This document shows positions 1-64,000 of a stretch of 64,000 nucleotides of DNA, piece by piece (position 1 is the stretch's first letter; each line of letters opens with the position of its first letter). The DNA is from an uncultured Candidatus Saccharibacteria bacterium (GTDB lineage Bacteria; Patescibacteriota; Minisyncoccia; Phycocordibacterales; GWA1-40-21), in the NCBI GenBank assembly GCA_964562105.1, contig CAZLRP010000001.1, forward strand, positions 2,949-66,948, written 5' to 3'. The notes beneath the pieces were generated by a model. That model saw only the letters and a program-made list of their open reading frames with translations. It had not been told where the DNA came from and did no database searches. The position numbers and the translations under genes are program-made.

Positions 1-379
1 ATAAAAATCCGTCGATTTAGCTTTATTAACAAAGATAGAGGTTTGAACATAAATTAAATTATAAATTTTATTAAATGTTAACAAAGGAAATTATATCATA
101 GCCAAGAGATAAAAAAACATTTATGTCCATAATAAAAAATAGGTGAAAGAAAAATGAGCGACAACCTTTCGGTTGTCGCTCATTTACTTTTTTGTTTCGT
201 TTTCCTTGATTTTCCTTACTTTTCGGCTTTAGCCCCCAACACTATTTTAAATGAATTGATTATCTTTTTATAAAGATAGTTATGTTTTTATTATTTGTTA
301 TTTTATATTTTATGTTAGTGAAATAGTGACGGGACTCCGGCTGAAAAATAGTTTAAAAACCGCTTTCGCGGTTTTTAAA

Positions 380-1231
380 CTATTTTTCAGCCTTCGCTTT
401 TCCAACCTTTCTTCTTGAAACAACTAAATGATTTGAGTATTTTTTAGGCGTTCTGGTTTTTTGTCCTTTTCCGACATGCTGACCCCAGAGAGTTTTGGCA
501 AATCTCAATCCTCTGCCTTGTCTTCCTTCTCCTCCTCCGTAAGGGTGATCAACTGGGTTCATAGCTGAACCTCTGACTGTTGGTCTAATCCCGAGCCATC
601 TTGATCTTCCAGCCTTTCCAATATTTACAAGCCACTGTTCATCGTTTGAAACATTTCCGATACATGCCCATGCATTTTCTGGAACTTTTCTTATCTCAGT
701 TGATGGAAGCTTGATATGAACATATCCTGCATCATTTGCAACTATTTGGCCAAAGTTTCCGGCAGATCTCACAAGTTTTGCTCCTCCACCAACTTTGACC
801 TCAACATTATAAACAAATGTGCCTACTGGAATTTTCTTAAGTGGCATTCTATTTCCAGGTTTTAATTCCGCAGTTTCTGAAACAACAAATGTATCTCCAA
901 CTTTCATGCCTTTCGGCAAAAGAGTGTATCTTTTTTCTCCATCTTTATAATATACAAGACCGATAAATCCAGTTCTATATGGATCATACTCAACTGTTTT
1001 TATGGTAGCAGGAATATCTTTTTTATCATAAATAAAATCTACATTTCTAAACAGTTTCTTATTACCAGCTCCTTGATGCCTTACTGTGATTCTTCCTCTG
1101 TTGTTTCTACCCCCTTTGCTTTTATATCCTTTTACAAGAGATTTTTCTGGTGAACTAGCAGTAATAACTCCCCTGTAAGTAACAGTGGACATATTTCTTC
1201 TAGCTGGTGATGTTGGCTTATAGAATTTCAT
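380..1231 (-). CDS. rplB: 50S ribosomal protein L2
   Basis: Translation matches L2 throughout (KPTSPARR..., GRNNRGRITVRHQGAG, VHIKLPSTE); position in S10 cluster after L23. Confidence 0.95.
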   Translation of the reverse strand: MKFYKPTSPARRNMSTVTYRGVITASSPEKSLVKGYKSKGGRNNRGRITVRHQGAGNKKLFRNVDFIYDKKDIPATIKTVEYDPYRTGFIGLVYYKDGEKRYTLLPKGMKVGDTFVVSETAELKPGNRMPLKKIPVGTFVYNVEVKVGGGAKLVRSAGNFGQIVANDAGYVHIKLPSTEIRKVPENAWACIGNVSNDEQWLVNIGKAGRSRWLGIRPTVRGSAMNPVDHPYGGGEGRQGRGLRFAKTLWGQHVGKGQKTRTPKKYSNHLVVSRRKVGKAKAEK

Positions 1232-1249
1232 ATTATTATTTTATGATGA

Positions 1250-1549
1250 TTATATGAAAGCTATCTTATCTCCCTTTTTTAAGAATACAAGAGCTTTTTT
1301 TACAGCTTGTTTGACTCCTTTTCTGCCTCTGGCTGTAACATTTTTTGCTGGTAAATTTACTATGTTAATTTTTATTGGAGTAACTTTGTATATCATTTGG
1401 ATTGCTTCTCCAATAGTTTTCTTTGTTGCATCTTTTGTAACTTCAAAAGTATAAACGTTTTGGGATTCAGATTTGATTCCCGCCTTTTCAGTGATTCTTG
1501 GCTTCTTTACGATGGACAAAATATGATTTTTTTCTTGTGTGTTTTTCAT
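1250..1549 (-). CDS. rplW: 50S ribosomal protein L23
   Basis: 99 aa, L23-like sequence (ILSIVKKPRITEKA...); located between L4 and L2. Confidence 0.88.
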   Translation of the reverse strand: MKNTQEKNHILSIVKKPRITEKAGIKSESQNVYTFEVTKDATKKTIGEAIQMIYKVTPIKINIVNLPAKNVTARGRKGVKQAVKKALVFLKKGDKIAFI

Positions 1550-1554
1550 AATGA

Positions 1555-1670
1555 TTTTACGAATTAACGAATTATACTAATGATACGAATGTTTACGAAT
1601 GAATGCATTTGAATTTTTGAGTTATTTGTAGCCATTTGTATCATTCGTTCCATTCGTATATTTGTATGTT
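1555..1670. repeat. ATTCGTA/TACGAAT degenerate heptamer array in the rplD-rplW spacer
   Basis: about 10 units at 8-10-bp spacing (CGAATTAACGAATTA...GATACGAATG...CATTCGTTCCATTCGTATATTTGTATG). Confidence 0.7.
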
Positions 1671-2434
1671 TACCTTGCCATTTTAGCCTCCATAAATTTA
1701 ATTGAATCTGCAGGATTCTCAATTACGAGATACTTCATATTCAATAAATCTACTGGGTTTATATTTCTAACTTCATCGACTTCTACATTTCCGATATTGG
1801 CAAAGCTCTTTTCAAAAGCTGGTTTTTTACCCGAAATGGCAATGATTGCGCTGTTATTTTTCTTGCTGAATATATCCGAAGCTGTTTTTATTTTGCTTAA
1901 AGAATTCAAAATTCCAATTGCTTCTGCTGTTTTTGGTTTTGCTATTTCAAATTTATCTACAAAAAGTATTTCTCCGTCTTTTAGTTTTCTGGAAAGAATA
2001 GTGTAAAGTGCTTTTATTTTCATTTTTTTGTTTATCTTCCTGTCATAGTTTTTCAATCCGTTTGGACCATGAGCAATACCTCCATGTACCCAAATAGGTG
2101 ATCTTGTAGAACCATGTCTTGCGCGCCCTGTTCCTTTTTGTTGCCAAGGTTTCTTACCACCTCCCGAAACTTGCCCTCTTGTTTTTGTATGAGCATAAAT
2201 AACCCTGCTGTCTGAAAGCATTGAAGTCACAACTTGATGAACAAGGTCAGCATTCCAAGAAAGTCCAAAAACATTTGCAGGCAAACTTATTTCTCCGACC
2301 TCTTTCCCACTTTGATTGTAGATTTTTGCAGGAGATATTTCAGGAATTGTTTTTGTTTCTTTTGGAGTAGCTACTTTTTTTATTTTAGTTACAGCTTTTT
2401 TAACAATATTCTTTTTTGTTGTAGTTTTTTCCAT
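1670..2434 (-). CDS. rplD: 50S ribosomal protein L4
   Basis: GTGRARHGSTRSPIWVHGGIAHGP motif typical of L4; operon context. Confidence 0.9.
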   Translation of the reverse strand: MEKTTTKKNIVKKAVTKIKKVATPKETKTIPEISPAKIYNQSGKEVGEISLPANVFGLSWNADLVHQVVTSMLSDSRVIYAHTKTRGQVSGGGKKPWQQKGTGRARHGSTRSPIWVHGGIAHGPNGLKNYDRKINKKMKIKALYTILSRKLKDGEILFVDKFEIAKPKTAEAIGILNSLSKIKTASDIFSKKNNSAIIAISGKKPAFEKSFANIGNVEVDEVRNINPVDLLNMKYLVIENPADSIKFMEAKMAR

Positions 2435-2438
2435 AGTT

Positions 2439-3101
2439 TTATCCTCTGATTTCTACGAGAGTGCCTCTTCTTCCAGGTACTGCGCCGCTAATCAAAAGCT
2501 GATTATTTTCCTGATCGACTCCTAGGACTTTAAGATTTTTTACTGTGATTCTATCTCCCCCGGTTCTTCCTGCCATTCTCATATTCTTTGGAACTTTATT
2601 TCTCAATCCTCCCCCGATAGAACCAGGTGCGTTTTCACAATGTTTCTGTCCGTGGCTTCTTGGCTGTCCTTTGAAACCATGTCTTTTGATAACGCTTTGA
2701 TATCCTTTTCCTTTTGAAATAGCTGATACTTCAATTACATCTCCCGCTGAAAAAGACGAAAGATCTATCTTATCTCCAACTTTATAGGCCGATACGTCTG
2801 GAACGCAAAATTCTTTCAAATATCTCGCGTTCACGCCGTTCATATGACCTTTCATAGGCTTATTTATATTTTTCTCTCTTTTTTCTCCACATCCGATCTG
2901 AACGGCACAATAGCCGTCATTCTCCTTGGTCTTTACTTGAGTAATAGGAGAAGGTCCCGCTGTCAAAATAGTGGCAGGATGAACTTTTCCGCTCTCATCA
3001 AAGACTTGAGTCATATTCTGTTTTATTCCTAGTATGAATTTCATTCTGTTTTGATTATAGATAGAGGACCACAAACCAAAATTAAAATGGTCTGCGGTCA
3101 T
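2439..3101 (-). CDS. rplC: 50S ribosomal protein L3
   Basis: L3-like sequence (KFILGIKQNMTQVFDESGKVHPATIL, GKGYQSVIKRHGFKGQP); operon context. Confidence 0.9.
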   Translation of the reverse strand: MTADHFNFGLWSSIYNQNRMKFILGIKQNMTQVFDESGKVHPATILTAGPSPITQVKTKENDGYCAVQIGCGEKREKNINKPMKGHMNGVNARYLKEFCVPDVSAYKVGDKIDLSSFSAGDVIEVSAISKGKGYQSVIKRHGFKGQPRSHGQKHCENAPGSIGGGLRNKVPKNMRMAGRTGGDRITVKNLKVLGVDQENNQLLISGAVPGRRGTLVEIRG

Positions 3102-3125
3102 ATCCCCTGTAAATATTTAGATTTA

Positions 3126-3512
3126 TTAGATCATCTTAACATCAATATTCACCCCTGAAGGCAAACTGATATTCGTGAGAGCTTCAATAACTTTAGCGTT
3201 TGGATTTATTATATCTATAAGTCTCCTATGTATCCTCATCTCAAATTGTTCTCGCGCATTTTTGTAGACAAAAGATGCCCTGTTGACTGTATATTTTTTA
3301 ATATCCGTAGGCAAAGGTACTGGACCTACAATTTTTGCATCATGCCTTAAAGCTGTTTCAATTATTTGCTTGACTGAGGAATCCAATATTTTGCTGTCAT
3401 AGGCCCTAACCCTTATTCTTAAAATAGAAGACGCCTCTCCTTTAACAGCTACTTTTGCCGCTTTTGTTTTTGATACTTTTTTCGTATTCCTTTTTACTGC
3501 TGTTTTTTCCAT
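3126..3512 (-). CDS. rpsJ: 30S ribosomal protein S10
   Basis: LRIRVRAYDSKILDSS...PLPTDIKKYTVNRASFVYKNAREQFEMRIHRRLIDI is canonical S10. Confidence 0.95.
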   Translation of the reverse strand: MEKTAVKRNTKKVSKTKAAKVAVKGEASSILRIRVRAYDSKILDSSVKQIIETALRHDAKIVGPVPLPTDIKKYTVNRASFVYKNAREQFEMRIHRRLIDIINPNAKVIEALTNISLPSGVNIDVKMI

Positions 3513-3547
3513 TGATTTTTAATGAACGAATGTGAGTATAAAAATCA

Positions 3548-3580
3548 TGGCCCCGTCAAATGCATTTTTATTTGACTGGG
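3548..3580. repeat. P1-related palindromic element, intergenic variant (rpsJ-tuf spacer)
   Basis: GGCCCCGTCAAATGCATTTTTATTTGACTGGGC, same arms with a variant loop. Confidence 0.7.
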
Positions 3581-3583
3581 CTG

Positions 3584-3646
3584 CCCCAGTGAAATATTTT
3601 GCATTAGCAAAATAAAATTTATTAAAATTTTATTTCACAGGGCGTA
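3584..3646. repeat. CCCAGTGAAATA...TATTTCACAGGG palindromic repeat (copy 1)
   Basis: arms CCCAGTGAAATA / TATTTCACAGGG around an AT-rich loop. Confidence 0.6.
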
Positions 3647-3676
3647 GAAAATATAGTCGCTACGCTCGTTATTTTC

Positions 3677-4879
3677 TTACGCAATTATTTTCGTTATAAC
3701 TCCAGAACCAACTGTCTTTCCTCCCTCTCTAATAGCAAACTTCTGTTTATTTTCCATAGCAACTGGAGCAACAAGTTTTACTTTGAAAGTAACTGTGTCT
3801 CCCGGCATAACCATTTCTACTCCTGTAGCAAGCGTAACGTCTCCCGTTACGTCAGTCGTTTTCATATAGAATTGTGGCTTGTAACCTGTAAAGAACGGCG
3901 TATGTCTTCCACCTTCCTCTTTCTTTAATACGTATACTTCAGCTTCAAATTCTGTATGCGGAGTAATGGAACCAGTTTTTGCCAACACTTGTCCTCTGTG
4001 CACATCTTCTTTCTTTGTACCACGAAGAAGAACTCCGGCATTATCTCCAGCTTGTCCTTCTTTGAGCTGTTTATTAAACATTTCTATACCGGTGATAGTT
4101 GTTTTTGATGTTGGTTTGATACCGACAATTTCAACTTCTTCTCCGATTTTTATTATTCCTCTTTCAATTCTTCCGGTAACAACTGTTCCTCTTCCTTCAA
4201 TTGAGAAAATGTCTTCAATAGGCATAAGGAATGGCTTGTCAACATCTCTTACTGGGATTGGTATATATGTATCAAGCGCGGTCATAAGGTCAGTAATACA
4301 TTTTGCACCTGCATCATCTGCTGTTTTTGCCTTTAGAGCTTCCGTAGCTGAACCCCTTATGATAGGAGCTTTTTCTCCATCAAAATTATATTTGGTCAAA
4401 AGTTCTCTAACTTCTGCTTCAACAAGATCCAAAAGTTCTGCATCCGGAACTAGGTCAACTTTGTTTAAGAATACTACTATCTTTGGAACCCCAACTTGGT
4501 TTGCCAAAAGAATGTGTTCTCTTGTTTGTGGCATAGGACCATCAACTGCTGAGACAACAAGAATAGCACCGTCCATTTGAGCGGCTCCTGTAATCATGTT
4601 CTTGATGTAGTCAGCGTGACCCGGACAGTCTACGTGAGCATAGTGTCTTGAGTCTGATGAATATTCAACGTGAGAAATAGCGATGGTAATGATTTTTGTC
4701 GCATCTCTTCTTCCAGCTGATTCTGAAGCTTTTGCGATTTGATCGTAAGCTTTTTCATTAGCCAAACCTTTGAGCGATTGCACGTGAGTAATCGCTGCAG
4801 TCAAAGTTGTCTTACCGTGGTCAATGTGACCAATTGTACCGACATTTACATGCGGTTTATCTCTTAAAAAATCTGCCAT
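3677..4879 (-). CDS. tuf: elongation factor Tu
   Basis: [28 protein letters not shown]-motifs; 400 aa. Confidence 0.97.
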
Positions 4880-5100
4880 ATTTTTGTTATTTTAAAAACA
4901 GGATGCGCGAAAACTTTTACCCTATTTTTAAAACAGTTTTGATTAATTCCCATCATTCACCTACCTGCTCAAGGCTAAGTATGCGAACTGGGAAACTTAT
5001 AAATTACGACTTGCAACTAACGTGGGCTTCCATTACAAAATAAAAACCGCACAGTGCGTACCCGAAATAGTAGCAAAAGAAAAGTAAAGAGTCAACCTCA

Positions 5101-5139
5101 AGACGCAGACTGATGCGGACTTAACGCAGAACTACGCGG
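5101..5139. repeat. P2 repeat, intergenic copy (downstream of tuf-adjacent hypothetical gene)
   Basis: GACGCAGACTGATGCGGACTTAACGCAGAACTACGCGGG; same two sub-motifs in swapped order. Confidence 0.65.
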
Positions 5140-5145
5140 GACAAA

Positions 5146-5180
5146 CAAAGAGCCTTCGCAATAAATTGCGAAGGCTCAAA
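5146..5180 (-). terminator. terminator after the tuf-fusA-inserted hypothetical gene
   Basis: GAGCCTTCGCAATAAATTGCGAAGGCTC. Confidence 0.7.
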
Positions 5181-5194
5181 AGAAATAGGTTTTA

Positions 5195-5869
5195 TTACGG
5201 CATCATACCTTCAAAGATATTTTTGTCTATACTTGACTTCTCAAGTTTATACGTGAAACAAAGAAGGTAGTCATTACTGTCCCAATCATGCCTGGAACAA
5301 ATGGGACGGAATTCAAAGTCATTGTTAGTGCGCGGAACCCATAAAGACGGCATGTTTAAATCAACATCAAAACGATTCCATCGATTCTCCTCATCAAGAG
5401 ATGTATACCAGTGACCTTTAGGCAACTCGTCACGTTTTTGTTCAAAGACAAGTGAGACCCCCTGAACACCTAGAAGAATCGCATTCTTACTTTTAAGAAA
5501 CATCAGACGTTCATCTGATGTTGTTCTACCAGAGATAATTTGTTTCAACACGGAAACATGAAGTTTATCGCCCGGCTTCAAAATCTGAGCCGGGTCGTCA
5601 AACCTATCATCATCAGCAATAAAATCGCTATAGAAAAAAAACTTTTCTTTGTTTTTTTCCTTAAATAACTTTAATCTCGTCTTGTGTTCGTAATCTTTAG
5701 GTACAACAATGACGCCGAGATCTTTTAGAAGAACAAATCTTGGTTTTTGCTCATCTATGATTTTTTGAAAAACATCCGCAACCTTTATTGGGTCACGCTT
5801 CCCATTAAGCACTAAATTGTTAATGGAAGCTTCCAACTTCCACAGTCTTGCAAAAGCATCATTACTCAT
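5195..5869 (-). CDS. hypothetical protein inserted between tuf and fusA
   Basis: 224-aa ORF with its own terminator hairpin at 5146-5180; no recognisable motif; repeat elements lie on both sides. Confidence 0.5.
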   Translation of the reverse strand: MSNDAFARLWKLEASINNLVLNGKRDPIKVADVFQKIIDEQKPRFVLLKDLGVIVVPKDYEHKTRLKLFKEKNKEKFFFYSDFIADDDRFDDPAQILKPGDKLHVSVLKQIISGRTTSDERLMFLKSKNAILLGVQGVSLVFEQKRDELPKGHWYTSLDEENRWNRFDVDLNMPSLWVPRTNNDFEFRPICSRHDWDSNDYLLCFTYKLEKSSIDKNIFEGMMP

Positions 5870-6019
5870 GACCTTCCTCCTTTTTATAAAATATGCCCGC
5901 TACTCACAGGCATTTACTGAATCTAAAGAAATCAAAGCATAATTTAAAATAAATGGCAATCAAAATGCGGGGCAGCCTTCGGCTGCCCCGCATTTTGTAT
6001 TTGTTATTTTCTTATTACT

Positions 6020-6060
6020 TCGTCGCCGGTCACAGGTATTTTTCTGCTGAAAAATCCCGC
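6020..6060. repeat. partial copy of the tRNA-linked module core (TTTTTCTGCTGAAAAA) downstream of fusA
   Basis: shares TCGTCG...TTTTCTGCTGAAAAA...CCGC with the two tRNA-linked copies. Confidence 0.4.
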
Positions 6061-6105
6061 GACCCCGACTCGCGCCGTCGCGCTCCGTCTCACACAAAGC
6101 AAAAG

Positions 6106-6137
6106 AAAAACACCCCATAAATCATAGGGTGTTTTTC
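6106..6137 (-). terminator. terminator after fusA
   Basis: AAAAACACCCCATAAATCATAGGGTGTTTTTC. Confidence 0.7.
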
Positions 6138-6139
6138 AA

Positions 6140-8296
6140 TTATTTGCTTTGTGTGCCCCTCACTTCAATAATTTCTTTGGCTACATTAGGAGGTACTATT
6201 TCATAGCTTCCGAATTCCATTGTGGACGAAGCTCTTCCCTCTGAAATTGACCTCAAGGTGGTAACATAACCGAACATTTCAGCAAGAGGAACATTAGCTC
6301 TGATAACTTTATTCATTCCTCTGTCAAACATTTCAGTTATTTGTCCTCTCCTTGAATTGATGCTTCCCGAAACATCTCCCATGAATTTTTCTGGAGTAAC
6401 AACTTCAACTTTCATTACAGGCTCAAGGAGAACCGGTCTTGCTCTTTTTGCCGCATCTTGAAATGCCATGGACGCTGCAATTTTGTAAGCGATTTCTGAC
6501 GAGTCAACATCGTGATATGAACCGTAAGTAAGTTCGCAAGAAATATTTACCATTCTATATCCGGCAATTACTCCTCTTTCCATGCTCTCTTTTACTCCTT
6601 TTTCAACTGCTGGAATAAATTCTTGCGGAATAACTCCTCCTTTAATAGAATCTATAAATTCAAAGTCATCGTATCTGCTAACATTCTTAGGAATTTTCTT
6701 GCCTTCCTCAAGTTTTTGCATCGGCTTAATTTTAATGAGAACGTGACCATATTGTCCTTTTCCTCCAGACTGTTTTATGTATTTTTCTTCTTTTTCAGCT
6801 TCTCCGGTAATTGTTTCTTTGTAAGCAACTTGTGGTTTTCCAACATTTGCTTCAACTCCGAATTCTCTTTTCATTCTGTCTACAAGAATTTCGAGGTGAA
6901 GTTCTCCCATACCTGCCATAACAGTCTCTCCCGTTTCTTGATCCGACTTGATTTTAAATGTTGGGTCTTCATCCGAAAGTTTCTTCAAAGCAAATCCCAT
7001 TTTTTCTTGGTCAGCTTTTGTCTTTGGTTCAATTCTAAGAGTAATAACCGGTTCTGGAAATACAATTTGGTCAAGAATTATCGGATTGGCTTCATCGCAA
7101 AGAGTGTGAGAAGTTTTCGCGTTTTTCAAACCGACAGCCGCCGCAATTTCTCCGGCAAAAACAGTCTCCACTTCTTCTCTGTCATTTGCGTGCATTCTGA
7201 CAATTCTTCCCAATCTTTCCTTTTCTCCGGTTGTTGAATTGTAAATATAAGTTCCCGAAGAAATACTTCCGGAATAAACTCTGAAATATGTAAGCTGTCC
7301 TACAAAAGGATCATTTTGCAATTTAAATGCCAGAGCGCAAAATGGATCTTCATCAGTTGCATGTCTTAAAACTTCTTCTCCATTGTTTGGATTTATTCCT
7401 TTTACTGGTGGAATATCAAGCGGGGAAGGAAGATAGTCAACAACTGCATCAAGTGTGAGTTGAATACCTTTATTTTTCAAAGCCGAACCTGTAAATACAG
7501 GAACAATCGTATTTGCAATGGTTGCTTTTCGGAGAACTGCTTTGAGCTCATCGATGGGAATCTCTTTTCCTTCAAGATAATCGTTCATAAGCTTTTCATC
7601 ATTTTCAGAAATTTTTTCTACAAGCTCAAGCCTGTATTTTTTTGCATTTTCCAAAAGTTCGGCAGGAATTTCTGCTTCTCTGACAACTTCTCCCATTTCG
7701 CCTTCAAAGTAATAGGCCTTCATTTTTAAAAGATCTACTATTCCTGAAAAATCAGATTCTGAACCAATGGGAAGCTGCATTCTTACAGCATGTTTTGTAA
7801 GTCTTTCCAAAATTGATTGAAATGATCTTTCAAAATTTCCTCCTGTTCTATCAAGTTTGTTTATCAAACAAATTCTTGGAACATTTCCTTCGTCAGCATA
7901 TCTCCAGTTTGTTTCTGATTGAGGTTCCACTCCTGCGACTCCGTCAAAAACAACTACGGCTCCGTCAAGAACTCTGAGTGAACGCTTAACCTCTGCGGTA
8001 AAATCAATGTGGCCGGGAGTATCAATGATATTGAATCTTACTTTCTTACTAAAATCGGTTTTTGGCATGTACGAAGGATTCCAAAAACAAGTAATAGCAG
8101 CTGACGTAATGGTAATACCTCTTTCTCTTTCCTGTTCCATCCAGTCGGTCGTAGTTTCTCCTTCGTGAACCTCACCGATATCGTGCTGAGATCCAGTGTA
8201 ATAGAGAATTCTTTCCGATGTGGTTGTTTTTCCGGCATCAATGTGAGCAATGATTCCAAAATTTCTTACTTTTTCTAATGGATAATCTCGTTTCAT
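6140..8296 (-). CDS. fusA: elongation factor G
   Basis: [28 protein letters not shown]; 718 aa EF-G architecture. Confidence 0.97.
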
Positions 8297-8299
8297 GTA

Positions 8300-8345
8300 T
8301 TTAATATGCGAATATACGAATTATGCGAATGATACGAATGGCTAC
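8300..8345. repeat. heptamer array upstream of fusA
   Basis: ATGCGAATATACGAATTATGCGAATGATACGAATGGCTAC. Confidence 0.65.
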
Positions 8346-8581
8346 AAATAAATACGATGAATTTTTATCATATCTATAATAGTTTTCGTAAGATTATTAT
8401 ACTATATTCATATTTAATTAATTGTTGATAAAATAATTTAAGTAATTTTAATTTACTTTTTTCTTTTTATTTTTAGTGAGATGCGAGGCGCTGAAAAAAT
8501 TTGTGACTAAAATGTACGTTGGTACATTGCAGAAACAAATTTTTTTAGCAACGAAGCAGATTGCAAAAATTAAAAGGAAAT

Positions 8582-9052
8582 TTACCAGGCGAAGTGAGCA
8601 AAGGCTTTATTGGCTTCTGCCATCTTATGAGTATTCTCTCTCTTCCTTACCGCATCTCCTTCATTTTTTGAAGCAGAAATTATTTCCGCAGACAATCTTT
8701 CCGCGAGCGGTGAACCTTTCTTGCTTCTCGCCGCTTCTATAATCCATTTCATGGAAAGTGTTGCTCTTCTTTCAGGTCTTACTTCCACTGGAACTTGGTA
8801 GTTTGCCCCTCCAACTCTTTTTGATCTGATTTCCATATTTGGAGCCGTATTTGAGAGCGCAAGCTCAAGAATTTCAATAGGATTTTTAACTTTCGCTTTT
8901 TCCTTAATTATTTCAAGAGTATCGTAAATAATAGTTTCGGCTGTACTTTTCTTACCACTGTACATAACATAGTTTATAAGTTTTGAAACTTTTGCAGATT
9001 GATATTTATAATCTGGCTTTAACGCTTTCTTTGTTTTTAATTTTCTTCTCAT
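8582..9052 (-). CDS. rpsG: 30S ribosomal protein S7
   Basis: S7-like sequence; probable start at MRRKLKTKK, because the upstream in-frame ATG lies inside a spacer hairpin. Confidence 0.88.
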
Positions 9053-9106
9053 GCGATTGATTTTATTATGAGCGTAGCGAATTTTAAAATCATCGTCCAG
9101 CCCCAC

Positions 9107-9180
9107 TTTTAATCATTAGAATATTCTAAAAAATAAAAGTGGGGCTGGATTAATAAAATATAGTCGCTTCGCTCCTTATT
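9107..9180 (-). promoter_or_regulatory. structured rpsL-rpsG intercistronic spacer (candidate S7 translational operator)
   Basis: 16-bp stem TCCAGCCCCACTTTTA/TAAAAGTGGGGCTGGA overlapping the rpsG start region; GAGCGAAGCGAC motif. Confidence 0.35.
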
Positions 9181-9594
9181 TTATTTAACTTTCGGTTTTT
9201 TTGCACCATATTGGCTGCGACCTTTCTTTCTTCCTTCTACTGCAGTAGCATCGAGAACTCCTCTTACTATCGTGTATCTGATACCAAGGTCTTTAACTCT
9301 TCCGCCTCTTAAAAGAACGACTGAGTGTTCTTGAAGTGTATGTCCCATTCCCGGGATATAAGCGGTGACTTCCATTCCATTCGAAAGTCTGACTCTTGCG
9401 ATCTTTCTGATAGCTGAGTTTGGTTTTTTCGGCGTCTTTGTCGTAACTTTCACGCAAACTCCCCTTTTAAAAGGAGAACAAAGTTTCGTCGGTCTGTTTT
9501 CCAGAGTGTTAAAACCCCTCATCAAAGCCACGGCTTTCGGCTTTCTTGGAGCAGTTTTCCTGTTTTTCTTAATTAATTGGTTTATTGTGGGCAT
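9181..9594 (-). CDS. rpsL: 30S ribosomal protein S12
   Basis: [10 protein letters not shown]...[10 protein letters not shown]...canonical S12; start taken at MPTINQ. Confidence 0.93.
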
Positions 9595-9849
9595 ATTTGT
9601 TAATAATTCAAGCCTAGTAATAAAATAAAAAGCTACAGAAATATTTCGCTTCCTTAGTGCAAAATACCTCCGCAACTCATTTGTAATTCAACTCTAGTCT
9701 TCTAAAAGCAAGCTTTTATTAGACGGAACACTTGCATACAGCCAAGTAGCTAATGTGAAAAGATAATATAATAAAATACCAAAAAAAGCAACCTTCGACT
9801 GAATCTAGAATGTAAAAGTTAGAACATAGAAATTAAAGTAAAAAATATA

Positions 9850-9886
9850 AGAGGAGAATTTTCGCTTTGCGAAAATTCTCCTCTTA
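9850..9886 (-). terminator. terminator after the M50 protease gene
   Basis: AAGAGGAGAATTTTCGCTTTGCGAAAATTCTCCTCTT. Confidence 0.75.
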
Positions 9887-9922
9887 TATTTTTACCAAAT
9901 CCTATATTCTGTCTTCTGTATT

Positions 9923-10537
9923 CTAGCTAATTCCCGTTATCAACTTAAATAGAAAAAATATAATTGGAGATATAATATTCGGCAAAAGCATAACCATAAG
10001 CAAAATAATTAATATTCCGTATTTTTCTGATAAATTATAAAATGTATATTTTGCCTGTGTCGGAAGAAAAGCAAAAAGGATTTTTGATCCATCAAGAGGA
10101 GGAATTGGCAGTAAATTAAAAACGGCAAGACTCACGTTTATAAGCACGACTAAAAGAAATATGCCAATAAGAGGTGACGAAGAATAGTCAGAATATAATA
10201 ATCCCCTGATTATTAGCCCGAAAACAACTGCTACAAAAATATTGGAAGCTGGTCCGGCAAAAGATACAAGGGGTTCGGCTATATTTCTATTTTTTAAATT
10301 ATAAGGATTATACGGCACAGGTTTTGCCCAGCCAATCATAAAAGGTGCATTTAGTAAAAATAAGCTTAATGGCAAAATAACAGAACCTAACCAATCCAAA
10401 TGTTTAATCGGGTTAAGGGTAAGCCTTCCTTCATACTGTGCAGTTTTATCGCCAAAAAAAAGGGCCATGTATCCATGCGATATTTCATGAATTATTACGG
10501 AAAATATAAGTATTAAAATTTGTAAGACTACATCCAT
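9923..10537 (-). CDS. M50 family (site-2 protease-like) membrane metalloprotease
   Basis: HEISHG zinc motif, polytopic membrane protein. Confidence 0.75.
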   Translation of the reverse strand: MDVVLQILILIFSVIIHEISHGYMALFFGDKTAQYEGRLTLNPIKHLDWLGSVILPLSLFLLNAPFMIGWAKPVPYNPYNLKNRNIAEPLVSFAGPASNIFVAVVFGLIIRGLLYSDYSSSPLIGIFLLVVLINVSLAVFNLLPIPPLDGSKILFAFLPTQAKYTFYNLSEKYGILIILLMVMLLPNIISPIIFFLFKLITGIS

Positions 10538-10590
10538 ATATTGCGTTTTTGCAGGATTATGATAGCATGAGAGACCATAAAACTAAAATC

Positions 10591-10836
10591 ATGGCAAAAA
10601 TCTGTCCAATAACAAAAAAGACTTCAATAATGTGCGGTGGCTACAGCAACGCAACTCGTGCTACACAATTTAACCCTACAGGAAAAGTAAGGAAGCAAGT
10701 CAATTTCCAAAAGAAAAGAATCTACGTTCCTGAACTTAAAAAAACCTTTGTTTTGGATATTTCAACAAAAGGCATAAAAACCATACAGAAAAATGGGGCA
10801 TTTGCTACCCTGAAAAAGGCGGGAATAATTAAATAG
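10591..10836 (+). CDS. rpmB: 50S ribosomal protein L28
   Basis: MAKICPITKKTSIMCGGYSNATRATQFNPTGKVRKQ matches the L28 pattern; start taken at MAKIC. Confidence 0.8.
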   Translation: MAKICPITKKTSIMCGGYSNATRATQFNPTGKVRKQVNFQKKRIYVPELKKTFVLDISTKGIKTIQKNGAFATLKKAGIIK

Positions 10837-10958
10837 GTTTTAGTTTTTAGCTTTTAGGTGTCAGTAAATTCAAATACATAATACAAAAGAGCGGCGCCTA
10901 CGGCGCCGCTCTTTTGTATTTCCTAAAACCTAGAAACTAGAACCTAAAACCTAATTTA
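10837..10958. repeat. GGTTTTAG 9-mer arrays in inverted orientation flanking a terminator hairpin
   Basis: GGTTTTAGTTTTTAGCTTTTAGG ... [terminator 10875-10906] ... CCTAAAACCTAGAAACTAGAACCTAAAACCTAA. Confidence 0.6.
10875..10906 (+). terminator. rho-independent terminator after rpmB
   Basis: AAAAGAGCGGCGCCTACGGCGCCGCTCTTTTG. Confidence 0.8.
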
Positions 10959-11435
10959 CTATTTCTTTGCAGTAGTAGTCGTAGCCTGATCTTCCACATA
11001 TATTGGACCGACATTTACTATAATATTCCTTTCTGGTGAATATAATATAGCCTTGAGAGCTTTTTGATAAACAAGGATAACATCTCCATTTTGTGCGCCT
11101 TTATAAAATACTTGGTCTTTTATCAAAGCAGCCGCATCATTTATTACATTGACCACTGGATCTTCACCCGTCGGGAGAACTATGAGCTTACCTACTTTTG
11201 CAACAAGTTCTTTTACTTGGGCTTGTTCCATTTGGCTTGCTACATCAACCGAACTTTTTACTACATATTTATTCCATGAATAAAATGTTCCGGCTCCTAC
11301 CAACATTCCTATTACAAACCATGCGACAATTGGCATTAGTTTCTTTTTACCAATTTTGATATTTTCTACCATTTCCATAAATTTTATTTTGTCTATTATT
11401 TTATTAAAACAGGACACAAAAACTAACAAAAGCAT
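10959..11435 (-). CDS. hypothetical membrane-anchored protein
   Basis: single N-terminal TM helix, no motif. Confidence 0.4.
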   Translation of the reverse strand: MLLLVFVSCFNKIIDKIKFMEMVENIKIGKKKLMPIVAWFVIGMLVGAGTFYSWNKYVVKSSVDVASQMEQAQVKELVAKVGKLIVLPTGEDPVVNVINDAAALIKDQVFYKGAQNGDVILVYQKALKAILYSPERNIIVNVGPIYVEDQATTTTAKK

Positions 11436-11489
11436 TATACAGCATAATAAAAATAAATAAAACTTGACATTAAGTTGGCAATCTAAAAA

Positions 11490-12365
11490 CTATTTTTCTT
11501 CAATGATAGCCAAACCGCCAGAAATAAAAGAAATGTCTCCTAAATCATAAGTGATTAGCACTTTGCTTTTAATATCATTTAAAAAATCCAATATTTCTTT
11601 GTGTGGATGGCCATAACTATTATTTACTCCCGCAGAAATAACGGAGTATTCTGAATTAACGGCCGATAAAAATTCGGGAGAAAGAGAATTTTTTGACCCA
11701 TGGTGTGCAATTTTCAGCACATCGCTTTTTAATTCTGCTCCATCTGTTTTTGCCAGATATTCTAAAACATCAGTCGGCGCATCCCCAGTGAACATAAAAG
11801 TTGAATCCCCATAATAAAGCTCCGCCACGATAGAATATTTGTTTGTATCAGTTCCTTTTGGATTATTATTCGGATACAAAATTTTTAAATAAGCCCCGCC
11901 GCCAAGATCAAAAATTTTTCCCGTTCTCGCAATTTCTGTTTTTATATTCTTCTCCAAAATTTGATGCTCCAGTTCTTTGAAAGTTCCCGTGCTAGAAGTC
12001 GCTCCACTGCTTATGTATTTTCGAACGGAATAATTTTTAAAAACTTCGGGAATTCCTCCAATATGGTCTTGATCCGGATGAGTCACAAGAATCGCGTCTA
12101 TAGTCTTATCGTAAAAAGGCATTACCCTGCCCAGAGCATTTAAAATATTTTTATCCGGTCCCCCATCTATAAGAAGCTGATTGCCAATTGGCGATTCTAT
12201 AAAAATAGCATCGCCTTGGCCAACATCCAAAAATGAAACTTTTAAAACATTATTCCTGGTTTCGGCTACGACAGTATAAAAAATCATTCCGTTCACAAAA
12301 AGAAGCAGAGCCAAGAAATATATTTTTATTTTATTAAATTTAAACATTTTTTTGTATTGTGTCAT
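11490..12365 (-). CDS. ComEC-related metallo-beta-lactamase-fold domain protein (C-terminal module of ComEC as a separate ORF)
   Basis: LDVGQGDAIFIE...HPDQDHIGG MBL motifs after an N-terminal TM helix; the first ATG lies inside the GIY-YIG element's inverted repeat. Confidence 0.72.
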   Translation of the reverse strand: MTQYKKMFKFNKIKIYFLALLLFVNGMIFYTVVAETRNNVLKVSFLDVGQGDAIFIESPIGNQLLIDGGPDKNILNALGRVMPFYDKTIDAILVTHPDQDHIGGIPEVFKNYSVRKYISSGATSSTGTFKELEHQILEKNIKTEIARTGKIFDLGGGAYLKILYPNNNPKGTDTNKYSIVAELYYGDSTFMFTGDAPTDVLEYLAKTDGAELKSDVLKIAHHGSKNSLSPEFLSAVNSEYSVISAGVNNSYGHPHKEILDFLNDIKSKVLITYDLGDISFISGGLAIIEEK

Positions 12366-12718
12366 TCCCGCGCAGGCGGGAATCCAGTGTTAAATTATAA
12401 TTCTGAACTCAAATCTTTCCATTCTGGATTTTCTTTTTCAATCAACCTTCTTTTCCATAGCCTATTCCATCTTTTTATGCATTTTTCTCTTAATATCGCA
12501 CTTTCTATATCTGTTGTCTGTTCATAATATACAAGAGTTTTAACATTGTATTTTTTAGTAAAACCTTCAACTAAACAATTTTTGTGCTCATATACTCTTC
12601 TCAATAAATCGTTTGTAACTCCGATATACAATGTCCCATCACGCTTACTCGCTAAAATGTAAACATAATAATATTTCATGAAAAGATTATACTGGATTCC
12701 CGCCTTCGCGGGAATGAC
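12361..12718 (-). mobile_element. GIY-YIG family-1 element: 28-bp palindromic hairpins (GTCATTCCCGCGCAGGCGGGAATCCAGT) in inverted orientation flanking a GIY-YIG gene
   Basis: left hairpin 12361-12388, right hairpin 12691-12718; located between the two comEC ORFs. Confidence 0.7.
12395..12679 (-). CDS. GIY-YIG nuclease family protein (URI domain, YhbQ-like)
   Basis: YYVYILASKRDGTLYIGVTNDLLRRVYEH = GIY-YIG motifs; 94 aa; flanked by 28-bp inverted hairpins. Confidence 0.85.
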   Translation of the reverse strand: MKYYYVYILASKRDGTLYIGVTNDLLRRVYEHKNCLVEGFTKKYNVKTLVYYEQTTDIESAILREKCIKRWNRLWKRRLIEKENPEWKDLSSEL

Positions 12719-12723
12719 AAATA

Positions 12724-14247
12724 CTAAAGAGCTACCGGATAACTTTTTCTATTTTGATAAATAATCCAAATTCCAATGAAAAAATAATACGCGACCATTA
12801 TAGCAAATGAAAAAAACGTTATATTCGCAGTGGAAAATGGCAGATTCGCGAAAAATTCTGAAACATTAATCATATATGCAAGTAATATCCAAGAAATCCA
12901 TGCGAAAGGAAGCGCAAGTGGAAGCCAAATAAAGCCAAGTGTCCCAGTGATAAAACCAAAAAGCATTGTTGCAGGTATAAAAGCAATAACAAAAATATTT
13001 GCAGGCAACGCGACAAGCGATAGCAAGCCCATTTTATAAAGTATTAAAGGCAAGACTAATATTTGTGCCGAGATTGTTGATGCGATTATATCTCGCAAGC
13101 CGAATTTTTCTGTTATGAAACTAAATTTATTTTTAATAATTGGTGAAACATAAATTATTGCAACAGTCGCGAGAAAAGAAAGCTGAAAAGAAATATCAAA
13201 AACTAAAATTTTCGGATTTATAATTATCATTAATAATCCGGCCAGAACAAGAGCCCTGCCCGCTTGATAATTTCTATGAGTAACAGAAGCTAAGATAACG
13301 ATAAGCGCCATTATTCCCGCTCTTACAGCGGTTGAAGATGCACCCGACATAATTATAAAAAGAATTATACCAGTCACACCTCCAAAAAATCCGGCATTTC
13401 GCGGAAGAAAAGAAAGTATTTTCATTATTGCATTTGCTACGATTGTAATATTGTACCCGGAAAGCGCCACAATATGCGAAAGTCCGGCTTTGCGGAAAAT
13501 TTCGGTCGTGTTTACATCCATTGAACTTTTTGCGCCAAGCAATATACCGGAAAGCAACGGGGCTTCCGGCGCGCTAATAGTTTTATTTATATTGCCAATA
13601 AAAGAATTTTTAAAATTAAATAATAAATTTTTAATTACATTTCCATGCCTGCTAGAAATCAATTCGGTTTTTGCAAAATCAACTTTGTAATAAATATCAT
13701 CCTTTGCTAAATATGAAATATAATCAAACGTTGTAGATGAAATATTGTTTGAATTAGAAAAATTTTCTGGTTTTTCAAGTTTCCCTGAAATTTTTATTAG
13801 ATCTCCATATTTTAGTTCCGGATATAAGTCCGTACTCACAACTCCTTTGCCAGAAACATCAATACTGGAGTTTGCAATAACAATATTTTTAAAATCAACT
13901 ACCAGTATCGCCTGCTTATCTTTTCTTGTAGGTTCATCTGAAATTACACCCGCCAGAGAAATTTTATTACCAATATTGTTTTCCAAATTGAAGTCAAGCA
14001 TTTCTAAATCTTTTAATTCGTATCTGAATATTCCCAGAGCGAAAGAAAAAATAAAAATGGTTATCAGAAAAATTTTTTGACCACTTTCAATATCAACGAC
14101 AAAAAATTTTCTGAACAAAAATAAAATTATTGAAAGAAAAATCAAAAAAATAGAAAAAGTAACTCCGAATTTAAAAAATGAGCATAAAAAAATCGCCAAA
14201 ACAAAACCGATGATTGCTATTGCCAGTAAAGAATCCTTTTTCACCAA
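12724..14247 (-). CDS. comEC: ComEC/Rec2 competence membrane protein, N-terminal (DUF4131 plus competence) part
   Basis: 507-aa polytopic membrane protein with the ComEC competence-domain pattern; ends 2 bp from the GIY-YIG element's right hairpin. Confidence 0.68.
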   Translation of the reverse strand: MVKKDSLLAIAIIGFVLAIFLCSFFKFGVTFSIFLIFLSIILFLFRKFFVVDIESGQKIFLITIFIFSFALGIFRYELKDLEMLDFNLENNIGNKISLAGVISDEPTRKDKQAILVVDFKNIVIANSSIDVSGKGVVSTDLYPELKYGDLIKISGKLEKPENFSNSNNISSTTFDYISYLAKDDIYYKVDFAKTELISSRHGNVIKNLLFNFKNSFIGNINKTISAPEAPLLSGILLGAKSSMDVNTTEIFRKAGLSHIVALSGYNITIVANAIMKILSFLPRNAGFFGGVTGIILFIIMSGASSTAVRAGIMALIVILASVTHRNYQAGRALVLAGLLMIIINPKILVFDISFQLSFLATVAIIYVSPIIKNKFSFITEKFGLRDIIASTISAQILVLPLILYKMGLLSLVALPANIFVIAFIPATMLFGFITGTLGFIWLPLALPFAWISWILLAYMINVSEFFANLPFSTANITFFSFAIMVAYYFFIGIWIIYQNRKSYPVAL

Positions 14248-14310
14248 AATATTTTAGCATAAATTAAAACCCTAGCAGAATATACTGCTAGGGCTCAACC
14301 AAGAATGTTG

Positions 14311-14688
14311 TTAATTAGAAGTATGCTGATTCTCATAATGTATGAGTAGCCCAGAAATAAGAGTTATTCTGTAGCCATCAGCAACAATAGAAATCGAAAC
14401 AATCTTCTTGTTCGGAAATTGCTTTTCCCACATTCCCTTTTTTTTCATGATTGCTTTAATACGTTCATCAGTTCCACCCCCTGTATCAATCTTAATGTAG
14501 ACTGTACTTTGTTGATCGTCATAGATATCTTGATCTTGAGCCACATTTGCACTTGAATTTTCAAGTAAAGCCTTCTCTGCAAAGGAAATATATCTATTTT
14601 CCAAATTACCACTATTACCACAACATGTCAGGGTAAAACCACAAAACAGTATTGTAATTACTATGTAAGGTACTTTCATCTTCAACAC
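14311..14688 (-). CDS. putative lipoprotein
   Basis: signal peptide followed by LTCCG lipobox-like motif. Confidence 0.45.
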   Translation of the reverse strand: MLKMKVPYIVITILFCGFTLTCCGNSGNLENRYISFAEKALLENSSANVAQDQDIYDDQQSTVYIKIDTGGGTDERIKAIMKKKGMWEKQFPNKKIVSISIVADGYRITLISGLLIHYENQHTSN

Positions 14689-14838
14689 CTCCTTAATAAG
14701 ATTACTGTTCCTTTTGCATCAAAATTATGCAAAAGATCCCAGATCAAAAACTCCTTTTTAAGAAAAGCATATTTATAACTAATCGTCAATATAACATAAT
14801 ATTTCACATATCTAAAAACAAAGGTGGAGCCTTTGTTA

Positions 14839-15546
14839 TTATTTTCCCCAACTTTTTAAAATTTCTTTTTCATCTTCTGCATTCGTCGCTTTTTTAAATT
14901 TTACATCGCCTTTTATTCCCTTCACTCTTTTCTCGCATTCGGACCAAGTTTTATCAATTTTCAAAACTCCGTGCACCAAGCTCAAATATGAATATGCGGG
15001 CTTATTATTTTTGATTTTATGAGCTTTTTTTGTCCCATTCCCTTTTATAGATGACAAATCAACTTCATAATCAGAAAGTTTGCCTTTAAAAAGTTTTATT
15101 TCAACGTCGTCGGCAAAAGTTGTTGCAATTTCATCGCATCTTTCATTTCCGGCAATTCCAACATGCCCGCCGACATAATTCCATTTTATTTTTCTTCCTT
15201 TTGAAGCCGCTATCAGATCTTCCCACAAATCACGATTCTGCACATCATCTTTTGTAGAATTTTTCCATCCATTTTTCTGCCATCCATAAACCCATTTCGT
15301 TATCCCATTTATTACGTATGAAGAATCTGTATTGAGCACAATTTCTCCCAACTTGGAAGCGAAGCTTCCAAGTGAAGATAGCGCATTTATCGCGCCTAAA
15401 AGCTCCATTCTGTTATTTGTTGTGTGATCTTCTCTTCCACCAAGCTCCATTACTTTATCACCCATAACAACAATAGCCCCCCACCCACCTGGGCCAGGGT
15501 TCCCCCTTGAAGAACCGTCGCTAAAAATAACAATGTCTTTTTTCAT
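14839..15546 (-). CDS. rnhA: ribonuclease HI with C-terminal extension
   Basis: MKKDIVIFSDGSSRGNPGPGGWGAIV...NNRMEL...TDSSYV RNase H motifs; the upstream in-frame ATG belongs to an inserted hairpin element. Confidence 0.8.
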   Translation of the reverse strand: MKKDIVIFSDGSSRGNPGPGGWGAIVVMGDKVMELGGREDHTTNNRMELLGAINALSSLGSFASKLGEIVLNTDSSYVINGITKWVYGWQKNGWKNSTKDDVQNRDLWEDLIAASKGRKIKWNYVGGHVGIAGNERCDEIATTFADDVEIKLFKGKLSDYEVDLSSIKGNGTKKAHKIKNNKPAYSYLSLVHGVLKIDKTWSECEKRVKGIKGDVKFKKATNAEDEKEILKSWGK

Positions 15547-15589
15547 TGAAATGATAATACCATACGTTATACAAAATGAAAAAAGCATT

Positions 15590-15660
15590 GTCATCCCCGC
15601 GGAGGCGGGGATCCAGTATTAAATCAATTCATACTGGATTCCCGTTTTCACGGGAATGAC
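15590..15660. mobile_element. gene-less double-hairpin miniature of the GIY-YIG family-1 element
   Basis: GTCATCCCCGCGGAGGCGGGGATCCAGT + 15-nt spacer + ACTGGATTCCCGTTTTCACGGGAATGAC; same left-end spacer ATTAAAT as in the full element. Confidence 0.65.
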
Positions 15661-15670
15661 AATACAAAAA

Positions 15671-16063
15671 CTATCCTTCATACTCGTCTGTTGTGTCTTT
15701 TTCTCCATCAACTTTTGTTTTGTGAACTATTCCATCTTTGTGATGAGGTGGCATATATATTGTATAAAGTTTCAAAGGTTTTTCGCTTGAAGTATTTATT
15801 ACGTTATGCTGCGAGCCAGCAGGAACAACTATCGCAAAACCGTCAGAAAAAATCGCCCCTTCTCCATCAATAACCACTTTTCCTTCCCCACTATCAACTC
15901 TAAAGAATTGGTCAGAAGTTTCATGAACTTCCATCCCTATTTCTTCATTTGGAAGTAAACTCATCACTACTACCTGTCCATGCTTTGAAGTATAAAGTAC
16001 TTTTCTAAAATTCTCATTATTTAATGTTTCGTTTTCAATATTTATTACAAATCCTTTTTTCAT
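15671..16063 (-). CDS. cupin domain protein
   Basis: GMEVHETSDQFFRVDSGEG...VPAGSQHNV two-motif cupin signature. Confidence 0.7.
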   Translation of the reverse strand: MKKGFVINIENETLNNENFRKVLYTSKHGQVVVMSLLPNEEIGMEVHETSDQFFRVDSGEGKVVIDGEGAIFSDGFAIVVPAGSQHNVINTSSEKPLKLYTIYMPPHHKDGIVHKTKVDGEKDTTDEYEG

Positions 16064-16065
16064 AA

Positions 16066-16110
16066 AATTAGTTTTTAGGTTTTAGCTTTTAGGTGTTAGC
16101 TTAAAACCAA
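16066..16110. repeat. GTTTTAG 9-mer array
   Basis: AGTTTTTAGGTTTTAGCTTTTAGGTGTTAGCTTAAAACC. Confidence 0.5.
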
Positions 16111-16132
16111 ATTAATTTAATAAATAACCCAC

Positions 16133-16279
16133 CTAAAAGGTCTTTTTTATTTTTACGTAACATATTTTACACAAGTGAAATTTTTTTACCTTACTGTTTT
16201 TGTCTGGTGGACTTAAAAGAATCGCCCCGAAATCGGTTAATTCTTTTTTACATTTATCGCAAATCGGTTTTATCGCCAT
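16133..16279 (-). CDS. small CxxC...CxxC zinc-ribbon protein (48 aa; below the ORF-track cutoff)
   Basis: My own translation: MAIKPICDKCKKELTDFGAILLSPPDKNSKVKKFHLCKICYVKIKKTF. Confidence 0.3.
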   Translation of the reverse strand: MAIKPICDKCKKELTDFGAILLSPPDKNSKVKKFHLCKICYVKIKKTF

Positions 16280-16339
16280 ACAACTATTGTATCAAATTGA
16301 TGATATAATATCATCTAATAAGATTTATTAAATTAATTT

Positions 16340-16385
16340 GAATTATTCGTAGCCATTCGTAACATTCGAATAATTTTCGTATATT
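16340..16385. repeat. heptamer array
   Basis: ATTCGTAGCCATTCGTAACATTCGAATAATTTTCGTATAT directly before an ATG. Confidence 0.65.
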
Positions 16386-16387
16386 AT

Positions 16388-16594
16388 ATGGAACAAGAAA
16401 CAATAAAAAAGCTCGCAGAGCTTGAAGAAAAAATTAACAATGTTTATGTATCGGTGGAAAAAACCAGAAAATATTTTTTTTGGACAATGATTATCACAAT
16501 AGCCGTAGTTGTTTTGCCTGTAATTGGGCTAATGTTTGCATTACCGTCATTTATGACTAATTATGTTGGCAGTTTACAAGGTTTGGGGATATAG
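16388..16594 (+). CDS. small membrane protein
   Basis: 68 aa, one TM helix; preceded by an ATTCGTA heptamer array. Confidence 0.35.
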   Translation: MEQETIKKLAELEEKINNVYVSVEKTRKYFFWTMIITIAVVVLPVIGLMFALPSFMTNYVGSLQGLGI

Positions 16595-16616
16595 ACATAT
16601 GCTCACAAAAAATCAA

Positions 16617-16756
16617 TCCGGGTAGTAGATTTTGACATTAAAATTGTTTTTTGTTAAAACAAGATTTGATATATCTTAAAACAAACCATTATTTAATACT
16701 AACTGCTGTAATATTTAGCTAAATTTTAAAAAACTATGTCAAAATTCACTACCCGG
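16617..16756. mobile_element. MITE-like miniature (about 140 bp) with family-2-type TIRs CCGGGTAGTAGATTTTGACAT / ATGTCAAAATTCACTACCCGG
   Basis: TIRs flank ~95 bp of AT-rich sequence; the right TIR supplies the ATG of the SpoU methyltransferase ORF. Confidence 0.6.
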
Positions 16757-17488
16757 CAAGCAAAACTTATAAAATCTCTGCATGAAAAGAAAAACCGAGC
16801 TCTACTCGGACTATTTTTAGTCGAAGGAGAAAAAAGTGTTTCGGAATTATTAAATTCTGATTTTGAAATAGATTTGTTACTTACGACAACGGAATTTTTT
16901 GATAAGTTTGGAGAAAAAGTAAGAGAAAAATCAAATTTATTTGAAATAGTCAGCCAAATAGAAATAGAAAAAGTTGGGACATTTGAAACAAATGATTCTG
17001 CGCTCGCGGTGGTAAGACAAAAAATAAATAAATCTTTTGAAATTGGAACAAGTAAAATTGTGTTGGCTCTCGATGAAATAAAAGATCCGGGAAATTTGGG
17101 AACAATTATCAGGATTGCCGACTGGTACGGAATAAAAAATATTGTTGCTTCAAAAGAGACGGTTAATTTTTATAATCCAAAAGTTGTCACTGCGACAAAA
17201 GGTTCTTTTTCCAGAGTAAATATATTTTACACTGACCTGAAAGATTTCCTTTCCAAGCAAAAACTGCCGATTTTTGGAGCATTTTTAAATGGTAAAAATA
17301 TTCACGAAACAAAATTTCCTTCTAGCGGAATACTCCTCTTGGGAAATGAATCACACGGCATTAGCAAAGAAATAGAAGATTTAGTTACTGAAAAAATAAC
17401 AATTCCTAAATATGGAGAAACAGAGTCTTTGAACGTCGCGATAGCCACAGCAATAATTCTGGATAATTGGAAAAGGAATTTCTCTTGA
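16736..17488 (+). CDS. SpoU/TrmH family RNA 2'-O-methyltransferase
   Basis: LDEIKDPGNLGTIIRIADWYG, LLGNESHGIS motifs; the start codon lies inside the right terminal inverted repeat of a miniature element. Confidence 0.8.
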   Translation: MSKFTTRQAKLIKSLHEKKNRALLGLFLVEGEKSVSELLNSDFEIDLLLTTTEFFDKFGEKVREKSNLFEIVSQIEIEKVGTFETNDSALAVVRQKINKSFEIGTSKIVLALDEIKDPGNLGTIIRIADWYGIKNIVASKETVNFYNPKVVTATKGSFSRVNIFYTDLKDFLSKQKLPIFGAFLNGKNIHETKFPSSGILLLGNESHGISKEIEDLVTEKITIPKYGETESLNVAIATAIILDNWKRNFS

Positions 17489-17494
17489 TTTCTA

Positions 17495-17743
17495 TTGTTT
17501 TGTCTAGCTTTAATTTTAAATTTAACTTCAATTGTTACGCTTACTGGTAGTCGTAAATCGTGTATATTTATTAATTTAATTTTTATTAAATTTATGTTAA
17601 CTACAATTGCAGTTATTTTGATTATTCTCTGGCTTCTCGGTTTAGTAACTTCTTTTACAATGGGAGGATTCATTCATATCCTTATTGTCATAGCGATTAT
17701 TATGATTTTAGTTAGATTAATCAAGGGAGAAAGAATAATCTAA
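17495..17743 (+). CDS. small membrane protein
   Basis: 82 aa, two hydrophobic helices. Confidence 0.35.
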   Translation: MFCLALILNLTSIVTLTGSRKSCIFINLIFIKFMLTTIAVILIILWLLGLVTSFTMGGFIHILIVIAIIMILVRLIKGERII

Positions 17744-17852
17744 AAAAAACATTTGGATAAAATATCAGGCATCTGATTAAAAAACAGCCTCAAGCTGTTT
17801 TTTAAATAAAACTAGCCCGAACCTTACGGTTCGGGCTTGTTTGCTGATGAGA

Positions 17853-18200
17853 TCAATCACCAAACGCTTGAAAAAACTGTTTGCATTGCGGGCATTGCGC
17901 CTGCGTCTCACCCTTCTTTTTCTCGTTTAATTTACATTTGCAATCCGGACAAAAATCCAGATGCAGAGTCATGGGGTAACCAACTTTCGTTTCGTTGCAT
18001 ATTGGACAATAATTCGGGTCGCCAGTCCTGCCAACTTCAAACATTTCTCTCCCAGACACCTTGATAAAATTGCTTATTTTTTTCATCCCCTCGGGCGTGC
18101 AAGCAACACGAATCACACCTTTCAAAGGTACCAATTCGTGTTCATCATTACCACAACAAAGAACTTCTTCTGCTTCTCTTAAAACCTCTGTTTTTGGCAT
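17853..18200 (-). CDS. cysteine-rich putative zinc-binding protein
   Basis: CPICNE...CPDCKC...CPQCKQ pairs; two terminator hairpins downstream. Confidence 0.5.
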   Translation of the reverse strand: MPKTEVLREAEEVLCCGNDEHELVPLKGVIRVACTPEGMKKISNFIKVSGREMFEVGRTGDPNYCPICNETKVGYPMTLHLDFCPDCKCKLNEKKKGETQAQCPQCKQFFQAFGD

Positions 18201-18354
18201 TTTGCCACCTCCTAATTTAAAATATAAACATAAATATAATAGAGTAAATAACTAAAATGTCAAGCATATGTAAATTGGAATAAAAAAACGGCGCTGGTTT
18301 TTTAAACCTAACGCCGCTAAACTATTTGCATTCGCCATCTACTATTGGTACTTT

Positions 18355-18894
18355 CTAGTCACAAATAGTAATGTCCGGTGCTTGAAAAAGAGTGTAAGTT
18401 TCACCAAAATATCCCGAGGTAGGACGACGTATTGTTTCTTGCCACAGTAAATGCAAGCTTTTCATAACCTCGATTGGAATTGTATCCAACAAAAGAATCG
18501 GAACTTCCACATTAGGATTTGTTATTTCTCGTAAAAAATTATCATATTCCTTTTTTGAATAGATAGTTTTTTTATCATGATTAACAAGTCTGACACGATA
18601 AATTGTGCCCTTCTTACTTGGCACATAATCATCTGACATGAGAAGTTCTTTTAAATAGGAAGGAATCTCAATCCCATTACGCTCATGATGAGTCACCCAT
18701 TCCTTGCCTTCCCAACCGGGAGATTTAAGCGAAAAAAACATTATAGCACCTTTGTCCAGTCCTGAAACTTTTTTAGTTACTATTGTAACTTCGTCGCGGA
18801 GTATCTTAATAATTCCTGCGTTTCCGCCAACCTTACTTTTAATACCCTTCCATTGTTCATCGTGCGACGGCATACCAATAAATTTCTTTCCCAT
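18355..18894 (-). CDS. hypothetical protein
   Basis: 179-aa ORF, no motif. Confidence 0.45.
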   Translation of the reverse strand: MGKKFIGMPSHDEQWKGIKSKVGGNAGIIKILRDEVTIVTKKVSGLDKGAIMFFSLKSPGWEGKEWVTHHERNGIEIPSYLKELLMSDDYVPSKKGTIYRVRLVNHDKKTIYSKKEYDNFLREITNPNVEVPILLLDTIPIEVMKSLHLLWQETIRRPTSGYFGETYTLFQAPDITICD

Positions 18895-19093
18895 ACTAGA
18901 CCTCCTTTCTCAGCTATTGGCTGAAATTTTATTTTAAAGAACAAAAGAAAAATAACTTCATATCAACGGTATAACTTAAGATAATTTCTGTCAAGCACAA
19001 TTTACTTATAAACCTAATGAGACACTTTACCAAACTTAAGTATTGTGGTAGCTTTACGCGGGCTTGATCATTCCAATTCTATAGGAGGTATTT

Positions 19094-19498
19094 ATGGAAC
19101 CATTTGAAATGGAAGTTTTGGCGGGCAATGCGTTGTTTGTCCTTCTGTGTTTGGTCCCGTTAAATATTGAGGAGATTGTTGATGTTTGGAGTATGTATTC
19201 AAAAGAGTTTGAGGATGCTCTCAATATGAGCAATAGCCATGATTGCGGTAACTATTGGATGACTCCGAAAAAAGAACAGGCGCTTCTGAAAGAGTACTTA
19301 CTAAAAGAAGAAATCGTCGAAGAAATAAATGAAATTTTTAAGGGTAAAAGAATCAAATCTTTAAAAATAACGGTGGAAGGAAAAATCTATCTTCAGAAAT
19401 TAATAAATGACGGCATAAAATTCAAATGTAAAACAAGATTGATCAAAGATAAACACTTAATTATTGACACAAAGTGCAAAAGAAAAAAACATAAGTAA
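19094..19498 (+). CDS. hypothetical protein
   Basis: 134-aa ORF followed by two terminator hairpins. Confidence 0.45.
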   Translation: MEPFEMEVLAGNALFVLLCLVPLNIEEIVDVWSMYSKEFEDALNMSNSHDCGNYWMTPKKEQALLKEYLLKEEIVEEINEIFKGKRIKSLKITVEGKIYLQKLINDGIKFKCKTRLIKDKHLIIDTKCKRKKHK

Positions 19499-19643
19499 TC
19501 ATCTTACTCACAACCAAAACCACCCCTAAAAAGGTGGTTTTTATTATTATAGAAAATAAAAAACACGACATGTGTTTTTTATAAAAATTAAGGAGTGCTT
19601 TGTTTATTACAGTTTAATACTAGTTGTGGATTTTCTTTTGGTT

Positions 19644-20381
19644 TTAATGACCAATAAATTTAACAAGATACATGATAGCAATACCAATAACAAAAACAAA
19701 AAAAGAAATTATTGATGTTTTAAAATTAGATTCTTTTCTGATCTCAGGTATTAGATCCGAAGCAGCAATATAAACAAAGCCACCAGCAGCAAAAGGCATA
19801 AGATAAGGCAATAAGCTCTCAAGCGATGAGAATAAAAAATAGCCGGCTACTCCACCCAAAACCACAGTTAGAGCAACAATATAATTTAAAATTAGAGCCG
19901 TCTTTCTTTTGAAACCGGCATAAATAAGAACACCATAATCTCCTATTTCCTGAGGTATTTCATGAACAGCAATAGCAATAGTAGTAGCAATACCCAATTT
20001 AAAATTAATCATAAAAACGCTAGCGATTACCAAACCATCAATAAAATTATGGACACTGTCTCCTACCAAATTCATATAACCGAAAGTATGCACCGAACAA
20101 TCCGCTTTATGACAGTGTCTCCAGTGCAATATCTTTTCAATTAGGAAAAAGACTACAAAAGATATCAAAAATATTTTAAATAATAGATTGGTCTCTACTA
20201 CTTCCGAGGCTTCTGGCAACAAATGAAGAAAGGCTCCACCCATTAGAGCCCCCGCCGATAACGATACTAGAAAAATCAAAATCTTATCTAAAATATCTTT
20301 CTTAAAAAAAATAAATAAAATCGCAACCCAAACGCATAAGGTTATTAAAAAAGTCGCTAAAATTATGGAAAATAAAGTCAT
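19644..20381 (-). CDS. ZIP family metal cation transporter
   Basis: HEIPQEIGDYGVL and HNFIDGL ZIP signatures, 8 TM helices. Confidence 0.8.
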   Translation of the reverse strand: MTLFSIILATFLITLCVWVAILFIFFKKDILDKILIFLVSLSAGALMGGAFLHLLPEASEVVETNLLFKIFLISFVVFFLIEKILHWRHCHKADCSVHTFGYMNLVGDSVHNFIDGLVIASVFMINFKLGIATTIAIAVHEIPQEIGDYGVLIYAGFKRKTALILNYIVALTVVLGGVAGYFLFSSLESLLPYLMPFAAGGFVYIAASDLIPEIRKESNFKTSIISFFVFVIGIAIMYLVKFIGH

Positions 20382-20391
20382 GATTATTATA

Positions 20392-20679
20392 TTATTTGTG
20401 TTTAGTTATTTGTATTGCCTTGCCGTTTACTAAGGCATCGGCAATTTTCTTATAAACAGAGTAAAGTATTCTCTGATAAGTGCTAGGTGTAGCCCCCATT
20501 TTCTTAGCCGCTTCTATTTGCTCCAAATCATCAATATGACGTAGACGATAAGCTTCTATCTCTTCCAAAGAAATCTCTACTACTTCTAAATTACGTAAAG
20601 GTATTCCTTGCGGTTTAAAATAAACAACATTTGGTTCAAACTTTATTTTTCGGCAAAAACATAAATTTGGTCTTGGCAT
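20392..20679 (-). CDS. DUF134 (UPF0251) predicted DNA-binding protein
   Basis: RKIKFEPNVVYFKPQGIP...EAYRLRHIDDLEQIEAAKKMG pattern. Confidence 0.65.
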   Translation of the reverse strand: MPRPNLCFCRKIKFEPNVVYFKPQGIPLRNLEVVEISLEEIEAYRLRHIDDLEQIEAAKKMGATPSTYQRILYSVYKKIADALVNGKAIQITKHK

Positions 20680-20755
20680 ATGTGTATATTATTATAAAAC
20701 ACATGAAAAAGGAACGAGAAATAAGTATCTCGTACCTTTTTCATTTTGTTTCAGT

Positions 20756-21004
20756 CTACAACTTCTTAAGTTCTTCTTCGATCAGTTTCTTCTCCTCTTC
20801 CAAAATTTGTTTTTTATCCTCTTTGGTAACCGATTGATTATTCCAAAAAGGACAACCTGAACAAAAACGACCAAAACCTTGACCCCGGCCTCGTCCACGA
20901 CCAAGTCCACCTCTGCCTGAACCGCCAGTTCCTGGGCAATTACCCATACTGCGACCGGTTCTTGGGCCTTGTCCTTGCGGACCAGTTCCATCTAATCTAG
21001 GCAT
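20756..21004 (-). CDS. Gly/Arg-rich small protein (DUF5320-like), partner of DUF134
   Basis: MPRLDGTGPQGQGPRTGRSMGNCPGTGG... with a coiled-coil tail. Confidence 0.5.
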   Translation of the reverse strand: MPRLDGTGPQGQGPRTGRSMGNCPGTGGSGRGGLGRGRGRGQGFGRFCSGCPFWNNQSVTKEDKKQILEEEKKLIEEELKKL

Positions 21005-21394
21005 AATATTATTTAATTAATGAGACTTTTAAAAATTTAGCTCGACCAAACCTAACTAACCATATTGAGTATATACCCATAACTATTTTAAGTCAAGTAA
21101 TAAAAAAACGCCTGAGACCTGGACCAATTTTGTAACTCAAGAAAACGATATGTCCATAATTTTTATTAAAGCAACCAAAAAGAGTTGTCCTCAAGCTTTT
21201 TAATTCGCTTTACTCACTTGAGTACCGCCTTCGTCTCTCAATTTTCTATAGTCATAGAAAAAATGTAGTCTGCAAATACGACTTACTTGTTTACTTATTT
21301 TGAGGTGGTGTTGTGAAGGATGCTAGAACTGTGTTTGATATAAAAAATGATACAGATATCTATATTCCCACATTTTATCCTGCTTCTGAATATA

Positions 21395-22042
21395 CTATTT
21401 CTTGATTTCCTCCGACACAGTTTTCTTATCCCAATCTATTTCTGGTTTTTTCTTTAACCAAAAAAAATTTAGAACTCCATCTACCATTAAATGAAAAGAA
21501 AAACCCGCCATACCAAATAATGGTAGCATCAATTTTTTTAGCGTGTCATCTGGCCAAAACAAGGATGAAATAATTAGAAGAAAAATTCCCCACGCAATAA
21601 CTGATGAAAAATTATGAAATGGTCTAGGCTTTATGGTATAAAGCGGATTTGCTCTACCTTTCATAACATAAAATAGAAATATAGGAGTTAAGAAAAGTAA
21701 AAAATATAATTCATACCATAGACTTTCCCTTTCGTTGTCTTGTGGTCTGTTTACTAAAATATCAGCATCTGGTAAGAAGTTGCTGTAGAAAAATACAAGC
21801 AAGGATAAAAAGAGAGAGCCAAGTATATGATTATGAAAAACTATACCCAATATAAAATATAGAGCTATAAGTGGAAGAAGAAAACTTTTCCATAACCAAG
21901 CAAGCAAAGAATAATGTTCCCTTATTTCATCTTCAACTTTATGAAATTGGGCATGTGGTGGAATTTTCTTCAAAACTACAGCATCCCAATATTCTTTTAG
22001 TCTTTCTTTTGTATTCGTCATAGATGAAATATGATTATTCAC
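21395..22042 (-). CDS. hypothetical membrane protein
   Basis: multiple TM helices. Confidence 0.45.
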   Translation of the reverse strand: MNNHISSMTNTKERLKEYWDAVVLKKIPPHAQFHKVEDEIREHYSLLAWLWKSFLLPLIALYFILGIVFHNHILGSLFLSLLVFFYSNFLPDADILVNRPQDNERESLWYELYFLLFLTPIFLFYVMKGRANPLYTIKPRPFHNFSSVIAWGIFLLIISSLFWPDDTLKKLMLPLFGMAGFSFHLMVDGVLNFFWLKKKPEIDWDKKTVSEEIKK

Positions 22043-22274
22043 GAAAAAGCAAAATAAGTCAACGTAAACTAAACCTAATAAGCTACTTAATAATACGATT
22101 TAATTGCTAACAAAAATACGAGTGCATAAGTTAGATTAAATATGAGAAGACATAGGACATCTTGGAATAAGACTTAAAAAAAATACACTGTCAGTTGGTA
22201 TGAAAACAAAAGAAAAAATTATATTGCTTTATTCTCCTTCTGATAAAATTATCCCACACCATTAATTACTATAT

Positions 22275-24944
22275 TTAAGATGATTTAACTACAATAAATG
22301 ATTTTTTCTTAAACCATTCAATAAGAATTATCTCGATGAAACTTATTAAAACTATAATGGTCCAGTCAGCAATGATAAGGGGTTGTGTTGAAAGTAATTT
22401 TTGTAATGGGCTAAAATAAATCGATGAAGTAAGCAGTAGTAATCCAATTATGACTGCCCCAACCAAAATTTTATTTGAAAAGATATCTTTTCGAAACATT
22501 GGACGTTTAAAAGATCGAACACTAAAAGAAAACACCAATGAATCAAGACACATAAGAGCAAACACGATTGACCGTGTCTTATCCAAATCCCCTGTAATTT
22601 TCCAAAGAAGGAAAAATGACATGAAAGCGGACAAACCAGTAATAAAGAAAATCGAAAGTAACCATTTTTTCATCGGTCTGTTCAAAATTGATTCGCTTGG
22701 ATCACGAGGTCTTTCATCCATAACCCCAAATGTTTCCTGTTCAGTAGTTAGAGCAATATCAGGCAGACCATCCTCCACTAGATTAATCCAAAGAATCTGG
22801 GCAGCTAAAAGAGGCAACGGTAGGCCAAAAGCCATTGCCACTAAAAATAAAAACAATTCTGAAAAATCGTCAGCTATCAGATAAATAAAAACTTTACGAA
22901 TATTTTGAAAGATAATACGGCCTTGTTCAATCGCTTTTACAATTGTTTTAAAGTTGTCATCTAATAACACGATATCTGCCACTTCTTTGGCAACGTCTGT
23001 ACCTGAACCAACCGAAATACCAACATCAGCTTTTTTTAAGGCTGGAGCGTCATTAACACCGTCACCAACCATAGCCACTACTTCACCCCTGGCTTGTAAA
23101 GCATTTACGATACGAAGTTTATGACCGGGAGACACACGAGCATAAATAGAAACATGTCTTACTTTTTCTTCAAGTTCTTGATCCGATAAATTATCAATAT
23201 CTTCACCCTCAAGAATCATCTCCGAACTTGCTTCAATACCAACTTCTGTAGCAATTGATTGAGCCGTCAATCGGTGATCACCAGTAATAAGAACTGTGCG
23301 AATACCAGCTCGTTTTGTTAAAGAGATTGAATCTTTGGCATCAGAACGTAATGGGTCTTTTAAAGCAATATAGCCAATAAGAATTAAGTCTTTGGATAGA
23401 TTTTCTATTGAATCCATATCTTTTTCTTTTGGAAATTCACGGTAAGCACAGGCCACAACTCTTAATCCACTCTTGGTTAGAGATTCAAGTTTTTGCAAAA
23501 GTTTATTATGAGCCTCCGAACCTAAGGGTTCTATTTTTCCATCAACATAAAAATCAACGGCCCTTGAAGCAACAACTTCTGGTGCACCAATAACATATAG
23601 AATCTTATTTCCATCTAGTTTTGTATGAAGAGAAGCTGAGTATTTTGCTTCTGAAGTAAAAGCTAGTTTCTCTATGGTGGGGTATTCTGCCTCAAGTTTT
23701 TTCTTAGACAATCCAGCGTGCATTCCGGCCACCAATAAAGCTCGTGAGGTAGGCACGCCACGCACAATCCACTCATGAAATTCATCGTCAGGATTTTCAA
23801 TAAAAGCGTCGTTTGTTAAGACAGCCACCTTTAAGGCAAGAATGTGTGACTCAAGACCGTTTGCTTTATTTATATCAATAATTGGGTCTTTATTATTATT
23901 AAAAAGCTCTTGAGTGCCGGTAAGAATATGACTGACCTGCATTTTTCCTTCAGTAAGTGTTCCGGTTTTGTCTGTACAAATAACGGTGACGCTTCCTAGT
24001 GTCTCGTTAGCAATAAGTTTTCTAACTAAACCATTATGCTTAAGTATCCGACGCATACCGAGAGCGAGAATAACGGTAATAGCAGGCAAAAGACCGGCCG
24101 GAATAGCCGATACAGCTAGAGCCAAAGAAGCAATAAAAATATCATTGAACGATTGGCCATTTTTATACCCAAGAACAATAACAATACCAATAATAAATAG
24201 AACAAAAAGACCGACCCAGCGAGAAAGTGAAGATATTTTTTTCTGTAATGGGGTTGGTCGTTCTTTTGTCTCCCGAAGAAGGGATACTATGCCGCCAATC
24301 TCTGTTTTCAATCCTGTTTCAACCACAATAGCTGTCGCTGTTCCCTCCTCCACGATACTTCCCATAAAAACCATATTGATCTGATCAGCTAGTGGACTTT
24401 TTTCTGGAATTTCATCTACGAACTTTGACACAGCCAGCCACTCGCCAGTCAAACTAGACTCATTTATTTTTAATCCGCTCACTTCAATTAGACGAGCATC
24501 GGCAGGAACTTTATCTCCAGATTTTAGAAAAAAAATATCACCTGGAACCAATGTTATGCTATCTATTTCTTTTAAATTACCGTCTCGTAATACCCGAGTT
24601 GAAATCTTGACTATGTTTCTTAGAGCAACTAGAGAATTATTGGCCTTATTTTCCTGATAAAAACCTACAGTGGTATTTATTAGAAGCACCACAACAATAA
24701 AAACAGCATCGGAATAATGAGCAAGATAAAACGAGACTCCACCAGCTACTAAAAAAATAATAACTAAAGGACTGTTAAACTGACTTAAAAAAAGTTTGAT
24801 TTTTGAATAAGGTTTTTCCTTAGGCAAAATATTCATCCCAAATTTTTCTAACCTATTTTTTGCTTCCAGATCTGATAGGCCTTCTTCGTTTGTTTTTAAA
24901 TCCAGAAATATTTTTTTCAACTTTAGAAAATACCACTTCGTCAT
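22275..24944 (-). CDS. P-type cation-transporting ATPase (type IIA-like)
   Basis: ICTDKTGTLT phosphorylation motif, MVGDGVNDAPALKKADVGI hinge motif; 889 aa. Confidence 0.93.
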   Translation of the reverse strand: MTKWYFLKLKKIFLDLKTNEEGLSDLEAKNRLEKFGMNILPKEKPYSKIKLFLSQFNSPLVIIFLVAGGVSFYLAHYSDAVFIVVVLLINTTVGFYQENKANNSLVALRNIVKISTRVLRDGNLKEIDSITLVPGDIFFLKSGDKVPADARLIEVSGLKINESSLTGEWLAVSKFVDEIPEKSPLADQINMVFMGSIVEEGTATAIVVETGLKTEIGGIVSLLRETKERPTPLQKKISSLSRWVGLFVLFIIGIVIVLGYKNGQSFNDIFIASLALAVSAIPAGLLPAITVILALGMRRILKHNGLVRKLIANETLGSVTVICTDKTGTLTEGKMQVSHILTGTQELFNNNKDPIIDINKANGLESHILALKVAVLTNDAFIENPDDEFHEWIVRGVPTSRALLVAGMHAGLSKKKLEAEYPTIEKLAFTSEAKYSASLHTKLDGNKILYVIGAPEVVASRAVDFYVDGKIEPLGSEAHNKLLQKLESLTKSGLRVVACAYREFPKEKDMDSIENLSKDLILIGYIALKDPLRSDAKDSISLTKRAGIRTVLITGDHRLTAQSIATEVGIEASSEMILEGEDIDNLSDQELEEKVRHVSIYARVSPGHKLRIVNALQARGEVVAMVGDGVNDAPALKKADVGISVGSGTDVAKEVADIVLLDDNFKTIVKAIEQGRIIFQNIRKVFIYLIADDFSELFLFLVAMAFGLPLPLLAAQILWINLVEDGLPDIALTTEQETFGVMDERPRDPSESILNRPMKKWLLSIFFITGLSAFMSFFLLWKITGDLDKTRSIVFALMCLDSLVFSFSVRSFKRPMFRKDIFSNKILVGAVIIGLLLLTSSIYFSPLQKLLSTQPLIIADWTIIVLISFIEIILIEWFKKKSFIVVKSS

Positions 24945-25071
24945 ATTAAAAGAATATCAAAGTATAACTCGAAACACAAAACAAAATAAGAATATATTAC
25001 CCGAAACAAACGGTGGTGGCTATCGGGGATGTTTCCCTCGACTAAAAGCTCGTCGTCACTCGCTTTTGTCT

Positions 25072-25134
25072 GGGCACCAGCTCATTCGTTTTTTCTGCTG
25101 AAAAAACATCATTCCGCTGTTCAACCCCCGAACG
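25072..25134. repeat. tRNA-linked module downstream of tRNA-His
   Basis: GGGCACCAGCTCATTCGTTTTTTCTGCTGAAAAAACATCATTCCGCTGTTC followed by an inverted copy of the tRNA-His T-loop (CAACCCCCGAAC). Confidence 0.7.
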
Positions 25135-25199
25135 CAAGCAAAGCAGTTTGCTTGCTTAGCCACCCACGAAAAAACCCGCTTTCGCGGATCCTTTTTTCG

Positions 25200-25273
25200 T
25201 GGGTGGCTATCGGGGGTTGAACCCGAACAAAGAGTTCCACAAACTCTTGTGCTACCGCTACACCATAGCCACC
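25200..25273 (-). tRNA. tRNA-His (anticodon GTG)
   Basis: cloverleaf with extra 5' G(-1), anticodon loop TTGTGGA, T-loop GGGTTCAACCC. Confidence 0.85.
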
Positions 25274-25319
25274 ATGAACACCATTTATAACAGATTTTTA
25301 ATAGAAAATCTACCCGATT

Positions 25320-25377
25320 TTATATTTATTCGTAGCCATTCGTAGATTTGTATCATTCGTATATTTGTATGTTTATC
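25320..25377. repeat. heptamer array
   Basis: TATTCGTAGCCATTCGTAGATTTGTATCATTCGTATATTTGTATGTTTATC, ending at a gene stop. Confidence 0.65.
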
Positions 25378-25920
25378 TTAATATTTTGGAGACTCTTCAG
25401 TACCACTTTCCAATGCTGAATATCTCGCAAGCGCATACAAAAGACTGGATAAACGATTTAAAAAAACAAGAGTTTCTGAATCAATTTTTGCCATACCCTC
25501 TTCGTTTACTGCAACAACCCTTCTTTCTGCTCTGCGTACCAATGTACGAGCAAAATCAAAATCGGCAGACATTTCATTTGCACCGGAAATAAGAAAAGTT
25601 TTAATTGGCGGTAATTTTTTTTCTATATTATCAATAATATTTTCAAGATATTTTGTTTTTTCTTTTTGTATTTTTTTATCTGCACCAGCAACTTGGGCTT
25701 GAATGATAAAAATATTATTCTGAATTATATGAATAATATTCTGAATTTTTTCTCCATCAACCTTATAACTTTTAACTTTACACTTTATAACTCCTAAGTA
25801 TGAATTTGCTTCATCCAAGCACCCCAAAGCTTCGGTTATCGCCGAACTTTTTGAGATTTTCTGGTCGCAACATCCAAACATATTTGTTTTTCCTTTGTCT
25901 CCCTTTTTTGTGTAAAGCAT
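25378..25920 (-). CDS. cob(I)alamin adenosyltransferase (PduO-type)
   Basis: YTKKGDKGKT...ITEALGCLDEANSYLG pattern of PduO/MMAB. Confidence 0.78.
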   Translation of the reverse strand: MLYTKKGDKGKTNMFGCCDQKISKSSAITEALGCLDEANSYLGVIKCKVKSYKVDGEKIQNIIHIIQNNIFIIQAQVAGADKKIQKEKTKYLENIIDNIEKKLPPIKTFLISGANEMSADFDFARTLVRRAERRVVAVNEEGMAKIDSETLVFLNRLSSLLYALARYSALESGTEESPKY

Positions 25921-25976
25921 AATGCACTTTGATTATAACATTTTCCTTTGCTTCTATAAGCTGGCTGAATGTAAGC

Positions 25977-26708
25977 TTATATTAAACCCATCATATATTG
26001 AGCTCCTCCGAGCCAAAATATTACTGCCAAAAGAACGTAAAAACCGAAATGTATCATATAGCTGTACAAAAATCCTTTTTTTGATTTTGTAATGCAATAA
26101 GAAAATATCAAGCCGGCAAAAAATGAAACGCTAAAAAGTATTTTGCCCATAGATGTCGGTATAAAAAGAACTGGAAAATGTATAAACAGTGCATATAGAC
26201 CAAATAAAATCATGTCTTTATTTTTAGACACGTTATTATTAAAAAGATAATAAATACTTATCATAAAAAATGTCTGCTGAAACATTATTTCAAAAGCTTT
26301 TGTTACCAAAAATTTATTGTCCATTTGCAGTATCGCAGATAAATTGCTTTTCATCGCTCCCATTGGACTTCCCTCCGACAAAAGATTTAAAAAATAATAA
26401 ATTAGTATCACAGCCACCGAAAAAACCATCATGATAAACAAATCTTTGGGAGAAAATTGATCTACATATTCTCCTATTTCTTTTTTGAATATGGAAGTGA
26501 GAGCAACTATTACAAGTAAAAAATAAATACATGTTAGAAGATAGTTGTTTATATAGCTTATCCCTTGAGGTTGCAAATAAAGTATAAATACAGCCCAAAC
26601 TGAAAACCAAATAAACGATAAGCCGAAAATTTTATTGAAAGTTTTCATGATTAAATTATCTGAAATGTGCACAAGGGAGGAATCTTTAAACTTACAGTTT
26701 CTGTACAT
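25977..26708 (-). CDS. hypothetical polytopic membrane protein
   Basis: 6-7 TM helices; weak similarity to CAAX-protease (CPBP) topology only. Confidence 0.45.
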   Translation of the reverse strand: MYRNCKFKDSSLVHISDNLIMKTFNKIFGLSFIWFSVWAVFILYLQPQGISYINNYLLTCIYFLLVIVALTSIFKKEIGEYVDQFSPKDLFIMMVFSVAVILIYYFLNLLSEGSPMGAMKSNLSAILQMDNKFLVTKAFEIMFQQTFFMISIYYLFNNNVSKNKDMILFGLYALFIHFPVLFIPTSMGKILFSVSFFAGLIFSYCITKSKKGFLYSYMIHFGFYVLLAVIFWLGGAQYMMGLI

Positions 26709-26754
26709 CTTTTCTGTTTTTTATTTCGCAAAAACTCATAAAAAACTATCAAAG

Positions 26755-26851
26755 GTTTGCAAGTCCTCACGCAAGCAAAGACTTTTGCTTGCTTCCCGCG
26801 CATCAAAAATCAGCAAAAGCTGATTTTTGTGCACGGGAGAGGACTTGCACC
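26755..26851. ncRNA. about 100-nt multi-hairpin structured element (candidate small RNA or repeat)
   Basis: outer stem GCAAGTCCTC/GAGGACTTGC enclosing hairpins GCAAGCAAAGACTTTTGCTTGC and AAAATCAGCAAAAGCTGATTTT; the first hairpin recurs at 25132 and 51300. Confidence 0.35.
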
Positions 26852-26913
26852 TCCACGCCTTACGGCACAGGAACCTCAATCCTGCTTGGCTACTAATTAC
26901 AACACCCGTGCAT

Positions 26914-27597
26914 TCACTGTCTTCTATATTTTTTTTGCTGCCGTTTTTCCACACTTAATGCTTTCTCTATCTTTATCCTCTTTCTACCTAAGCAAACGAC
27001 TTTTCGATTATAATACATTGCCTTGATAATTTCTATAGCTTCTTTTTTGGCATATTTTAATTGTCCAGTTGACTTTTCTCCATCATTCGTGATGTGCCCA
27101 AAAACATTAATCCTGTTCGTTAACTCCGACCTCAACCAATTAATATGTTTCTTGCTCGCTGAAACAAACTCAACATAAAACATATGGCTTGAACGCCAAC
27201 GCGGATCCCAATACGAATAAAAAGTTCCGTCTCCATCAAAACAACCGCGTAAAAAATCAAAAAAATACTCTGATGGAATATCAACAACTCCTAAGCTTTT
27301 CGATTTTGCCCTGCTAATACCTATGGATTCTAAAAATTTGTAGAAAAAAATATCACTAAATTGCACTACATAATATTTCTTTTCTTTGTTTCCGCCGTTG
27401 CCTTTTTTGCCTACATTACATTTAATCCGTAATGCTTTTTGATAATTATCAATTTGTTCCTTGTCTTTGGAAGTAAAACTCACATGCCTACCATCTGGCG
27501 ATACGTTGCCATCAGTCGCAATCAAACCAATAGCATAAGCAAAATTCGGTGACCATGTTATTTTTACTTTTGCCTTTGGCTTTGGTCCTCTTTTCAT
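26914..27597 (-). CDS. LAGLIDADG homing endonuclease (two-motif, free-standing)
   Basis: YAIGLIATDGN and LRGCFDGDGTF LAGLIDADG motifs. Confidence 0.8.
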   Translation of the reverse strand: MKRGPKPKAKVKITWSPNFAYAIGLIATDGNVSPDGRHVSFTSKDKEQIDNYQKALRIKCNVGKKGNGGNKEKKYYVVQFSDIFFYKFLESIGISRAKSKSLGVVDIPSEYFFDFLRGCFDGDGTFYSYWDPRWRSSHMFYVEFVSASKKHINWLRSELTNRINVFGHITNDGEKSTGQLKYAKKEAIEIIKAMYYNRKVVCLGRKRIKIEKALSVEKRQQKKYRRQ

Positions 27598-27712
27598 ACT
27601 CCTTATTGTATCAAATAATATATTATACTCAAGGAAGTAGCGTCTACCAATTAAAATTCAAGCAAAAATCCGCCAAAGGCGGATTTTTGCTTGAATTAAA
27701 CTTTATAACTTT

Positions 27713-28123
27713 CTACTTTTCACTTTCAACTTTTCTAGTATCCGTATTGCTTTCAAGTCTCGCTCCCAAAAGTTCGCTCTTTAAATGTCTCTTAAGTTCT
27801 TTTGTGGCTTTCTCTCTAATATAATAAAGTTTTGATCTTCTCACTTTTGCTCTCTTCAAAATTTCTATTGAATCTATTACAGGTGAATATAATGGGAAAA
27901 TTCTTTCAACCCCCACTTCATCCACTACCCTTCTCACAGTGAAAGTTCCTCCGTTTTCTTTTCCATGTTTTACAGCCAAAATCATACCTTCAAATGCTTG
28001 GAGTCTAGTCTTGTCACCTTCTTGAATTTTCTGCCAAACACGAACGGTATCGCCTGATCTCATATCAATTTTTTTCCTAGCTTCTATATCTATTGGCGAT
28101 ATTTTAATATTTTTCAATTCCAT
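27713..28123 (-). CDS. rplS: 50S ribosomal protein L19
   Basis: GDTVRVWQKIQEGDKTRLQAFEGMILA...RRSKLYYIRE L19 pattern. Confidence 0.9.
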   Translation of the reverse strand: MELKNIKISPIDIEARKKIDMRSGDTVRVWQKIQEGDKTRLQAFEGMILAVKHGKENGGTFTVRRVVDEVGVERIFPLYSPVIDSIEILKRAKVRRSKLYYIREKATKELKRHLKSELLGARLESNTDTRKVESEK

Positions 28124-28178
28124 AATATCAACAAACTAACATAATAATATGCTTTTTGCAATCGTTTTTTTGTAACGA

Positions 28179-29186
28179 TTAATTAGAAACTGTAACGGTC
28201 ATATTTTGAACTTTTTTTCTCAATTTTTTAGCATTGCCATAAGACAGCAATCCTAGATACGATTGTACTGTTTCCATCTTACCTTCTTTGAGTTCAATAT
28301 TTTTAAACATTCTTCTTTTTGTGACAGTCCTTATCACACAGTGATCGGGAAAATGTACCCAACCGAGAAAATCAATACCTGAAGTCAGTGTTTTCAAAAA
28401 TAATTTATCTGGATGTAATGTAAGCCTCAATTCATTCCAAAGAAACTCATTGATTTTAGGTATTGTATTTTCTAGCCGAGTTTTGTCTTGCGATAAAACT
28501 ACAAAATCATCAGCATATCTTATGTAATATTTTGCTTTTAGTTTGTGCTTTATGAACTGATCAAATTCATTCATATAAATATTCACTAGAAGTTGTGATG
28601 TTAAATTTCCAAGTGGCAAACCCCTCCCTTTCTCGGTAGAGTAAAAACTATGAATAATTTCGGATAGTAAATTGATGATATCCCCATCTGGTATATATTT
28701 ATTTAATATTTTCAATAAAATTTTTTGGTCTATTGAAGCAAAAAATTTCTTTATATCACATTTTAGAACCCAGACTGTTTTTGTGTTATTTTTTGAAACT
28801 TTATTTGAAAAACTTTTAAATCTTCTTATAGCTTTATGGGTTCCTTTTCCTAATCTACAAGAATATGAATCGGCAATAAAAGTCTTATCAAAAAACGGGT
28901 ACAATTTTCTATAAAGAGCGTGGTGCAAAAGTCTATCTCTGATTTTTGCTTTATGTATATTTCTTGGTTTTGGATCAGAAATATTAAATGCTTCATATAA
29001 AGAATGTTTGTAGGTTTTATTTTTTAATTCCATATGAAGTAAAATAATATTTGTCATTAAATGTCTTTGAAATTCCTCCACATCCTTGCGAGACTTTTTA
29101 CCAACAACAAATTCCCTCCACGCCTCTAGCAGGTTTTCCATTTCAATGATATTCTCATAACTGTCAGTAAGTTGGATTTTAGACAT
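28179..29186 (-). CDS. diversity-generating retroelement (DGR) reverse transcriptase
   Basis: RT motifs including YADD (IRYADDFVV); the DGR-specific LGNLTSQ variant of motif 4; adjacent TR/VR pair. Confidence 0.85.
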   Translation of the reverse strand: MSKIQLTDSYENIIEMENLLEAWREFVVGKKSRKDVEEFQRHLMTNIILLHMELKNKTYKHSLYEAFNISDPKPRNIHKAKIRDRLLHHALYRKLYPFFDKTFIADSYSCRLGKGTHKAIRRFKSFSNKVSKNNTKTVWVLKCDIKKFFASIDQKILLKILNKYIPDGDIINLLSEIIHSFYSTEKGRGLPLGNLTSQLLVNIYMNEFDQFIKHKLKAKYYIRYADDFVVLSQDKTRLENTIPKINEFLWNELRLTLHPDKLFLKTLTSGIDFLGWVHFPDHCVIRTVTKRRMFKNIELKEGKMETVQSYLGLLSYGNAKKLRKKVQNMTVTVSN

Positions 29187-29229
29187 AATTATTAGACCAT
29201 AAAAAATTAAACTATGATGCCCCCCCCCC
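29187..29229. promoter_or_regulatory. 27-bp divergent spacer between the RT and avd starts, plus the C10/G10 homopolymeric tract
   Basis: RT ATG at 29186 (minus), avd ATGATG at 29214 (plus), C10 at 29220-29229. Confidence 0.5.
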
Positions 29230-29610
29230 GAACAAAGACAGAAATTATTACCGCTTTTACAAAAAGTAAAAACTGTTTATATTCTTTGGTATGAATATTA
29301 TCAAATATTACCCAAACCACACAGATATTCTCTTGGCAACAGAATTGATACCCTTTTTGTAGAAATAATAGAAGCAATATCCATAGCAAGTTTTTTGCCA
29401 AAAGAAGAAAAAAGAACTTACATATCTATCGCCATCAGAAAACTTGATACGTTAAAAATCCTAATAATGGTTCTTTGGGAAACAAAATCACTGGACAATA
29501 AAAAGTATATCGCCCTATCGCTTCATCTGGATGAAATCGGGAAAATGCTCGGCGGTTGGAACGGGCAAATATTAAAACAAAACTCTCCCGCAAAAGCAGG
29601 AGAGAAATGA
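29214..29610 (+). CDS. avd: Avd-like DGR accessory protein (four-helix bundle), frame interrupted by a C10 tract
   Basis: Translation ...YQILPKPHRYSLGNRIDTLFVEIIEAISIASF...LHLDEIGKMLGGWNGQILKQNSPAKAGEK resembles Bordetella phage bAvd as recalled from memory (no alignment was run), including its C-terminus; the ATGATG start joins this frame only if the C10 run is C9. Confidence 0.6.
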
Positions 29611-29616
29611 AAAGAG

Positions 29617-29745
29617 TTGTGAACGCCAGCAAACCGATAGTTATCGTTCCAGTCTTCATCAAACCAATTCAGGTTCAGCTTACGCCTGCTGTCGTTCTCG
29701 TTGAGGTAAGCCACGTTGCGGTTGCCGTTAAGCTTGCAGACAGAA
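29617..29745 (-). repeat. DGR template repeat (TR)
   Basis: Adenine-rich copy (AAC codons: NGNRN, NEND, NLN, NDN in the target frame), invariant partner of the VR. Confidence 0.85.
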
Positions 29746-29799
29746 ATGTGCAAAATACCGTCTATGCCACCATCCCTTGAATACTCTAAGGATTGAATC

Positions 29800-30039
29800 T
29801 TATTTGACATCGTAATGCCTTAATATATTGCACCAAGTATCTTCATTTTTTGTGAAGAGTCTACATAAGTCCTCTGTTTGAAACCTTAGTCGCAAACGCT
29901 CCCAACTTATGGATACTGGATTCGGCAGTGAGAAACCGTAATCGCTCACATATTCACCTAATACCGATTTTATTTTAGCATAAAAAAACAGCTCGTCTAT
30001 CTTTACTGCTTTCGCAGTTTGGATAAACGAGCCGTTCAA
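29800..30039 (-). CDS. small ORF between VR and TR (hypothetical)
   Basis: 79-aa ORF only; no motif. Confidence 0.2.
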   Translation of the reverse strand: MNGSFIQTAKAVKIDELFFYAKIKSVLGEYVSDYGFSLPNPVSISWERLRLRFQTEDLCRLFTKNEDTWCNILRHYDVK

Positions 30040-30103
30040 ATCGAAAGAACTAAGTTCAAAGTTTCAAAGTGCAAGTACACAGTGACACAAAACTAAGTTC
30101 TAA

Positions 30104-30697
30104 TTACTTGTGAACGCCAGCAAACCGATAGCGAGCGCGCCAGTCTTCAACAAACCAATCCAGGCTCAGCCTACGCCTGCTGCCGCTCTCGCTGAGGTAA
30201 GCCACGCGGCGGCGGCCGCAAAGCTTGCAGACAGAACCGAGAGCAACAATGGGGAATTTTCTCTGAAGGTTCGGCTCTTTGACAGAGAGACCTAAAAGGT
30301 CTTGGATTGTGGCAGGTTTGTAGCCAGCTTTGTCCATCTCGGCGATTGCATCTTTCGAGGAAATGCTTTTATTGAAGTGAAAAATCGCCACTTCCTTGTC
30401 TACTTTTTTGCCATCTTTCAGCTTAGGGAAGGTTTTGGAAGTGATGTCGTCGTTCGCCCAATCAAACTTACCGAGCTTAATCGCCTCTTCCACGGAAATG
30501 GTCTCGTCAACCGGAACCATAAAGGTGTGGGTGATGAAGTTGGTCATTTTCGTGATTTCCACTGGTGGACACAAAGCTTCCTTCAGAGTTTTTTGCAAAC
30601 CCTTGGGATTTTCTATCCATCCCTGCATGAGACTGCTGTCCATTTCGGGCAGATTTTCTGCGATGCTAGCTACCAACTTTGCTGTTTGCTTATCCAT
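30104..30697 (-). CDS. DGR target protein with C-terminal variable repeat
   Basis: C-terminal 39 codons are the VR; good RBS (AGGAGG) upstream; ends ...YRFAGVHK at the VR end. Confidence 0.8.
   Translation of the reverse strand: MDKQTAKLVASIAENLPEMDSSLMQGWIENPKGLQKTLKEALCPPVEITKMTNFITHTFMVPVDETISVEEAIKLGKFDWANDDITSKTFPKLKDGKKVDKEVAIFHFNKSISSKDAIAEMDKAGYKPATIQDLLGLSVKEPNLQRKFPIVALGSVCKLCGRRRVAYLSESGSRRRLSLDWFVEDWRARYRFAGVHK
30109..30225 (-). repeat. DGR variable repeat (VR) at the 3' end of the target gene
   Basis: Differs from TR only where TR has A; runs to the target gene's stop codon. Confidence 0.85.
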
Positions 30698-30699
30698 AG

Positions 30700-30925
30700 T
30701 GTTTTTTCCTCCTTTGATAAGGTTTTCACTATTTGCTTGGCTACTGTGTATATTTAATAGTCATAGCCAGAAGACCTCAATTTTTAAGAGCTTTTGGCTA
30801 TGACTATTTTGCAAGTATTTAAAAGAACCACCGGTAATAGTGTACACTGTTTGATATTTTTTGTCAAGATTTTTGAATTTGAAATTATTTTTTAATTTTA
30901 AACTTTATTTTTACTTTTTTCTCTT
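30700..30925. promoter_or_regulatory. upstream region of the DGR target gene with a 12-bp inverted repeat TAGTCATAGCCA...TGGCTATGACTA
   Basis: hairpin at 30758-30806 on the coding side upstream of the AGGAGG RBS. Confidence 0.35.
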
Positions 30926-31743
30926 TACTTTTTAAGTTTACTTATTGCTTCCTCAAAATCTTTCGGGTAAGGAGCGATAATGGTTAATATTTTTTTTGAA
31001 AGAAGATTTATTTCCAATTCTCTTGCATGAAGCGCCATTCTTTTAAATCCCAATTGTTGTTTTTTGTTCAAATAAAAATTCGTGGCATAAAGTTTATCTT
31101 GCACTATTGGATGATTTATAGCACTAAAATGAACTCTTATCTGATGCGTTCTACCGGTTTTTGGTATCGCTTCCACAAAAGTAATATCGTTTATTTTATT
31201 CAAAACTTTAAAATATGTTACGGCCTCACGCGCTTCGCCTCTAATACCTCTTTGGGCTGTCCATTTACGAAAATCAGTTGAGCTTCTGCCTATCGGCCTG
31301 TTTATCATTCCCCTTTCATCTTTGACGTCGCCATAAACAAAAGCCTGGTAAACTTTGCGAACCTTTCTGTCTTTAAATTGTTTTTTTAGAAATTCAAATG
31401 ATTCTTTGTTTTTTGCAATGATAAGAACACCGCTCGTATCTCTATCAATCCTGTGAACTATTCCCGGCCTCAATATTTTTTTACCCGCTAAAGTTTTGCC
31501 TGACGCATTGGACTTTTTGTCCAATGCACGGAAAATCTTGGATTTTCCATCAGGCAAAATTTTTTCGGGTGAACCATCATCAAGAATAATTGGTTCACCG
31601 ACATTTTTTATGCGAGGATATTTTTTCAAAATCCAATCTACCAAAGTTTTTTCCTTGGTTTTTCCATCAAAATGAACAACTAGACCGGCGGGCTTGTTTA
31701 TAATCACGACATCTTTATTTTCGTAGAGAATAGAGATTTTCAT
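30925..31743 (-). CDS. RluA family pseudouridine synthase
   Basis: HRIDRDTSGVLIIAK catalytic motif. Confidence 0.85.
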   Translation of the reverse strand: MKISILYENKDVVIINKPAGLVVHFDGKTKEKTLVDWILKKYPRIKNVGEPIILDDGSPEKILPDGKSKIFRALDKKSNASGKTLAGKKILRPGIVHRIDRDTSGVLIIAKNKESFEFLKKQFKDRKVRKVYQAFVYGDVKDERGMINRPIGRSSTDFRKWTAQRGIRGEAREAVTYFKVLNKINDITFVEAIPKTGRTHQIRVHFSAINHPIVQDKLYATNFYLNKKQQLGFKRMALHARELEINLLSKKILTIIAPYPKDFEEAISKLKK

Positions 31744-31753
31744 GGATAATAGA

Positions 31754-32671
31754 TTATTGATTTACAACATTTTTCAGCTTATTTTTAGTACAAGCGATAA
31801 TCGTATCTACCCAAACTCTCATATCCTCTTCAAACGCTTCCTTAGTAAACCACGCATTAGGAGGTGTAACCAAAACATTTCCTTTAAAATCTTCTGGATT
31901 TTGTTTTTCTGATTCAAAAGCAATACCAGCTAATTTTCCTTTATTAATTAATTGCAGAGCAGTTTCTAAATCAAATATATCATCGGCTGTAATACTGACA
32001 ATAAAAGAACCGTTTTTCATTTTATTCAGCTTTTGTTTATTGAGCATTCCTTTTGTTTGTTTATTTCTGACTAAACAAGGAAAAATAAAATCTGATTTCT
32101 GAAGAGTTTCGTCAAGAGATTTATAAACAAATCTCTTATCTCTGCTTTTTCTTGACCAATAAATAACATTCATTCCCATAGCTTTCCCCAACTCGGCGAT
32201 TCGTGTCCCAATTGAACCTAATCCGACAATTCCCATTGTTTTATCTTTTATTTCCCAACCTTGTTGTTTGTTATAATCAATCTTCCATTCGTTTTTAACA
32301 ACTAGAGATAATTTTCTAGCCACATTCAACATCAGAGAAATGGCATATTCGGCGACTGATTCAGTTGAATATTTTGGAACATTTGTTAAAACAATTCTTT
32401 TCTTTTTTGCATATTCTCCGTCTAGCCAACTAAAGCTAGTCGTGGGCAAACAAATAGCTTTGAGATTTTGAATACCAGAAATGTCAGTGTTTGAAAACTT
32501 CCAACCTACCACTTCCGGGCCAATAGCTATGATTTTTTCTTCGCTGCCCGTGAAAATCTTATCTTTGTAGTTTGGATTCTTTTCTATAAAAAATACCTCC
32601 CCAACTTTTTTTAGAGCATTAATTTGGTCTTTTGTAAAATCTTTTTTGGAATTGATAATAATTATACGCAT
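31754..32671 (-). CDS. D-isomer-specific 2-hydroxyacid dehydrogenase family protein
   Basis: GIVGLGSIGTRIA NAD-binding motif, 305 aa. Confidence 0.78.
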   Translation of the reverse strand: MRIIIINSKKDFTKDQINALKKVGEVFFIEKNPNYKDKIFTGSEEKIIAIGPEVVGWKFSNTDISGIQNLKAICLPTTSFSWLDGEYAKKKRIVLTNVPKYSTESVAEYAISLMLNVARKLSLVVKNEWKIDYNKQQGWEIKDKTMGIVGLGSIGTRIAELGKAMGMNVIYWSRKSRDKRFVYKSLDETLQKSDFIFPCLVRNKQTKGMLNKQKLNKMKNGSFIVSITADDIFDLETALQLINKGKLAGIAFESEKQNPEDFKGNVLVTPPNAWFTKEAFEEDMRVWVDTIIACTKNKLKNVVNQ

Positions 32672-32740
32672 ATATTTTTATTTTAGTAAGTATGTTCTTA
32701 TTGATAATCTAACATAAATACGTTATTGTATAAAGCGTTC

Positions 32741-32814
32741 GGGCGCTTAGCTCAGTTGGTTAGAGCAATCGCTTTACACGCGAAAGGTCAGGGGTTCGAG
32801 TCCCTTAGCGCCCA
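32741..32814 (+). tRNA. tRNA-Val (anticodon TAC)
   Basis: cloverleaf; anticodon loop TTTACAC; T-loop GGTTCGAGTCC. Confidence 0.85.
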
Positions 32815-32853
32815 CAAATTAGGAAACCGCTTTGAGGCAGTTTTTTATTTTTG

Positions 32854-32925
32854 TGCTCTCGGTTGGAATCGAACCAACATTGACGGCTTAGAAGTCCGCA
32901 GTTCTATCCATTGAACTACGAGAGC
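32854..32925 (-). tRNA. tRNA-Arg (anticodon TCT)
   Basis: cloverleaf; anticodon loop CTTCTAA; T-loop GGTTCGATTCC. Confidence 0.8.
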
Positions 32926-32928
32926 ATA

Positions 32929-33549
32929 CTATATTTTAAAATGTGCCAGCATACCTTTTTTCCATCCAATAATTTTTCTAAATAACTCTTTTGAATTTAT
33001 TACTATGGAGCATGTGCCTTCATAAAGAATATTTTTTCTGCTTTTTAAAGATGTTTTTTTGATATATAACTTGTGAAACTGCCTTTTATCTACGCCAGTA
33101 ATCTTTGACCAATAATCAGTAACTTCTGGAGAAGAATGCAAACTATGGATATGTAACGCTATTCTAAATTTACTTTCTTCTACGAGACAAACTTCTCTAA
33201 ACCATTTCATCATCAACTTAATCATATTGCTGTCAGAATTGGCAAATTTGACTCGCTCTTGTTTTTTATCACCTTCTGCCCAATAAAGCAACAATCCGGA
33301 TAAGAATAACTTATTATTTATAAGTTTTTTGAATTCTATTTCAGCTTTATCTATTATTATTTTTGTCCTATTAATCCTATCCGTCTTTCTTGACAAGGCG
33401 GCAAAATACCTTGATTTCTCTCTTCCTTTTAATATTTTGTCTAGATTTTTTTTACTGACTTCAATATCCCTTAACCAAAGACTTAGGGTGCTTTTTGAAA
33501 CATTGACAACTTTAAGGATATTGCCGTAGGATTTACCAGATTTTCTCAT
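32929..33549 (-). CDS. HTH-containing protein with single LAGLIDADG-like motif (possible homing endonuclease relative)
   Basis: N-terminal HTH (SYGNILKVVNVSKSTLSLWLRD) and GLLLYWAEGDK motif; immediately downstream of tRNA-Arg. Confidence 0.4.
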   Translation of the reverse strand: MRKSGKSYGNILKVVNVSKSTLSLWLRDIEVSKKNLDKILKGREKSRYFAALSRKTDRINRTKIIIDKAEIEFKKLINNKLFLSGLLLYWAEGDKKQERVKFANSDSNMIKLMMKWFREVCLVEESKFRIALHIHSLHSSPEVTDYWSKITGVDKRQFHKLYIKKTSLKSRKNILYEGTCSIVINSKELFRKIIGWKKGMLAHFKI

Positions 33550-33627
33550 TTTTATCGCCAAAATTTTCTCGTCGTATTTCACGCATATAATTATAGAATA
33601 ATGTATTAGAAAATACAACAATCTATT

Positions 33628-33957
33628 TTATATAGAAGGGTCAATTAAATTTTCCAATTTTAAATTAGCAACTACAGATTTTTTTGCTTTAAAATTATTC
33701 AGTATTTTTTCTAAATCATCGGATTTTAATTTTTCAATAGTAAGCTCCGTTTTGTCTACGCTTATATACATATCTTCTTTCACAAGAGTTTTATACATAT
33801 GAATATCAAAAAAAACAGAGGTCGCCACTAAGATAGCGAGAAAAATTATTAAAATATTCCAATCTCTTTTTGGATTTACTATGTCTCTTGACAAAAGTGC
33901 AGGCTTTGACAAAGAATCTGTGGTGGGTAATTTAATTTTGTTGATATTATTATTCAT
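33628..33957 (-). CDS. small membrane protein
   Basis: 109 aa, one TM helix. Confidence 0.4.
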   Translation of the reverse strand: MNNNINKIKLPTTDSLSKPALLSRDIVNPKRDWNILIIFLAILVATSVFFDIHMYKTLVKEDMYISVDKTELTIEKLKSDDLEKILNNFKAKKSVVANLKLENLIDPSI

Positions 33958-33974
33958 ATTTATAAAAAATTATT

Positions 33975-34035
33975 AATTGTATTTATTCGTTGCCATTCGT
34001 ATCATTTGTATAATTCGTATATTCGTATGTTTATC
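33975..34035. repeat. heptamer array
   Basis: TATTCGTTGCCATTCGTATCATTTGTATAATTCGTATATTCGTATGTTTATC. Confidence 0.65.
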
Positions 34036-34593
34036 TTATTTATCTTTCATCTTTACTACAGTAAAATCCAAATTTAAAGACCATTCCGGAACTTTTCTGC
34101 CTTTTATTATTGAATCGGAAAATTTATTTAGCGACATTTTGGTTATATTTATTTTCAAAGGATAATTTTCCAAAGATTTTAAAAATAGTTGGATATTTTG
34201 CCATGCCCCTGTGGCATTAATGTTTATTTTTAATAATTCTTCCCCCATTTTGTCTCCTTTGTCATAAGTTGCGCTTGAAACGGTGTTTATATTGTATTTG
34301 AGCCCGGTATTTGAAATCAGCTGTTCTAATGTTTTTAGGAAATCAACGGTACCTCCTTTCGCTATAATATATTCTTCCAATTTTTTCTGATACATTTCAC
34401 CCAAAATCAAATCATCTTTCATCAAAGTTTCGGCACCTTCTTTTTTTAATTCCGTTTTTATATCGTTTGATTTATTTACAGATTCAGCAATCAAATTCTT
34501 CGTAAAAGAAAACAGAAATACAAAAGCGCCCATAGACGCAATGCCCAGAAGCAGAAAAACGGCTAATAATATTTTTGTTTCTTTTTTAGGCAT
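34036..34593 (-). CDS. type IV pilus assembly protein PilO-like
   Basis: N-terminal TM plus coiled coil; position after pilN. Confidence 0.5.
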   Translation of the reverse strand: MPKKETKILLAVFLLLGIASMGAFVFLFSFTKNLIAESVNKSNDIKTELKKEGAETLMKDDLILGEMYQKKLEEYIIAKGGTVDFLKTLEQLISNTGLKYNINTVSSATYDKGDKMGEELLKININATGAWQNIQLFLKSLENYPLKINITKMSLNKFSDSIIKGRKVPEWSLNLDFTVVKMKDK

Positions 34594-34609
34594 TTTTATT
34601 TTTTATTAA

Positions 34610-34690
34610 TTATTTGCAGCCATTCGTTCACCCTGTTAAATTTGAATTCTATTTAATAGGGTAAATTCGTATAATTTGTTAATTCGTAAT
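34610..34690. repeat. heptamer array
   Basis: GCAGCCATTCGTTCACC...AATTCGTATAATTTGTTAATTCGTAATTAT. Confidence 0.55.
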
Positions 34691-35223
34691 TATATGATTA
34701 AAGTTGCAGAAAACTGTGAATCAGAACTTTTTATGAAATCCGATACCGGGAATACTACGCTTTCAAATGAACCATCGGCGGTAATATTTTTATTAAATAA
34801 AGTTAGGCTGTCTCTCGTATTTGCAATACCATTTATTATAATTTTTTTACCGACTGGATTACTTTTTTCAATTATGAACGATAGAATTTTAATATCTTTA
34901 TTTTTTAAGGATATGATTTTCTTTATGATTTCGCTGTAGGACAATTTAGCATCTGCATCATCCGAAAGAGCCCCGACTAGTCCGTTTACTTTCTTTATAA
35001 ACAAAACTGGGTCTTCGCCATTATAAGCATTTTTTTGTTTGATTGATTCTAATTGATTGCTCGTTGTATCATTTTTGTATTTAGCAAAAAAAACTGACGG
35101 AAAAAACAGAGAAATTAATATTATGCTTGATATAAAAATAAATGTCATCAGAAATATGGCTATTCTGAATAAGTATTCAAGAATAATTTGTTTTTTATTT
35201 TTTTGTGGCAAAAAGTTAAGCAT
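34690..35223 (-). CDS. type IV pilus assembly protein PilN-like
   Basis: LNFLPQKNKKQ...TM helix; follows pilM. Confidence 0.6.
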   Translation of the reverse strand: MLNFLPQKNKKQIILEYLFRIAIFLMTFIFISSIILISLFFPSVFFAKYKNDTTSNQLESIKQKNAYNGEDPVLFIKKVNGLVGALSDDADAKLSYSEIIKKIISLKNKDIKILSFIIEKSNPVGKKIIINGIANTRDSLTLFNKNITADGSFESVVFPVSDFIKSSDSQFSATLII

Positions 35224-36343
35224 TTATTTGTTTGTAAGATGAAACCACTAAACCTATCGGCGTTGCAAAACTCAAAGAGTCCTGAAACTTCATGTCGGAT
35301 ACATTTTCTTTAATATCAAGAATATTTGATAACGTGCTAGCTAATACCACTTCAGTATTTATATTTTGATTTATATGCTTAGCCAAACCCGGCAATGTTG
35401 AACTCCTGCCGCATAAAATTATTGTATTTATTTTTTTCGTTTGATAATTTTTTGAATCTATAAATTTATTAATAATATATTCGTTAAATTTTTCTACTTC
35501 GTCTTTTAACACGGAAAAAATATTGGCGAGCGATAAATATGACTCCTTTGAATATGTCGTTTCAAAGGAGAAATCGTTTTCAAAAAATTTACCTACGACC
35601 AATTCATCAGAAAACAAACCTGTTTTTAAAAGGCTTCCCCTTATTACGCCCTCTCCTATTGGCACTAAAGAAGTAGTTCTGACAAAACCATCTATAACAG
35701 CTATAAGTACAGTGGAATCATCTTTTATATTGATTATAATCGAATTTCCCTTGTCTCCTTTGGAAATAACAGAATCGGCAACCATTTTTGATTCTATTTC
35801 ATACGATAACGGGTAAATCCTCGCCTGATCAAATACGTCAGTGTAATCAGATATTACTCTTTTTGGTATAACAGAAACGTTAAGCATCATATCTCTCTCC
35901 AATTTATTATCATTGATAATTTCATACTCAAAAGAAGCTTCTTCTAATTTTATCGGAACATTTTCTTCCATTTTAAATTCTATTGCTTCCCTGATATTAC
36001 TTTTGGCTTCTTTAGGTATTTGAGAATCAAAAATATAAGTTTTTTCTTCCGGTATGGAAACTTTTACAAAATCGGTTGAAATATTTTTCTTTACTTCAGC
36101 AAGAGTTTTTGCCAAAGCATCTTTATTTAATATTTCACCGTCTTTTATAATATTTGGTGCAAGTAAAACTTCGCCGAATTTTTTGACAGAAAATATCCCT
36201 TTTTTATTAAAAAATTCAATATATCTTATAGATTTATTGCATATCTCTATACCAGAAACAGGCATTGAAAGATAATTCGGTAATGAGAAAAGTTTTTTAA
36301 AAAAAATGGAAAGCATAACCTTCAGTATTATATAACGAAACAA
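35216..36343 (-). CDS. pilM: type IV pilus assembly ATPase-fold protein PilM
   Basis: actin-like fold pattern; 375 aa; pilMNO gene order. Confidence 0.78.
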   Translation of the reverse strand: MFRYIILKVMLSIFFKKLFSLPNYLSMPVSGIEICNKSIRYIEFFNKKGIFSVKKFGEVLLAPNIIKDGEILNKDALAKTLAEVKKNISTDFVKVSIPEEKTYIFDSQIPKEAKSNIREAIEFKMEENVPIKLEEASFEYEIINDNKLERDMMLNVSVIPKRVISDYTDVFDQARIYPLSYEIESKMVADSVISKGDKGNSIIINIKDDSTVLIAVIDGFVRTTSLVPIGEGVIRGSLLKTGLFSDELVVGKFFENDFSFETTYSKESYLSLANIFSVLKDEVEKFNEYIINKFIDSKNYQTKKINTIILCGRSSTLPGLAKHINQNINTEVVLASTLSNILDIKENVSDMKFQDSLSFATPIGLVVSSYKQINA

Positions 36344-36358
36344 AGATCTTTCAAAACA

Positions 36359-36958
36359 CTAGAATAAAATTTTGTACAAAATAAACAAAATGATCACGAT
36401 AGCTAAAATAACACTTCCCAAATTGAAGTATTTGAAGACAACCCCACCTATCTTTTGGCCAAAAATTTTCATAATATATGCAACGATAAAAAATCTAATC
36501 CCCCTACCTAATATTGAGGCGAACACAAAAACAATTAAATTTAAGTTGAAAAGTCCAGCCGCAATAGTAAATACTTTGTAAGGTATTGGCGTAAAAGCCG
36601 CAGTAAATATAGACAAAAAAGCATTTTTATTAAAAAAACTACCAACAAGCACAAGCTCATCTTGTAAGCCATACAAAGAAACCAAAGCTTTACCTGCAGT
36701 TTCAAAAAATGCCCAGCCAATAAAATATCCAAATAATCCACCGAGAACAGAAGAAACAGTTGTAATTAGAGCATAATACCACCACTTCTCCCTATTCTTT
36801 ATTACAATCGGCATCAAATATAGATCTGGAGGTATAGGAAAAAATGATGACTCGGCAAAGGAAAGACCACAAAGCCATTTTGTAGCATTAGGACCACTTA
36901 CATTTTTATTAAGTATACTTCTTATGCCCTCAGATTTATTTTTTAAATATTTAAACAT
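36359..36958 (-). CDS. DedA/YqaA family membrane protein
   Basis: FFPIPPD motif. Confidence 0.65.
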   Translation of the reverse strand: MFKYLKNKSEGIRSILNKNVSGPNATKWLCGLSFAESSFFPIPPDLYLMPIVIKNREKWWYYALITTVSSVLGGLFGYFIGWAFFETAGKALVSLYGLQDELVLVGSFFNKNAFLSIFTAAFTPIPYKVFTIAAGLFNLNLIVFVFASILGRGIRFFIVAYIMKIFGQKIGGVVFKYFNLGSVILAIVIILFILYKILF

Positions 36959-37749
36959 TAATTTAATTCTGTTCCCTCTTCTATAAAATCTGGCAATTCC
37001 ATAATTGCGAGATTTTCACCCGTCTTTGCAGCAAGAATCATTCCGTTACTTTCAAAACCCATCATTTTCCTTGGTTCAAGATTAGTTACAAAAGCGACTT
37101 TCTTACCAATAAGCTTAGTGGATTCTGGAAAATACGCGGCTATACCAGAAAGAATCTGTCTTAGACCACTCTCTTCTTTGAAATCTACAGACAATTTTAG
37201 TAATTTGTCTGAGTTTGCTACAGGTTCCGCAGAAAGTATTTTCCCGACTTTCATTTCCACTTTTTTAAAATCATCGTAACTGATTTTGTTGCTGGTTTGC
37301 TCGTCCGGATGAACATCTGTTCGGGCGGGCTTCGCTTCGCTCGCAATGACATTCTTTTTATCCTGCCTGTTTTTTTCTTTATCCATAAATGTCTGCAATA
37401 TTATTGAGGCAGCAGAAGCATCAAGCATTTCGTTTTTACCAAAAGTTTTTTCCACTTGCATAGAAGACATGAATTCTGGTTCAAGAAAAATAGGAAGTTT
37501 GACAGTTAAAGCTAATTCTCTTTTAAAAGAAATTATTTCTGGGTTTATTTTGTTATCCTCTCCTTTATAATCTTTTGATTCTCCGACAACAACAGAGCCA
37601 ATCTCAGACTCTTTACACAAATCCGATATTTTTTGTAACAATTCATTATTATTTTCCAATACCATTTTAGGAAAAGCTACTTTTCCTTCTGCATCAGAAA
37701 TAGCTATTCCAACCCTTTTTTCACCATAATCTATGCCTAAATATTTCAT
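36958..37749 (-). CDS. Holliday-junction resolvase-like RuvX/YqgF fused to a C-terminal tRNA-binding (CsaA/Trbp111-like OB) domain
   Basis: YLGIDYGEKRVGIAISD N-terminus (YqgF); C-terminus KVGKILSAEPVANSDKLLKLSVDF...GMILA matches the tRNA-binding domain. Confidence 0.75.
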   Translation of the reverse strand: MKYLGIDYGEKRVGIAISDAEGKVAFPKMVLENNNELLQKISDLCKESEIGSVVVGESKDYKGEDNKINPEIISFKRELALTVKLPIFLEPEFMSSMQVEKTFGKNEMLDASAASIILQTFMDKEKNRQDKKNVIASEAKPARTDVHPDEQTSNKISYDDFKKVEMKVGKILSAEPVANSDKLLKLSVDFKEESGLRQILSGIAAYFPESTKLIGKKVAFVTNLEPRKMMGFESNGMILAAKTGENLAIMELPDFIEEGTELN

Positions 37750-37825
37750 GCATCTATAATACATTAATAAACTCGATATTAAAACTACAGATTGAACCTT
37801 GAGATTTTTTTGATATAATATATGT

Positions 37826-38068
37826 ATGGATACACAAACATTAAATGGGGCATTTGTCTCATATATGGGTTCTCACCCATGGATAATTTTATTAGTAGTT
37901 TGGTCTGCTATTTGGAAACTTATCGCATTATGGAAAGCCGCCAAGCATAATCAGCTGACTATTTTTATAATTCTTGGTGTTTTAAATACAGCAGGTATAG
38001 CAGAGATAATCTACATCGCTTATCTTTACTTCAAAGACAAAAAAGGAGTAACGATCCCAACAGCATAA
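37826..38068 (+). CDS. small membrane protein
   Basis: 80 aa, two TM helices. Confidence 0.35.
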   Translation: MDTQTLNGAFVSYMGSHPWIILLVVWSAIWKLIALWKAAKHNQLTIFIILGVLNTAGIAEIIYIAYLYFKDKKGVTIPTA

Positions 38069-38082
38069 TTTAGCAAAATAAT

Positions 38083-38118
38083 AAAAAGGGTTTTCGCTCC
38101 GCGAAAACCCTTTTTATT
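38083..38118. terminator. terminator hairpin with conserved TTTTCGC-YYY-GCGAAAA core
   Basis: AAAAAGGGTTTTCGCTCCGCGAAAACCCTTTTT. Confidence 0.75.
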
Positions 38119-38464
38119 ATTATTTATTTTTCTTTGGCTTCTTTTTCTCTTTTCTTGAATTGTTCCTATCATTTCCCATAATTTTATTCTATCCGCACAC
38201 TAACTCTATCATTAACAAAAACGAGATGACAGAATTAGTGAGTAGATTAATTAAATTTGCTAATAACAGATTTATTGTACCATAAAAATATGCCCCTTTG
38301 CTATATTATATTTTTATTATAAAATTGTAGCAGAAGTTCATCATATTATTAGAAGAGAGAGGTGATCCGTCCACATCGTTTTTTATGCTATGCAAAAATG
38401 GGGGTGGTAAAAGAAAGGTAATAAAAAGTAGCCAACAAATCCGGTTTTTACCTAAGAGGTAATT

Positions 38465-38653
38465 ATGGCACAAGAAAGGTGCTATGAATGCAATTCTGTA
38501 ATAAAAGAAGTGGAACCATTGGATGCTCCGAATCTCGTTACCTATGGAGGTCCATGCAAAGCATGTGAGAAAAAAAAAGAAGCAGAAAGACAAAATAGCC
38601 AAACGATCTACAATGTTAAAACTGGCACATTATCAACGGTACCTTCTCTATAA
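38465..38653 (+). CDS. small Cys4 zinc-ribbon protein
   Basis: CYECNS...CKACEKKK. Confidence 0.35.
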   Translation: MAQERCYECNSVIKEVEPLDAPNLVTYGGPCKACEKKKEAERQNSQTIYNVKTGTLSTVPSL

Positions 38654-38723
38654 AAAAGTAAGACACCCCATGTTATATGTGGGGTGTTCTTATTTTAACA
38701 TGATAAAAAATAGCGATGGTTTC

Positions 38724-39311
38724 TTACGAAGGAATTACAAGGGTTACATAATCCAGCTTGCTAAGATCAATTTTTTCATCAAAATTATTTACAACTCCAC
38801 GCGCTTTTCTTGGAGATACGCCAAGCTCCGTACAGAAGTAGTAGTGAAGATTGATAATATTTCCTTCAATTGCATTTCTCTCAACAGATGGTAACTTTAT
38901 TTTTATTTCTGCCGGATAGCTATAATAACGTTCGGGGAAAACCGGCTCCATGACGAAAGCATGAATTCTTTTATACCCTTTGGCAGACGAAACTTTAATT
39001 TTTAAATTCGGATCACCTTTTTCAATTGATATTTGTAAACTATCAGGCAAGAAAATATAACCATGGACAGGATTGAATGCCGATAAGCTATCATTTTTTA
39101 TATAAAGACTGAAAGAAATTTCATACCCTCCATCGGAAGCTTTCGCCAAAAACAATTCTGTTTTCCTATTGGATTGAAAAAATAATTTCAATTTCGGCCT
39201 TTTTAAAAATCGGAGCCATGGCGGTACCAATAAAGAAAAAATTAACGCAACCAAAAACATTGATAAAAAAATAGTTCCAAAAGAATTTCCAAAAATTGTG
39301 CTTATACTCAT
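38724..39311 (-). CDS. hypothetical membrane-anchored protein
   Basis: N-terminal TM helix; 195 aa. Confidence 0.45.
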   Translation of the reverse strand: MSISTIFGNSFGTIFLSMFLVALIFSLLVPPWLRFLKRPKLKLFFQSNRKTELFLAKASDGGYEISFSLYIKNDSLSAFNPVHGYIFLPDSLQISIEKGDPNLKIKVSSAKGYKRIHAFVMEPVFPERYYSYPAEIKIKLPSVERNAIEGNIINLHYYFCTELGVSPRKARGVVNNFDEKIDLSKLDYVTLVIPS

Positions 39312-39435
39312 ATCAAATATTCTATCATTTTTATTAAATTGTTAAAACCCAAATAAAAAACACCGGATTTGCTATTTAAAGTAGTTTTGCTAGCATTAAT
39401 GTCAGAAGTAAAATCTTAAAAAACAGGGGGTAAAT

Positions 39436-39873
39436 ATGATTAGTTATCAATTACTCGGTCCAAAACAGCTTTTGGAAGAAGACGTTTCGGATATCAATTT
39501 CCTTCTTCACCAACTCACCAGCAGTTCCCCAATATGGCTGGATTTTGAAAGAATCAAAGACATTGCGAAAAATTCTCATTTTGCAGTCGCTCGTGATGAG
39601 AAAAAACGAATTATCGGGATGAGCACTTTAACCATCTCGCATATTCCAACAGGAATAGTCGGACATCTTGATGATGTAGTTGTCGCCATATCCTCACGGA
39701 GGCGTGGTGTTGGTGAAGGACTTATAGAGTTTTTGATTTGCGAGGCAAAAATGAAATATTCGATAGATCGAATTAATTTGACTTGCAAGCCAAGCAGGGT
39801 GAAAGCAAACAAACTTTATCAAAAGCTTGGGTTTCGAAAACGCGAAACTAATTGCTATGTACTAAAATTTTAG
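39436..39873 (+). CDS. GNAT family N-acetyltransferase
   Basis: VVAISSRRRGVGEGLI acetyl-CoA-binding motif. Confidence 0.8.
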   Translation: MISYQLLGPKQLLEEDVSDINFLLHQLTSSSPIWLDFERIKDIAKNSHFAVARDEKKRIIGMSTLTISHIPTGIVGHLDDVVVAISSRRRGVGEGLIEFLICEAKMKYSIDRINLTCKPSRVKANKLYQKLGFRKRETNCYVLKF

Positions 39874-39994
39874 TACCAAAAACGGTGACTTCATATGATG
39901 TCACCGTTTTTATTGTTATTAATAAAAAATAATCATTAAAACTTGCCTCAAAGCAAAAAATAGGTTAAATTAATGCTTGTTCGACCAAATACAT

Positions 39995-40081
39995 GGAGAG
40001 GTGGCTGAGCGGTTGAAAGCGTCAGTCTTGAAAACTGAAAGGCTCGCAAGGGTCTCGCGAGTTCGAATCTCGCCCTCTCCG
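39995..40081 (+). tRNA. tRNA-Ser (anticodon TGA)
   Basis: type II tRNA with long variable arm; anticodon loop CTTGAAA; T-loop GAGTTCGAATCTC. Confidence 0.8.
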
Positions 40082-40109
40082 CTGTGATATTAATAACTAA
40101 AAGCATCGA

Positions 40110-40679
40110 GTGATGATTCATAACCATAAAAAATATCTGCTCATTGATTTTTTTGGAGTAATAGCAAAAGAAGTTGCTCCTTTTTGGTTTAATAAATATT
40201 TTTCAGAAGAGTGCGCTTTAAAATTACAAGAAGAAATATTTTCAGATAACATTGACATAAAAGTTAATTCCGAATATGAAATGTATGATATCTTGTCTAA
40301 ATTAATTAATAAAACGCCGAAAGAAATAGAACATGAGATGTTGGCGCTTGTTTTTATAGATGACAAAGTAATCTCGATCCTAAGAAGTTTAAAGAAAAAG
40401 TATATTATCGTACTATGTTCAAATGCTTGTTCTGGTTTCGTAAGAAAAATTATCAAAGATCACGATTTAAGTGATATTTTTAGCGAGATGTACATATCCA
40501 GTGAAATGGGAGTTGCCAAACCAAATGTTCAGTTTTTCCAAAAAGTACTTAATCAATCTAAAATTTTAGAAAAAGAAGCCTTCTTTATTGATGATAATCA
40601 GAAAAATATAGATGTTGCAGAATCTTTAGGAATTGAATCAATTTTGTTTAAAAACACAAGCACACTTCAAAATCTTTAG
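40110..40679 (+). CDS. HAD superfamily hydrolase
   Basis: LIDFFGV motif I region; 189 aa. Confidence 0.65.
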   Translation: MMIHNHKKYLLIDFFGVIAKEVAPFWFNKYFSEECALKLQEEIFSDNIDIKVNSEYEMYDILSKLINKTPKEIEHEMLALVFIDDKVISILRSLKKKYIIVLCSNACSGFVRKIIKDHDLSDIFSEMYISSEMGVAKPNVQFFQKVLNQSKILEKEAFFIDDNQKNIDVAESLGIESILFKNTSTLQNL

Positions 40680-42472
40680 ACTACGTCAACAATCCTCAAT
40701 CTCAACTCTTCCCTACCTCCAAAAAAACTTTTCTCCAGATTCGCAAGTAAATCTATTTTTTCTCCTTTTTCTATTTTCACGGGAAAATCTTCCATCTTAA
40801 CAAAAAAACCAATCGCAGAAATAATTTGCCCTTTCTTATTTTTAAAATTTAGTTTCAAATGTTCATTTTTCTTTCCAAAAATTTTTACATCAGAAATTTC
40901 AATATTATGAAATGCAAAAATCGGTTTTGGATTATCCATTCCAAAAGGTGCAAGCAAACTGATTTCTTTTTCTAAATTATTATTTACATTATCAATATTT
41001 AAGAGAGCGTCCGCAATCAATTCTTTGTCTTCATTTTCGGACACGCTCAATTTCTGATATGCAACCTCAAGCCCATCGGCAAGCAAATCAACTTTTTCCA
41101 AACTCACAGAAAATCCGCCGGAAGAAAAATGTCCACCATACTCGTCAAATAGATGCGCTGATTTTCTCATCATCTCTACAATATTTACACATCCGTCAGA
41201 CCTGCATGAACCTTTCAGGGTTTTTCCTTCTTCTCTTCCCCAGAGAAAAACGGGGCCATTGTGCTCATCCATAAGCGAGTTTGCAACAAGCCCAAGAAGC
41301 GAAGGTTTCCAATCAGGGTTTCCCGCGACAAGAACTTTTCTTTTTTTGTTGGGATCAAATTCATACCAATGTTTTCTGATTTCTTTTACCATTGAAGCTA
41401 CGATCCCTTTTCTCTCATCATTTATTTTATTTAGATGAAGCGCATATTTGATGGCCTCGTTCTCATCTTTTGTCGTGAGTAAATTAAAAGCGTCTTCCGG
41501 AATTCCCATCCTTGAAGCCGCATTTATGCGAGGAGAAATCATAAAACCAATATCATCCTCGGTAATATTTTTTTGATCTGTTTTTATAATAGAAAGCAAT
41601 CTTTGGAGCCCTGATCTTGGAGATTTTCTCAAAACTTTCAAGCCATAGTAAGCAAAAAGTCTGTTTTCTCCGATAAGCGGAACCATATCGGAAATAGTGC
41701 CGATTGCCACCATATCTAGGAGCCACTTTTCCCAACCTGCCGTAAGACAGGTTGCTCCGAGAAATGTCGAGGAGTTTTCTCGTATTTTTTTTATCAAAGC
41801 CTGCACAAGCTTGAAAGCCACACCTGCTCCACAAAGATTTTTATCTGGATATTTACAATTTTTTTGTTTTGGATTGAGTATTGCGAGTGCATGAGGCAAT
41901 TCTTCCCTTGCCCCGTCAAATTGGCTTTTTATTTGACTGGGGTTTTCATCCAGCGAAATTCTTGGCAAGTGGTGGTCCGTGATTATCAAATCTATTTTGT
42001 GTTTTTTTATTTTTTCCGCTTCTTCAACATCGGCAATTCCGCAATCTACAGTAATAATCAAATCCACTTTATTTTTTGCAAATTCGTCCACTGCTTCATC
42101 ATTCAAACCGAAACCTTCAAGAACTCTGTGTGGAATATAATTTTTAAAGTTGTCATAACCGATTTTTTTGAAAAAGTCGTGCAAAATTACAGCACCGGGA
42201 ATTCCATCTGCATCATAATCGCTGTATATAACAATCTTTTCTTTCTTTTCAACAGCCGCCAAGATTCTTTCTACGGCTTTTTCCATTCCGAGCATTAAAA
42301 ACGGGTTATTATTTTCTTCAAAAATAGGGTTTAAAAGGGTTTCGGCTTCTTTTTCTGTTTTGATTCCTCTGTAATACAAGAGTTTGCGTAAAATTTCCGG
42401 AAATTTTCCCAATTCCTCATTAATTTTTTCTGGAATCTCATCTTTTACTAAATATTTTTGCATAAATAACAT
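40676..42472 (-). CDS. recJ: single-stranded-DNA-specific exonuclease RecJ (carries an in-frame palindromic-element insertion)
   Basis: DHH motifs (LIITVDCG, LIITDHH); 598 aa; contains the PSQIKSQFDG insertion. Confidence 0.9.
   Translation of the reverse strand: MLFMQKYLVKDEIPEKINEELGKFPEILRKLLYYRGIKTEKEAETLLNPIFEENNNPFLMLGMEKAVERILAAVEKKEKIVIYSDYDADGIPGAVILHDFFKKIGYDNFKNYIPHRVLEGFGLNDEAVDEFAKNKVDLIITVDCGIADVEEAEKIKKHKIDLIITDHHLPRISLDENPSQIKSQFDGAREELPHALAILNPKQKNCKYPDKNLCGAGVAFKLVQALIKKIRENSSTFLGATCLTAGWEKWLLDMVAIGTISDMVPLIGENRLFAYYGLKVLRKSPRSGLQRLLSIIKTDQKNITEDDIGFMISPRINAASRMGIPEDAFNLLTTKDENEAIKYALHLNKINDERKGIVASMVKEIRKHWYEFDPNKKRKVLVAGNPDWKPSLLGLVANSLMDEHNGPVFLWGREEGKTLKGSCRSDGCVNIVEMMRKSAHLFDEYGGHFSSGGFSVSLEKVDLLADGLEVAYQKLSVSENEDKELIADALLNIDNVNNNLEKEISLLAPFGMDNPKPIFAFHNIEISDVKIFGKKNEHLKLNFKNKKGQIISAIGFFVKMEDFPVKIEKGEKIDLLANLEKSFFGGREELRLRIVDVV
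41911..41942. repeat. P1 palindromic element (CCCCGTCAAATTGGCTTTTTATTTGACTGGGG) inserted in frame in recJ
   Basis: imperfect inverted repeat CCCCGTCAAAT/ATTTGACTGGGG around loop TGGCTTTTT; encodes PSQIKSQFDG on the gene strand. Confidence 0.85.
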
Positions 42473-42487
42473 TATACCAGAGAAACA

Positions 42488-42528
42488 AAAAAGGCGGGTT
42501 TTGCCTTTGGCAAAACCCGCCTTTTTTG
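42488..42528. terminator. bidirectional terminator between recJ and tpiA
   Basis: AAAAAAGGCGGGTTTTGCCTTTGGCAAAACCCGCCTTTTTT. Confidence 0.8.
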
Positions 42529-42536
42529 TTTTGCAT

Positions 42537-43298
42537 TTACTTTATTTCTCTTATCAATTCCACAAAATTATCAATTTTTAAGCTCTCTCTTCCAATCAAA
42601 AGCCCGTCAACATTTCCCTTCTCAATTATTTCCTTGAAATTATTCTTTGTCACTGAACCTCCATAAAGTATTTTTACTTTTTTTACAGCTTCGGCACCTA
42701 AAGTATCGCTTATCAATCTTTTTATAAAAATGCTTATTTCATGAAGCTGATCTGGTTTTATTGCTTCGTTTTCCGGTTTTCCGATGGCCCAGACGGGCTC
42801 ATATGCGATTATCAGATTCTTAATCAATTTTCTTGGTAATTTTGTGATTGCATCTTCAATCTGCTTTTTGATTTCATGGTAATGGTCGCCGTGTTCATTT
42901 CTTTCCTTTTCCCCCGCGCATAGTATTACTTTAAAACCCTCTTTCAAAGACCCCCACATTTTCTCTTTTACGACTTCGTCGCTATCAAGAGTCGCTCTGC
43001 GTTCGGAATGACCCACTAAAATATACTTCACACCAGCTTTTTTTAGTAATTCTACTCCGACTTCCCCAGTATGAGATACCCCAAGCCCCACAAATACGTC
43101 TTGAGCTCCCAAAAGAATTTTTTTTGATGAAGAAATAGCGTTTGAGACCTCATTTAAAAATATAAAAGGCGGACAAACCACCAAACGAACATCACCAAAA
43201 CCTTTTGATTTGTTTTTTATCTCGGTTATTATCTGCCCCGCGTCCTCTGCCGATTTCGGATTCATTTTCCAATTCGCCACGATTAATTTTTTATTCAT
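42537..43298 (-). CDS. tpiA: triosephosphate isomerase
   Basis: AYEPVWAIGKPE, VANWKMN motifs. Confidence 0.93.
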   Translation of the reverse strand: MNKKLIVANWKMNPKSAEDAGQIITEIKNKSKGFGDVRLVVCPPFIFLNEVSNAISSSKKILLGAQDVFVGLGVSHTGEVGVELLKKAGVKYILVGHSERRATLDSDEVVKEKMWGSLKEGFKVILCAGEKERNEHGDHYHEIKKQIEDAITKLPRKLIKNLIIAYEPVWAIGKPENEAIKPDQLHEISIFIKRLISDTLGAEAVKKVKILYGGSVTKNNFKEIIEKGNVDGLLIGRESLKIDNFVELIREIK

Positions 43299-43339
43299 AC
43301 GGTAAGATTATACCATTTTAAAAATATTTGGTATAATTG

Positions 43340-43450
43340 AGATACGAATATACAAATAATACTAATGATACGAATGGCAACGAATAAGAAATTAATTTGA
43401 TTCATTTGTAGCCATTTGTAACATTCGCATAATTCGTTAATTCGTATATC
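43340..43450. repeat. heptamer array (long)
   Basis: GATACGAATATACAAATAATACTAATGATACGAATGGCAACGAATAAG...TTGTAGCCATTTGTAACATTCGCATAATTCGTTAATTCGTATATC before an ATG. Confidence 0.7.
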
Positions 43451-43452
43451 AT

Positions 43453-43914
43453 ATGGAAAACAAAATCTCTTGGGTGGCGTTTGAATATAAAAGAAAAGAA
43501 AAAACCGCAGACTGGTATTGGGCAGTAATTCTTATATCTTTGGTCATAGTGGTAGCATCCATCATCATGCACAATGTTCTTTTTGCAATATTGATAATTA
43601 TCTCCACTGTAATTCTTATGTCATTTTCCGTAGTCGCCCCAAAAACAGTTGAGATAAGTGTAAATCAAAAGGGTGTTACCGTAGGAAAAGAAATGTATCC
43701 CTTTGCAACTCTTGAACATTTTTGGATAGAAAGTACAGACGAAGAAAACCAAAAGATTTTATTAAAATCCAAGAAATTAATTATGCCACTTATAGTTATC
43801 CCCCTTGAAGAACACCATCATCTGGATGTAAGAGAATTTTTACTGCAATATCTTAAAGAAGTAGAAATGCATGAGCCTTTGTCACAGAAAATAATGGAGC
43901 GATTAGGTTTTTAG
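43453..43914 (+). CDS. hypothetical membrane protein
   Basis: two TM helices, 153 aa. Confidence 0.45.
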   Translation: MENKISWVAFEYKRKEKTADWYWAVILISLVIVVASIIMHNVLFAILIIISTVILMSFSVVAPKTVEISVNQKGVTVGKEMYPFATLEHFWIESTDEENQKILLKSKKLIMPLIVIPLEEHHHLDVREFLLQYLKEVEMHEPLSQKIMERLGF

Positions 43915-43935
43915 CTTGTAGCTTTTTAGCTTCTT
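43903..43935. repeat. GTTTTAG-type 9-mer array
   Basis: GGTTTTTAGCTTGTAGCTTTTTAGCTTCTTAG overlapping a gene end. Confidence 0.45.
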
Positions 43936-43985
43936 AGATGATAAATTAAAGCCGATGGAAAATAAATTTTCATCGGCTTTAAAAT

Positions 43986-44057
43986 CCTCTCGTCGTTCAA
44001 TGGATAGGACACAAGCTTGCGAAGTTTGTAATGTTGGTTCGATTCCAACCGAGGGGA
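43986..44057 (+). tRNA. tRNA-Arg (anticodon GCG)
   Basis: cloverleaf; anticodon loop TTGCGAA; D and T arms nearly identical to tRNA-Arg(TCT). Confidence 0.65.
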
Positions 44058-44080
44058 CAATATGAAAAAGTTGCAAGCGA

Positions 44081-44132
44081 AAAAATAGCAAATTAAAAAC
44101 GACCAAACAGGTCGTTTTTAATTTGCTATTTT
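44081..44132. terminator. bidirectional terminator between tRNA-Arg(GCG) and rpsT
   Basis: AAAAAATAGCAAATTAAAAACGACC AAACAG GGTCGTTTTTAATTTGCTATTTTTT. Confidence 0.7.
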
Positions 44133-44398
44133 TTCGCTTTCGTTTTATTCAGAAATAAAGTAATTCTTGATTTATATCTTGCACCTGCGTTTTTCTTTAT
44201 AAATTTTGTTTTTACAGCTTTGTCTATCGCCGTATAAACTTCCGGTAGCATTTTTTCCGCTTCTTTTATTTTATTTCCAACAATAAGTTTCTTGATGCCT
44301 TTCAAAGCTCTCTCCATGGCATTGCTTCTTCGTGTATTGAACACTTCTTTCTTTTTTGCAACTCTTAAGGCTTTTTTAGCTGATGATGTTATAGGCAT
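44126..44398 (-). CDS. rpsT: 30S ribosomal protein S20
   Basis: SAKKALRVAKKKEVFN...S20 pattern. Confidence 0.85.
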   Translation of the reverse strand: MPITSSAKKALRVAKKKEVFNTRRSNAMERALKGIKKLIVGNKIKEAEKMLPEVYTAIDKAVKTKFIKKNAGARYKSRITLFLNKTKAKK

Positions 44399-44544
44399 TT
44401 TTTTATTTAAGTTATTTAATCAAATACTAATCGAGACACGATTTTTTTGACAGGTCTATACATTAACATTTTTTTATAAAAATGCAAATATGTATTTTGT
44501 GTTATACTTAATTTTGTTTAATAAGAGCAAGTGAGAAAAATTAG

Positions 44545-44608
44545 CCAGACCCCAGTGAAATAAAATCTTTAAGGATTTTATCCGCTAGACGCGGATATTT
44601 CACAGGGT
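44545..44608. repeat. CCCAGTGAAATA...TATTTCACAGGG palindromic repeat (copy 2)
   Basis: same arms, different internal sequence; upstream of ruvA. Confidence 0.6.
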
Positions 44609-44649
44609 GATGATTTTGTACATTCGCTTTGCTCATAACAAAATCAATC

Positions 44650-45219
44650 ATGATAGCAAAAATAGAAGGTATAGTTTGGGATACTAATAATAAATTTTTA
44701 ACTGTTGGAGTTGGTGGTATTGGATTTAAAATTTTTACAACTGCAGAAACAAAAGATATTGCGCAAAAAGAAGAAAAAATTTCTTTATTTACTCATTTGG
44801 TAGTCAGAGAAGATGCGCTCGATCTTTATGGATTTCTTACGGAAGAAGAATTAAAATTTTTTGAAATGATAATTTCTATTTCAGGTATTGGTCCAAAAAC
44901 TGGCTTGAATGTTTTAAATATCAGTTCGGTCTCCGCACTGAAACGTGCAATCTCAAGTGGCGACACTTCACACCTCACAAAAGTTTCCGGCATCGGAAAA
45001 AAGATTGCAGAAAAAATGGTTCTTGAACTAAAAGATAAAGTTATGATTACGGAAGAAGAAAATGATTTAAGTTTGAGAGATGAAATAGATGCTATAGAAG
45101 GTTTGAAATCTCTCGGTTACAATCCAAAAGATGCGCGTGATGCATTACGCGAGGTTGATAAGAAAATTTTAAAAACCGGAGACAGAATAAAAGCTGCGTT
45201 GAAAATTTTAGGTAGATAG
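44650..45219 (+). CDS. ruvA: Holliday junction branch migration protein RuvA
   Basis: MIAKIEG...GIGF...SISGIGPKTG HhH motifs. Confidence 0.88.
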   Translation: MIAKIEGIVWDTNNKFLTVGVGGIGFKIFTTAETKDIAQKEEKISLFTHLVVREDALDLYGFLTEEELKFFEMIISISGIGPKTGLNVLNISSVSALKRAISSGDTSHLTKVSGIGKKIAEKMVLELKDKVMITEEENDLSLRDEIDAIEGLKSLGYNPKDARDALREVDKKILKTGDRIKAALKILGR

Positions 45220-45345
45220 GTTTTAGTTTTTAGTTGCTAGGTTTTAGGAAACACAAACTAGGGATTTTTCGCTTTGCGAAAAATCCCTAGTTTGTGTTTG
45301 AATTTTCTAATAGCTAAAAACTAGAACCTAAAACCTAACTTGGTG
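45216..45345. repeat. GGTTTTAG 9-mer arrays flanking a terminator between ruvA and fpg
   Basis: GGTTTTAGTTTTTAGTTGCTAGGTTTTAGG ... [terminator 45249-45299] ... CTAAAAACTAGAACCTAAAACCTAA; the arrays supply the TAG stop codons of both convergent genes. Confidence 0.6.
45249..45299. terminator. bidirectional terminator between ruvA and fpg
   Basis: AAACACAAACTAGGGATTTTTCGCTTTGCGAAAAATCCCTAGTTTGTGTTT. Confidence 0.8.
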
Positions 45346-46254
45346 AACATCGCAATAGTGCGCGCTTCTTCCGCCAATTTTTATTCTTCTGATAATTCCA
45401 TTGCAGTTTTTCTTCTGGCATTTTTCTCCCGTTCTTCTGTAAACTTTGTGAATTTTTTGATACCCGCCTTTTTCTCCAAATGGATTCCTATAATCAGACA
45501 TGGAATCTCCGCCAACTTTTATGGATTGATTTAAAACTTTAATAATATTTTTAAAAAGTTCTTTCAATTTTACCCCTTCAATATCTTTCACTTTTGACAA
45601 AGGATGAATGGAAGACATCCACAAAACTTCATCGGAATAAATATTCCCGATTCCGGAAATAATTGTCTGGTCCATGAGAACAGTTTTTATTTTTCCGTTC
45701 GATTTTTTATTAATTCTTTCCCTGAAAATTTTGTATGTAAATTTTTTTTGCAATGGTTCGGGCCCAAGCTTTTCAAGATCGGTTATTTTATTAATTTCAT
45801 CAGTATTGAAAACAAAAACTTTAGCAAACTTTCTTGCATCGGACAGAACTAAATTATTTTTATCCGATAAGCTAAACGCAAGATGGATGAAACGATTGTA
45901 TGGATCAGAGAGCGGTCCATCCCCGAGAGGGAACCATTTTCTACCTGCCTGCGCAGGCAGGTTCTCAAACTTATATTTTCCATATAAAAGATGCCCTGTC
46001 ATTTTTAAATGAATTAGAATAGTTTTGCCATCTGAAACATCGATTAACACGTTTTTCGCTTTGCGCTCAACGTTTAAGATTTTTTTATTCAAAATTTCTT
46101 TTCTGAAAAATGGAAAATAGTTTTTGTCTTTGATATTATTTTTACCCTTATGAAATGAAGAATCGTAGTCTGTCCACACATCCAAAATAGTAAGTCCTTT
46201 GACTTTTTTATTTAAAATATTTACTGTCGTTTGCACTTCTGGCAACTCTGGCAT
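45328..46254 (-). CDS. formamidopyrimidine-DNA glycosylase (Fpg/Nei family)
   Basis: MPELPEV N-terminus; C-terminal zinc finger C..C...C..C. Confidence 0.88.
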   Translation of the reverse strand: MPELPEVQTTVNILNKKVKGLTILDVWTDYDSSFHKGKNNIKDKNYFPFFRKEILNKKILNVERKAKNVLIDVSDGKTILIHLKMTGHLLYGKYKFENLPAQAGRKWFPLGDGPLSDPYNRFIHLAFSLSDKNNLVLSDARKFAKVFVFNTDEINKITDLEKLGPEPLQKKFTYKIFRERINKKSNGKIKTVLMDQTIISGIGNIYSDEVLWMSSIHPLSKVKDIEGVKLKELFKNIIKVLNQSIKVGGDSMSDYRNPFGEKGGYQKIHKVYRRTGEKCQKKNCNGIIRRIKIGGRSAHYCDVHQVRF

Positions 46255-46381
46255 AATTTGAAGTGTAAGGCTAAAAAAGTAAAAAGTAAAATGTGTTTTT
46301 TAGAGGCAAGGTCTCCTCATGCATTTGAGGCCTTGCCTCTAAAACTTCATATAGTTGTATTAATTAATTTAATAACTTAAA

Positions 46382-47257
46382 ATGCTAATTATGAGCAAAA
46401 GTATCACATCAAAGATTCTAATATCTGTAGCCGTACTTGCCATCGGTATTACTGCTTTTATATTTTTTACACAAAAAATAGAAATAAAAAATAAACAATC
46501 TGAAAAGATAAAAATTTTGATAGTTCCCGGACATGAGCCGAATGCCGGTGGCGCTGATGAATTTAAAGCTATAAAAGAAAGAGATTTGAATCTCCAATTA
46601 TCTATTGTATTAAAAAATAATCTCACACAAAATAAAAATCTTGAGGTGATTTTGGCCCGTGATGAAAATGGCTGGAACAGTGATTTAAAAAATTATGTTG
46701 AAACAAGTTCAACAACAATCATGAGTTGGGTTCTAGATATGAAGAAAAAAATGTTGGCTAAGATTGATGTTGGAGAAATGAAATTGATAGATCCAAATAT
46801 GAAACACAACGACGCAACATCAGATGCTGTTTTATATTTATATGGAACAAATAAATGGATTGGAGAAAATAATATTGATCTGGTTCTACATGTCCATTTT
46901 AATAGTAACCCAAAAATAAATGGCAAACCAAACTACAGTGGATACTGCATGTATGTCCCCGAAAGACAATATGGAAACGCTGCGAGAAGCTTGATTTTTG
47001 CAAACTATCTTAACGAAGAAATTTCTAAAATAGAAAAAGCTAGCAACATGCCTCAAGAAAAAGAAACTATTATTGAGGATCAGGCGCTCATAGCGACCGG
47101 CAATTATGACACATTAAAAATTCCCAGCGTCGTAGTTGAATACGCATATATTTATGAACCGATGATGACAAGTTCAAGTACAAGAAATATTTTTATAAAT
47201 AAAGCTGCGTCATCTACAGCAGAAGCGATTAACAAATATATTGAGAATCAATTTTGA
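46382..47257 (+). CDS. N-acetylmuramoyl-L-alanine amidase (Amidase_3 family)
   Basis: ILIVPGHEPNAGG and IDLVLHVHFNS motifs; N-terminal TM helix. Confidence 0.72.
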   Translation: MLIMSKSITSKILISVAVLAIGITAFIFFTQKIEIKNKQSEKIKILIVPGHEPNAGGADEFKAIKERDLNLQLSIVLKNNLTQNKNLEVILARDENGWNSDLKNYVETSSTTIMSWVLDMKKKMLAKIDVGEMKLIDPNMKHNDATSDAVLYLYGTNKWIGENNIDLVLHVHFNSNPKINGKPNYSGYCMYVPERQYGNAARSLIFANYLNEEISKIEKASNMPQEKETIIEDQALIATGNYDTLKIPSVVVEYAYIYEPMMTSSSTRNIFINKAASSTAEAINKYIENQF

Positions 47258-47754
47258 AATAATTGGTATCCAACTATTCCAAACGCTACGGAAACATTCA
47301 AAGATTCCTTCTTCCCCATCATTGGTATTTCCACAATCACATCACAAAGTACCAAAGTTTTTTTATTTATTCCGTTTACCTCATTCCCCATCACAACCGC
47401 CACTGGATATTTAATTTTTACTTTTTTAAAATCCACGGATTTTTTATCTTGTTCAACTGCAATTATCTGAAATTTTTCTTTTTTTAATTTTTTAATTATT
47501 TCTTTTGTATCTTTAAAATATTCCCATGCGATATCTTTTTCGGCTCCCAGTGCCACTTTGGCCAAATCGTTTCTTGCCCTTCCAAATCTATCTAGCGGAG
47601 TTGGAGTGCATCCACACAAAAATATTTTATCAACCCCCAAAGCATCGGAGGTACGGAAAATTGAACCGACATTATAGACGCTTCTTATATTGTCCAAGAT
47701 TACGGCTTTCTTTATTTTTGATTCCTTTTTCATAACAATTGAAATATACACCAA
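47248..47754 (-). CDS. SpoU family tRNA/rRNA methyltransferase (TrmL-like)
   Basis: SVYNVGSIFRTSDALGV, MGNEVNGI motifs. Confidence 0.8.
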   Translation of the reverse strand: MVYISIVMKKESKIKKAVILDNIRSVYNVGSIFRTSDALGVDKIFLCGCTPTPLDRFGRARNDLAKVALGAEKDIAWEYFKDTKEIIKKLKKEKFQIIAVEQDKKSVDFKKVKIKYPVAVVMGNEVNGINKKTLVLCDVIVEIPMMGKKESLNVSVAFGIVGYQLFQN

Positions 47755-47764
47755 AACCTTATTT

Positions 47765-47810
47765 TGTCATTTCCATAATATATTGCTATTCCCGCGCAGG
47801 TAGAAATGAC
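47765..47810. mobile_element. degenerate solo copy of the family-1 hairpin
   Basis: GTCATTTCC...ATTCCCGCGCAGGTAGAAATGAC. Confidence 0.4.
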
Positions 47811-47870
47811 AAGACTTTCAACTTTATAACTTTTAACTTGAAACTATCATTTTATCTTCTTTGTGATAAA

Positions 47871-48287
47871 ATGACCTACATGATATTAAACACATTTCCA
47901 GATCTGTTAACGTTTAGCATACTCTCTCCTTTTATATTGAGAATTGTTTTGGGTGTTATCGCTATGAATCTCGGCTATCTCAAACTAACTAAAGAAAAAA
48001 TAGATTGGCAGGAACTTTTTGAAACAATAAACATACACCCTGCCAATTTTTTTGTAAAAGTTTTAGCACTTATAGAAATTACAGGAGGACTAATGCTTGT
48101 AATCGGAGCTTATACTCAAATAACCGCAATAATATTCGCTGTGTTATTCTTCTGCGAAGCCGTATTGGAATACAGAGAATCAGACCTAGAAAAAAGAAAT
48201 CTTACTTTTTACATACTGATGTTTACGATTTCCCTTTCGCTCGTCTTCCTCGGAGCCGGAGCTTTTGCGATTGATTTGCCGCTTTAA
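47871..48287 (+). CDS. DoxX family membrane protein
   Basis: DoxX-like TM pattern; start taken at MTYMILN. Confidence 0.65.
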   Translation: MTYMILNTFPDLLTFSILSPFILRIVLGVIAMNLGYLKLTKEKIDWQELFETINIHPANFFVKVLALIEITGGLMLVIGAYTQITAIIFAVLFFCEAVLEYRESDLEKRNLTFYILMFTISLSLVFLGAGAFAIDLPL

Positions 48288-48312
48288 TCGGACCTGCTTT
48301 TTATTTTGTAAT

Positions 48313-48347
48313 AAAAAAGTCTCGAGTTTGCATTACTCGAGACTTTT
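48313..48347. terminator. terminator hairpin downstream of 48366-48698
   Basis: AAAAAGTCTCGAGTTTGCATTACTCGAGACTTTT. Confidence 0.7.
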
Positions 48348-48365
48348 ATTAAACTTAAATTAATG

Positions 48366-48698
48366 CTACGACGGCTTTGGCGTCGGAAGGCCTGTGCCAC
48401 CGTGGGTATTTTTTCCACCCGTCTTACAATAATCCTCAATAACAGCACACGCTTTGTTAAAAACCTCAACATCAAAATCAGGATATTTTTTAGCCATATC
48501 TCGTGCTAAATCCCAAGTTTTCACTTGGCCATCCTTCAAAAGACAATTGAGTACCTCGATTTTATAGACACTATCCACATGAATCTGACTGCGATAATGC
48601 TTGGCTCGATTCTCATACTCTTTGAGTTTTTCTTGGAGCTGATTCCTCCTTTCTGCGTTGTCTGGAAAAAAAATTACTGGTGATTCTTCGTTGGGCAT
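48366..48698 (-). CDS. hypothetical protein (possible winged-helix), visibly higher GC
   Basis: 110-aa ORF; terminator hairpin at 48313-48347. Confidence 0.4.
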   Translation of the reverse strand: MPNEESPVIFFPDNAERRNQLQEKLKEYENRAKHYRSQIHVDSVYKIEVLNCLLKDGQVKTWDLARDMAKKYPDFDVEVFNKACAVIEDYCKTGGKNTHGGTGLPTPKPS

Positions 48699-48740
48699 AA
48701 TGTCCTCCTTTTTATCGTGCGAAATTGAATAACAAAATAA

Positions 48741-49523
48741 TCACGTGCAAGAATCTTTTCGGATCAGATCCTGAAGTTTTGCCAAGCCAACAAGCAATGT
48801 GAGTTGTTGCAATGATGTGTCGGTATTATGTGGACCCAAAGAATATCCACGATCAAGTGATGTATCGTAATAACCATCTGGATCAAGACCGCAGGCATTG
48901 CCTGGGACAGTGAAGTTTATCCATTTTGGTTGTCTACATAACGCTTGAAAGTAATGAAAATACGAGGAAGATTTCCTCTCGGGCCACATATGAGCATCCG
49001 CTCTAATCATTGCTTTTTCAACATCAGTTAGGCAAAAGTTATTGGGTATTTTTGAAAGATATGCGATAACAGTAGGTGTTAGCGTTACATTCAAAGCTCC
49101 GCCCCAAAGATAACCGCCAACTACAAAATTATCCACGACCATAAGTTGCGGTCTTTTACAATCCGTGCTTTCTTCAAAAAGCCACAGAGTTGTAAAAAGC
49201 ATAGCTAATGTTGAACGGAGACCAAGGATATTTGTTTTATCAGATCTAAGTACCGGCAATATACATTCGTACGCCAACCAATCTTTATGATCTGATTTAC
49301 AAGAAATAAGAACTTCTCCAAATCCCCAAGACTTCCCTATTTTAAACTCGGTAAAAGAATCGGTAGATAATTTTTCATAGTCCGTGACAATCGGCAAATT
49401 TTTCTTTATTTTTTCCAAACGATCCATCGCGGCAACGTGAATTCTTATCAACAAAGTTTTTTCATCTTTCACACTAAGTTCATACCACGCCGGAATAATT
49501 TCCCTTTCTGGGCATCGTGTCAT
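48741..49523 (-). CDS. hypothetical protein, visibly higher GC
   Basis: 260-aa ORF with no recognised motif; co-oriented with 48366-48698. Confidence 0.45.
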   Translation of the reverse strand: MTRCPEREIIPAWYELSVKDEKTLLIRIHVAAMDRLEKIKKNLPIVTDYEKLSTDSFTEFKIGKSWGFGEVLISCKSDHKDWLAYECILPVLRSDKTNILGLRSTLAMLFTTLWLFEESTDCKRPQLMVVDNFVVGGYLWGGALNVTLTPTVIAYLSKIPNNFCLTDVEKAMIRADAHMWPERKSSSYFHYFQALCRQPKWINFTVPGNACGLDPDGYYDTSLDRGYSLGPHNTDTSLQQLTLLVGLAKLQDLIRKDSCT

Positions 49524-49747
49524 TGTTTTCTCCTTTTAAGACAAATTTTGAAAATCAAACAACTTTTCTATTTATACCTTATATAGTAAGAATGATTTTG
49601 TCAACGATTATATTTGGTAATAAAAAAGAGCGTAATCGCCATTTTTCTTGTGGTCACAGATAATTTCCTCTTAAATTAAGTATTTTCATGAAATGCTTTT
49701 TTATATACTATATTTATAGAAAATATAACACGTGATATGATTGTTTT

Positions 49748-50812
49748 ATGGAAAAGATAAAAAACGAAGACTTAGGTTATGATACTTTTTTTGAATTAAA
49801 CAGATTAAAATTGGGTGAATTTTCTGTTGGACGAGTTATTGCTGAATATAAAGAAGTTTATAAAATCAAAAATTCAACTAGTGAATATTTGGCTAAAGTA
49901 ACTGGAAAAAGAATATTTAACGCTTCATCAAGAGAAGATTATCCTGCTGTCGGAGATTGGGTAACAATTACTGAACTTAATTCTGAACAAGCTGTAATTC
50001 ATGAGATATTACCAAGAAAAACCGTAATAAAAAGAAAAAGCAATAACAAAAATGAGGTACAAGTAATCGCAACAAATATCGATATTGCGCTTATTGTCGA
50101 ATCAATTGATAGAGATTTTAACTTAAACCGCTTTGAAAGATATTTTACTATTGCAAATGATGGTGGAATAAAATCTACTATTATATTAAATAAGATAGAT
50201 TTAATTTCCAAAGAAGATTTAGCTGCAAAATTAATAAAAATAAAAAATAGATTTAATAATATCGATATTATCTTAACCAGTGTTATAACAAGCGAAGGGT
50301 TAGATGAATTAAACAAATATATCTTACCTAAAAAAACTTATTGTTTCCTAGGTTCATCAGGTGTTGGAAAATCATCTTTAATTAATAAATTACTTGGCGA
50401 AAATTCAATTGAAACAAAAGATATAAGTTTTCAAACCGGCAGAGGAAAACATACTACTACAAGCAGAGAAATGTACTTTTTAAAAAATGGGGGTATTGTT
50501 ATAGATAACCCAGGGATGAGGGAGGTTGGAATGACAAATACAACCCTTGGTATTGATAATTTCTTTGATGAGATAACGGCGCTGTCTAAAGAATGCAGAT
50601 ATTCTGACTGCTCCCACACTTCTGAACCAGGGTGTAAAGTTTTATCTGAATTGAAATCTGGCAGATTAGATGAAAGTAAATATTCAAATTATATTAATTT
50701 AAAAAAAGAAACTGAATATTATGATATGACTGATTTTGAAAAAAGAAAAAAAGATCACAAATTTGGAAAATTTATTAAAAAAGCAAAAGAAGAGATAGAA
50801 AAATATAAATAA
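49748..50812 (+). CDS. rsgA: ribosome small-subunit-dependent GTPase A
   Basis: LGSSGVGKSSLIN P-loop; C-terminal CRYSDCSHTSEPGC zinc knuckle. Confidence 0.88.
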   Translation: MEKIKNEDLGYDTFFELNRLKLGEFSVGRVIAEYKEVYKIKNSTSEYLAKVTGKRIFNASSREDYPAVGDWVTITELNSEQAVIHEILPRKTVIKRKSNNKNEVQVIATNIDIALIVESIDRDFNLNRFERYFTIANDGGIKSTIILNKIDLISKEDLAAKLIKIKNRFNNIDIILTSVITSEGLDELNKYILPKKTYCFLGSSGVGKSSLINKLLGENSIETKDISFQTGRGKHTTTSREMYFLKNGGIVIDNPGMREVGMTNTTLGIDNFFDEITALSKECRYSDCSHTSEPGCKVLSELKSGRLDESKYSNYINLKKETEYYDMTDFEKRKKDHKFGKFIKKAKEEIEKYK

Positions 50813-50930
50813 TATTTAAATTAATTATTGACTTAAGCACACAAATTGGTGTGGCTATAACTTTTACTTTTTGGGAGCTCAAATAGTTCATCGCCCGCAC
50901 CTCTCACCTCGTCGACACTCGGTTCGGGTT

Positions 50931-50990
50931 GGGCACCAGCTCATTCGTTTTTTCTGCTGAAAAAACATCATTCCGCTGTTCGATTCCAAC
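50931..50990. repeat. tRNA-linked module downstream of tRNA-Lys
   Basis: identical 51-nt core followed by an inverted copy of the tRNA-Lys T-loop (GATTCCAAC). Confidence 0.7.
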
Positions 50991-51061
50991 ACGTGAGCCA
51001 AGCAGTTGGCTCACTTAAGCGCACAAAATAAAATCAGCCCCTTCAGGCTGATTTTATTTTG

Positions 51062-51134
51062 TGCGCTTAGTTGGAATCGAACCAACGACCGTCTCCTTAA
51101 AAGGGAGCTGCTCTACCGACTGAGCTATAAGCGC
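51062..51134 (-). tRNA. tRNA-Lys (anticodon TTT)
   Basis: cloverleaf; anticodon loop CTTTTAA; T-loop GGTTCGATTCC. Confidence 0.85.
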
Positions 51135-51195
51135 ATGCAATAACCGAGAAAATATAACAAGAAATTAACAAAAAGTCTATAGATAAACCTATGTT

Positions 51196-51346
51196 GTCGT
51201 TCCCGCGCAGGCGGGAATCTAGGTTGAGTTCAATTAATTCTGGATTCCCTTCTTACAGAAGCTGTACACCTTTCACATTTTGATTACAAAACGTTCAAGG
51301 TCTTGCGGAAGCAAAAACTTTTGCTTCCTCACCTCCGCGGGAATGA
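51196..51346. mobile_element. family-1 double-hairpin element with ~95-bp internal insert
   Basis: GTCGTTCCCGCGCAGGCGGGAATCTAGG ... CCGCGGGAATGACAG; internal hairpin GGAAGCAAAAACTTTTGCTTCC is related to hairpins at 25132 and 26768. Confidence 0.55.
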
Positions 51347-51362
51347 CAGACTCACTGCCCTT

Positions 51363-52106
51363 CTACAATTCCAAAATAAATTTCTCTAACGCTACAAAAA
51401 AATCTATATTTCCTCTGTGAGCTTCATGATACATTGAAACAAGCTTAGAAGAAAAATTTTCCAATTCTTTATCTTTATAATTTTTTGAATACTCGTGAGC
51501 TTTTTGAAATGGAAACGATTTCATATTCGCTTCTTCGGCAGTTTTGCATAATTTACCAAGCAACATACTTTTTACTTGCCAGAAAAATATTCCGTGTACC
51601 TCCTCCGCAGGCACTTGTTCAGCAAGTGCATCTTGATATAGCACCCACAATCCCCTTTTATCGCGCCTGCCTAGAGCATCGGCAAACTCAAAAAAATCTA
51701 TTTTCTCGCCAATCAAAGCAAGTTTTTCTTTTTTATTCAGGGCCTTTTCCGGTTTTACAAACTCCTGCATTTTTTCAGCATTTTTTTCTATCTTTGCAAG
51801 GCTTATTTTATCCATCTTACCTTCCGCAAAGATAAAAATATTGTCCGAACCTGCAAATTCTTTAAGATTTTTTAAAATTAATTCTTTATTATCTTTATTA
51901 TCAAAAGTTTTGTATAAAAATATAATATATTTGCTGGAAAAAAGCGCCTGGCTTCCGGCAAGTTCCATTATCTTCCCAGCCGACAAATCTTCATCTCCTA
52001 TTTTTATCAAAGTTGCATCGGGTTTTTTTGAAAGCAAAGAATCAACGGTTATTTTTGCTTTTTTTCTTGAAGATTCAGTATCCGTACCATAGTAAAAGTA
52101 AATCAT
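51363..52106 (-). CDS. holA: DNA polymerase III delta subunit
   Basis: MIYFYYGTDTESSRKK N-terminus typical of holA; 247 aa. Confidence 0.65.
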   Translation of the reverse strand: MIYFYYGTDTESSRKKAKITVDSLLSKKPDATLIKIGDEDLSAGKIMELAGSQALFSSKYIIFLYKTFDNKDNKELILKNLKEFAGSDNIFIFAEGKMDKISLAKIEKNAEKMQEFVKPEKALNKKEKLALIGEKIDFFEFADALGRRDKRGLWVLYQDALAEQVPAEEVHGIFFWQVKSMLLGKLCKTAEEANMKSFPFQKAHEYSKNYKDKELENFSSKLVSMYHEAHRGNIDFFVALEKFILEL

Positions 52107-52259
52107 AATAAACAGTTTAGCGTAAAGTCGAGTAGGAAGCAAAAACCTAGTAATTTAATTATTATGAATTTAAAATAAAAAAGTGGCGCAGGTTTGGGGA
52201 AACTGCGCCACTCTTGGACTTTGTCTGAGAAGACGATAGACAAACAAAGCCCGGGGAAC

Positions 52260-52838
52260 TTACGAAACATGAACAAACCCACAATTAGGAAGCCATTCTT
52301 TGGGAGGTTTGTTTAATTTCAATGCATTCACCCAACGAGTGCCTTGAATGTACGAGAAACCTGACTCTTCATGCATAGATACAATCCTCGAAAATCCCAT
52401 TTTTTCTGTTCCATCTTCCTTGAGAATTTTCCAGATATGGCATGTTGTTTCTAGATTTGAAATGCCAAAATCACTTTTGTCATCCAAGACTTCAGCGATT
52501 TTAGCATTGTAAAACCTTCCTTTCGGACCAGGTTTATAATCACGAGACAACAGTGCTTGTCTTGCAAGGGGTCCTATTAGAATATCGTTGAGATCAAAGT
52601 ATGTAACCCATGCTTCGCCCGACCAACCATTTAATTTATCTGCGACATGAACTATACCACTTTCTCTATGCCACTTGCTCTCATGAACAAGCCCGGGAAA
52701 CTTTCCTTGAAGCGCAAGCTTGAGAAACTTTTCCAAAATATTCGGATCATAAGGGTAATCACGGTGCACGACTTGATCTCTGAGCTCCATTATGTATGCC
52801 TCGAGCTCTCTTTTTTGGATATCTGGAATATTGCTCAT
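52260..52838 (-). CDS. hypothetical protein
   Basis: 192 aa from MSNIPD; no motif. Confidence 0.45.
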   Translation of the reverse strand: MSNIPDIQKRELEAYIMELRDQVVHRDYPYDPNILEKFLKLALQGKFPGLVHESKWHRESGIVHVADKLNGWSGEAWVTYFDLNDILIGPLARQALLSRDYKPGPKGRFYNAKIAEVLDDKSDFGISNLETTCHIWKILKEDGTEKMGFSRIVSMHEESGFSYIQGTRWVNALKLNKPPKEWLPNCGFVHVS

Positions 52839-52974
52839 AATAATACTCCTTTCGTAAGTTTTTATTAAAGAAATTCTGTATTCATTGTACACCCGTAACA
52901 TCTGCGTGCAAGAATAGACAAAACCCTCGAAAAGCTACGAAATAGATAGATTTTTTAGATTTTTATGATCAAAT

Positions 52975-53775
52975 TTATTTAAACAATATCAAAGCACTCG
53001 CGACAATAGATGCTGTTTCAGCGCGAAGTATTTGCGGACCAAAAGAAACGCTTTTTATTCCCTTCTGCTTAAACAACCCTCTTTCCTTTTCTGTCCAACC
53101 ACCTTCGGGCCCGATAAGTATTCCTATTTTTCTTGCCCCGTCAAATTGGCTTTTTATTTGACTGGGGTTATCTGAATTACCACACTTCGCTCGCAAAGAC
53201 GAACTAAAATTTTCTCCATCAAAATCAAGAACAAATAATTCTCCATCGAAACCTAAAATAGCTTTTTCTAACAATTCTGGATTAAAAATCTTCGGTAATG
53301 CGGTTTTTCCTGATTGTTCTGCTGATTCTTTTGCAATTTTGTTCAATCTTTCTAGATTTAAATTTTTTTTCTCGCTTCTTTCAGAAATTATTGGATGAAA
53401 AGCAGAAACCCCAATTTCTGTGCATTTTTCCACGACAAATTCAAAATTATCTTTTTTTATAATTGATTGGAAAATGTGCAACTCCACAGACGCGGAACTA
53501 CGCGGATTTGACGCAGACTGATGCGGATTTTTAATTTCTTTATCGACAATTAAAATCGCTTCTTGTTTTGAAAGGATTTTAAAATATGCTTCGTATTCGG
53601 AATTTCCACCATTAAAAATTATTATGCGGCTTACCCCGTCAAATTGGCTTTTTATTTGACTGGGGTCGCTAGCTTTCAGTCTGAAAACTTTTATCCACTG
53701 ATGTAAAAGCTCCTTATCGTCAACGTGAACTTCTTTTTTTATTTCTTTGTTTATATAAAATCTGTGCAGTCTCAT
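52975..53775 (-). CDS. rsmE: 16S rRNA (uracil1498-N3)-methyltransferase RsmE with three in-frame repeat insertions
   Basis: MRLHRFYI start and GILIGPEGGWTEKE C-terminal motif; carries two PSQIKSQFDG insertions and one P2 (SASNPRSSASV) insertion. Confidence 0.8.
   Translation of the reverse strand: MRLHRFYINKEIKKEVHVDDKELLHQWIKVFRLKASDPSQIKSQFDGVSRIIIFNGGNSEYEAYFKILSKQEAILIVDKEIKNPHQSASNPRSSASVELHIFQSIIKKDNFEFVVEKCTEIGVSAFHPIISERSEKKNLNLERLNKIAKESAEQSGKTALPKIFNPELLEKAILGFDGELFVLDFDGENFSSSLRAKCGNSDNPSQIKSQFDGARKIGILIGPEGGWTEKERGLFKQKGIKSVSFGPQILRAETASIVASALILFK
53146..53167. repeat. P1 palindromic element copy in rsmE (first)
   Basis: identical 30-nt core, in frame (SQIKSQFDG). Confidence 0.85.
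53491..53530. repeat. P2 repeat (CGCGGAACTACGCGG...GACGCAGACTGATGCGGA) inserted in frame in rsmE
   Basis: encodes SASNPRSSASV within rsmE. Confidence 0.7.
53634..53665. repeat. P1 palindromic element copy in rsmE (second)
   Basis: identical core, in frame (NPSQIKSQFDG). Confidence 0.85.
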
Positions 53776-53832
53776 AATTAATGTGATATTTAGTATACAG
53801 TTATAGCATAAGAAAATCAAAAACAAAAAATT

Positions 53833-53903
53833 GTCATTCCCGCGGAGGCGGGAATCCAGTATTAATTCAATTCAACACTAGATTCCCGCCTCCGCGGGAA
53901 TGA
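53833..53903. mobile_element. gene-less double-hairpin miniature of the GIY-YIG family-1 element
   Basis: GTCATTCCCGCGGAGGCGGGAATCCAGT + 18-nt spacer + TAGATTCCCGCCTCCGCGGGAATGAC, between rsmE and clpP. Confidence 0.65.
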
Positions 53904-53974
53904 CACGATAAGATGGTTGCTTTCAATTAATTTTTGATATATCCTTGAATTGTCTTTAATAATTTAATTGGTTA

Positions 53975-54008
53975 TTAATCTAAAATCTAGAAACTATAAC
54001 CTAATCCA
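53975..54008. repeat. CTAAAAC-type 9-mer array upstream of clpP
   Basis: AATCTAAAATCTAGAAACTATAACCTAATCC. Confidence 0.45.
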
Positions 54009-54581
54009 ATGAACTTAATACCAACAGTCATAGAAAAATCACAATTTGGCGAACGCGCTTTTGATATTTATTCAAGACTTCTCAAAGAAGGAATAATTTT
54101 CCTAGGTGGTCCAATAGATGATGATTCCGCAAATATAGTTATTGCCCAACTTCTTTTTTTGCAATCAGAAGATTCAAAAAAAGATGTAAAGCTTTATATA
54201 AATTCTCCTGGAGGATCTGTTACGGCCGCACTTGCAATACTTGATACAATGAACCATATAAAAAATGATGTTTCCACTGTATGCGTTGGCGTAGCGGCCT
54301 CGGCTGCGGCTCTACTTCTTTCTGCCGGGGAAAAAGGAAAAAGGCTTTCTTTGCCAAATTCGGAAATAATGATTCATCAGCCAATGGGAGGCGCACAAGG
54401 CCAAGCTTCGGACATTGAAATCAATGCGAAACAGATTTTGAAAATTAAAGCGAAATTGAATAAAATAATGGCAGATAATACGGGAAAAACTGTCGCCCAG
54501 ATAGAAAAAGACGCCGATAGAGATTATTATATGTCAGCAGAAGAGGCAAAAAAGTATGGGATTATTGATAAGATAATATAA
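54009..54581 (+). CDS. clpP: ATP-dependent Clp protease proteolytic subunit
   Basis: [10 protein letters not shown]...[14 protein letters not shown]...MIHQP catalytic-triad context. Confidence 0.93.
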
Positions 54582-54592
54582 AAAGAACTGGA

Positions 54593-54630
54593 AAAAGCAC
54601 GGGTTTGCTTCGCAAACCCGTGCTTTTTCG
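54593..54630 (+). terminator. terminator after clpP
   Basis: AAAAAGCACGGGTTTGCTTCGCAAACCCGTGCTTTTTCG. Confidence 0.8.
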
Positions 54631-55046
54631 TTGTTTTCCTAAATTTTAGAAAGAAAATGAAGATGGACAATATCATAAAAATATTATACTATTGAGTAGT
54701 TAATAATTTAATTTCGAAAGATTCCGTTTTTTGTCAGATTTTTAAAAGGAGTCTGTGAAGAATCTAATGTCTGACTAAAACGTTTAAATTTTGAGTGAAA
54801 ATAATGAAGTCCAACGAAATATATCGAGATATGTTGAGGAGGAATAAGTTATTTGCAACCAAAATTTAAGCGTTTTGGTAGACAAGCTATATTTATTTTT
54901 ATTTAGCGATTAGATTCTGAATAGACTCTGCAAGCAGTATGTTTTTATTTCAATCGAAAAAAGTCCTAATCATAAAATTGATTGGGCAACAAACTACATA
55001 AGGCTAGGAAGAAGTCTAAAAAAGACGAAGTCTTTTTTATAATAGT

Positions 55047-56576
55047 ATGTCATTAAAAATAGTCGCTCTTATCGCAAGTTTCGTTGGTCTTGTTGGCATT
55101 GCGATAGGATATTTCTTGCGTATCATCATATCACTTGGGAAAAAAGGTTCTGTGGAACTTGAAGTCAGGCAGATGATGCTAAGCGCGGAAGAAAAAGCGA
55201 AAAAAGTCATTATTGATGCAGAAACAAAATCTGTTGAAATAATGAGCGAAGCCAAAAAAGACGTAAGAGAAAAAGAGGAAAAATTTAAAATCACAGAAGA
55301 TCGTTTGATCAAAAAAGACAGTCTTCTTGATCAAAGGCAGATAGATTTAGACAAGGAAACAGAAAATCTCAAAGCAAAACTGGTTGAGATTAAGGATATG
55401 AAAGAAAAAGTGGAAAAAATAGAGGCGCAAAAAAACGTTGAGCTTTTGTCTATTGCAAAAATGTCAGAAGAAGAGGCAAAAAACAATCTTTTCTCGTCTA
55501 TAGAAAAAAAATATTCGGAAGATATTTTAGGAAGAATGAAAAAATTGGAAGAATCTGGAGAGGAACAATTGGAACATAGAGCAAAAGAAATTCTTGCAAC
55601 TTCAATACAGAGATTATCCACTTCGGTTGCTCCAGATATTATGTCCACGATTTTGAGTATCCCCTCAGACGAGATGAAAGGAAAAATTATCGGCAAGGAG
55701 GGAAAAAATATCAAAGCTTTTGAAAGAGTTACTGGTGTTGAGGTTATCGTAGACGATACTCCGGGTATCATTACAATATCCTCGTTTGATCCTATCAGAA
55801 GACAAGTTGCCCGAGTCGCTCTTGAGAATTTACTTCTTGATGGAAGAATCCAGCCGGCAAAAATTGAAAAAATTGTAGAAAAAGCTCAGCAAGATATAAA
55901 TAAAATCATTAAAGAAAAAGGAGAGCAAGCCGCTTATGAATGCGGGGTCATAAATCTAGATTCTAGGGTTATCGCCATTTTAGGAAGATTACATTTTAGA
56001 ACAAGTTATGGACAAAACGTTCTTCAACATTCAATAGAAATGTCTTTGCTTGCCGGAATGATTGCCGAAGAGCTTGGTGCAAATGTACAAGTAGCAAAAA
56101 CTGCGGCTTTGGTACACGATATTGGTAAAGCGCTTGACCACGAGGTTTCAGGAACTCACGTAGAAATCGGTAAAAGAATTCTTCAAAAATTTGGAGTTAG
56201 TGAAAATGTCGTAAAAGCTATGCAATCTCATCATGAAGAGTATCCTTACGAAAGCCTTGAAGCTGTAATAGTTCAAGTGGCTGATACGATTTCGGGTGGA
56301 AGACCTGGCGCTAGAAGCGATAGCATAGAAAATTATTTAAAGAGATTGCAAGAGCTTGAAGCTACAGCAAATTCGTTCAAGGGCGTAGAAAAATCTTACG
56401 CTTTGCAAGCAGGACGAGAAATAAGGGTTTTTGTAACACCGGAACAGATTTCGGATATTGAAGCAAAGGAATTGGCAAGAGATATAGCTGATAAAATTGA
56501 GCAAGATCTAAAATATCCGGGAGAAATAAAAGTTACTCTGATTAGAGAGTCAAGAATCATAGAATATGCCCGGTAG
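55047..56576 (+). CDS. rny: ribonuclease Y
   Basis: N-terminal TM helix, KH domain (IIGKEGKNIKAFE), HD domain (HDIGKA); stop codon lies inside the GIY-YIG element's inverted repeat. Confidence 0.9.
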   Translation: MSLKIVALIASFVGLVGIAIGYFLRIIISLGKKGSVELEVRQMMLSAEEKAKKVIIDAETKSVEIMSEAKKDVREKEEKFKITEDRLIKKDSLLDQRQIDLDKETENLKAKLVEIKDMKEKVEKIEAQKNVELLSIAKMSEEEAKNNLFSSIEKKYSEDILGRMKKLEESGEEQLEHRAKEILATSIQRLSTSVAPDIMSTILSIPSDEMKGKIIGKEGKNIKAFERVTGVEVIVDDTPGIITISSFDPIRRQVARVALENLLLDGRIQPAKIEKIVEKAQQDINKIIKEKGEQAAYECGVINLDSRVIAILGRLHFRTSYGQNVLQHSIEMSLLAGMIAEELGANVQVAKTAALVHDIGKALDHEVSGTHVEIGKRILQKFGVSENVVKAMQSHHEEYPYESLEAVIVQVADTISGGRPGARSDSIENYLKRLQELEATANSFKGVEKSYALQAGREIRVFVTPEQISDIEAKELARDIADKIEQDLKYPGEIKVTLIRESRIIEYAR

Positions 56577-56885
56577 TGAATTTTCAACTCAATTATGTTT
56601 TATGTCTATATTTTACAAAGTAAGGTTAAATTTGACCAATTATATATAGGTTTTACTACAGATCTCAAAAATAGACTAATAAAACATAATCAGAAGTTAA
56701 ATTTTTCTACTAAGACATATGCGCCATACGAGCTTATATATTATGAAGCCTGCAAAGAAGAGTCTGATGCAAGGCGAAGAGAAAATTATCTAAAGACATC
56801 TCAAGGTAGAAGATTGATTAAAAGGCGTATAAAAGACTGGCTGTATATAAGGAAAAATTTAACAAGTTGAAAATCTACTACCGGG
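56569..56885 (+). mobile_element. GIY-YIG family-2 element with 21-bp terminal inverted repeats CCCGGTAGTGAATTTTCAACT / AGTTGAAAATCTACTACCGGG
   Basis: the left TIR contains the rny TAG stop; the right TIR contains the GIY-YIG gene's TGA stop. Confidence 0.7.
56595..56870 (+). CDS. GIY-YIG nuclease family protein
   Basis: FYVYILQSKVKFDQLYIGFTTDLKNRLIKHN GIY-YIG motifs; flanked by 21-bp terminal inverted repeats. Confidence 0.85.
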   Translation: MFYVYILQSKVKFDQLYIGFTTDLKNRLIKHNQKLNFSTKTYAPYELIYYEACKEESDARRRENYLKTSQGRRLIKRRIKDWLYIRKNLTS

Positions 56886-56928
56886 TATGCGAGATAATTA
56901 TTGAAAAAACATAAAATAATAAATAAAA

Positions 56929-56961
56929 TAAGGGTTTTCGCTTCGCGAAAACCCTTATTTT
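56929..56961 (+). terminator. terminator after the GIY-YIG family-2 element; same conserved core
   Basis: AAGGGTTTTCGCTTCGCGAAAACCCTTATTTT. Confidence 0.75.
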
Positions 56962-57140
56962 ATTTATTATTACACACCACATTCTAAATAGCGTCTACTG
57001 ATTCCCTCTATTGCGCTTTAATAGCAAGGTATTATAATACTGAACAGGTCACCAAATCTTTTATGTGTAGGGAAAGCACAGAAAAGTTTTAAAAGCTTCG
57101 CGTGTCCGGACCTGATATGCGAAATAATTTGCAAATTATT

Positions 57141-57413
57141 ATGAATAAAATGGGTATTGTTGAAGCCGTACAAGGAGTTCTTGGAGGAACAAAAGTACAA
57201 GCTGAACAAGTCGTGGATATGGTTTTTGATACGGTAGTAAAAAGTTTGAAGAAAGGAGATGAAGTATCAATCGCAGGAATTGGTATATTCTCAGTCAAAC
57301 AAAGAGCCGCGAGACAAGCTAGAAATCCAAGAACTGGAGAATCTATCTCGGTCGCAGCTATGAAGGTTCCAAAATTCAGAGCAGCTAAGGCTTTGAAGGA
57401 AGCAGTAAAATAG
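57141..57413 (+). CDS. hup: HU family DNA-binding protein
   Basis: GIGIFSVKQRAARQARNPRTGESI arm motif. Confidence 0.88.
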   Translation: MNKMGIVEAVQGVLGGTKVQAEQVVDMVFDTVVKSLKKGDEVSIAGIGIFSVKQRAARQARNPRTGESISVAAMKVPKFRAAKALKEAVK

Positions 57414-57438
57414 CTTCAGTATTCTACGTAGAATAACA

Positions 57439-57466
57439 AAAAAATCGCCGAGAGGCGATTTTTTGT
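57439..57466 (+). terminator. terminator after hup
   Basis: AAAAAATCGCCGAGAGGCGATTTTTTG. Confidence 0.8.
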
Positions 57467-57523
57467 TTATAAAAAAAGGACTCTATTTAACCGCAACTTT
57501 CGTTGAGGTTAATAGAAATCCTT

Positions 57524-57736
57524 TTATTTTGAAGTGACACAGAAAGTGTCATTAAATTCATAAAACATAATTGAATGATCTTCTTCTCGTTCTTTGCAAG
57601 CTTCGCTTCCCATCTTTACAAGAACAAGACCATCAGAATCAGGTATTTCCATAAAATCCTTATCTCCCATCTGATTTATTACTTCTGCGATATTGGCAAT
57701 TATTTCCGAACTTAAGGTTGTTTTCATATTTTCCAT
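57524..57736 (-). CDS. hypothetical small protein
   Basis: 70-aa ORF. Confidence 0.3.
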   Translation of the reverse strand: MENMKTTLSSEIIANIAEVINQMGDKDFMEIPDSDGLVLVKMGSEACKEREEDHSIMFYEFNDTFCVTSK

Positions 57737-57781
57737 CCTTTTTATTTTATTTTTTCTGCGTTGATAATAACAAATTATTAA

Positions 57782-58471
57782 CTATTTGTCAAATTCATCA
57801 CGATAATTTCTAATTAAATTGCACACCTCTGTGAGTTTATTTTCGTCGCTTGTATAAATTTTAGTATCTATAGCCAATACCTGCTTATATGGATCTTCAT
57901 CGCCGAAAGATTTAGTTGATGCACCGAAATCTATCACATATAGATCTCCCGTTTCATTGTCTATCATGATATTTCCACCATGCAAATCCCTGTGATAGAT
58001 ATTTTTTTCATGCATTTTCTCCAAAAAAGCAGATATCTTTTTTCTAAAATCCTTGAGATCAAATTCTAAAGGTAATTTTCCTGTTCCCTCCAAAACATCT
58101 TTAATACTGACCGCATTTAATCTTTCCATCAATAAAAACTTAATTGCAGTATCGTCTTCATTTCCGCTATAATCAGCAGTAAGATAAGGCTTTGGGACTC
58201 TTACTTCCTCATCTAAATCCTGCAATTCTGACATAAAACCCATCTCTTTTTCCAAAGGAATATAAAAAGGCAAATCATCAGCAGATTTCAATATTTTTAA
58301 ACAAACTTCTTCATTTGAATCTAAAAAATGAACTTCGGCCGTCATTCCTTCGCCAAGCTTGTTTTTTTCTTCTTCAAGAAGTTTTTCTATGACTTTTTTA
58401 TTTCTCTCGTAGAAAATTTTTATTTTTTCATTTTTTTCAAAATCTGGAGTGATTTTTTCATTCTTGAACAT
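57782..58471 (-). CDS. small protein-kinase-like (ePK fold) domain protein
   Basis: VCLKIL (VAIK-like), YHRDLHGGNIM catalytic loop, IDFG (DFG) motif. Confidence 0.6.
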   Translation of the reverse strand: MFKNEKITPDFEKNEKIKIFYERNKKVIEKLLEEEKNKLGEGMTAEVHFLDSNEEVCLKILKSADDLPFYIPLEKEMGFMSELQDLDEEVRVPKPYLTADYSGNEDDTAIKFLLMERLNAVSIKDVLEGTGKLPLEFDLKDFRKKISAFLEKMHEKNIYHRDLHGGNIMIDNETGDLYVIDFGASTKSFGDEDPYKQVLAIDTKIYTSDENKLTEVCNLIRNYRDEFDK

Positions 58472-58684
58472 ATTTGGATGATATCATAAAATTCGTAAAA
58501 ATTCATTTGAGTAAATACTTTCAATTAACACTTTCCATCGCAGGGGCAGAAATTTTCTTGCTACGCCCGCACAAATTTAAAAAACTCAAGATTTCTCTTG
58601 AGCTTTTTAAATTTGTGCGGGCAGGGTGAATCGGACACCCGACCGAAGTTTGGAAAACTTCTGTTTTACCACTAAACTATGCCC

Positions 58685-58814
58685 GCCCGGTAGTAGATTT
58701 TGACATCAAAAAATATTTTTAATCAAAATATACCTACTAAGTTCGTTGCTTTAAGGGTCAAATAGTTTTATATGTGAGACTAGCCAAAAGCTAATGTCAA
58801 AATTCACTACCGGG
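58685..58814. mobile_element. MITE-like miniature with family-2-type TIRs
   Basis: CCCGGTAGTAGATTTTGACAT ... ATGTCAAAATTCACTACCGGG with an ~88-bp internal segment. Confidence 0.6.
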
Positions 58815-58864
58815 CCCGCATTAGAAAAGAACGCTGTAATACTAGCAAAAATATCAAATAGAGG

Positions 58865-59014
58865 CAATTTATCCGCACACTAACATTGTCATTATTGCCT
58901 GTGTTTTTTAGATATAATTAATTAAGCAACTTGTATTCTGAAAAAATCAGATTTGTTAATATAATTTTGACAAGCAATAAAAACACAATGACAATGTTAG
59001 TGTGCGGATTTATT
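58865..59014. repeat. long inverted repeat (about 30-bp arms AATTTATCCGCACACTAACATTGTCATTATTGC) around ~75 bp
   Basis: arms at 58865-58897 and 58974-59014; a partial copy ATCCGCACACTAAC at 38190-38203. Confidence 0.6.
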
Positions 59015-59324
59015 TCGTGCTTTTTTTGACTATAGCTATAATTGCATCAAAATTATCATTTTTTTCTACACCTTTTCTTTTTTTCGCACCGCATTTAATA
59101 CATTTATGATTTATGAAATATTTCCCTTTTTCAAAGTCAATTTTTATCGGCTCCATCATTCCTTGGCAACTCTCTGCTCTGTCTCCCGGATTTATATCTA
59201 CGTGCTTGCTCCAAAGACAGCTTGAGCAGTGATTTGTAAAACCATTGCCGATATTTTTCGTTCCGCATTTTTCACAAATAAAATTCTCAACTTTTTTTTG
59301 GAATTTTCTAGCTTGATTTGTCAT
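59010..59324 (-). CDS. RNHCP domain protein
   Basis: TNHCSSCLWSKHVD matches the RNHCP signature; additional Cys pairs. Confidence 0.55.
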   Translation of the reverse strand: MTNQARKFQKKVENFICEKCGTKNIGNGFTNHCSSCLWSKHVDINPGDRAESCQGMMEPIKIDFEKGKYFINHKCIKCGAKKRKGVEKNDNFDAIIAIVKKSTK

Positions 59325-59359
59325 TTTTTTGTATTGTCATTGCGAGCGGAGTGAAGCAA

Positions 59360-59430
59360 CCCAGGTTAAATTGTATTTATTCGTAGCCATTCGTATCATT
59401 CGCATAATTCGTTGATTCGTATGTTTATCT
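59360..59430. repeat. heptamer array
   Basis: TATTCGTAGCCATTCGTATCATTCGCATAATTCGTTGATTCGTATGTTTATC. Confidence 0.65.
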
Positions 59431-60140
59431 TAAAATTTAACTATCTTCGCTTTATTTTTATACTTTTTTATTAAAACCTGATCTCCATTATCAAGAATTA
59501 TTTCTTCATCGTTGTTATCCGCATAAACGATTGCTTTACCTCGAGTTATTTTTACGACGATTTCGGAATCTTCTTTTAAAACCATGTGGTCCGATTGTTC
59601 TATACTATTATTGAAAGCTACTCCGATGCCAACTTCAAAAAAACTATCGGTAATAGATCTATAATATCCGGTTGAGCCATAAGGTGTAGAAACAGCAACA
59701 CCATCACCTATTATTTCCTCGCCCACCTTTTTATCGTTTATAAAAATTTCATATCGTATAGCACACCTTGGATCAATATTGTGAACGATAATTTCGTTTA
59801 GCCCAACAATTTTTCTTGTCCCGTCAAATTGGCTTTTTATTTGACTGGGATTACCGCAAGAAGTAGCTTCAATTTTAATTTCATCTTCAACCCTGTATTC
59901 CTTCTTTGTAATTTTTTTTAAAATTTCTTCTGGTGATAAATCATGTCCTTTTTTTGAAGTTTTACTTTTCTTCAAAATAAACTTCGGAATTTCAGGATAA
60001 TCTTTTTCTGATTTCATAAGTGTTCCGTCCCCACCGACGACTGCCACCATGTCTGGAGTCTCAGTAACTATTTTAAAACCGGTCTTTTCTACAAGTTTTA
60101 TTATTTCTTCAGTTTTGTGACCGTAGATTAGGAGGTTCAT
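59430..60140 (-). CDS. ppnK: NAD kinase (with in-frame palindromic-element insertion)
   Basis: VVGGDGTLM motif, GSTGY motif; contains PSQIKSQFDG insertion; start uncertain (an alternative ATG lies 42 nt upstream). Confidence 0.8.
   Translation of the reverse strand: MNLLIYGHKTEEIIKLVEKTGFKIVTETPDMVAVVGGDGTLMKSEKDYPEIPKFILKKSKTSKKGHDLSPEEILKKITKKEYRVEDEIKIEATSCGNPSQIKSQFDGTRKIVGLNEIIVHNIDPRCAIRYEIFINDKKVGEEIIGDGVAVSTPYGSTGYYRSITDSFFEVGIGVAFNNSIEQSDHMVLKEDSEIVVKITRGKAIVYADNNDEEIILDNGDQVLIKKYKNKAKIVKF
59820..59849. repeat. P1 palindromic element copy in the NAD kinase gene
   Basis: identical core, in frame (NPSQIKSQFDG). Confidence 0.85.
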
Positions 60141-60303
60141 ATTTATATTTGTGCCAATTATTCTCTTTATGGTACACACCATTCTATTCCAAATTTTCTC
60201 AAAAAGAAAGAGGTTTTTAATTACAATTTAATCCCTTGATTAACATTTTTAAAGTGCTAGATTTAAAGCAGAAGATCTTAAACGAACTATTCTGGAGGCA
60301 GAG

Positions 60304-60663
60304 ATGAAAAAATTACTGAAATACGAAAAGCAACTTTCGTTTGAAGAAAAATCGGATAAACCACAAATGTATCGTTGTAAGGAAAAAAATGAAACTCGCT
60401 ATTTTAGTGCGGGTGATGAATTTTTTACGTTCGAAGGTGTTGTACCAAAAATTTTTCTAAGTATCAACCAAATGATTAGTAAAAATGAGAAGACGGGTAC
60501 ATTAAAAAGATGGAAACTAAAGATTAAACCCGGAGAAGGATTATGTCATTGCTGCTCAAAGACAAATGCACTATTTATGGTTGAGAAAAAGAAAAATGGC
60601 CACGACGGAGAGGAAAGACAGCTTCCGTTTTCATGGCCATACGCGATCTACCTCGAACGCTAA
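60304..60663 (+). CDS. hypothetical protein
   Basis: 119-aa ORF with terminator at 60671-60702. Confidence 0.4.
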   Translation: MKKLLKYEKQLSFEEKSDKPQMYRCKEKNETRYFSAGDEFFTFEGVVPKIFLSINQMISKNEKTGTLKRWKLKIKPGEGLCHCCSKTNALFMVEKKKNGHDGEERQLPFSWPYAIYLER

Positions 60664-60710
60664 TCATTTAAAAATACCGCAATTTTATTTGCGGTATTTT
60701 TTTAATTTAT

Positions 60711-61031
60711 TTAATATATTCTTTTATTGATTTTCTCAATTTTCCCCTCAAGTGCTTTTTCAAAATCAACGTCCATTATCTCGGCAAGAAGTAAGGTTGT
60801 TATCAAAACGTCCGCAAATTCTTCGGATAAATTATTAATATCATGTTTATCAAGTTTTTCTTTCCGTTGTAAAGAGTTGTAACTTAAAACTTCATCGCAC
60901 AATTCGCCCAACTCTTCAGTAAGCTTTACAGTTCTAGCTAAAATAAGTTTTTCTTCATCCTTATAACCAAAGTGTTTTCTTAACCTTTGGTCTTCTTTTT
61001 TTATAAAATTATTCAAATCTTTTAATTGCAT
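60711..61031 (-). CDS. MazG-like nucleotide pyrophosphohydrolase
   Basis: LTEELGELCDEV and EFADVLITTLLLAE motifs. Confidence 0.72.
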   Translation of the reverse strand: MQLKDLNNFIKKEDQRLRKHFGYKDEEKLILARTVKLTEELGELCDEVLSYNSLQRKEKLDKHDINNLSEEFADVLITTLLLAEIMDVDFEKALEGKIEKINKRIY

Positions 61032-61043
61032 GTTTTTAAAAAA

Positions 61044-61310
61044 TTATTCAAGAGAAATAATTTGTATCCCCTTTTTTCTGATTTCTTCTTCTGACCAAAA
61101 CAATTTATCTATTCTAAATTTTCCAACATAAGTTACTTTCTTTTTGGTTTTTCTTCCAGTATATTTTTTTGTTTTTGGATTCCATTCTTCAAGAAGCAAA
61201 ATATCGCCTTCCCCAACGTCAAAATCATCCAAACGAAGCTCATACTTTTTCTTGCTGGAGGCGACAGCATCAAAATATTCAGGCCAAATTTTTTTCTTAA
61301 TTATTACCAT
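61044..61310 (-). CDS. DUF3850 / ASCH-like small protein
   Basis: 88 aa; KIWPEYFDAV...GDILLL pattern. Confidence 0.5.
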   Translation of the reverse strand: MVIIKKKIWPEYFDAVASSKKKYELRLDDFDVGEGDILLLEEWNPKTKKYTGRKTKKKVTYVGKFRIDKLFWSEEEIRKKGIQIISLE

Positions 61311-61363
61311 ACGCAGTATTTTACCTTATTTTAAATGTAAAATATACTTAATTCAGTGCCGGG

Positions 61364-61379
61364 AATTTCTTGCTTGAAT
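61364..61379. repeat. partial copy of the tRNA-Pro 3' end
   Basis: CAGTGCCGGGAATTTC compared with the tRNA's GAGTGCCGGGATTCGAA. Confidence 0.5.
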
Positions 61380-61640
61380 AAAACTTTTCGTAAAAAATAA
61401 TAGCGCCTTGCGGGTTGATTCGTTTATCACGAATTCCGCAAGGCGCGAAACAAAAGAGACACAGCTCCTTGTCCTTTCGGCTCTTGAGACTTTTGGGCAT
61501 TCTCTGTGTAGATTATAATTCCCTTGGTCTCTAGTAAAACGAGAGTCGAGTTTTACTATATGAGTTTAACACAAATGATTCTATAAGTCAAGGATATGTA
61601 GTGTAAAAAATTTACTTATTATCCTTGAAAATAACCGCTT

Positions 61641-61663
61641 GGGAGTGCCGGGAATTTCGACCC
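61641..61663. repeat. partial copy of the tRNA-Pro 3' end
   Basis: GGGAGTGCCGGGAATTTCGACCC. Confidence 0.55.
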
Positions 61664-61813
61664 TTACAGGGTCAGTACAGGTTTCCCATTTTCTCGCAAT
61701 ATTAATTGCTCAAAAATATGGGAGAACCTTTTCGAATCCCGGACATAAGCGAGTAATCTCGCTTATTCACTCCGACAAAATGAAAAATGGCCCTAAAGCC
61801 ATTTTTCATTTTG

Positions 61814-61884
61814 TCGGAGTGCCGGGATTCGAACCCGGATCGCATGCTCCCAAAGCACGAATGCTACCGTTACACTACACTCCG
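61814..61884 (-). tRNA. tRNA-Pro (anticodon TGG)
   Basis: cloverleaf; anticodon loop TTTGGGA; T-loop GGGTTCGAATCCC. Confidence 0.8.
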
Positions 61885-61957
61885 ATATTACAAAAAGATG
61901 ATAACACAAAAGCCAATTTTTGCGAAACAAAAATTGGCTTTTGTGTTTACTTTATAA

Positions 61958-63466
61958 CTAAGATACTTTGTGACTTTTTCTAATCTCTTTCACTTCCTCG
62001 TCATTTTCTTCTTCCTTTTTTTTCTTTCCTTCCTCCCCCATCGCGCGCAAATCTTTTTCCGGAAGCTTTATAAGTTCAAACGCCCGTTCATTTAAATATT
62101 CTTCAGTATTTCTTTTTGGGTCATCAAGAACTTCTTCAAGAAGCGCATGCAAAACAAAGCCGATTTTCGGACCGGGAATTTCTTTTGTCACTTCCATAAT
62201 TTTCTTTCCATCAATGTTTAGCATCCCAACAGAAATCGGATCTCTCGTCGCTTCTTCTATCATCGCATGATATTTTCGGAGTCGATATGGATCTTCTTTC
62301 GGTCTTCCCATTCCTATCCTGTCGCATGCGCGCAAATCCATAAGGTCCCAAATATTTTCTTTTCCAACTCTTGCAACAATTCTTCGAACGGCAGACAAAC
62401 TTATTTGTTCGGTATCCGCAAAAAACATATGTATCCTTACAAGCTTTGTAACTTTTTCAATAATTTTTGTAGGAAATTTTAAATCTTGCAAAATTTTTTC
62501 TGTCATTCTTGCACCGACAACTTCATGCCCGTAAAAAGTTGGTTTATTTTCGCCTTCTCTTTTTGATTTTGGTTTTCCAATATCGTGAAGAAGCGCGGCA
62601 AGTCTGACTTCCAAAGATAATTTTTTATCTGCCGAGTGCTGTAAAGCCCTTAAAGAATGCTCCCAAACATCATATTTATGAGCTCCACCTTGATCTATAC
62701 CGATTGTTTTTTCCAATTCTGAAATTATATATTTAAGAATTCCAAATTTTTGACAAGATTTAATTCCATGCATCGGTTCTGGCGACATAATAATTTTTAC
62801 AAATTCATCACGAATTCTTTCTTTTGCAATTTTTGAAAGCAAACCAGATTCTTCTGCAAGTGCTTTTTCCGTCGCGTTGTCAATTTCAAATCCTACATAG
62901 TTCCCTATTCTCACAGCTCTCAAAATCCTTAGTCCATCTTCACGAAATCTTTCATGCGGATTGCCAACAGTTCTAAGAATTTTATTTTTCAAATCTTCTT
63001 GTCCTTTAAACAAATCAACTACTTGTCCTTTATAATAATTTTCTTTATCTCCTTTTCCTTCAATATTTAAAGCAATTGCATTTATAGTAAAATCTCTTCT
63101 TTCAAGATCGTCTTCCAATTTATCGCTAAAAATAACGCTATCTGGCCTTCTATTATCGGAATATTCTGCTTCAAGCCTATAAGGCGTTACTTCAATAACT
63201 TTGAGAGTTTCGTCTGAAACGGTTTCATTTACAACACCAACTGTTCCGTAAACATTTTCATAAAATGTATCAGGAAATATTTTTATTATGTCTTCTGGCT
63301 TGGCATTTGTTGTAATATCCCAATCTACAGGCTTCACTTTCAAAAGAATATCCCGAACACATCCACCGATAAGATAGGCTTCAAAATTGGCCTTTTTTAA
63401 CTTTTCGGATGCTTCAAAAATTTCTTTTGGTATTGGTCCGTATTCTTCTGTATTTTTTTTCATCAT
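61958..63466 (-). CDS. cca: CCA-adding tRNA nucleotidyltransferase with HD domain
   Basis: GGCVRDILL...DWDI nucleotidyltransferase motif; HD motif LHDIGK. Confidence 0.88.
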   Translation of the reverse strand: MMKKNTEEYGPIPKEIFEASEKLKKANFEAYLIGGCVRDILLKVKPVDWDITTNAKPEDIIKIFPDTFYENVYGTVGVVNETVSDETLKVIEVTPYRLEAEYSDNRRPDSVIFSDKLEDDLERRDFTINAIALNIEGKGDKENYYKGQVVDLFKGQEDLKNKILRTVGNPHERFREDGLRILRAVRIGNYVGFEIDNATEKALAEESGLLSKIAKERIRDEFVKIIMSPEPMHGIKSCQKFGILKYIISELEKTIGIDQGGAHKYDVWEHSLRALQHSADKKLSLEVRLAALLHDIGKPKSKREGENKPTFYGHEVVGARMTEKILQDLKFPTKIIEKVTKLVRIHMFFADTEQISLSAVRRIVARVGKENIWDLMDLRACDRIGMGRPKEDPYRLRKYHAMIEEATRDPISVGMLNIDGKKIMEVTKEIPGPKIGFVLHALLEEVLDDPKRNTEEYLNERAFELIKLPEKDLRAMGEEGKKKKEEENDEEVKEIRKSHKVS

Positions 63467-63532
63467 AACAATTTTATTATATTTTTTGATTTTTAGCTAG
63501 TTTAAAGGTATTATTCAGTTGTTCCCCCATCT

Positions 63533-63590
63533 GCGCTCGTGGTGAAATGGGTCACAATATTTCTGAGGATTAGGGGGTTATTTAACGCGC
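63533..63590 (+). repeat. pseudo-tRNA: duplicate of the 5' half of tRNA-Arg(TCG)
   Basis: GCGCTCGTGGTGAAATGGGTCACAA matches the first 25 nt of the tRNA at 63586 and then diverges. Confidence 0.55.
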
Positions 63591-63657
63591 TCGTGGTGAA
63601 ATGGATATCACAACGGTCTTCGGAACCGTTGTTGTGGGTTCGATTCCTGCCGAGCGC
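63586..63657 (+). tRNA. tRNA-Arg (anticodon TCG)
   Basis: cloverleaf; anticodon loop CTTCGGA; T-loop GGGTTCGATTCC. Confidence 0.7.
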
Positions 63658-63780
63658 ACAATATAAAAAACACCATAGGGATATGGTGTTTTTTATATTG
63701 TGCGCTCGAGCAAGCAAATCTACTTTACTTTCCCTACATACAACAAAAATAGCCTCAAATGAGGCTATTTTTGTTGTATG

Positions 63781-63851
63781 TGCGGACGCCGGGAATCGAA
63801 CCCGGACCCAATCCTTGGCAAGGACTAGTTCTACCATTAAACCACGCCCGC
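63781..63851 (-). tRNA. tRNA-Gly (anticodon GCC)
   Basis: cloverleaf; anticodon loop TTGCCAA; T-loop CGGGTTCGATTCCCG. Confidence 0.85.
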
Positions 63852-64000
63852 ATTTGACTACAGATTATTATACACAAAAAATTGAAAAAGAAAATAAATT
63901 TTAATACCAAAAAAATTATTTTAAATAATAAATAACAAAAAAAATATAAAAATGATATTTTATTAAATTTTTAATTCAAAGACACTTCTCTTTTTTTAAT

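Follow-up and report, generated by a model that had tools for sequence, protein, structure and literature searches.

An intergenic heptamer-array repeat of Patescibacteria with features of MITE- and BIME-type elements

The window, that is, the whole 64-kb stretch of DNA analysed here, carries rplB, rplW, rplD, rplC, rpsJ, tuf, fusA, rpsG and rpsL on its minus strand, all of which had been named correctly in an earlier sequence-only reading. That reading had also pointed to arrays of the heptamer ATTCGTA (TACGAAT on the opposite strand) in eight regions; inspection of the sequence found arrays in all eight, and every copy in the window lies between genes, as had been claimed. The 120-bp spacer between rplD and rplW (1550-1669), earlier singled out as unusual, is real and consists of two arrays set head to head. 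Six copies were used to build a profile, which retrieved 10 copies at 8 intergenic sites in the window (nhmmer; E values of 1e-19 to 6.5e-4); its matches span 1558-1607, 34608-34688 and 43332-43387 for three arms whose limits are drawn slightly wider in this list:

1556-1607, minus strand: left arm of the rplD-rplW pair (nhmmer, 36.5-38.2 bits; Tandem Repeats Finder, period 9 x 5.0); heptamer units ATTCGTAAAC ATTCGTATC ATTAGTATA ATTCGTTA ATTCGTA; its tail, AAATCATT, adjoins the rplW ATG at 1549
1616-1678, plus strand: right arm of the rplD-rplW pair, spacing 10/9/9/8 (nhmmer, 55 bits); its tail, GTTTACC, holds the TAA stop codon of rplD (1670-1672, minus strand)
8296-8358, minus strand: single long-form arm, co-oriented with fusA (nhmmer, 61.5 bits); CATATT ends 6 nt ahead of the fusA ATG (8296-8294)
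16336-16387, plus strand: single short-form arm of four heptamers, ...CATTCGAATAATTTTCGTATATTAT (nhmmer, 37.9 bits), flush with the ATG at 16388 of an ORF for a 68-aa membrane protein (translation)
25320-25381, plus strand: single arm, spacing 10/8/9/8, anti-oriented (nhmmer, 51.4 bits), between two minus-strand genes; its 5' end faces tRNA-His and its tail, GTTTATC+TTA, is at the stop of a cobalamin adenosyltransferase gene, 25378-25920 (Pfam PF01923)
33976-34038, plus strand: single arm, anti-oriented (nhmmer, 58.3 bits); tail GTTTATC+TTA at the stop of ORF 34036-34593, and 5' end at a distance of 27 nt, measured from the core, to the ATG of ORF 33628-33957
34606-34688, plus strand: disrupted arm (nhmmer, 15.3 bits across the gap), in which a 33-bp hairpin insert, 34630-34662, splits heptamers 1-2 from the last three; tail at the stop of ORF 34690-35223
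43332-43390, minus strand: tpiA-side arm of a divergent pair (nhmmer, 39.5-44.5 bits); tpiA (Pfam TIM; start 43298) has an extended -10 of its own, TGGTATAAT, 8 nt before the ATG and outside the arm
43395-43457, plus strand: other arm of the divergent pair (nhmmer, 56.2 bits), flush with the ATG at 43453 of an ORF for a 153-aa membrane protein
43332-43457, both strands: the head-to-head pair made up of these two arms in a divergent spacer, 106 bp core to core with an inner gap of 18
59370-59434, plus strand: best-conserved single arm, anti-oriented (nhmmer, 65.9 bits); tail GTTTATC+TTA at the stop of the NAD kinase gene (59430-60182)

The contacts with gene ends noticed earlier, namely TTA after a GTATGTTTATC tail at 25377, 34035 and 59430 and arrays that run up to the ATG codons at 16388, 43453 and 8296, were borne out; at the last of these stops, the Pfam domain NAD_kinase_C extends to residue 249 of the 250 of the kinase. 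The hairpin that interrupts the arm at 34606-34688 (fold of -12 kcal/mol) occurs once in the window and is unrelated to the element. The ORFs downstream of the co-oriented arrays in the window were considered as candidate DNA-binding proteins and rejected, being small membrane proteins, and a 224-aa ORF between fusA and tuf gave no Pfam domain.

With both strands counted, the exact heptamer ATTCGTA occurs 27 times in the window compared to 8.9 +/- 2.9 expected from 100 dinucleotide-preserving shuffles of it, the maximum of which was 20. The arrays hold 22 of these 27 occurrences, and the heptamer is not enriched outside them (5 seen against 8.9 expected for the whole window). Clustering of degenerate ATTYGYW heptamers gave spacings of 10, 9, 9 and 8 bp in five arrays and of 10, 8, 9 and 8 bp in one, and the autocorrelation of same-strand heptamers peaked at 8-10, 17-19, 26-28 and 36 bp, with counts of 7-12 at the peaks (0.3 expected; maximum of 4); Tandem Repeats Finder returned a period of 9 with ~5 copies. 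The arrays of the window are copies of one discrete element and not loose clusters. Their periodicity had been likened to a turn of the helix, and while the regular spacing passes the test of autocorrelation, its period is ~9.0 bp and not the 10.5 bp of one turn; consequently, successive heptamers rotate round the helix instead of lying on one face.

The arm of the element measures ~55-65 bp and comprises an optional AT-rich 5' extension, five ATTYGTA heptamers and a short tail, with the consensus (AATTGTATTT) ATTCGTAGCC ATTCGTATC ATTCGCATA ATTCGTAT ATTCGTAT (GTTTATC). Among 25 copies picked independently of the search pattern, information content peaked at the ATTnG of each heptamer and was low in the spacers of 1-3 nt, a pattern that five equivalent contacts with protein would be expected to leave. 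The earlier suggestion of a protein that binds cooperatively is the most natural reading of five such equivalent units, but with a 9-bp spacing they would not present a single face of the helix. A short form with four heptamers (...CATAATTTTCGTAT ATTAT) was also identified, and one orthologous site can hold either form, as seen with the fusA copies of the window and locus L017 and again with L021 and L037. Copies are either single or paired, with single arms outnumbering pairs. The pairs are all joined 5'-to-5' with their tails outward (12 of the '-+' arrangement, one '-++' and none '+-'), their size of 105-110 bp core to core is kept across genomes, and an inner linker of ~18-23 bp, often with the motif GAATGCAT, is present in 9 of the 13. 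Two unlike types of arm meet in these pairs, viz. A with spacings of 10/9/9/8 and B with 10/8/10-11/8. The full form of the element is a two-arm composite of ~105-110 bp with a linker of ~20 bp, and the single arms are half-elements. Copies also decay; within the window, nhmmer scores span 66 to 15 bits.

A close spatial association was observed between the outward tails and the ends of genes. With a convergent gene as neighbour, a stop codon was found within 10 nt of the tail in 34 of 41 copies, and often inside it, as the TAA from GTTTA or the TTA after GTTTATC; with a co-oriented neighbour, an ATG was found within 11 nt in 21 of 28 copies, the tails ending 3-11 nt before it. More copies have their outward end at a convergent stop than at a co-oriented start, and a test of orientation relative to genes, as called for earlier, gave 32 anti-oriented and 19 co-oriented copies between tandem genes. 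The commonest layout between tandem genes runs stop, tail, array, 5' end, 12-40 nt and ATG, and composites at such junctions fill the spacer wholly, with one arm next to the stop and its partner next to the ATG. The best-conserved arms are those on the stop side. None of the 8 sites of the window is in a convergent spacer (1.3 expected; not significant), and 12 of 64 classifiable sites of the pooled set (78 in all, 14 being at locus edges) were called convergent on crude longest-ORF gene calls that are unreliable in GC-rich loci, above ~45% GC. The proposal that GTTTATC is a general post-stop motif was rejected, its other 16 occurrences being away from gene ends. The element is tolerated only between genes, and its outward tail becomes a gene boundary.

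Copies beyond the window were sought with the exact 24-nt core ATTYGTAGCCATTYGTAWCATTYG, scanned over one genome per species for 185,579 species; as this selects for an exact 24-mer, conservation of the first 24 nt in the loci obtained (L001-L054) is partly a selection effect. The core was found at 54 loci in ~30 genomes, and the window and these loci together hold 93 copies. All labelled records with the core are Patescibacteria (Paceibacterota/Parcubacteria, Zambryski-, Wolfe-, Kaiser- and Vogelbacteria, and MAGs labelled as Saccharibacteria), and the remainder are unlabelled 'uncultured bacterium' MAGs, one of which, CAINLW, is closely related to the window, with 84% nucleotide identity over fusA. 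The AT-rich core is kept throughout, in loci of 30-58% GC. No copies were found in the viral, phage and plasmid collections IMG/VR, INPHARED and PLSDB. With an unbiased sample of 80 metagenomic loci encoding relatives of the L4 protein of the window, the element was present in 6 (8 copies per 720 kb, against 10 copies per 64 kb, or ~1 per 6 kb, in the window), and close relatives have heptamers at background density only. To judge from these records, the family is restricted to Patescibacteria of the Parcubacteria/Paceibacteria type. A search of the literature gave no paper that prints 15-mers of the element or that ties Patescibacteria to repeats of the MITE or REP type; within the literature searched, the heptamer-array repeat is previously undescribed.

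Comparisons between relatives revealed that the element comes and goes. In the closest relatives of the window (L055-L058 and L060, with L4, L23 and EF-G 82-87%, 86-93% and 94% identical, respectively), the rplD-rplW junction is empty, with a 5-nt spacer of the form ...GGCAAAATAA AAATT ATGAAAAAC... (L055, L056 and L060 read ...GGCAAAATAAAAATTATG...), whereas the window has paired arrays of ~118-120 bp there and the stop codon of rplD is newly supplied by a tail. A copy is present at this same junction in L070, and at rplW-rplB in L092 and L088. At rplC-rplD, one anti-oriented copy is found in both L059 and L066, compared to a 4-nt spacer in the window and five relatives. The rpsG-fusA spacer upstream of fusA is filled in the window and, with the short form, in L017, and is empty in L040 and L056; conversely, the ortholog of the gene at 9923-10537 in the window has an upstream copy in L040 only, with none in the window or L056. 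At least four sites accordingly carry the element in one genome and lack it in syntenic relatives. In several genomes, the copies share flanks beyond the core and form subfamilies, identity being 0.81-0.91 within each of three genomes and 0.66 between genomes. Long rplD-rplW gaps (150-300 bp) in other Paceibacteria, which were considered as divergent arrays, were rejected as N-terminal extensions of L23. The element is gained and lost at single intergenic junctions, and it multiplies into genome-specific subfamilies. Its polymorphism and subfamilies, together with the split copy at 34606-34688, mark it as a repeat subject to spread, decay and loss, and not as an ancestral regulatory site. Absence of the arrays from syntenic relatives had been named beforehand as the observation that would count against periodic binding and in favour of a selfish repeat, and the closest syntenic relatives indeed have no array at either rplD-rplW or rpsG-fusA. 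Of the two readings, the selfish repeat is thus the better supported, but it is not specific to one genome as had been supposed, since many genomes of Patescibacteria have copies, albeit patchily.

The filled and empty sites compared at rplD-rplW, rplC-rplD and in L044 and L052 provided no convincing target-site duplication, the sole candidate being a possible TAAA direct repeat at rplD-rplW. The commonest Pfam families of the 116 flanking proteins were all of the housekeeping kind and included neither a transposase nor a recombinase; no autonomous copy, with arms flanking a kilobase-sized insert, was found in 134 loci, and no RAYT (Y1 transposase) gene in loci of 8-20 kb.

Evidence of constraint was provided by an arm of type A in L044 (JAVHRR) and L052 (CAINLW), which lies between the same two genes in both and is identical at 58 of 58 positions; the coding DNA of the flanking genes is ~70% identical and their proteins 68% and 54%. 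An arm B is present at this site in L044 only. A purely selfish element predicts neither the identity of this arm nor the retention of the core at 58% GC, and hence these are indicative of either a benefit to the host or gene conversion. Copies are also over-represented at highly expressed loci, including ribosomal-protein operons and pilus genes. Several junctions of the S10 operon are occupied, in six lineages; a ribosomal-protein operon in L023 has five composites within 3.4 kb (at S19-L22, after L16, after L14 and before L5), and L025 has three sites around L22, S3 and L16. Three copies accompany the pilD-pilin operon of L020, and genes of the PilB/PilT ATPase family are recurrent neighbours. 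Either the element is useful at such loci or highly transcribed DNA is its preferred target for insertion; the excess in expressed operons and the orientation bias could each reflect function rather than mere tolerance.

Among known systems, the closest parallels are BIME/REP mosaics, MITEs and, as regards the architecture of the array, the ends of IS607-family elements. BIMEs of the enterobacteria and pseudomonads are mosaics of inverted Y- and Z-type REPs that are mobilized by RAYTs and bound by IHF, gyrase and Pol I. Like these, the heptamer element is of high copy number and strictly extragenic, often intercistronic or just past the stops of well-expressed operons; it has two non-identical inverted arms, A and B, over a short linker, a feature of mosaics; and it varies in presence among relatives yet is conserved in sequence across a clade. 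Unlike the REP unit, a hairpin palindrome of 20-40 bp, its arm consists of five direct heptamers and is unstructured, the loci examined have no RAYT-like gene, and its host clade is the Patescibacteria. The Correia elements of Neisseria are of the MITE or foldback type and carry outward promoters. The heptamer element resembles a MITE in being non-coding, multicopy and ~110 bp in size, in its insertion polymorphism and genome-specific expansions, and in having ends able to supply its neighbours with promoters, start contexts and stop codons; its composites have terminal inverted arms (12-13 such pairs versus none of the opposite arrangement), but most copies are single arms. It departs from a MITE in that neither a convincing target-site duplication nor a parent IS was found in the loci examined, its arms are internally repetitive, half-elements exceed full ones, and its core is shared by divergent genomes of 30-58% GC.

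A further parallel is offered by IS1535, the TnpA of which binds as a filament to four 9-bp direct repeats that are helically phased and located 20-60 bp from the end; elements of its IS607 family have no terminal inverted repeats and cause no target duplication (PMC6188088). The heptamer element shares with the ends of this family 4-5 short direct repeats at ~9-10-bp spacing that would suit cooperative binding by a filament, the asymmetry of its two ends, and the lack of detectable target duplication. It differs in having no tnpA or tnpB between or near its arms and no resolvase-type domain among the commonest Pfam families of its neighbours, in its inner linker of ~20 bp, in tails that end ...GTTTATC or ATATTAT and not GG, and in 7-bp repeats that extend nearly to the end of the element. 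Operator and centromere arrays that are bound cooperatively include ParR-parC, the omega heptads of pSM19035, and the OmpR and PhoB boxes. As with these, the element presents several equivalent short direct sites with a periodicity of 7-11 bp that may overlap or flank promoters, but it is dispersed at ~1 per 6 kb and polymorphic, unlike such arrays, which number one or a few per replicon at fixed loci. It is distinguished from the DNA uptake sequences DUS and USS (cores of 9-12 bp at ~1 per kb that are found also in genes and arise by point mutation) by its unit of at least 45 bp and its insertion between genes; from CRISPR and TIGR arrays by spacers of 1-3 nt and the lack of cas or tas among the flanking genes examined; and from the regulon of a transcription factor by the array-free orthologous genes of the closest relatives and the lack of enrichment of isolated heptamers. 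As BIME/REP, MITE and IS607-family membership each fails in at least one defining feature tested, the element is classed as a bacterial interspersed repeat.

The possibility of a promoter function was considered in light of the promoters of these organisms. Of 297 ORFs that start with ATG, 19 have the extended -10 motif TGnTAnnnT ending exactly 6 nt ahead of that codon, 5 have it at 7 nt and 4 at 8 nt, compared to 0-1 genes at most other distances, and it is often accompanied by a TTGACA -35; judging from this placement, leaderless mRNAs are clearly in use in these organisms. Only two of the 28 promoters of this kind are borne by an array, from which it follows that the array is not a general promoter. 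Nonetheless, in many lineages the fifth heptamer, ATTGGTAT, together with the following ATT produces TGGTATATT, a perfect extended -10; a tail with TGGTATATT or TGGTATCTT is located 6-7 nt before an ATG in L018 (twice), L032 and L035, and CATATT-N6-ATG at fusA in the window has the same leaderless geometry. This geometry makes co-option as a leaderless promoter plausible for start-side arms, and some tails probably have been so co-opted. In the short form (CATAATTTTCGTATATTAT-ATG), TATATT is just 2-3 nt away from the ATG, a distance at odds with this geometry. The earlier idea of a module resembling an UP element or promoter may thus apply to a minority of copies, but not to the majority, given that outward ends meet convergent stops more often than co-oriented starts.

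A stronger version of this idea would have the element serve as a cis-regulatory module of the host, that is, a 'mobile promoter' in which an operator or activator array at -20 to -55 is recognized by a conserved transcription factor of the Paceibacteria, the last heptamer and tail provide the -10 of a leaderless or short-leader mRNA, and copies placed at highly expressed operons are turned over by promoter replacement. The spacing of TGGTATATT, TGGTATCTT or CATATT 6-7 nt before the ATG at fusA in the window and in L018 (x2), L032, L035 and L051, which matches the leaderless geometry seen genome-wide, is consistent with such a role, as are the recurrence of arrays beside genes for ribosomal proteins, EF-G, tpiA and type IV pili, the strong conservation at an orthologous site and across 30-58% GC, and the resemblance of head-to-head pairs to divergent promoters, e.g., that at 43332-43457 between tpiA and a plus-strand ORF. 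Yet most outward ends are located at stops, where a promoter would drive antisense transcription into the upstream gene, and the stop-side arms are the best conserved. Moreover, the short form places TATATT only 2-3 nt from the ATG, tpiA has its own TGGTATAAT outside the arm, 26 of the 28 canonical extended -10 promoters have no array, the same genes are free of arrays in the closest relatives, and neither single nor partial sites are enriched as a regulon would require. A host promoter module is regarded as an unlikely explanation, while still the main rival to the one preferred here.

Action at the level of RNA, with paired arms forming intercistronic hairpins for processing or stabilization of the transcript or with UUCGUA/UACGAA motifs being bound by an RNA-binding protein, fares considerably worse. 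Pairs do fold as long hairpins (z = -3.7 to -5.5), but any inverted repeat must do so; their position exactly between the stop and start codons of operons, and the 12-17 kcal/mol by which the gene-sense strand is the better folder in 4 of 5 pairs of L023, would suit such a role, but with the window rplD-rplW pair and with L005, L036 and L015, stability favours the antisense strand by 10-14 kcal/mol. The single arms, which form the majority, are unstructured (z = -0.06 to -0.7), both orientations relative to transcription occur, and the arms of pairs differ in their internal spacing, contrary to what is expected of a selected helix. With Rfam, tRNAs were the sole matches above the gathering threshold in the window, and the region 1400-1800 gave nothing at E <= 1. 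There is no consistent sign that an RNA helix has been selected for, and given the absence of Rfam matches, the lack of structure in single arms and the inconsistent sense and antisense stabilities of pairs, a structured RNA was rejected; the broader RNA-level reading is judged to be very improbable. Little more can be expected of the notion that the element is a chromosomal landmark, such as a DNA-uptake signal, an anchor for the nucleoid or gyrase, or a centromere-like array, that was spread by molecular drive rather than transposition. Restriction to one clade with a strongly conserved sequence, enrichment at the ends and junctions of highly expressed operons as with BIMEs, inverted pairs 3' of genes as with those of DUS and USS, and sub-helical arrays of direct repeats typical of filament-forming DNA-binding proteins would each fit a landmark. 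However, the element arrives as an insertion of 55-120 bp and not by point mutation in place, coding sequence never contains it, and at ~1 per 6 kb with absence from most related genomes it is unlike either uptake sequences or sites essential to chromosome organization, such that this notion also is given a very low probability.

The explanation preferred here, which is held with about as much doubt as confidence, is that the element is a mobile repeat akin to MITEs and BIMEs, the arms of which are arrays of sites for a putative protein. The five ATTnG units would accommodate several subunits of one sequence-specific DNA-binding protein, which could be a transposase, a domesticated factor or a host factor, and which might assemble as a filament spiralling round the DNA in the manner of the IS607-family TnpA or the proteins that bind BIMEs. 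This same protein would then both constrain the sequence and mediate its spread. In some lineages, where ATTGGTAT+ATT makes up TGGTATATT, the last heptamer may have been co-opted as an outward extended -10 driving a leaderless mRNA; the mobile array and the host regulatory or promoter readings are not mutually exclusive. A more speculative proposal, and one considered doubtful, is that the pair is a portable gene-boundary module domesticated by the host, recognized by a putative DNA-binding protein of the Paceibacteria and placed between the cistrons of highly expressed operons (ribosomal proteins, EF-G and pili). Its stop side would end or insulate a transcription unit, and its start side would launch a leaderless mRNA.

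The genomes of Patescibacteria (CPR) are tiny and densely packed, and almost none of these bacteria have been cultured; to our knowledge, almost nothing is known of their non-coding DNA or gene regulation. Within this clade, a conserved intergenic sequence can split the otherwise invariant S10 operon, and by donating stop codons and start contexts it reshapes the boundaries of genes. Short-read assemblies of the genomes that bear it are likely to break, and the evidence for leaderless extended -10 promoters should be useful for both gene calling and the development of genetic tools in Patescibacteria. A bait of 45 bp would provide a handle for finding a new DNA-binding protein or transposase. 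Should the pair prove to be a gene-boundary module, streamlined CPR genomes would be rewiring their operons with a mobile, protein-bound cassette, a functional counterpart of the REP/BIME-RAYT system built upon a wholly different repeat architecture.

Besides the ~55-bp intergenic element with its five ATTYGTA heptamers, the window carries a second interspersed repeat, CCGCCTNCGCGGGAATGACA, in which a GC-rich hairpin is followed by ATGACA, and which is present in seven copies versus 0.01 expected:

12360-12379, minus strand, copy
12700-12719, plus strand, copy
15589-15608, minus strand, copy
51195-51214, minus strand, copy
51329-51348, plus strand, copy
53832-53851, minus strand, copy
53886-53905, plus strand, copy
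59332-59360, related sequence

Similar sequences were found in loci L008, L072, and L119, and ORF calling takes the ATG within this repeat as a start codon. Directly past gene ends in the window lie contiguous arrays of TTTTAGG/TTTTAGC heptamers, which, because of their 7-nt period, place a TAG stop in all reading frames; two convergent spacers have a strong terminator hairpin flanked by such arrays in inverted orientation:

10834-10860 and 10922-10954, arrays
16068-16102, array
43903-43937, array
45217-45248 and 45314-45338, arrays

One copy of the ATTYGTA element is itself interrupted by a 33-bp hairpin (34630-34662; ACCCTGTTAAAT...ATTTAATAGGGT) that occurs only once in the window. For several copies of the element outside the window, the nearest contig end is about 200 bp away or less, with one copy extending into it, as would be expected if this high-copy repeat were breaking short-read assemblies of these genomes:

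L007, 4-47, near end
L021, 78-134, near end
L047, 67-117, near end
L059, 171-216, near end
L088, 1363-1402, at end

Within the str operon, a 224-aa ORF (5195-5869, minus strand) with a strong Shine-Dalgarno sequence is flanked by fusA and tuf; no Pfam domain was found in it, and a relative (36% identical) is encoded at a different location in L060. In many other Paceibacteria, the N-terminus of L23 is extended by a lysine-rich segment of 50-90 aa (MALFGKK..., MPLFGFRKDKK...), which in tblastn output mimics an intergenic rplD-rplW gap of 150-300 bp (rplD-rplW regions of L072, L086, L088-L093, L098, L100, L104, L110, and L117-L119). The window ORFs for S10, L4, and S12 (3126-3512, 1670-2434, and 9181-9675, respectively, all minus strand), the last with a TTG start codon, begin 30-65 codons upstream of the Pfam domain start; these codons could represent real N-terminal extensions or over-called starts.

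In these Paceibacteria (the window and L001-L054), 19 of 297 ORFs are preceded by an extended -10 (TGnTAnnnT) whose 3' end lies exactly 6 nt 5' of the ATG, compared with 5/297 at 7 nt and 4/297 at 8 nt, and TTGACA frequently accompanies it as a -35. Window genes with TGnTAnnnT before the ATG include:

22275-24944, minus strand
38724-39311, minus strand
42537-43298, minus strand
49748-50812, plus strand
57782-58471, minus strand

Other window genes are preceded by a strong Shine-Dalgarno sequence, AAAGGAGG. The 6-nt spacing implies that leaderless mRNAs are widespread in these Paceibacteria.

Follow-up and report, generated by a model that had tools for sequence, protein, structure and literature searches.

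We found that a 64,000-nt stretch of DNA (hereafter the window) from a Paceibacterota-like Patescibacterium very probably carries an Ssn/NTS module, a hairpin-ssn-hairpin cassette that, judged from comparative sequence analysis, is gained and lost, decays into gene-less doublets and solo hairpins, and was inserted at an already existing junction between two comEC genes. The core of this finding is not new, because the protein family and its hairpin partner have been published: the Ssn/NTS (SRM) system was described by Chenal et al. 2025 in Nat Commun (PMC11893778), and it shares with the window a 94-aa GIY-YIG protein, a near-identical hairpin, repeats on both sides of the gene, and repeat copies that outnumber ssn genes. 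The NTS-ssnA-NTS architecture was likened there to insertion sequences, so the cassette can no longer be called previously unrecognised, as the original prediction had it. The present comparison adds evidence that hairpin-ssn-hairpin behaves as a module that moves or, at the minimum, is gained and lost, an idea that the 2025 paper offered as a hypothesis. This evidence consists of two copies in one genome, a series of empty, cassette, doublet, and relic alleles at one site, and the same ends across phyla; the allelic series of empty, cassette, doublet, and solo forms comes from our comparison, not from the text of Chenal et al. It also extends the near-unchanged Neisseria repeat to Patescibacteria, a naturally competent phylum whose name is absent from the main text of that paper.

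The ssn gene (12395-12679, minus strand) encodes a 94-aa protein in which the Pfam GIY-YIG domain matched residues 3-76 with an E value of 5.9e-14, other domains being absent. We used the N. gonorrhoeae SsnA orthologue as the reference for identity figures, standing in for N. meningitidis SsnA. The window and gonococcal proteins have the same length of 94 aa and are identical at 51 of 85 residues (60%; 112 bits, pairwise E 5e-39), and tblastn of the window protein against gonococcal ssnA gave an E value of 5e-28. Chenal et al. 2025 took a blastp E value < 1e-10 as the criterion for Ssn homology, a threshold that the window protein passes against the gonococcal orthologue. In the pairwise alignment, the window residues Y7, Y18, and E65 line up with gonococcal Y6, Y17, and E64, and the same Y6, Y17, and E64 were reported, from mutagenesis, as essential catalytic residues of N. 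meningitidis SsnA (PMC11893778). This homology places the protein, a single-domain nuclease, in the Ssn family (cd10448 type). The label "YhbQ-like" first attached to it had to be given up: UPF0213/YhbQ proteins also consist of a stand-alone GIY-YIG domain and are of similarly small size (about 100 aa), but the similarity is weak, with BH0048 (1zg2) reaching only 20.8 bits (E 0.003) compared with 112 bits for gonococcal SsnA. NCBIfam contained no model specific to the window protein. GIY-YIG homing endonucleases (I-TevI, I-BmoI, and free-standing phage enzymes) share the catalytic domain and the association with mobile DNA, whereas the window protein has no DNA-binding domain, linker, intron, or intein context; classical homing is inapplicable, since the recognized sequence lies on the element itself and not on the empty allele.

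Homologues 73-78% identical to the window protein were found in Omnitrophota, Scalindua, Chloroflexi, and Thermodesulfobacteriota, and the best matches among proteins from phage records were about 33-39% identical. In a similar comparison, ComEC identity fell to about 60% inside the window's own clade. The high similarity of Ssn between phyla suggests horizontal transfer.

The gene is bracketed, as predicted, by two 28-bp palindromic hairpins. One terminal hairpin lies on the 5' side of ssn at 12691-12719, its 28-bp palindrome being 12691-12718 (ACTGGATTCCCGCCTTCGCGGGAATGAC); on the gene (minus) strand it reads TGTCATTCCCGCGAAGGCGGGAATCCAGT, after which come TATAAT and the start of ssn. Its inverted copy lies on the 3' side at 12360-12388 on the plus strand (TGTCATTCCCGCGCAGGCGGGAATCCAGT), with the 28-bp palindrome at 12361-12388 (GTCATTCCCGCGCAGGCGGGAATCCAGT). 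The published NTS consensus matched with one mismatch each at 12360-12387 and 12692-12719, on both sides of the gene. A single hairpin folds into an 8-bp stem with a 4-nt loop (-8.9 kcal/mol, z about -4.1). The hairpin pattern occurs seven times in 64 kb compared with 0.00 expected from shuffles, and the published consensus recovered six copies with 1-3 mismatches compared with 0 expected. The window hairpins agree with this consensus at 25-27 of 28 positions, and they differ systematically only at the first position, which has T where the consensus has C. Among 56 copies, 55 carry T at position -1; farther out the sequence is variable, with a general T-richness. Neisseria NTS have C at -1, by contrast with the T found here. 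The core is ATTCCC-N8-GGGAAT with asymmetric flanks (5' CGTCAT, 3' C-Y-R-G), to which the window copies conform, and the unpaired GTCAT and CCAG flanks match the stem in their conservation from Neisseria through Patescibacteria. The core equals the sequence of dRS3, which also occurs in intergenic clusters comparable to those at L001 and L092 (compared loci carry L numbers); the present case differs from dRS3/NIME in the organism and in that neither RS-type units between the repeats nor filamentous phage integration was seen here. In a set of copies that is biased toward paired ones because it was chosen by fuzzy consensus match, 98.3% of stem cells were paired and compensatory double changes occurred in 18 cells over four pairs, and none of 500 shuffles reached either value. 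The hairpin structure is, on this alignment, under selection.

With about 9 NTS/SRM copies in 64 kb, and none nearby in most relatives, the density differs from the hundreds of copies in pathogenic Neisseria. All window copies are intergenic, and they are GC-rich and stable in an AT-rich genome; some stand at a gene's 3' end, as do those that follow holA and the comEC N-part. These properties would suit ordinary terminators, attenuators, or mRNA-stabilizing REP-like structures beside a static housekeeping GIY-YIG gene. We consider this explanation very unlikely, as no T-run follows the hairpins, a terminator scan of 11400-14400 was silent at them, and other copies sit directly upstream of start codons or in the promoter spacer between the divergent clpP and rsmE genes. 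Conservation of the unpaired flanks to the same degree as the stem speaks against it too, as do the association of the repeats with ssn in different phyla and their absence from the orthologous sites of most relatives. Rfam returned no family match for the NTS hairpins, and promoter and terminator scans at the cassette gave nothing above shuffled expectation. The TATAAT lies inside the cassette, 2 nt past the 5'-side hairpin, and precedes the ssn start; a sigma-70 promoter formed by hairpin and TATAAT was considered and dropped because the spacing from TTGTCA to TATAAT is 23 nt.

Gene-less doublets of two inverted NTS were found where they had been predicted, at 15589-15661 between a cupin gene and rnhA (17-nt spacer) and at 53832-53905 in the divergent clpP-rsmE spacer (spacer of 17-18 nt); for the latter, folding into a single long hairpin is also possible (53830-53907, -34.9 kcal/mol, z -13). 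An interrupted doublet occupies 51195-51347 between holA and the promoter of tRNA-Lys. This copy had been described as carrying an insert of about 95 bp; the copy exists, but its extra DNA is an 81-nt insertion (51250-51330) that splits one hairpin, not a longer spacer. The insertion contains two small hairpins of its own, had no family match in Rfam, and recurs as partial copies in L035, L012, L040, and L100; it is evidently a member of a second short repeat family. A degenerate relic, also foreseen by the original prediction, is present at 47765-47810 in the trmH-doxX spacer (GTCATTTC ... GAAATGAC). On direct reading, the doublet spacers retain the "CCAGTAT" of the 5' side of the cassette together with the apparent last codons and stop of ssn, and the doublets at three unrelated window loci have related spacers. 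This supports the proposal that doublets are internally deleted derivatives. Such a set of forms resembles insertion sequences and their MITEs, which likewise have terminal inverted repeats (here about 28 bp), one small internal gene, and internally deleted derivatives keeping both ends; it differs from them in that no target-site duplication was seen, no recognized transposase fold is present, and the terminal repeats are themselves palindromic.

ComEC in model bacteria is a single polypeptide. In the window, the cassette stands between two ORFs on the minus strand that are given here as context, a comEC N-part with the Pfam domains DUF4131 and Competence (12724-14247) and a comEC metallo-beta-lactamase (MBL) ORF (11490-12365 as called, 11490-12347 from its true MFKF start), each of which matches its corresponding segment of TIGR00361. 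The predicted arrangement was thus found, except that the stop of the N-part lies 5 nt from the hairpin and not 2. The original prediction implied that the cassette had entered an intact comEC and split it, and both its exact position between the Competence and MBL parts and the single ComEC polypeptide of model bacteria would invite that view. However, comEC consists of two ORFs in the window and in 10 of 10 distinct relatives. In L003, L004, L005, L008, and L010, which have neither ssn nor hairpin at the junction, the parts are encoded by separate ORFs, which lie in different frames and share 8-29 nt (the 8-nt overlap in L003, L004, and L005 being ATGTTTAA), and in L011, at 33-37% identity, two ORFs lie 2 nt apart. 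A split in relatives without the gene was what the original prediction had itself named as contrary evidence. The MBL ORF moreover has its own hydrophobic N-terminus, MFKF..IKIYFL, conserved in comparison with relatives. Insertion into an intact comEC is therefore hardly tenable; since relatives without ssn already have two comEC ORFs, the cassette occupies a pre-existing gene junction, and the split is, by this comparison, independent of the cassette and a genuine two-gene arrangement in the clade, not a disruption. Fusion of the two ORFs by programmed frameshifting was also considered and set aside, as there is no obvious slippery site and the window ORFs are about 360 bp apart.

The junction is itself polymorphic. 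It contains ssn in the window, L001, L092, and L007, only NTS in L009, and nothing in L003, L004, L005, and L008, with ComEC identities of 89% between L001 and L003 and 90% between L007 and L009; the last two carry different SRM subfamilies. Ssn-related repeats are thus present at five of nine in-clade comEC junctions, a small sample whose counts are not independent because the genomes are phylogenetically related, and they are divided between canonical ssn, a variant ssn whose hairpins covary with it, and hairpins alone, three kinds in all. Together with the shared orientation of ssn and both comEC ORFs and the published link between SsnA and transformation (PMC11893778), this could mean that ssn has a function in the comEC operon, being co-expressed with the DNA-import channel, where it would encounter ssDNA on entry, and kept at the junction by selection or targeting. 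We regard such a functional location as improbable: four in-clade relatives have no cassette there, the cassette brings its own TATAAT, a second copy lies elsewhere in one genome, and close Ssn homologues occur in many other contexts. The contexts of eight other homologues likewise spoke against comEC as a general target of Ssn cassettes.

Presence/absence polymorphism, which the original prediction had expected of a mobile unit, was found at all four sites where orthologues were examined. At the clpP-rsmE spacer, L012, L024, L025, L032, L036, L037, and L042 have an empty site, L020 has a doublet, L018 a collapsed relic, and L109 a full ssn cassette at the exact position of the window doublet; unrelated inserts, such as those of L022 and L033-L040, are present at this spacer as well. 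In the holA-tRNA-Lys spacer, L013 and L023 have intact orthologous doublets, L045 and L048 have relics, and L012, L016, L017, L022, L027, L030, L031, and L033 are empty; 72 of 80 related holA loci are without any NTS, including L012 (91% holA identity, 20.7 kb). Upstream of rnhA, an orthologous doublet is present in L004 and absent from L005, which is 90% identical to L004 at the nucleotide level, and from L003 and L001. The trmH-doxX spacer is empty in most relatives; L015 carries a doublet of a variant type there, and L071 a solo hairpin of the collapsed form. Solo forms are perfect in L094 and degenerate in L045, L071, L018, and the window, and in L001 a doublet adjoins the cassette.

Full cassettes also occur at unrelated places. 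Genome GCA_036171775.1 has two of them (L092 and L093) at unrelated loci with identical boundaries, their Ssn proteins being 87% identical, and this, together with the L109 cassette at the site of a window doublet, upholds the proposal of a mobile unit. The end structure of the window cassette recurs in L001, L092, L093, L100, L109, and L111. Cassettes with the same ends were found in unrelated contexts in several phyla, including a T4SS locus, Dus/ClpB, kdsA/kdsD, the neighbourhood of a reverse transcriptase/Avd pair, and an island that also contains a recombinase and a Tn7 TnsA-like gene. No target-site duplication was visible in 56 flanks, nor any target consensus beyond the T at -1 and the general T-richness. 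The filled and empty alleles compared are 85-92% identical in nucleotide sequence, the closest pairs lying near 90%; at this identity gain and loss are inseparable, and homologous recombination or transformation, in place of transposition, may account for an exchange of alleles.

The published biochemistry offers a way to read these boundaries. Four Ssn homologues, including those of Neisseria and Wolbachia, were reported to cleave ssDNA site-specifically beside the hairpin, leaving dsDNA and RNA uncut, and the published enzyme was reported to cut one repeat orientation only (PMC11893778). By analogy with the Neisseria and Wolbachia enzymes, the window protein would bind the NTS hairpin in single-stranded DNA, read its asymmetric flanks (a 5' GTCAT and the C that follows the stem), and nick a few nucleotides 5' of the repeat, a position extrapolated from N. 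meningitidis. Because the GTCAT ends point outward, nicks are predicted at the outer boundaries of cassette and doublets, one per strand, and it is at these boundaries that similarity between copies stops. Cutting of a single repeat orientation would thus yield one nick per strand and not excision. In gonococcal ssnA the flanking repeats point inward, with GTCAT toward the gene, so the outward geometry of the window is not universal.

The hairpin-ssn-hairpin unit of about 360 bp is, by the comparison, a discrete module that is present at different intergenic junctions, varies by gain or loss among close relatives, and decays, probably along a path from cassette to gene-less doublet to relic. 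The doublet would arise by an internal deletion of the cassette that retains "CCAGTAT" and the last ssn codons, and a further deletion between directly repeated stem halves of the doublet would leave a collapsed solo palindrome (GTCAT-stem-loop-stem-ATGAC) without the 3' flank that Ssn binding requires, and finally nothing. In function, the system and its cycle of cassette, doublet, and relic resemble REPIN/RAYT and REP/BIME systems (Bertels and Rainey 2011, PMC3116915; Nunvar 2010; Ton-Hoang 2012), which also share with the module a small gene flanked by cognate hairpins, gene-less inverted doublets that form one long hairpin, single-stranded hairpin recognition, and the intergenic location of all copies. 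The differences are that the window protein is a hydrolytic GIY-YIG nuclease and not an HUH/Y1 tyrosine transposase, and that Ssn proteins are highly similar across phyla. GIY-YIG enzymes hydrolyse DNA without a covalent intermediate. Ssn alone is therefore unable to perform strand transfer, and it has no access to the cut-and-rejoin reactions that RAYT and IS200/IS605 use.

How the module spreads is the point on which readings diverge. It is possible, though we think it rather unlikely, that the repeats never transposed. They would be old, inherited vertically and lost through deletion, and would pass between lineages solely when flanking DNA recombines homologously following natural transformation, as in the "minimal mobile elements" and NIME arrays of Neisseria; Ssn would then be no mobility enzyme but a domesticated host factor restricting or shaping the recombination of incoming ssDNA. 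In N. meningitidis, SsnA was reported to reduce transformation by NTS-containing DNA about 5-fold (PMC11893778), and Patescibacteria are described as naturally competent (PMC10633639), both of which fit this view. Filled alleles at a given site often have extra flanking sequence in common, which is consistent with common descent and deletion, and the variability of the same intergenic sites for unrelated inserts (L022 and L033-L040 at clpP-rsmE) points the same way. So does the incapacity of GIY-YIG chemistry for strand transfer. Vertical inheritance with homologous exchange is, on the other hand, at odds with the two cassettes at unrelated loci of one genome, with identical-ended cassettes in unrelated gene contexts of several phyla, and with different SRM subfamilies at the same junction in L007 and L009, whose ComEC proteins are 90% identical. 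Since doublets at three unrelated window loci have related spacers, some non-homologous spread is required.

More tentatively, and in our estimate a little less probably than inheritance with exchange, Ssn/NTS may be a class of active self-propagating elements whose sole protein is a 94-aa hydrolytic GIY-YIG ssDNA nuclease, which would make them a counterpart of REPIN/RAYT with a new mechanism. Nicking at the outward hairpin ends, in the course of replication or on DNA entering by transformation, would initiate copies that host repair or replication places at new intergenic junctions. On this reading the cassette would pass from phylum to phylum, and a connection with DNA uptake would lie behind its repeated presence at the comEC junction.

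The hairpins also bear on the reading of neighbouring genes. The CAT triplet of the hairpin at 12360-12388 provides the first ATG of the MBL ORF as called, and another hairpin-derived in-frame ATG precedes rnhA; both had been predicted, and both are spurious starts when compared with those of relatives (MFKF... and MKKD..., respectively). In gene calling, the hairpins thus introduce start codons that are false, and L009 gains a false stop codon from them as well.

The 94-aa GIY-YIG gene of the window (ssn, 12395-12679, minus strand; Pfam GIY-YIG, E 5.9e-14) is bracketed, as originally described, by two 28-bp hairpins (12361-12388 and 12691-12718) that are mutually reverse complementary and each palindromic. 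This cassette is flanked by an ORF for the ComEC DUF4131 and Competence domains (N-part, 12724-14247), which ends 5 nt short of the hairpin rather than the 2 bp first reported, and by a ComEC-type metallo-beta-lactamase (MBL) ORF (11490-12365 as called). The hairpin pattern occurred seven times in the 64-kb window versus 0.00 times in dinucleotide-preserving shuffles, and each single-stranded copy folds into an 8-bp stem with a 4-nt loop (-8.9 kcal/mol, z about -4.1). The predicted gene-less double hairpins (doublets) were present upstream of rnhA (15589-15661) and in the clpP-rsmE spacer (53832-53905), with spacers of 17-18 nt, the latter doublet alternatively folding into a single long hairpin (-34.9 kcal/mol); the degenerate copy at 47765-47810 was likewise borne out. 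The copy in the holA-tRNA-Lys spacer (51195-51347), first placed at 51196-51346 with an insert of ~95 bp, is indeed a doublet with extra DNA, but the additional 81-nt piece (51250-51330) lies inside one hairpin and not in the spacer. The hairpin ends AATGAC/GTCATT supply the expected in-frame ATGs at 12363-12365 (MBL gene) and 15592-15594 (rnhA), which lengthen the ORF calls; as start codons these are spurious, since the proteins of relatives begin with MFKF... and MKKD..., respectively.

In a literature search, the hairpin core pointed to the Neisseria Transformation Sequence (NTS), defined as CGTCATTCCCGCGMAVGCGGGAATCYRG by Chenal et al. 2025 (PMC11893778). The cognate nuclease SsnA is reported there to be a 94-aa single-domain GIY-YIG protein (CDD cd10448) that binds NTS solely in single-stranded form and cleaves a few nucleotides upstream of it, lowering transformation of N. 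meningitidis by NTS-bearing DNA about 5-fold; repeats lie near 71% of SsnA homologues, on both sides in 42%, and the NTS-ssnA-NTS layout was likened to an insertion sequence and to REP/RAYT (PMC11893778). The proposal that the unit was previously unrecognised is thus wrong. The NTS consensus matched six times in the window with 1-3 mismatches, versus 0 expected. An N. gonorrhoeae SsnA orthologue, taken from a chromosome filed as a plasmid in a plasmid collection, is also 94 aa long with NTS copies on both sides, and is 60% identical to the window protein (112 bits, E 5e-39); Y7, Y18 and E65 of the latter align with positions Y6, Y17 and E64, mutation of which abolishes cleavage by meningococcal SsnA (PMC11893778). 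The label 'YhbQ-like' was imprecise, similarity to the UPF0213/YhbQ-type structure 1zg2 being weak (20.8 bits versus 112 bits). Because its hairpins match NTS and its protein matches SsnA, the window element is, by its sequence, a member of the Ssn/NTS system, showing every defining feature that sequence can address. New here are the evidence of mobility and decay from comparison of relatives, and an Ssn/NTS system in Patescibacteria. In the gonococcal locus (L115, NZ_CP119140.1 1881687-1883141), the GTCAT ends of the NTS copies point toward the gene, opposite to the outward layout of the window and the other phyla examined. Two N. gonorrhoeae entries of 2.17 Mb that the plasmid collection lists as plasmids are in fact chromosomes.

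The cassette had been thought to separate the halves of a normally single comEC, and we compared nine related loci from species-representative genomes and three obtained via Ssn homologues (locus handles L001-L115, each in its own coordinates). In L003, L004, L005 and L008 (ComEC 67-77% identical to the window), the junction contains neither ssn nor hairpin, and the N-part and MBL gene are nevertheless separate overlapping ORFs in different frames, which rules out a split by the cassette. The overlap is an 8-nt ATGTTTAA in L003, L004 and L005; the ORFs overlap likewise in L010 (41% identical) and are 2 nt apart in L011 (36% identical). Where the ORFs overlap, the MBL start precedes the N-part stop by 8 nt (ATGTTTAA) to 29 nt; the MBL gene carries a hydrophobic N-terminus of its own (window 11490-14247, L003-L011). 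Judged from these loci, comEC is a two-gene system throughout this Patescibacteria clade and ancestrally so, the cassette occupying a pre-existing junction. In L009 (2223-2225) a hairpin provides the TGA stop codon of the N-part.

Filled and empty alleles, the syntenic variation anticipated for a mobile unit, were found at all four sites compared. At the comEC junction, the window, L001/L002 and L092 carry ssn with hairpins; L007 (9530-9960) has an Ssn 63% identical to that of the window with a different, matching stem GTCATTGCGAGG...TCGCAATCCAGG, and L009 lacks the gene but has a pair of canonical NTS. On the ComEC tree, filled L001 is 89% identical to empty L003, and L007, of the variant type, is 90% identical to L009, with canonical hairpins only. 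For the holA-linked sites, 80 related holA loci from metagenomes were compared. The clpP-rsmE spacer was empty in L012 (holA 91% identical), L024, L025, L032, L036, L037 and L042, and held a doublet in L020, a collapsed relic in L018 and a full cassette in L109 (Ssn 84% identical to window Ssn). The holA-tRNA-Lys spacer was empty in L012, L016, L017, L022, L027, L030, L031 and L033, with intact doublets in L013 and L023 and relics in L045 and L048. NTS was not found in 72 of the 80 holA loci (~674 kb in all). Upstream of rnhA, a doublet was present in L004 and none in L005, L003 or L001, L004 and L005 sharing 90% nucleotide identity over 5.6 kb. The clpP-rsmE-holA region is a general hotspot of variable inserts (e.g. 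0.5-1 kb in L022, L033, L034, L039 and L040); rsmE and holA are often adjacent in relatives, most of which have no counterpart there of the 213-aa ORF at window 52260-52901.

Position -1 is T in 55 of 56 non-redundant repeat copies and the sequence farther out is variable, so the unit ends 1-2 nt past GTCAT. The stem showed 18 double-sided compensatory changes in four of eight pairs and 98.3% pairing, a figure inflated by picking copies on consensus similarity; neither value was reached in any of 500 shuffles. The hairpins might be read as terminators, a weak alternative given that T-runs are absent after them, copies sit in promoter spacers and their single-stranded flanks are conserved. Doublet spacers open with the CCAGTAT of the cassette, and their far ends resemble the final ssn codons plus the bases that follow (GAATTATAATTTAACAC in the cassette versus GAATTGATTTAATAC or TAATTCAATTCAACAC in doublets, direct reading), which fits an origin by internal deletion of the ssn ORF. 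Spacers at different loci are closer to each other than to the cassette, suggesting that doublets spread as doublets. The stem halves inside a doublet form direct repeats about 45 nt apart, and deletion between them would leave a solo form, GTCAT-stem-loop-stem-ATGAC, of which L094 has a perfect example and L045, L071, L018 and the window relic degenerate ones. This form is missing the C that follows the stem, described in PMC11893778 as most important for SsnA binding, and should be inert.

These comparisons show that repeat units have been gained or lost, are present at several loci and are decaying. The predicted mobile unit with deleted miniatures is favoured by the multi-locus distribution, presence/absence and spacer remnants, but the closest filled/empty pair shares only ~90% nucleotide identity, which makes gains indistinguishable from losses. 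In the main rival, rather unlikely in our judgement, repeats are inherited and lost, homologous recombination is the sole route of exchange, and Ssn is a domesticated host factor.

The MAG GCA_036171775.1 contains two full cassettes, one at the comEC junction (L092) and one between NUDIX and Wzy-type genes (L093), with 87% identical Ssn proteins and shared ends (t-GTCAT...CCAG-TATAAT...ATG...stop...CTGG...ATGAC-a). The same hairpins also flank Ssn homologues of 73-78% identity in other surroundings: a T4SS gene cluster (L094 2243-6254) in a Taylorbacteria genome, the Dus-ClpB interval, the kdsA-kdsD interval in Thermodesulfobacteriota, the vicinity of a reverse transcriptase/Avd pair that may be a diversity-generating retroelement (L111 2778-5086), and an island that includes a Tn7 TnsA-like gene, a recombinase and a methyltransferase (L113 1930-8288). 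The ssn cassette is, by its constant ends, a discrete unit, and comEC, given these many unrelated contexts, is no general target. Some functional connection of ssn with comEC could exist, on thin support: elements of three kinds occupy five of the nine in-clade junctions, but four relatives have none and many cassettes lie elsewhere. Between phyla, Ssn proteins still share 73-78% identity, whereas ComEC drops to about 60% inside this clade, a contrast that suggests horizontal transfer, very strong constraint, or a combination of the two. In L095 and L097 the T4SS gene cluster has an additional copy of ssn, which is frameshifted.

Ssn enzymes are described as binding the single-stranded hairpin and nicking a few nucleotides 5', in one orientation only (PMC11893778). 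With GTCAT ends facing outward, as in the window, nicks would be predicted at the outer edges of a cassette or doublet, one per strand. Since GIY-YIG enzymes cut DNA hydrolytically and have no means of rejoining it, the placing of copies would have to involve host replication/repair or recombination after DNA uptake. The element resembles REPIN/RAYT in its working but falls outside that group, its protein being no HUH transposase; it also looks like an insertion sequence with MITE-like derivatives, but no target-site duplication was found at the repeat units. A homing endonuclease was ruled out, Ssn being single-domain with its recognition site on the element itself.

The 81-nt piece belongs to a second short structured repeat family, with further, partial copies at L035 3240-3340, L012 2740-2810, L040 16160-16420 and L100 300-450 and the motifs CTTACAG(G/A)AGCTGTACAC ... 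CTTGCGGAAGCAAAA-loop-TTTTGCTTCC; an Rfam search with it matched no family. In L100 (3925-3990), the upstream cassette hairpin has a nested stem-loop in an enlarged loop, GTCATTCCCGCC[38 nt]GGCGGGAATCCAG, which, with the interrupted window copy, suggests that the loop tolerates or attracts insertions; loop extensions are reported to leave cleavage unblocked (PMC11893778). The variant repeat GTCATTGCGAGG...TCGCAATCCAGG, seen in L007 (9530-9960) and the trmH-doxX spacer of L015, retains the conserved flanks GTCAT and ATCCAG, and its pairing with the L007 Ssn looks like nuclease-hairpin co-variation. Downstream of holA, some relatives (L034/L035 about 4100-4330, L019 about 900-1050, L091 1150-1520) have a different hairpin, CCTGCCCGAATGAC...GTCATTCGGTCGGGCGGG, adjacent to or within the tRNA-Lys gene. 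This hairpin breaks up a partial tRNA copy, and a more divergent GIY-YIG ORF comes after it (42% identical to Ssn in L091); these loci may represent another family of hairpin-plus-GIY-YIG elements, one that targets a tRNA.

Follow-up and report, generated by a model that had tools for sequence, protein, structure and literature searches.

A family of small, ORF-less modules matched to the 3' ends of tRNA genes in Paceibacteria, possibly site-specific insertion elements

Folded single strands can serve as recombination sites. The CTX phage attP(+) hairpin is used by XerCD, and in the integrated layout a direct repeat, the cargo, an inverted arm, a loop and the target follow one another. For both CTX attP(+) and integron attC it is a strand-specific fold with extrahelical features that is recognised, not the sequence, and arrays of short cassettes are possible. 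Structured RNAs can also be coupled to tRNAs, as with the box C/D guide in an archaeal tRNA-Trp intron, and tRNA-like handles such as mascRNA have been described. To our knowledge, the RNA biology of candidate-phyla-radiation (CPR) bacteria is largely unexplored. Nop-domain systems guided by RNA, with dual guides placed next to hairpins, are present in CPR bacteria (PMC12045711), and plant dicistronic tRNA-snoRNA genes are cited in the same source.

The window analysed here, by which we mean the whole 64,000-nt stretch of DNA, has 34% G+C and 11 tRNA genes (ARAGORN), and its RsgA and EF-G homologues are labelled Paceibacterota/Patescibacteria by their sources. Some of its tRNA genes are followed by modules of ~110–190 nt that lack an ORF and are strongly folded; at tRNA-His and tRNA-Lys, the module is ~150 nt long and adjoins the tRNA 3' end. 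We found no description of such modules in the literature and no Rfam family for them either. The original prediction had assigned four elements in the same order to the tRNA-His and tRNA-Lys loci, and all four were found at both, far beyond chance. The block reported as identical between the two loci is 52 nt long (25071–25122 and 50930–50981, 100% identity), a match of which none is expected in 100 shuffles, and it forms the core of the ~150-nt module. As had been argued, this block is not a peptide gene: the sole ORF across the His unit (25029–25220, 63 aa) is not conserved and is interrupted by hairpins. The two modules are built as follows.

25201–25272, minus strand: tRNA-His(GTG) (ARAGORN; Rfam, 59 bits)
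25166–25200, minus strand: His terminator hairpin (A-run, G+C-rich stem-loop, T-run)
25157–25165, minus strand: His segment a, complement of the acceptor 3' strand, discriminator and +1 (9/9 match)
25132–25156, minus strand: His 25-nt hairpin HP (A, 9 bp, CUGC loop, 9 bp, GU on the tRNA strand)
25120–25131, minus strand: His segment t5L', complement of the T loop and T stem 3' strand (12/12 match)
25078–25119, minus strand: His core helix P2 (CAGC/GCUG base, internal loop, covarying hairpin)
25035–25074, minus strand: His core helix P1, subtype A1, with the conserved 12-nt loop GAGUGACGACGA
25015–25028, minus strand: His distal direct repeat of the T stem 3' and acceptor 3' strands (13–14/14)
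51061–51134, minus strand: tRNA-Lys(TTT) (ARAGORN; Rfam)
51025–51060, minus strand: Lys terminator
51016–51024, minus strand: Lys segment a
50991–51015, minus strand: Lys HP, 25 nt
50979–50990, minus strand: Lys segment t5L'
50937–50978, minus strand: Lys P2, identical to the His copy
50894–50933, minus strand: Lys P1, subtype A2, stem rewritten and loop kept
50834–50893, minus strand: Lys distal part, remnant of an older unit of another type

The 25-nt hairpin is placed exactly between the acceptor-matching and the T-stem-matching segments. It had been described as having a CUG loop; the hairpin itself stands, but its 9-bp stem closes a loop of 4 nt, CUGC on the tRNA strand, and not of 3 nt. 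HP is 100% paired, and 4/9 of its pairs are changed on both sides. The predicted pairing of the terminator region with the acceptor strand and the predicted T-loop complement are both present as well, yet they are not separate elements: they are the halves of one 21-nt inverted copy with the hairpin between them. This inverted copy corresponds to the last 21 nt of the tRNA (T loop, T stem 3' strand, acceptor 3' strand, discriminator and +1) and is broken by HP at tRNA position 65/66. At the Lys locus, segments a and t5L' together match tRNA-Lys at 21/21 positions. At both loci the 5' arm of the terminator hairpin starts within the acceptor 3' strand. The last 9 nt of tRNA-His are thus also the outer part of the terminator stem, where there is an 18-nt perfect inverted repeat (25157–25174/25192–25209). 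P2 makes up most of the 52-nt identical block in the His module and holds an invariant internal loop (GGAAUGAUG/CGAAUGA on the tRNA strand).

The last 14 nt of the tRNA recur as a direct repeat at the distal end of the His module (25015–25028 = 25202–25215); this repeat had gone unmentioned and, on the tRNA strand, closes an acceptor/T-like stem with segments a and t5. The objection first raised against an att-site reading, namely that the tRNA-derived sequence is inverted and not direct, falls with the finding that a direct repeat of the tRNA 3' end flanks this module. Taken alone, such a repeat is compatible both with an att copy carried by the element and with a target-site duplication. The Lys locus lacks a clean direct repeat at its distal end, where the remnant starts with TGTGGCTATAACTTTT, as in L011, L014 and L012, and has CTTAAGCACAC as its acceptor copy.

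The module is not limited to tRNA-His and tRNA-Lys, as had first appeared, since the same architecture recurs at tRNA-Pro and tRNA-Leu and remnants of it stand at tRNA-Gly(tcc) and tRNA-Arg(tcg). Checking each tRNA gene in the window thus gives 6/11 with a module or decayed trace and 5/11 with none. The predicted relative of the shared block downstream of fusA also proved real; it spans 6018–6155 and has a 16-nt hairpin, TTTTTCTGCTGAAAAA, in common with the block. The features at these further loci are listed below.

61639–61812, minus strand: tRNA-Pro module, same architecture with a different core (type P; covariance model, 26 bits)
61777–61812, minus strand: Pro terminator
61768–61776, minus strand: Pro segment a
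61743–61767, minus strand: Pro HP
61731–61742, minus strand: Pro segment t5L'
61639–61652, minus strand: Pro distal direct repeat
26667–26828, minus strand: tRNA-Leu module, partly decayed, with an AT-rich core (covariance model, 30 bits)
26805–26828, minus strand: Leu terminator
26794–26804, minus strand: Leu segment a
26769–26793, minus strand: Leu HP
26758–26768, minus strand: Leu T-loop copy
26667–26680, minus strand: Leu displaced old tRNA end, then the ancestral trailer
58540–58614, minus strand: tRNA-Gly(TCC) remnant downstream of the tRNA, with terminator, acceptor complement (58565–58572) and degenerate hairpin
63660–63735, plus strand: tRNA-Arg(TCG) remnant downstream of the tRNA, with terminator, acceptor complement (63700–63708) and degenerate hairpin AGCAAGCAAATCTACTTTACTTTCC
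6018–6155, minus strand: type-B cousin at fusA, with core 6018–6091 and long hairpin 6092–6155

The fusA cousin is inserted between the fusA stop codon (6140–6142) and the old fusA terminator (5962–5996). It has no T-loop segment; instead, the outer arm of its hairpin (6143–6155) is the last 13 nt of the fusA coding sequence before the stop, and this single non-tRNA cousin thereby carries a segment matching its own neighbouring gene.

Beyond the window, the core shared by the His and Lys modules occurs next to tRNA-Lys, Ala, Val, Arg, Phe and His in 10 further public contigs, without exception on the strand of the tRNA. Species-representative genomes and JGI metagenomes were each scanned once with a two-anchor core pattern, which returned five true loci from the genomes and three from the metagenomes, all eight of them immediately 3' to a tRNA gene; matches in L003, L004, L007 and L009 were discarded as chance, their gap lengths being different. 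A covariance model built from 12 units and run over ~200 kb of sequence recovered its units together with weaker relatives at tRNA-Leu, Pro, Val, Lys and Phe and a new one at tRNA-Thr. Every match of at least 20 bits in these ~200 kb lies immediately 3' of a tRNA gene on the same strand, and matches away from tRNA genes, which in large number would have spoken against the prediction, came to only two weak ones of 17 and 13 bits. At least three core types share one adaptor layout, namely A (subtypes A1 and A2), B (including the fusA copy) and P, and a fourth kind of unit, type C (which begins TGTGGCTATAACTTTT), is found in the same stacks. The ~115-nt core keeps constant boundaries at tRNAs for seven amino acids in several genomes. 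L008, a relative syntenic with the window, carries a tandem array of three 188-nt units at tRNA-His, as opposed to the single unit of the window.

The original prediction that the variable segment follows the cognate tRNA is strongly supported. Across 14 units at tRNAs for nine amino acids, the inverted copy (a plus t5L') agrees with the local tRNA at 17–21/21 positions, against a mean of 6–14/21 for other tRNAs. In the additional tRNA-Thr unit, the T-loop/T-stem part matches at 11/11 and the acceptor part at 6/10. The tRNA-His T loop reads TTCAACC in the window and TTCAACT in L008, and the units differ likewise. The distal direct repeat matches at 13–14/14 in 9/12 type-A units. Segment a is an exact complement of the tRNA 3' strand and not a copy of the 5' strand; for the Ala units this gives A3-U70, as opposed to the G3.U70 of the real tRNA.

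In both Ala units, the Phe unit and the Arg unit of L010, CGAG of the tRNA faces CGAG in the arm and not CTCG. In a sense-strand helix, this facing would give a tandem G.A pair, which is stable in the CGAG/CGAG context. The tRNA-Arg(tcg) remnant of the window retains CTCG.

The conserved part of the units is a single-strand structure on the tRNA strand. In the alignment of 12 units, 97% of cells are paired and 19/34 pairs change on both sides, values reached by 0/500 shuffles, with slid controls being ~40% paired. The P2 hairpin and HP covary freely, and the P1 stem is wholly rewritten between A1 and A2 with its 12-nt loop retained. G.U cells number 24 on the tRNA strand versus 1 on the opposite strand, and subtype A2 has a tandem G.A pair (CGA...GAG) where the opposite strand would have a pyrimidine clash. 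Alifold gives −43.7 for the sense and −34.7 for the antisense strand. A single unit is predicted to fold at −60.3 kcal/mol (z −5.5; antisense −49.2) into a structure in which segment a pairs with the distal repeat as a 9-bp acceptor-like stem, followed by HP, a T-like stem, P2 and P1. This strand-specific covariation suggests that the working form is a single tRNA-sense strand.

These results bear on the two readings first offered, remnants of integrative elements and an RNA that pairs with the upstream tRNA, both of which are still live although their details are not. Mere att-site remnants do not account for a conserved part that is a covarying single-strand structure. For an RNA that would serve the upstream tRNA by read-through, the prediction is that a transcript spanning tRNA and unit folds back and captures the tRNA 3' half, a misfolding that offers no obvious service. 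Co-transcription thus looks harmful, and a terminator in between makes sense.

Several known identities were considered for the units and rejected. At the gathering threshold, Rfam reported 10 tRNAs and nothing else in the whole window; in E-value mode, Rfam 15 gave chance-level matches to the units in L008 1560–2260 and window 50800–51140, true tRNAs aside, and neither ARAGORN nor Rfam RF00005 recognised a tRNA in the units. A self-cleaving ribozyme had been prompted by the tandem 188-nt array, where no hammerhead or hairpin-ribozyme core was found by eye and none by Rfam. For a group I intron in a tRNA-like gene the cores are too small, and the known Patescibacteria tRNA introns are anticodon-loop introns. 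A retroviral-type primer-binding site is at odds with a complement that misses CCA and runs on into the genomic trailer. Three scans for viral-contig relatives gave no true match, the one in L019 being a chance match within a coding region, and a phage or plasmid origin was dropped on the strength of these scans.

Comparison with related genomes, a check proposed at the outset, revealed both empty sites and displaced old gene ends. The window has a module at tRNA-Leu, a site that in the syntenic L008 is without one and bears just a plain terminator. The distal copy of the tRNA-Leu end in the window is followed by ATTTCAGATAATTTAAT, which matches the native trailer of L008, ATTGCAAATAATTGAAA, at 14/17 positions; the trailer that now adjoins the window tRNA-Leu is unrelated to that native trailer. 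In AT-rich DNA, a 14/17 match is suggestive and no proof. At fusA, the stop codon in L020 and L021 is followed within ~15–25 nt by a AAATACAAAA-type terminator, and in the window 138 nt of type-B element stand between the stop codon and the old terminator. After the element comes a diverged relic of the old fusA end (GGCGACGAAGTAATAA) and then the old terminator, intact. The relic does not agree with the present C-terminal codons of fusA, from which it seems that the element supplied its own copy of the gene end. The tRNA-Pro and tRNA-Gly(tcc) sites are empty in L014, and tRNA-Lys has a different unit stack in each of the window, L002, L011, L014 and L016. Short-read contigs terminate inside repeated blocks. 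Between the window and L008 the unit is 88% identical, with flanking proteins at 71–73% and flanking DNA at 72%, which may reflect either constraint or recent spread. Taken together, the displaced ends, the empty sites, the mixed stacks and the tandem copies speak most strongly for an insertion element.

We propose, with a probability of roughly 0.45, that the units are a family of small ORF-less site-specific insertion modules of Paceibacteria, placed at tRNA 3' ends and occasionally at other genes. On the tRNA strand, the inserted order is tRNA 3' end, terminator hairpin, acceptor 3' complement, 25-nt hairpin, complement of the T stem 3' strand and T loop, two-hairpin core, direct copy of the last 14–20 nt of the tRNA, and old trailer. 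With this layout the gene stays intact and gains a terminator, and the old gene end is displaced downstream. The active form would be a single tRNA-sense strand, whether ssDNA or RNA, in which the direct copy may pair with the split inverted copy as an acceptor/T-stem-like helix, the 25-nt hairpin standing where the tRNA body would emerge and the core hairpins at the place of the T loop. A putative protein supplied in trans would recognise the conserved hairpins, and the exposed T-loop complement would pair with the T loop of the target gene. One strand might then be exchanged at the T-loop/T-stem boundary, with replication fixing the insert. Stacks and tandem copies could result from repeated insertion at the regenerated site or from slippage between direct repeats.

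The weakest point of this insertion proposal is that the arms would somehow have to be re-matched to new targets. Arms for the tRNAs of at least seven amino acids and, in type B, for fusA cannot be explained by a classical integrase with one att site. The lack of an enzyme beside the units also counts against insertion: no integrase, transposase or HUH protein was found beside any unit inspected, nor among 51 window ORFs scanned against Pfam. These ORFs include a DGR reverse transcriptase, a LAGLIDADG ORF, housekeeping genes and 14 ORFs without a Pfam match; the reverse transcriptase, the only one in the scanned ORFs, is part of a diversity-generating retroelement. No free, circular or excised form of a unit was seen. 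As a separate question, fold-back synthesis from the native trailer was considered as the origin of the inverted arm and rejected, because the adjoining trailer is not ancestral and a hairpin interrupts the arm.

The main rival is a tRNA-linked small RNA. The units would then be small structured RNA genes on the tRNA strand, with the acceptor/T-like stem as a handle for RNase P, RNase Z or the CCA-adding enzyme, and they would act via the core or serve as bipartite guides for the cognate tRNA, possibly within an RNP of the K-turn/Nop type. We regard this as a possibility to be taken seriously, albeit a somewhat unlikely one. Covariation and wobble pairs favour the tRNA-sense strand, as expected of an RNA, and the predicted fold is cloverleaf-like, with the 25-nt hairpin exactly at tRNA nucleotides 8–48. 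However, the 5' acceptor-like strand complements the 3' strand exactly and is no copy of the tRNA 5' strand (A3-U70 for Ala), and a tRNA-like handle has no need of a T-loop complement. The core is more conserved than adjoining coding DNA and its orientation relative to the tRNA is constant, but the units are gained and lost between close relatives and occur in mixed stacks, unlike a housekeeping RNA. Expression is a further difficulty, as every unit lies behind a terminator, read-through would tie up the 3' half of the tRNA, and no promoter for the units was evident in a promoter scan that was uninformative.

A guide function in particular could draw on the invariant GGAAUGAUG/CGAAUGA loop, on the tandem G.A pairs, including those that CGAG facing CGAG would form in four units, on a weak C/D-box-like match of 14 bits, and on the RNA-guided Nop-domain systems that CPR bacteria own, with their dual guides beside hairpins (PMC12045711). 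Against it, the guide segments pair with one strand only, and no Nop-domain protein was found among the scanned window ORFs; neither a Nop nor an IS110 Pfam domain occurs among those 51 ORFs, 14 of which lack any Pfam match. On the sense strand AUGAUGU and AUGA flank a hairpin, but exact C (RUGAUGA) and D (CUGA) boxes are absent. A box C/D guide RNA proper was rejected, the Rfam score (SNORD52, 14 bits) being far below the gathering threshold of 45 and the matching segments not lying beside a D box.

Part of the evidence does not separate these two readings. A working RNA and a recombination site would account equally well for the very high conservation of the core, the invariance of its internal loops and the K-turn-like motif, and the terminator and the predicted read-through misfolding argue against co-transcription, yet are no proof of a DNA intermediate. 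Nor are insertion and an RNA function exclusive, as the units could be mobile RNA genes. A bolder version of the insertion proposal, which we consider unlikely, is a new nucleic-acid-guided insertion system, in which each unit of ~150 nt would combine a hairpin-split ~21-nt target complement with a replacement gene end, an enzyme acting in trans would use both to select tRNA and other gene ends for insertion, and the arms would be rewritten to new targets by templating; in a variant, the unit would be a guide RNA at its own tRNA.

It is very unlikely that the units are scars of larger, prophage- or ICE-like integrative elements in tRNA genes, internally deleted to attL/attR and the integrase arm regions (cis-mobilisable remnants). 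Direct repeats of the tRNA 3' end do flank the insert, the old end is displaced and the stacks resemble accretion. However, one ~115-nt core with the same boundaries is present at the tRNAs of seven amino acids in several genomes, which independent deletions would not produce. Compensatory changes and strand-specific wobble are likewise not expected of double-stranded protein-binding arms, and neither a larger relative in the viral contigs scanned nor a nearby integrase was found. A passive by-product without element or function, in which terminator palindromes grow by template switching (quasi-palindrome correction) and tRNA ends duplicate by slippage, is most improbable and largely refuted by the shared core: it would fit the long perfect hairpins that include the gene end at tRNAs and fusA and the tandem duplication in L008, but leaves unexplained the conserved covarying core, the replacement of native trailers and the position of HP at one tRNA position across unrelated tRNAs and genomes.

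If the units are mobile, as the insertion proposal holds, no smaller site-specific insertion elements would be known for tRNA genes. With one scaffold fitted to many targets, target choice would be written in short exchangeable segments, the property behind the interest and usefulness of CRISPR, OMEGA, bridge-RNA and TIGR systems. Should the units be RNAs, CPR bacteria would have a new class of structured RNA coupled to tRNAs. On either reading, the units explain assembly breaks beside tRNA genes in these genomes, can replace gene 3' ends, including a few fusA codons, and add terminators, thereby shaping gene ends in very small genomes.

Among known systems, MITEs and the palindromic repeats REP/BIME, Correia and RUP resemble the units in being short, ORF-less, multi-copy, hairpin-rich, intergenic and often terminators. 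Unlike these, the units are strictly site- and orientation-specific, their arms are copied from or matched to the neighbouring gene, and their ends are target-derived (a 14–20-nt direct repeat varying by locus) in place of the constant terminal inverted repeats and the short, fixed target-site duplication of MITEs. IS110 bridge RNAs and TIGR-Tas share with the units a structured non-coding stretch of ~150–190 nt in which 9–12-nt target-matching segments flank a hairpin, with a second hairpin holding a constant internal loop alongside; TIGR systems, in addition, form tandem arrays and are found in parasitic/CPR bacteria (PMC12045711). An IS110 bridge RNA is encoded at the end of an element with a DEDD/IS110 recombinase, its loops hold guides for opposite strands around a core dinucleotide, and long direct repeats are lacking. 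In contrast to both systems, the two segments of a unit pair contiguously with the same target strand, 14-nt direct repeats are present, no IS110 or Tas gene was seen, and no recombinase ORF lies inside or beside the units. The likeness to TIGR-Tas is a lead only, since neither the boxes nor the protein nor pairing with opposite strands was seen in this analysis. As in tRNA-linked small RNAs, a structured element is coupled to a tRNA gene, a tRNA-like helix could recruit processing enzymes, and the units are complementary to their own tRNA; the difference is that a terminator separates tRNA and unit and that presence and number vary between close relatives. We found no bacterial tRNA-linked small RNA of this kind in the literature.

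The layout and strand-specific fold of the units are like those of the folded single strand by which CTX phage integrates, a process with a circular single-strand intermediate and strand exchange by a host recombinase. They differ from CTX and attC in targeting the end of a tRNA gene and not dif or attI, in arms that complement the target over 21 nt, and in having no known Xer/IntI dependence. From integron attC, whose imperfect hairpin has R''/R' core sites (RYYYAAC ... GTTRRRY) at its base, they also differ in that the base of the long hairpin is tRNA sequence (GTTCAAC, GTTCGAT) with no GTTRRRY fit. With tRNA-targeting integrative elements and CIMEs the units share insertion at the tRNA 3' end, direct repeats on both sides, a restored gene, a displaced old end and accretion. 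The marks of attL and attR, a flanking repeat, an intact tRNA and a displaced copy beside the ancestral flank, are seen at the His repeat and at the filled and empty Leu sites, whereas the integrase that goes with an integrative element was found neither in the window nor beside the inspected units. The units depart from such elements in their small size (~110–190 nt) and the lack of an integrase nearby, in using one core family for many different tRNAs and a protein gene, in bearing an additional inverted copy of the target split by a hairpin, and in a core constrained as a single-strand structure.

Where the tRNA carries CGAG, the inverted arm of the module (the split complement, read on the tRNA strand, of the last 21 nt of the adjacent tRNA) likewise reads CGAG and not the complement CTCG, as found in four units, all in other public contigs:

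Units with a CGAG arm
L006, ~1880-1900
L013, ~3945-3960
L012, ~285-300
L010, ~7290-7300

Once the sense strand folds, CGAG opposite CGAG would produce a tandem G.A pair.

In the window, ARAGORN calls a tRNA-Leu(GAG) gene (26829-26911) that the Rfam gathering list lacks. Its T loop, TGCAAGT, is unusual, and the relic past its module more closely resembles the normal T loop of the syntenic relative, TTCAAGT. Directly upstream of this gene lies a LAGLIDADG_3 ORF (26914-27597). tRNA-Pro adjoins the CCA-adding enzyme gene both in the window (61813-61884) and in locus L014 of another contig (19546-19617). That its orientation is opposite in the two genomes, and that its module is present in the window and absent from L014, suggests a local inversion.

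Loci L002, L006 and L021 belong to assembly CAZEMP01, a MAG titled 'Candidatus Saccharibacteria'. Its tRNA-Lys matches that of the window exactly and the two EF-G proteins share 94% identity, so this label is probably wrong, and the sequences point to a close Paceibacteria relative.

The window also holds a diversity-generating retroelement (28179-30697, minus strand), in which all 18 of 18 mismatches between the repeats fall at template adenines:

Parts of the retroelement
28179-29186, minus strand, reverse transcriptase ORF (RVT_1, E 1.5e-25)
29617-29745, template repeat
30108-30236, variable repeat, at the 3' end of ORF 30104-30697

Several intergenic regions carry ATTCGTA/TACGAAT motif arrays with a period of ~10-11 nt, one a short way upstream of tRNA-His; the arrays could be UP-like elements or binding sites close to promoters. 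Near-identical terminator-like hairpins (CCCCGTCAAATTGGCTTTTTATTTGACTGGGG) form one family at five sites, and a second repeat family has inverted terminal repeats containing hairpins (TTGTCATTCCCGCGSAGGCGGGAATCCAGT):

Repeated elements in the window
1549-1677, 8298-8366, 16335-16398, 25317-25380, 33975-34038, 43334-43457, 59369-59432, motif arrays
3529-3582, 41890-41943, 53115-53168, 53613-53666, 59798-59851, CCCCGTCAAATTGGCTTTTTATTTGACTGGGG hairpins
12355-12720, 15584-15662, 51190-51349, 53827-53906, 47779-47807, TTGTCATTCCCGCGSAGGCGGGAATCCAGT family

The TTGTCATTCCCGCGSAGGCGGGAATCCAGT copy at 51190-51349 contains a hairpin like the module's 25-nt one, and the covariance model built from 12 module units matches this copy weakly (17 bits). 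At 12355-12720 the inverted terminal repeats enclose a 94-aa ORF (12395-12679) that, judged by eye, looks GIY-YIG-like; outside that copy the repeats form pairs without an ORF, and in this they resemble MITEs.
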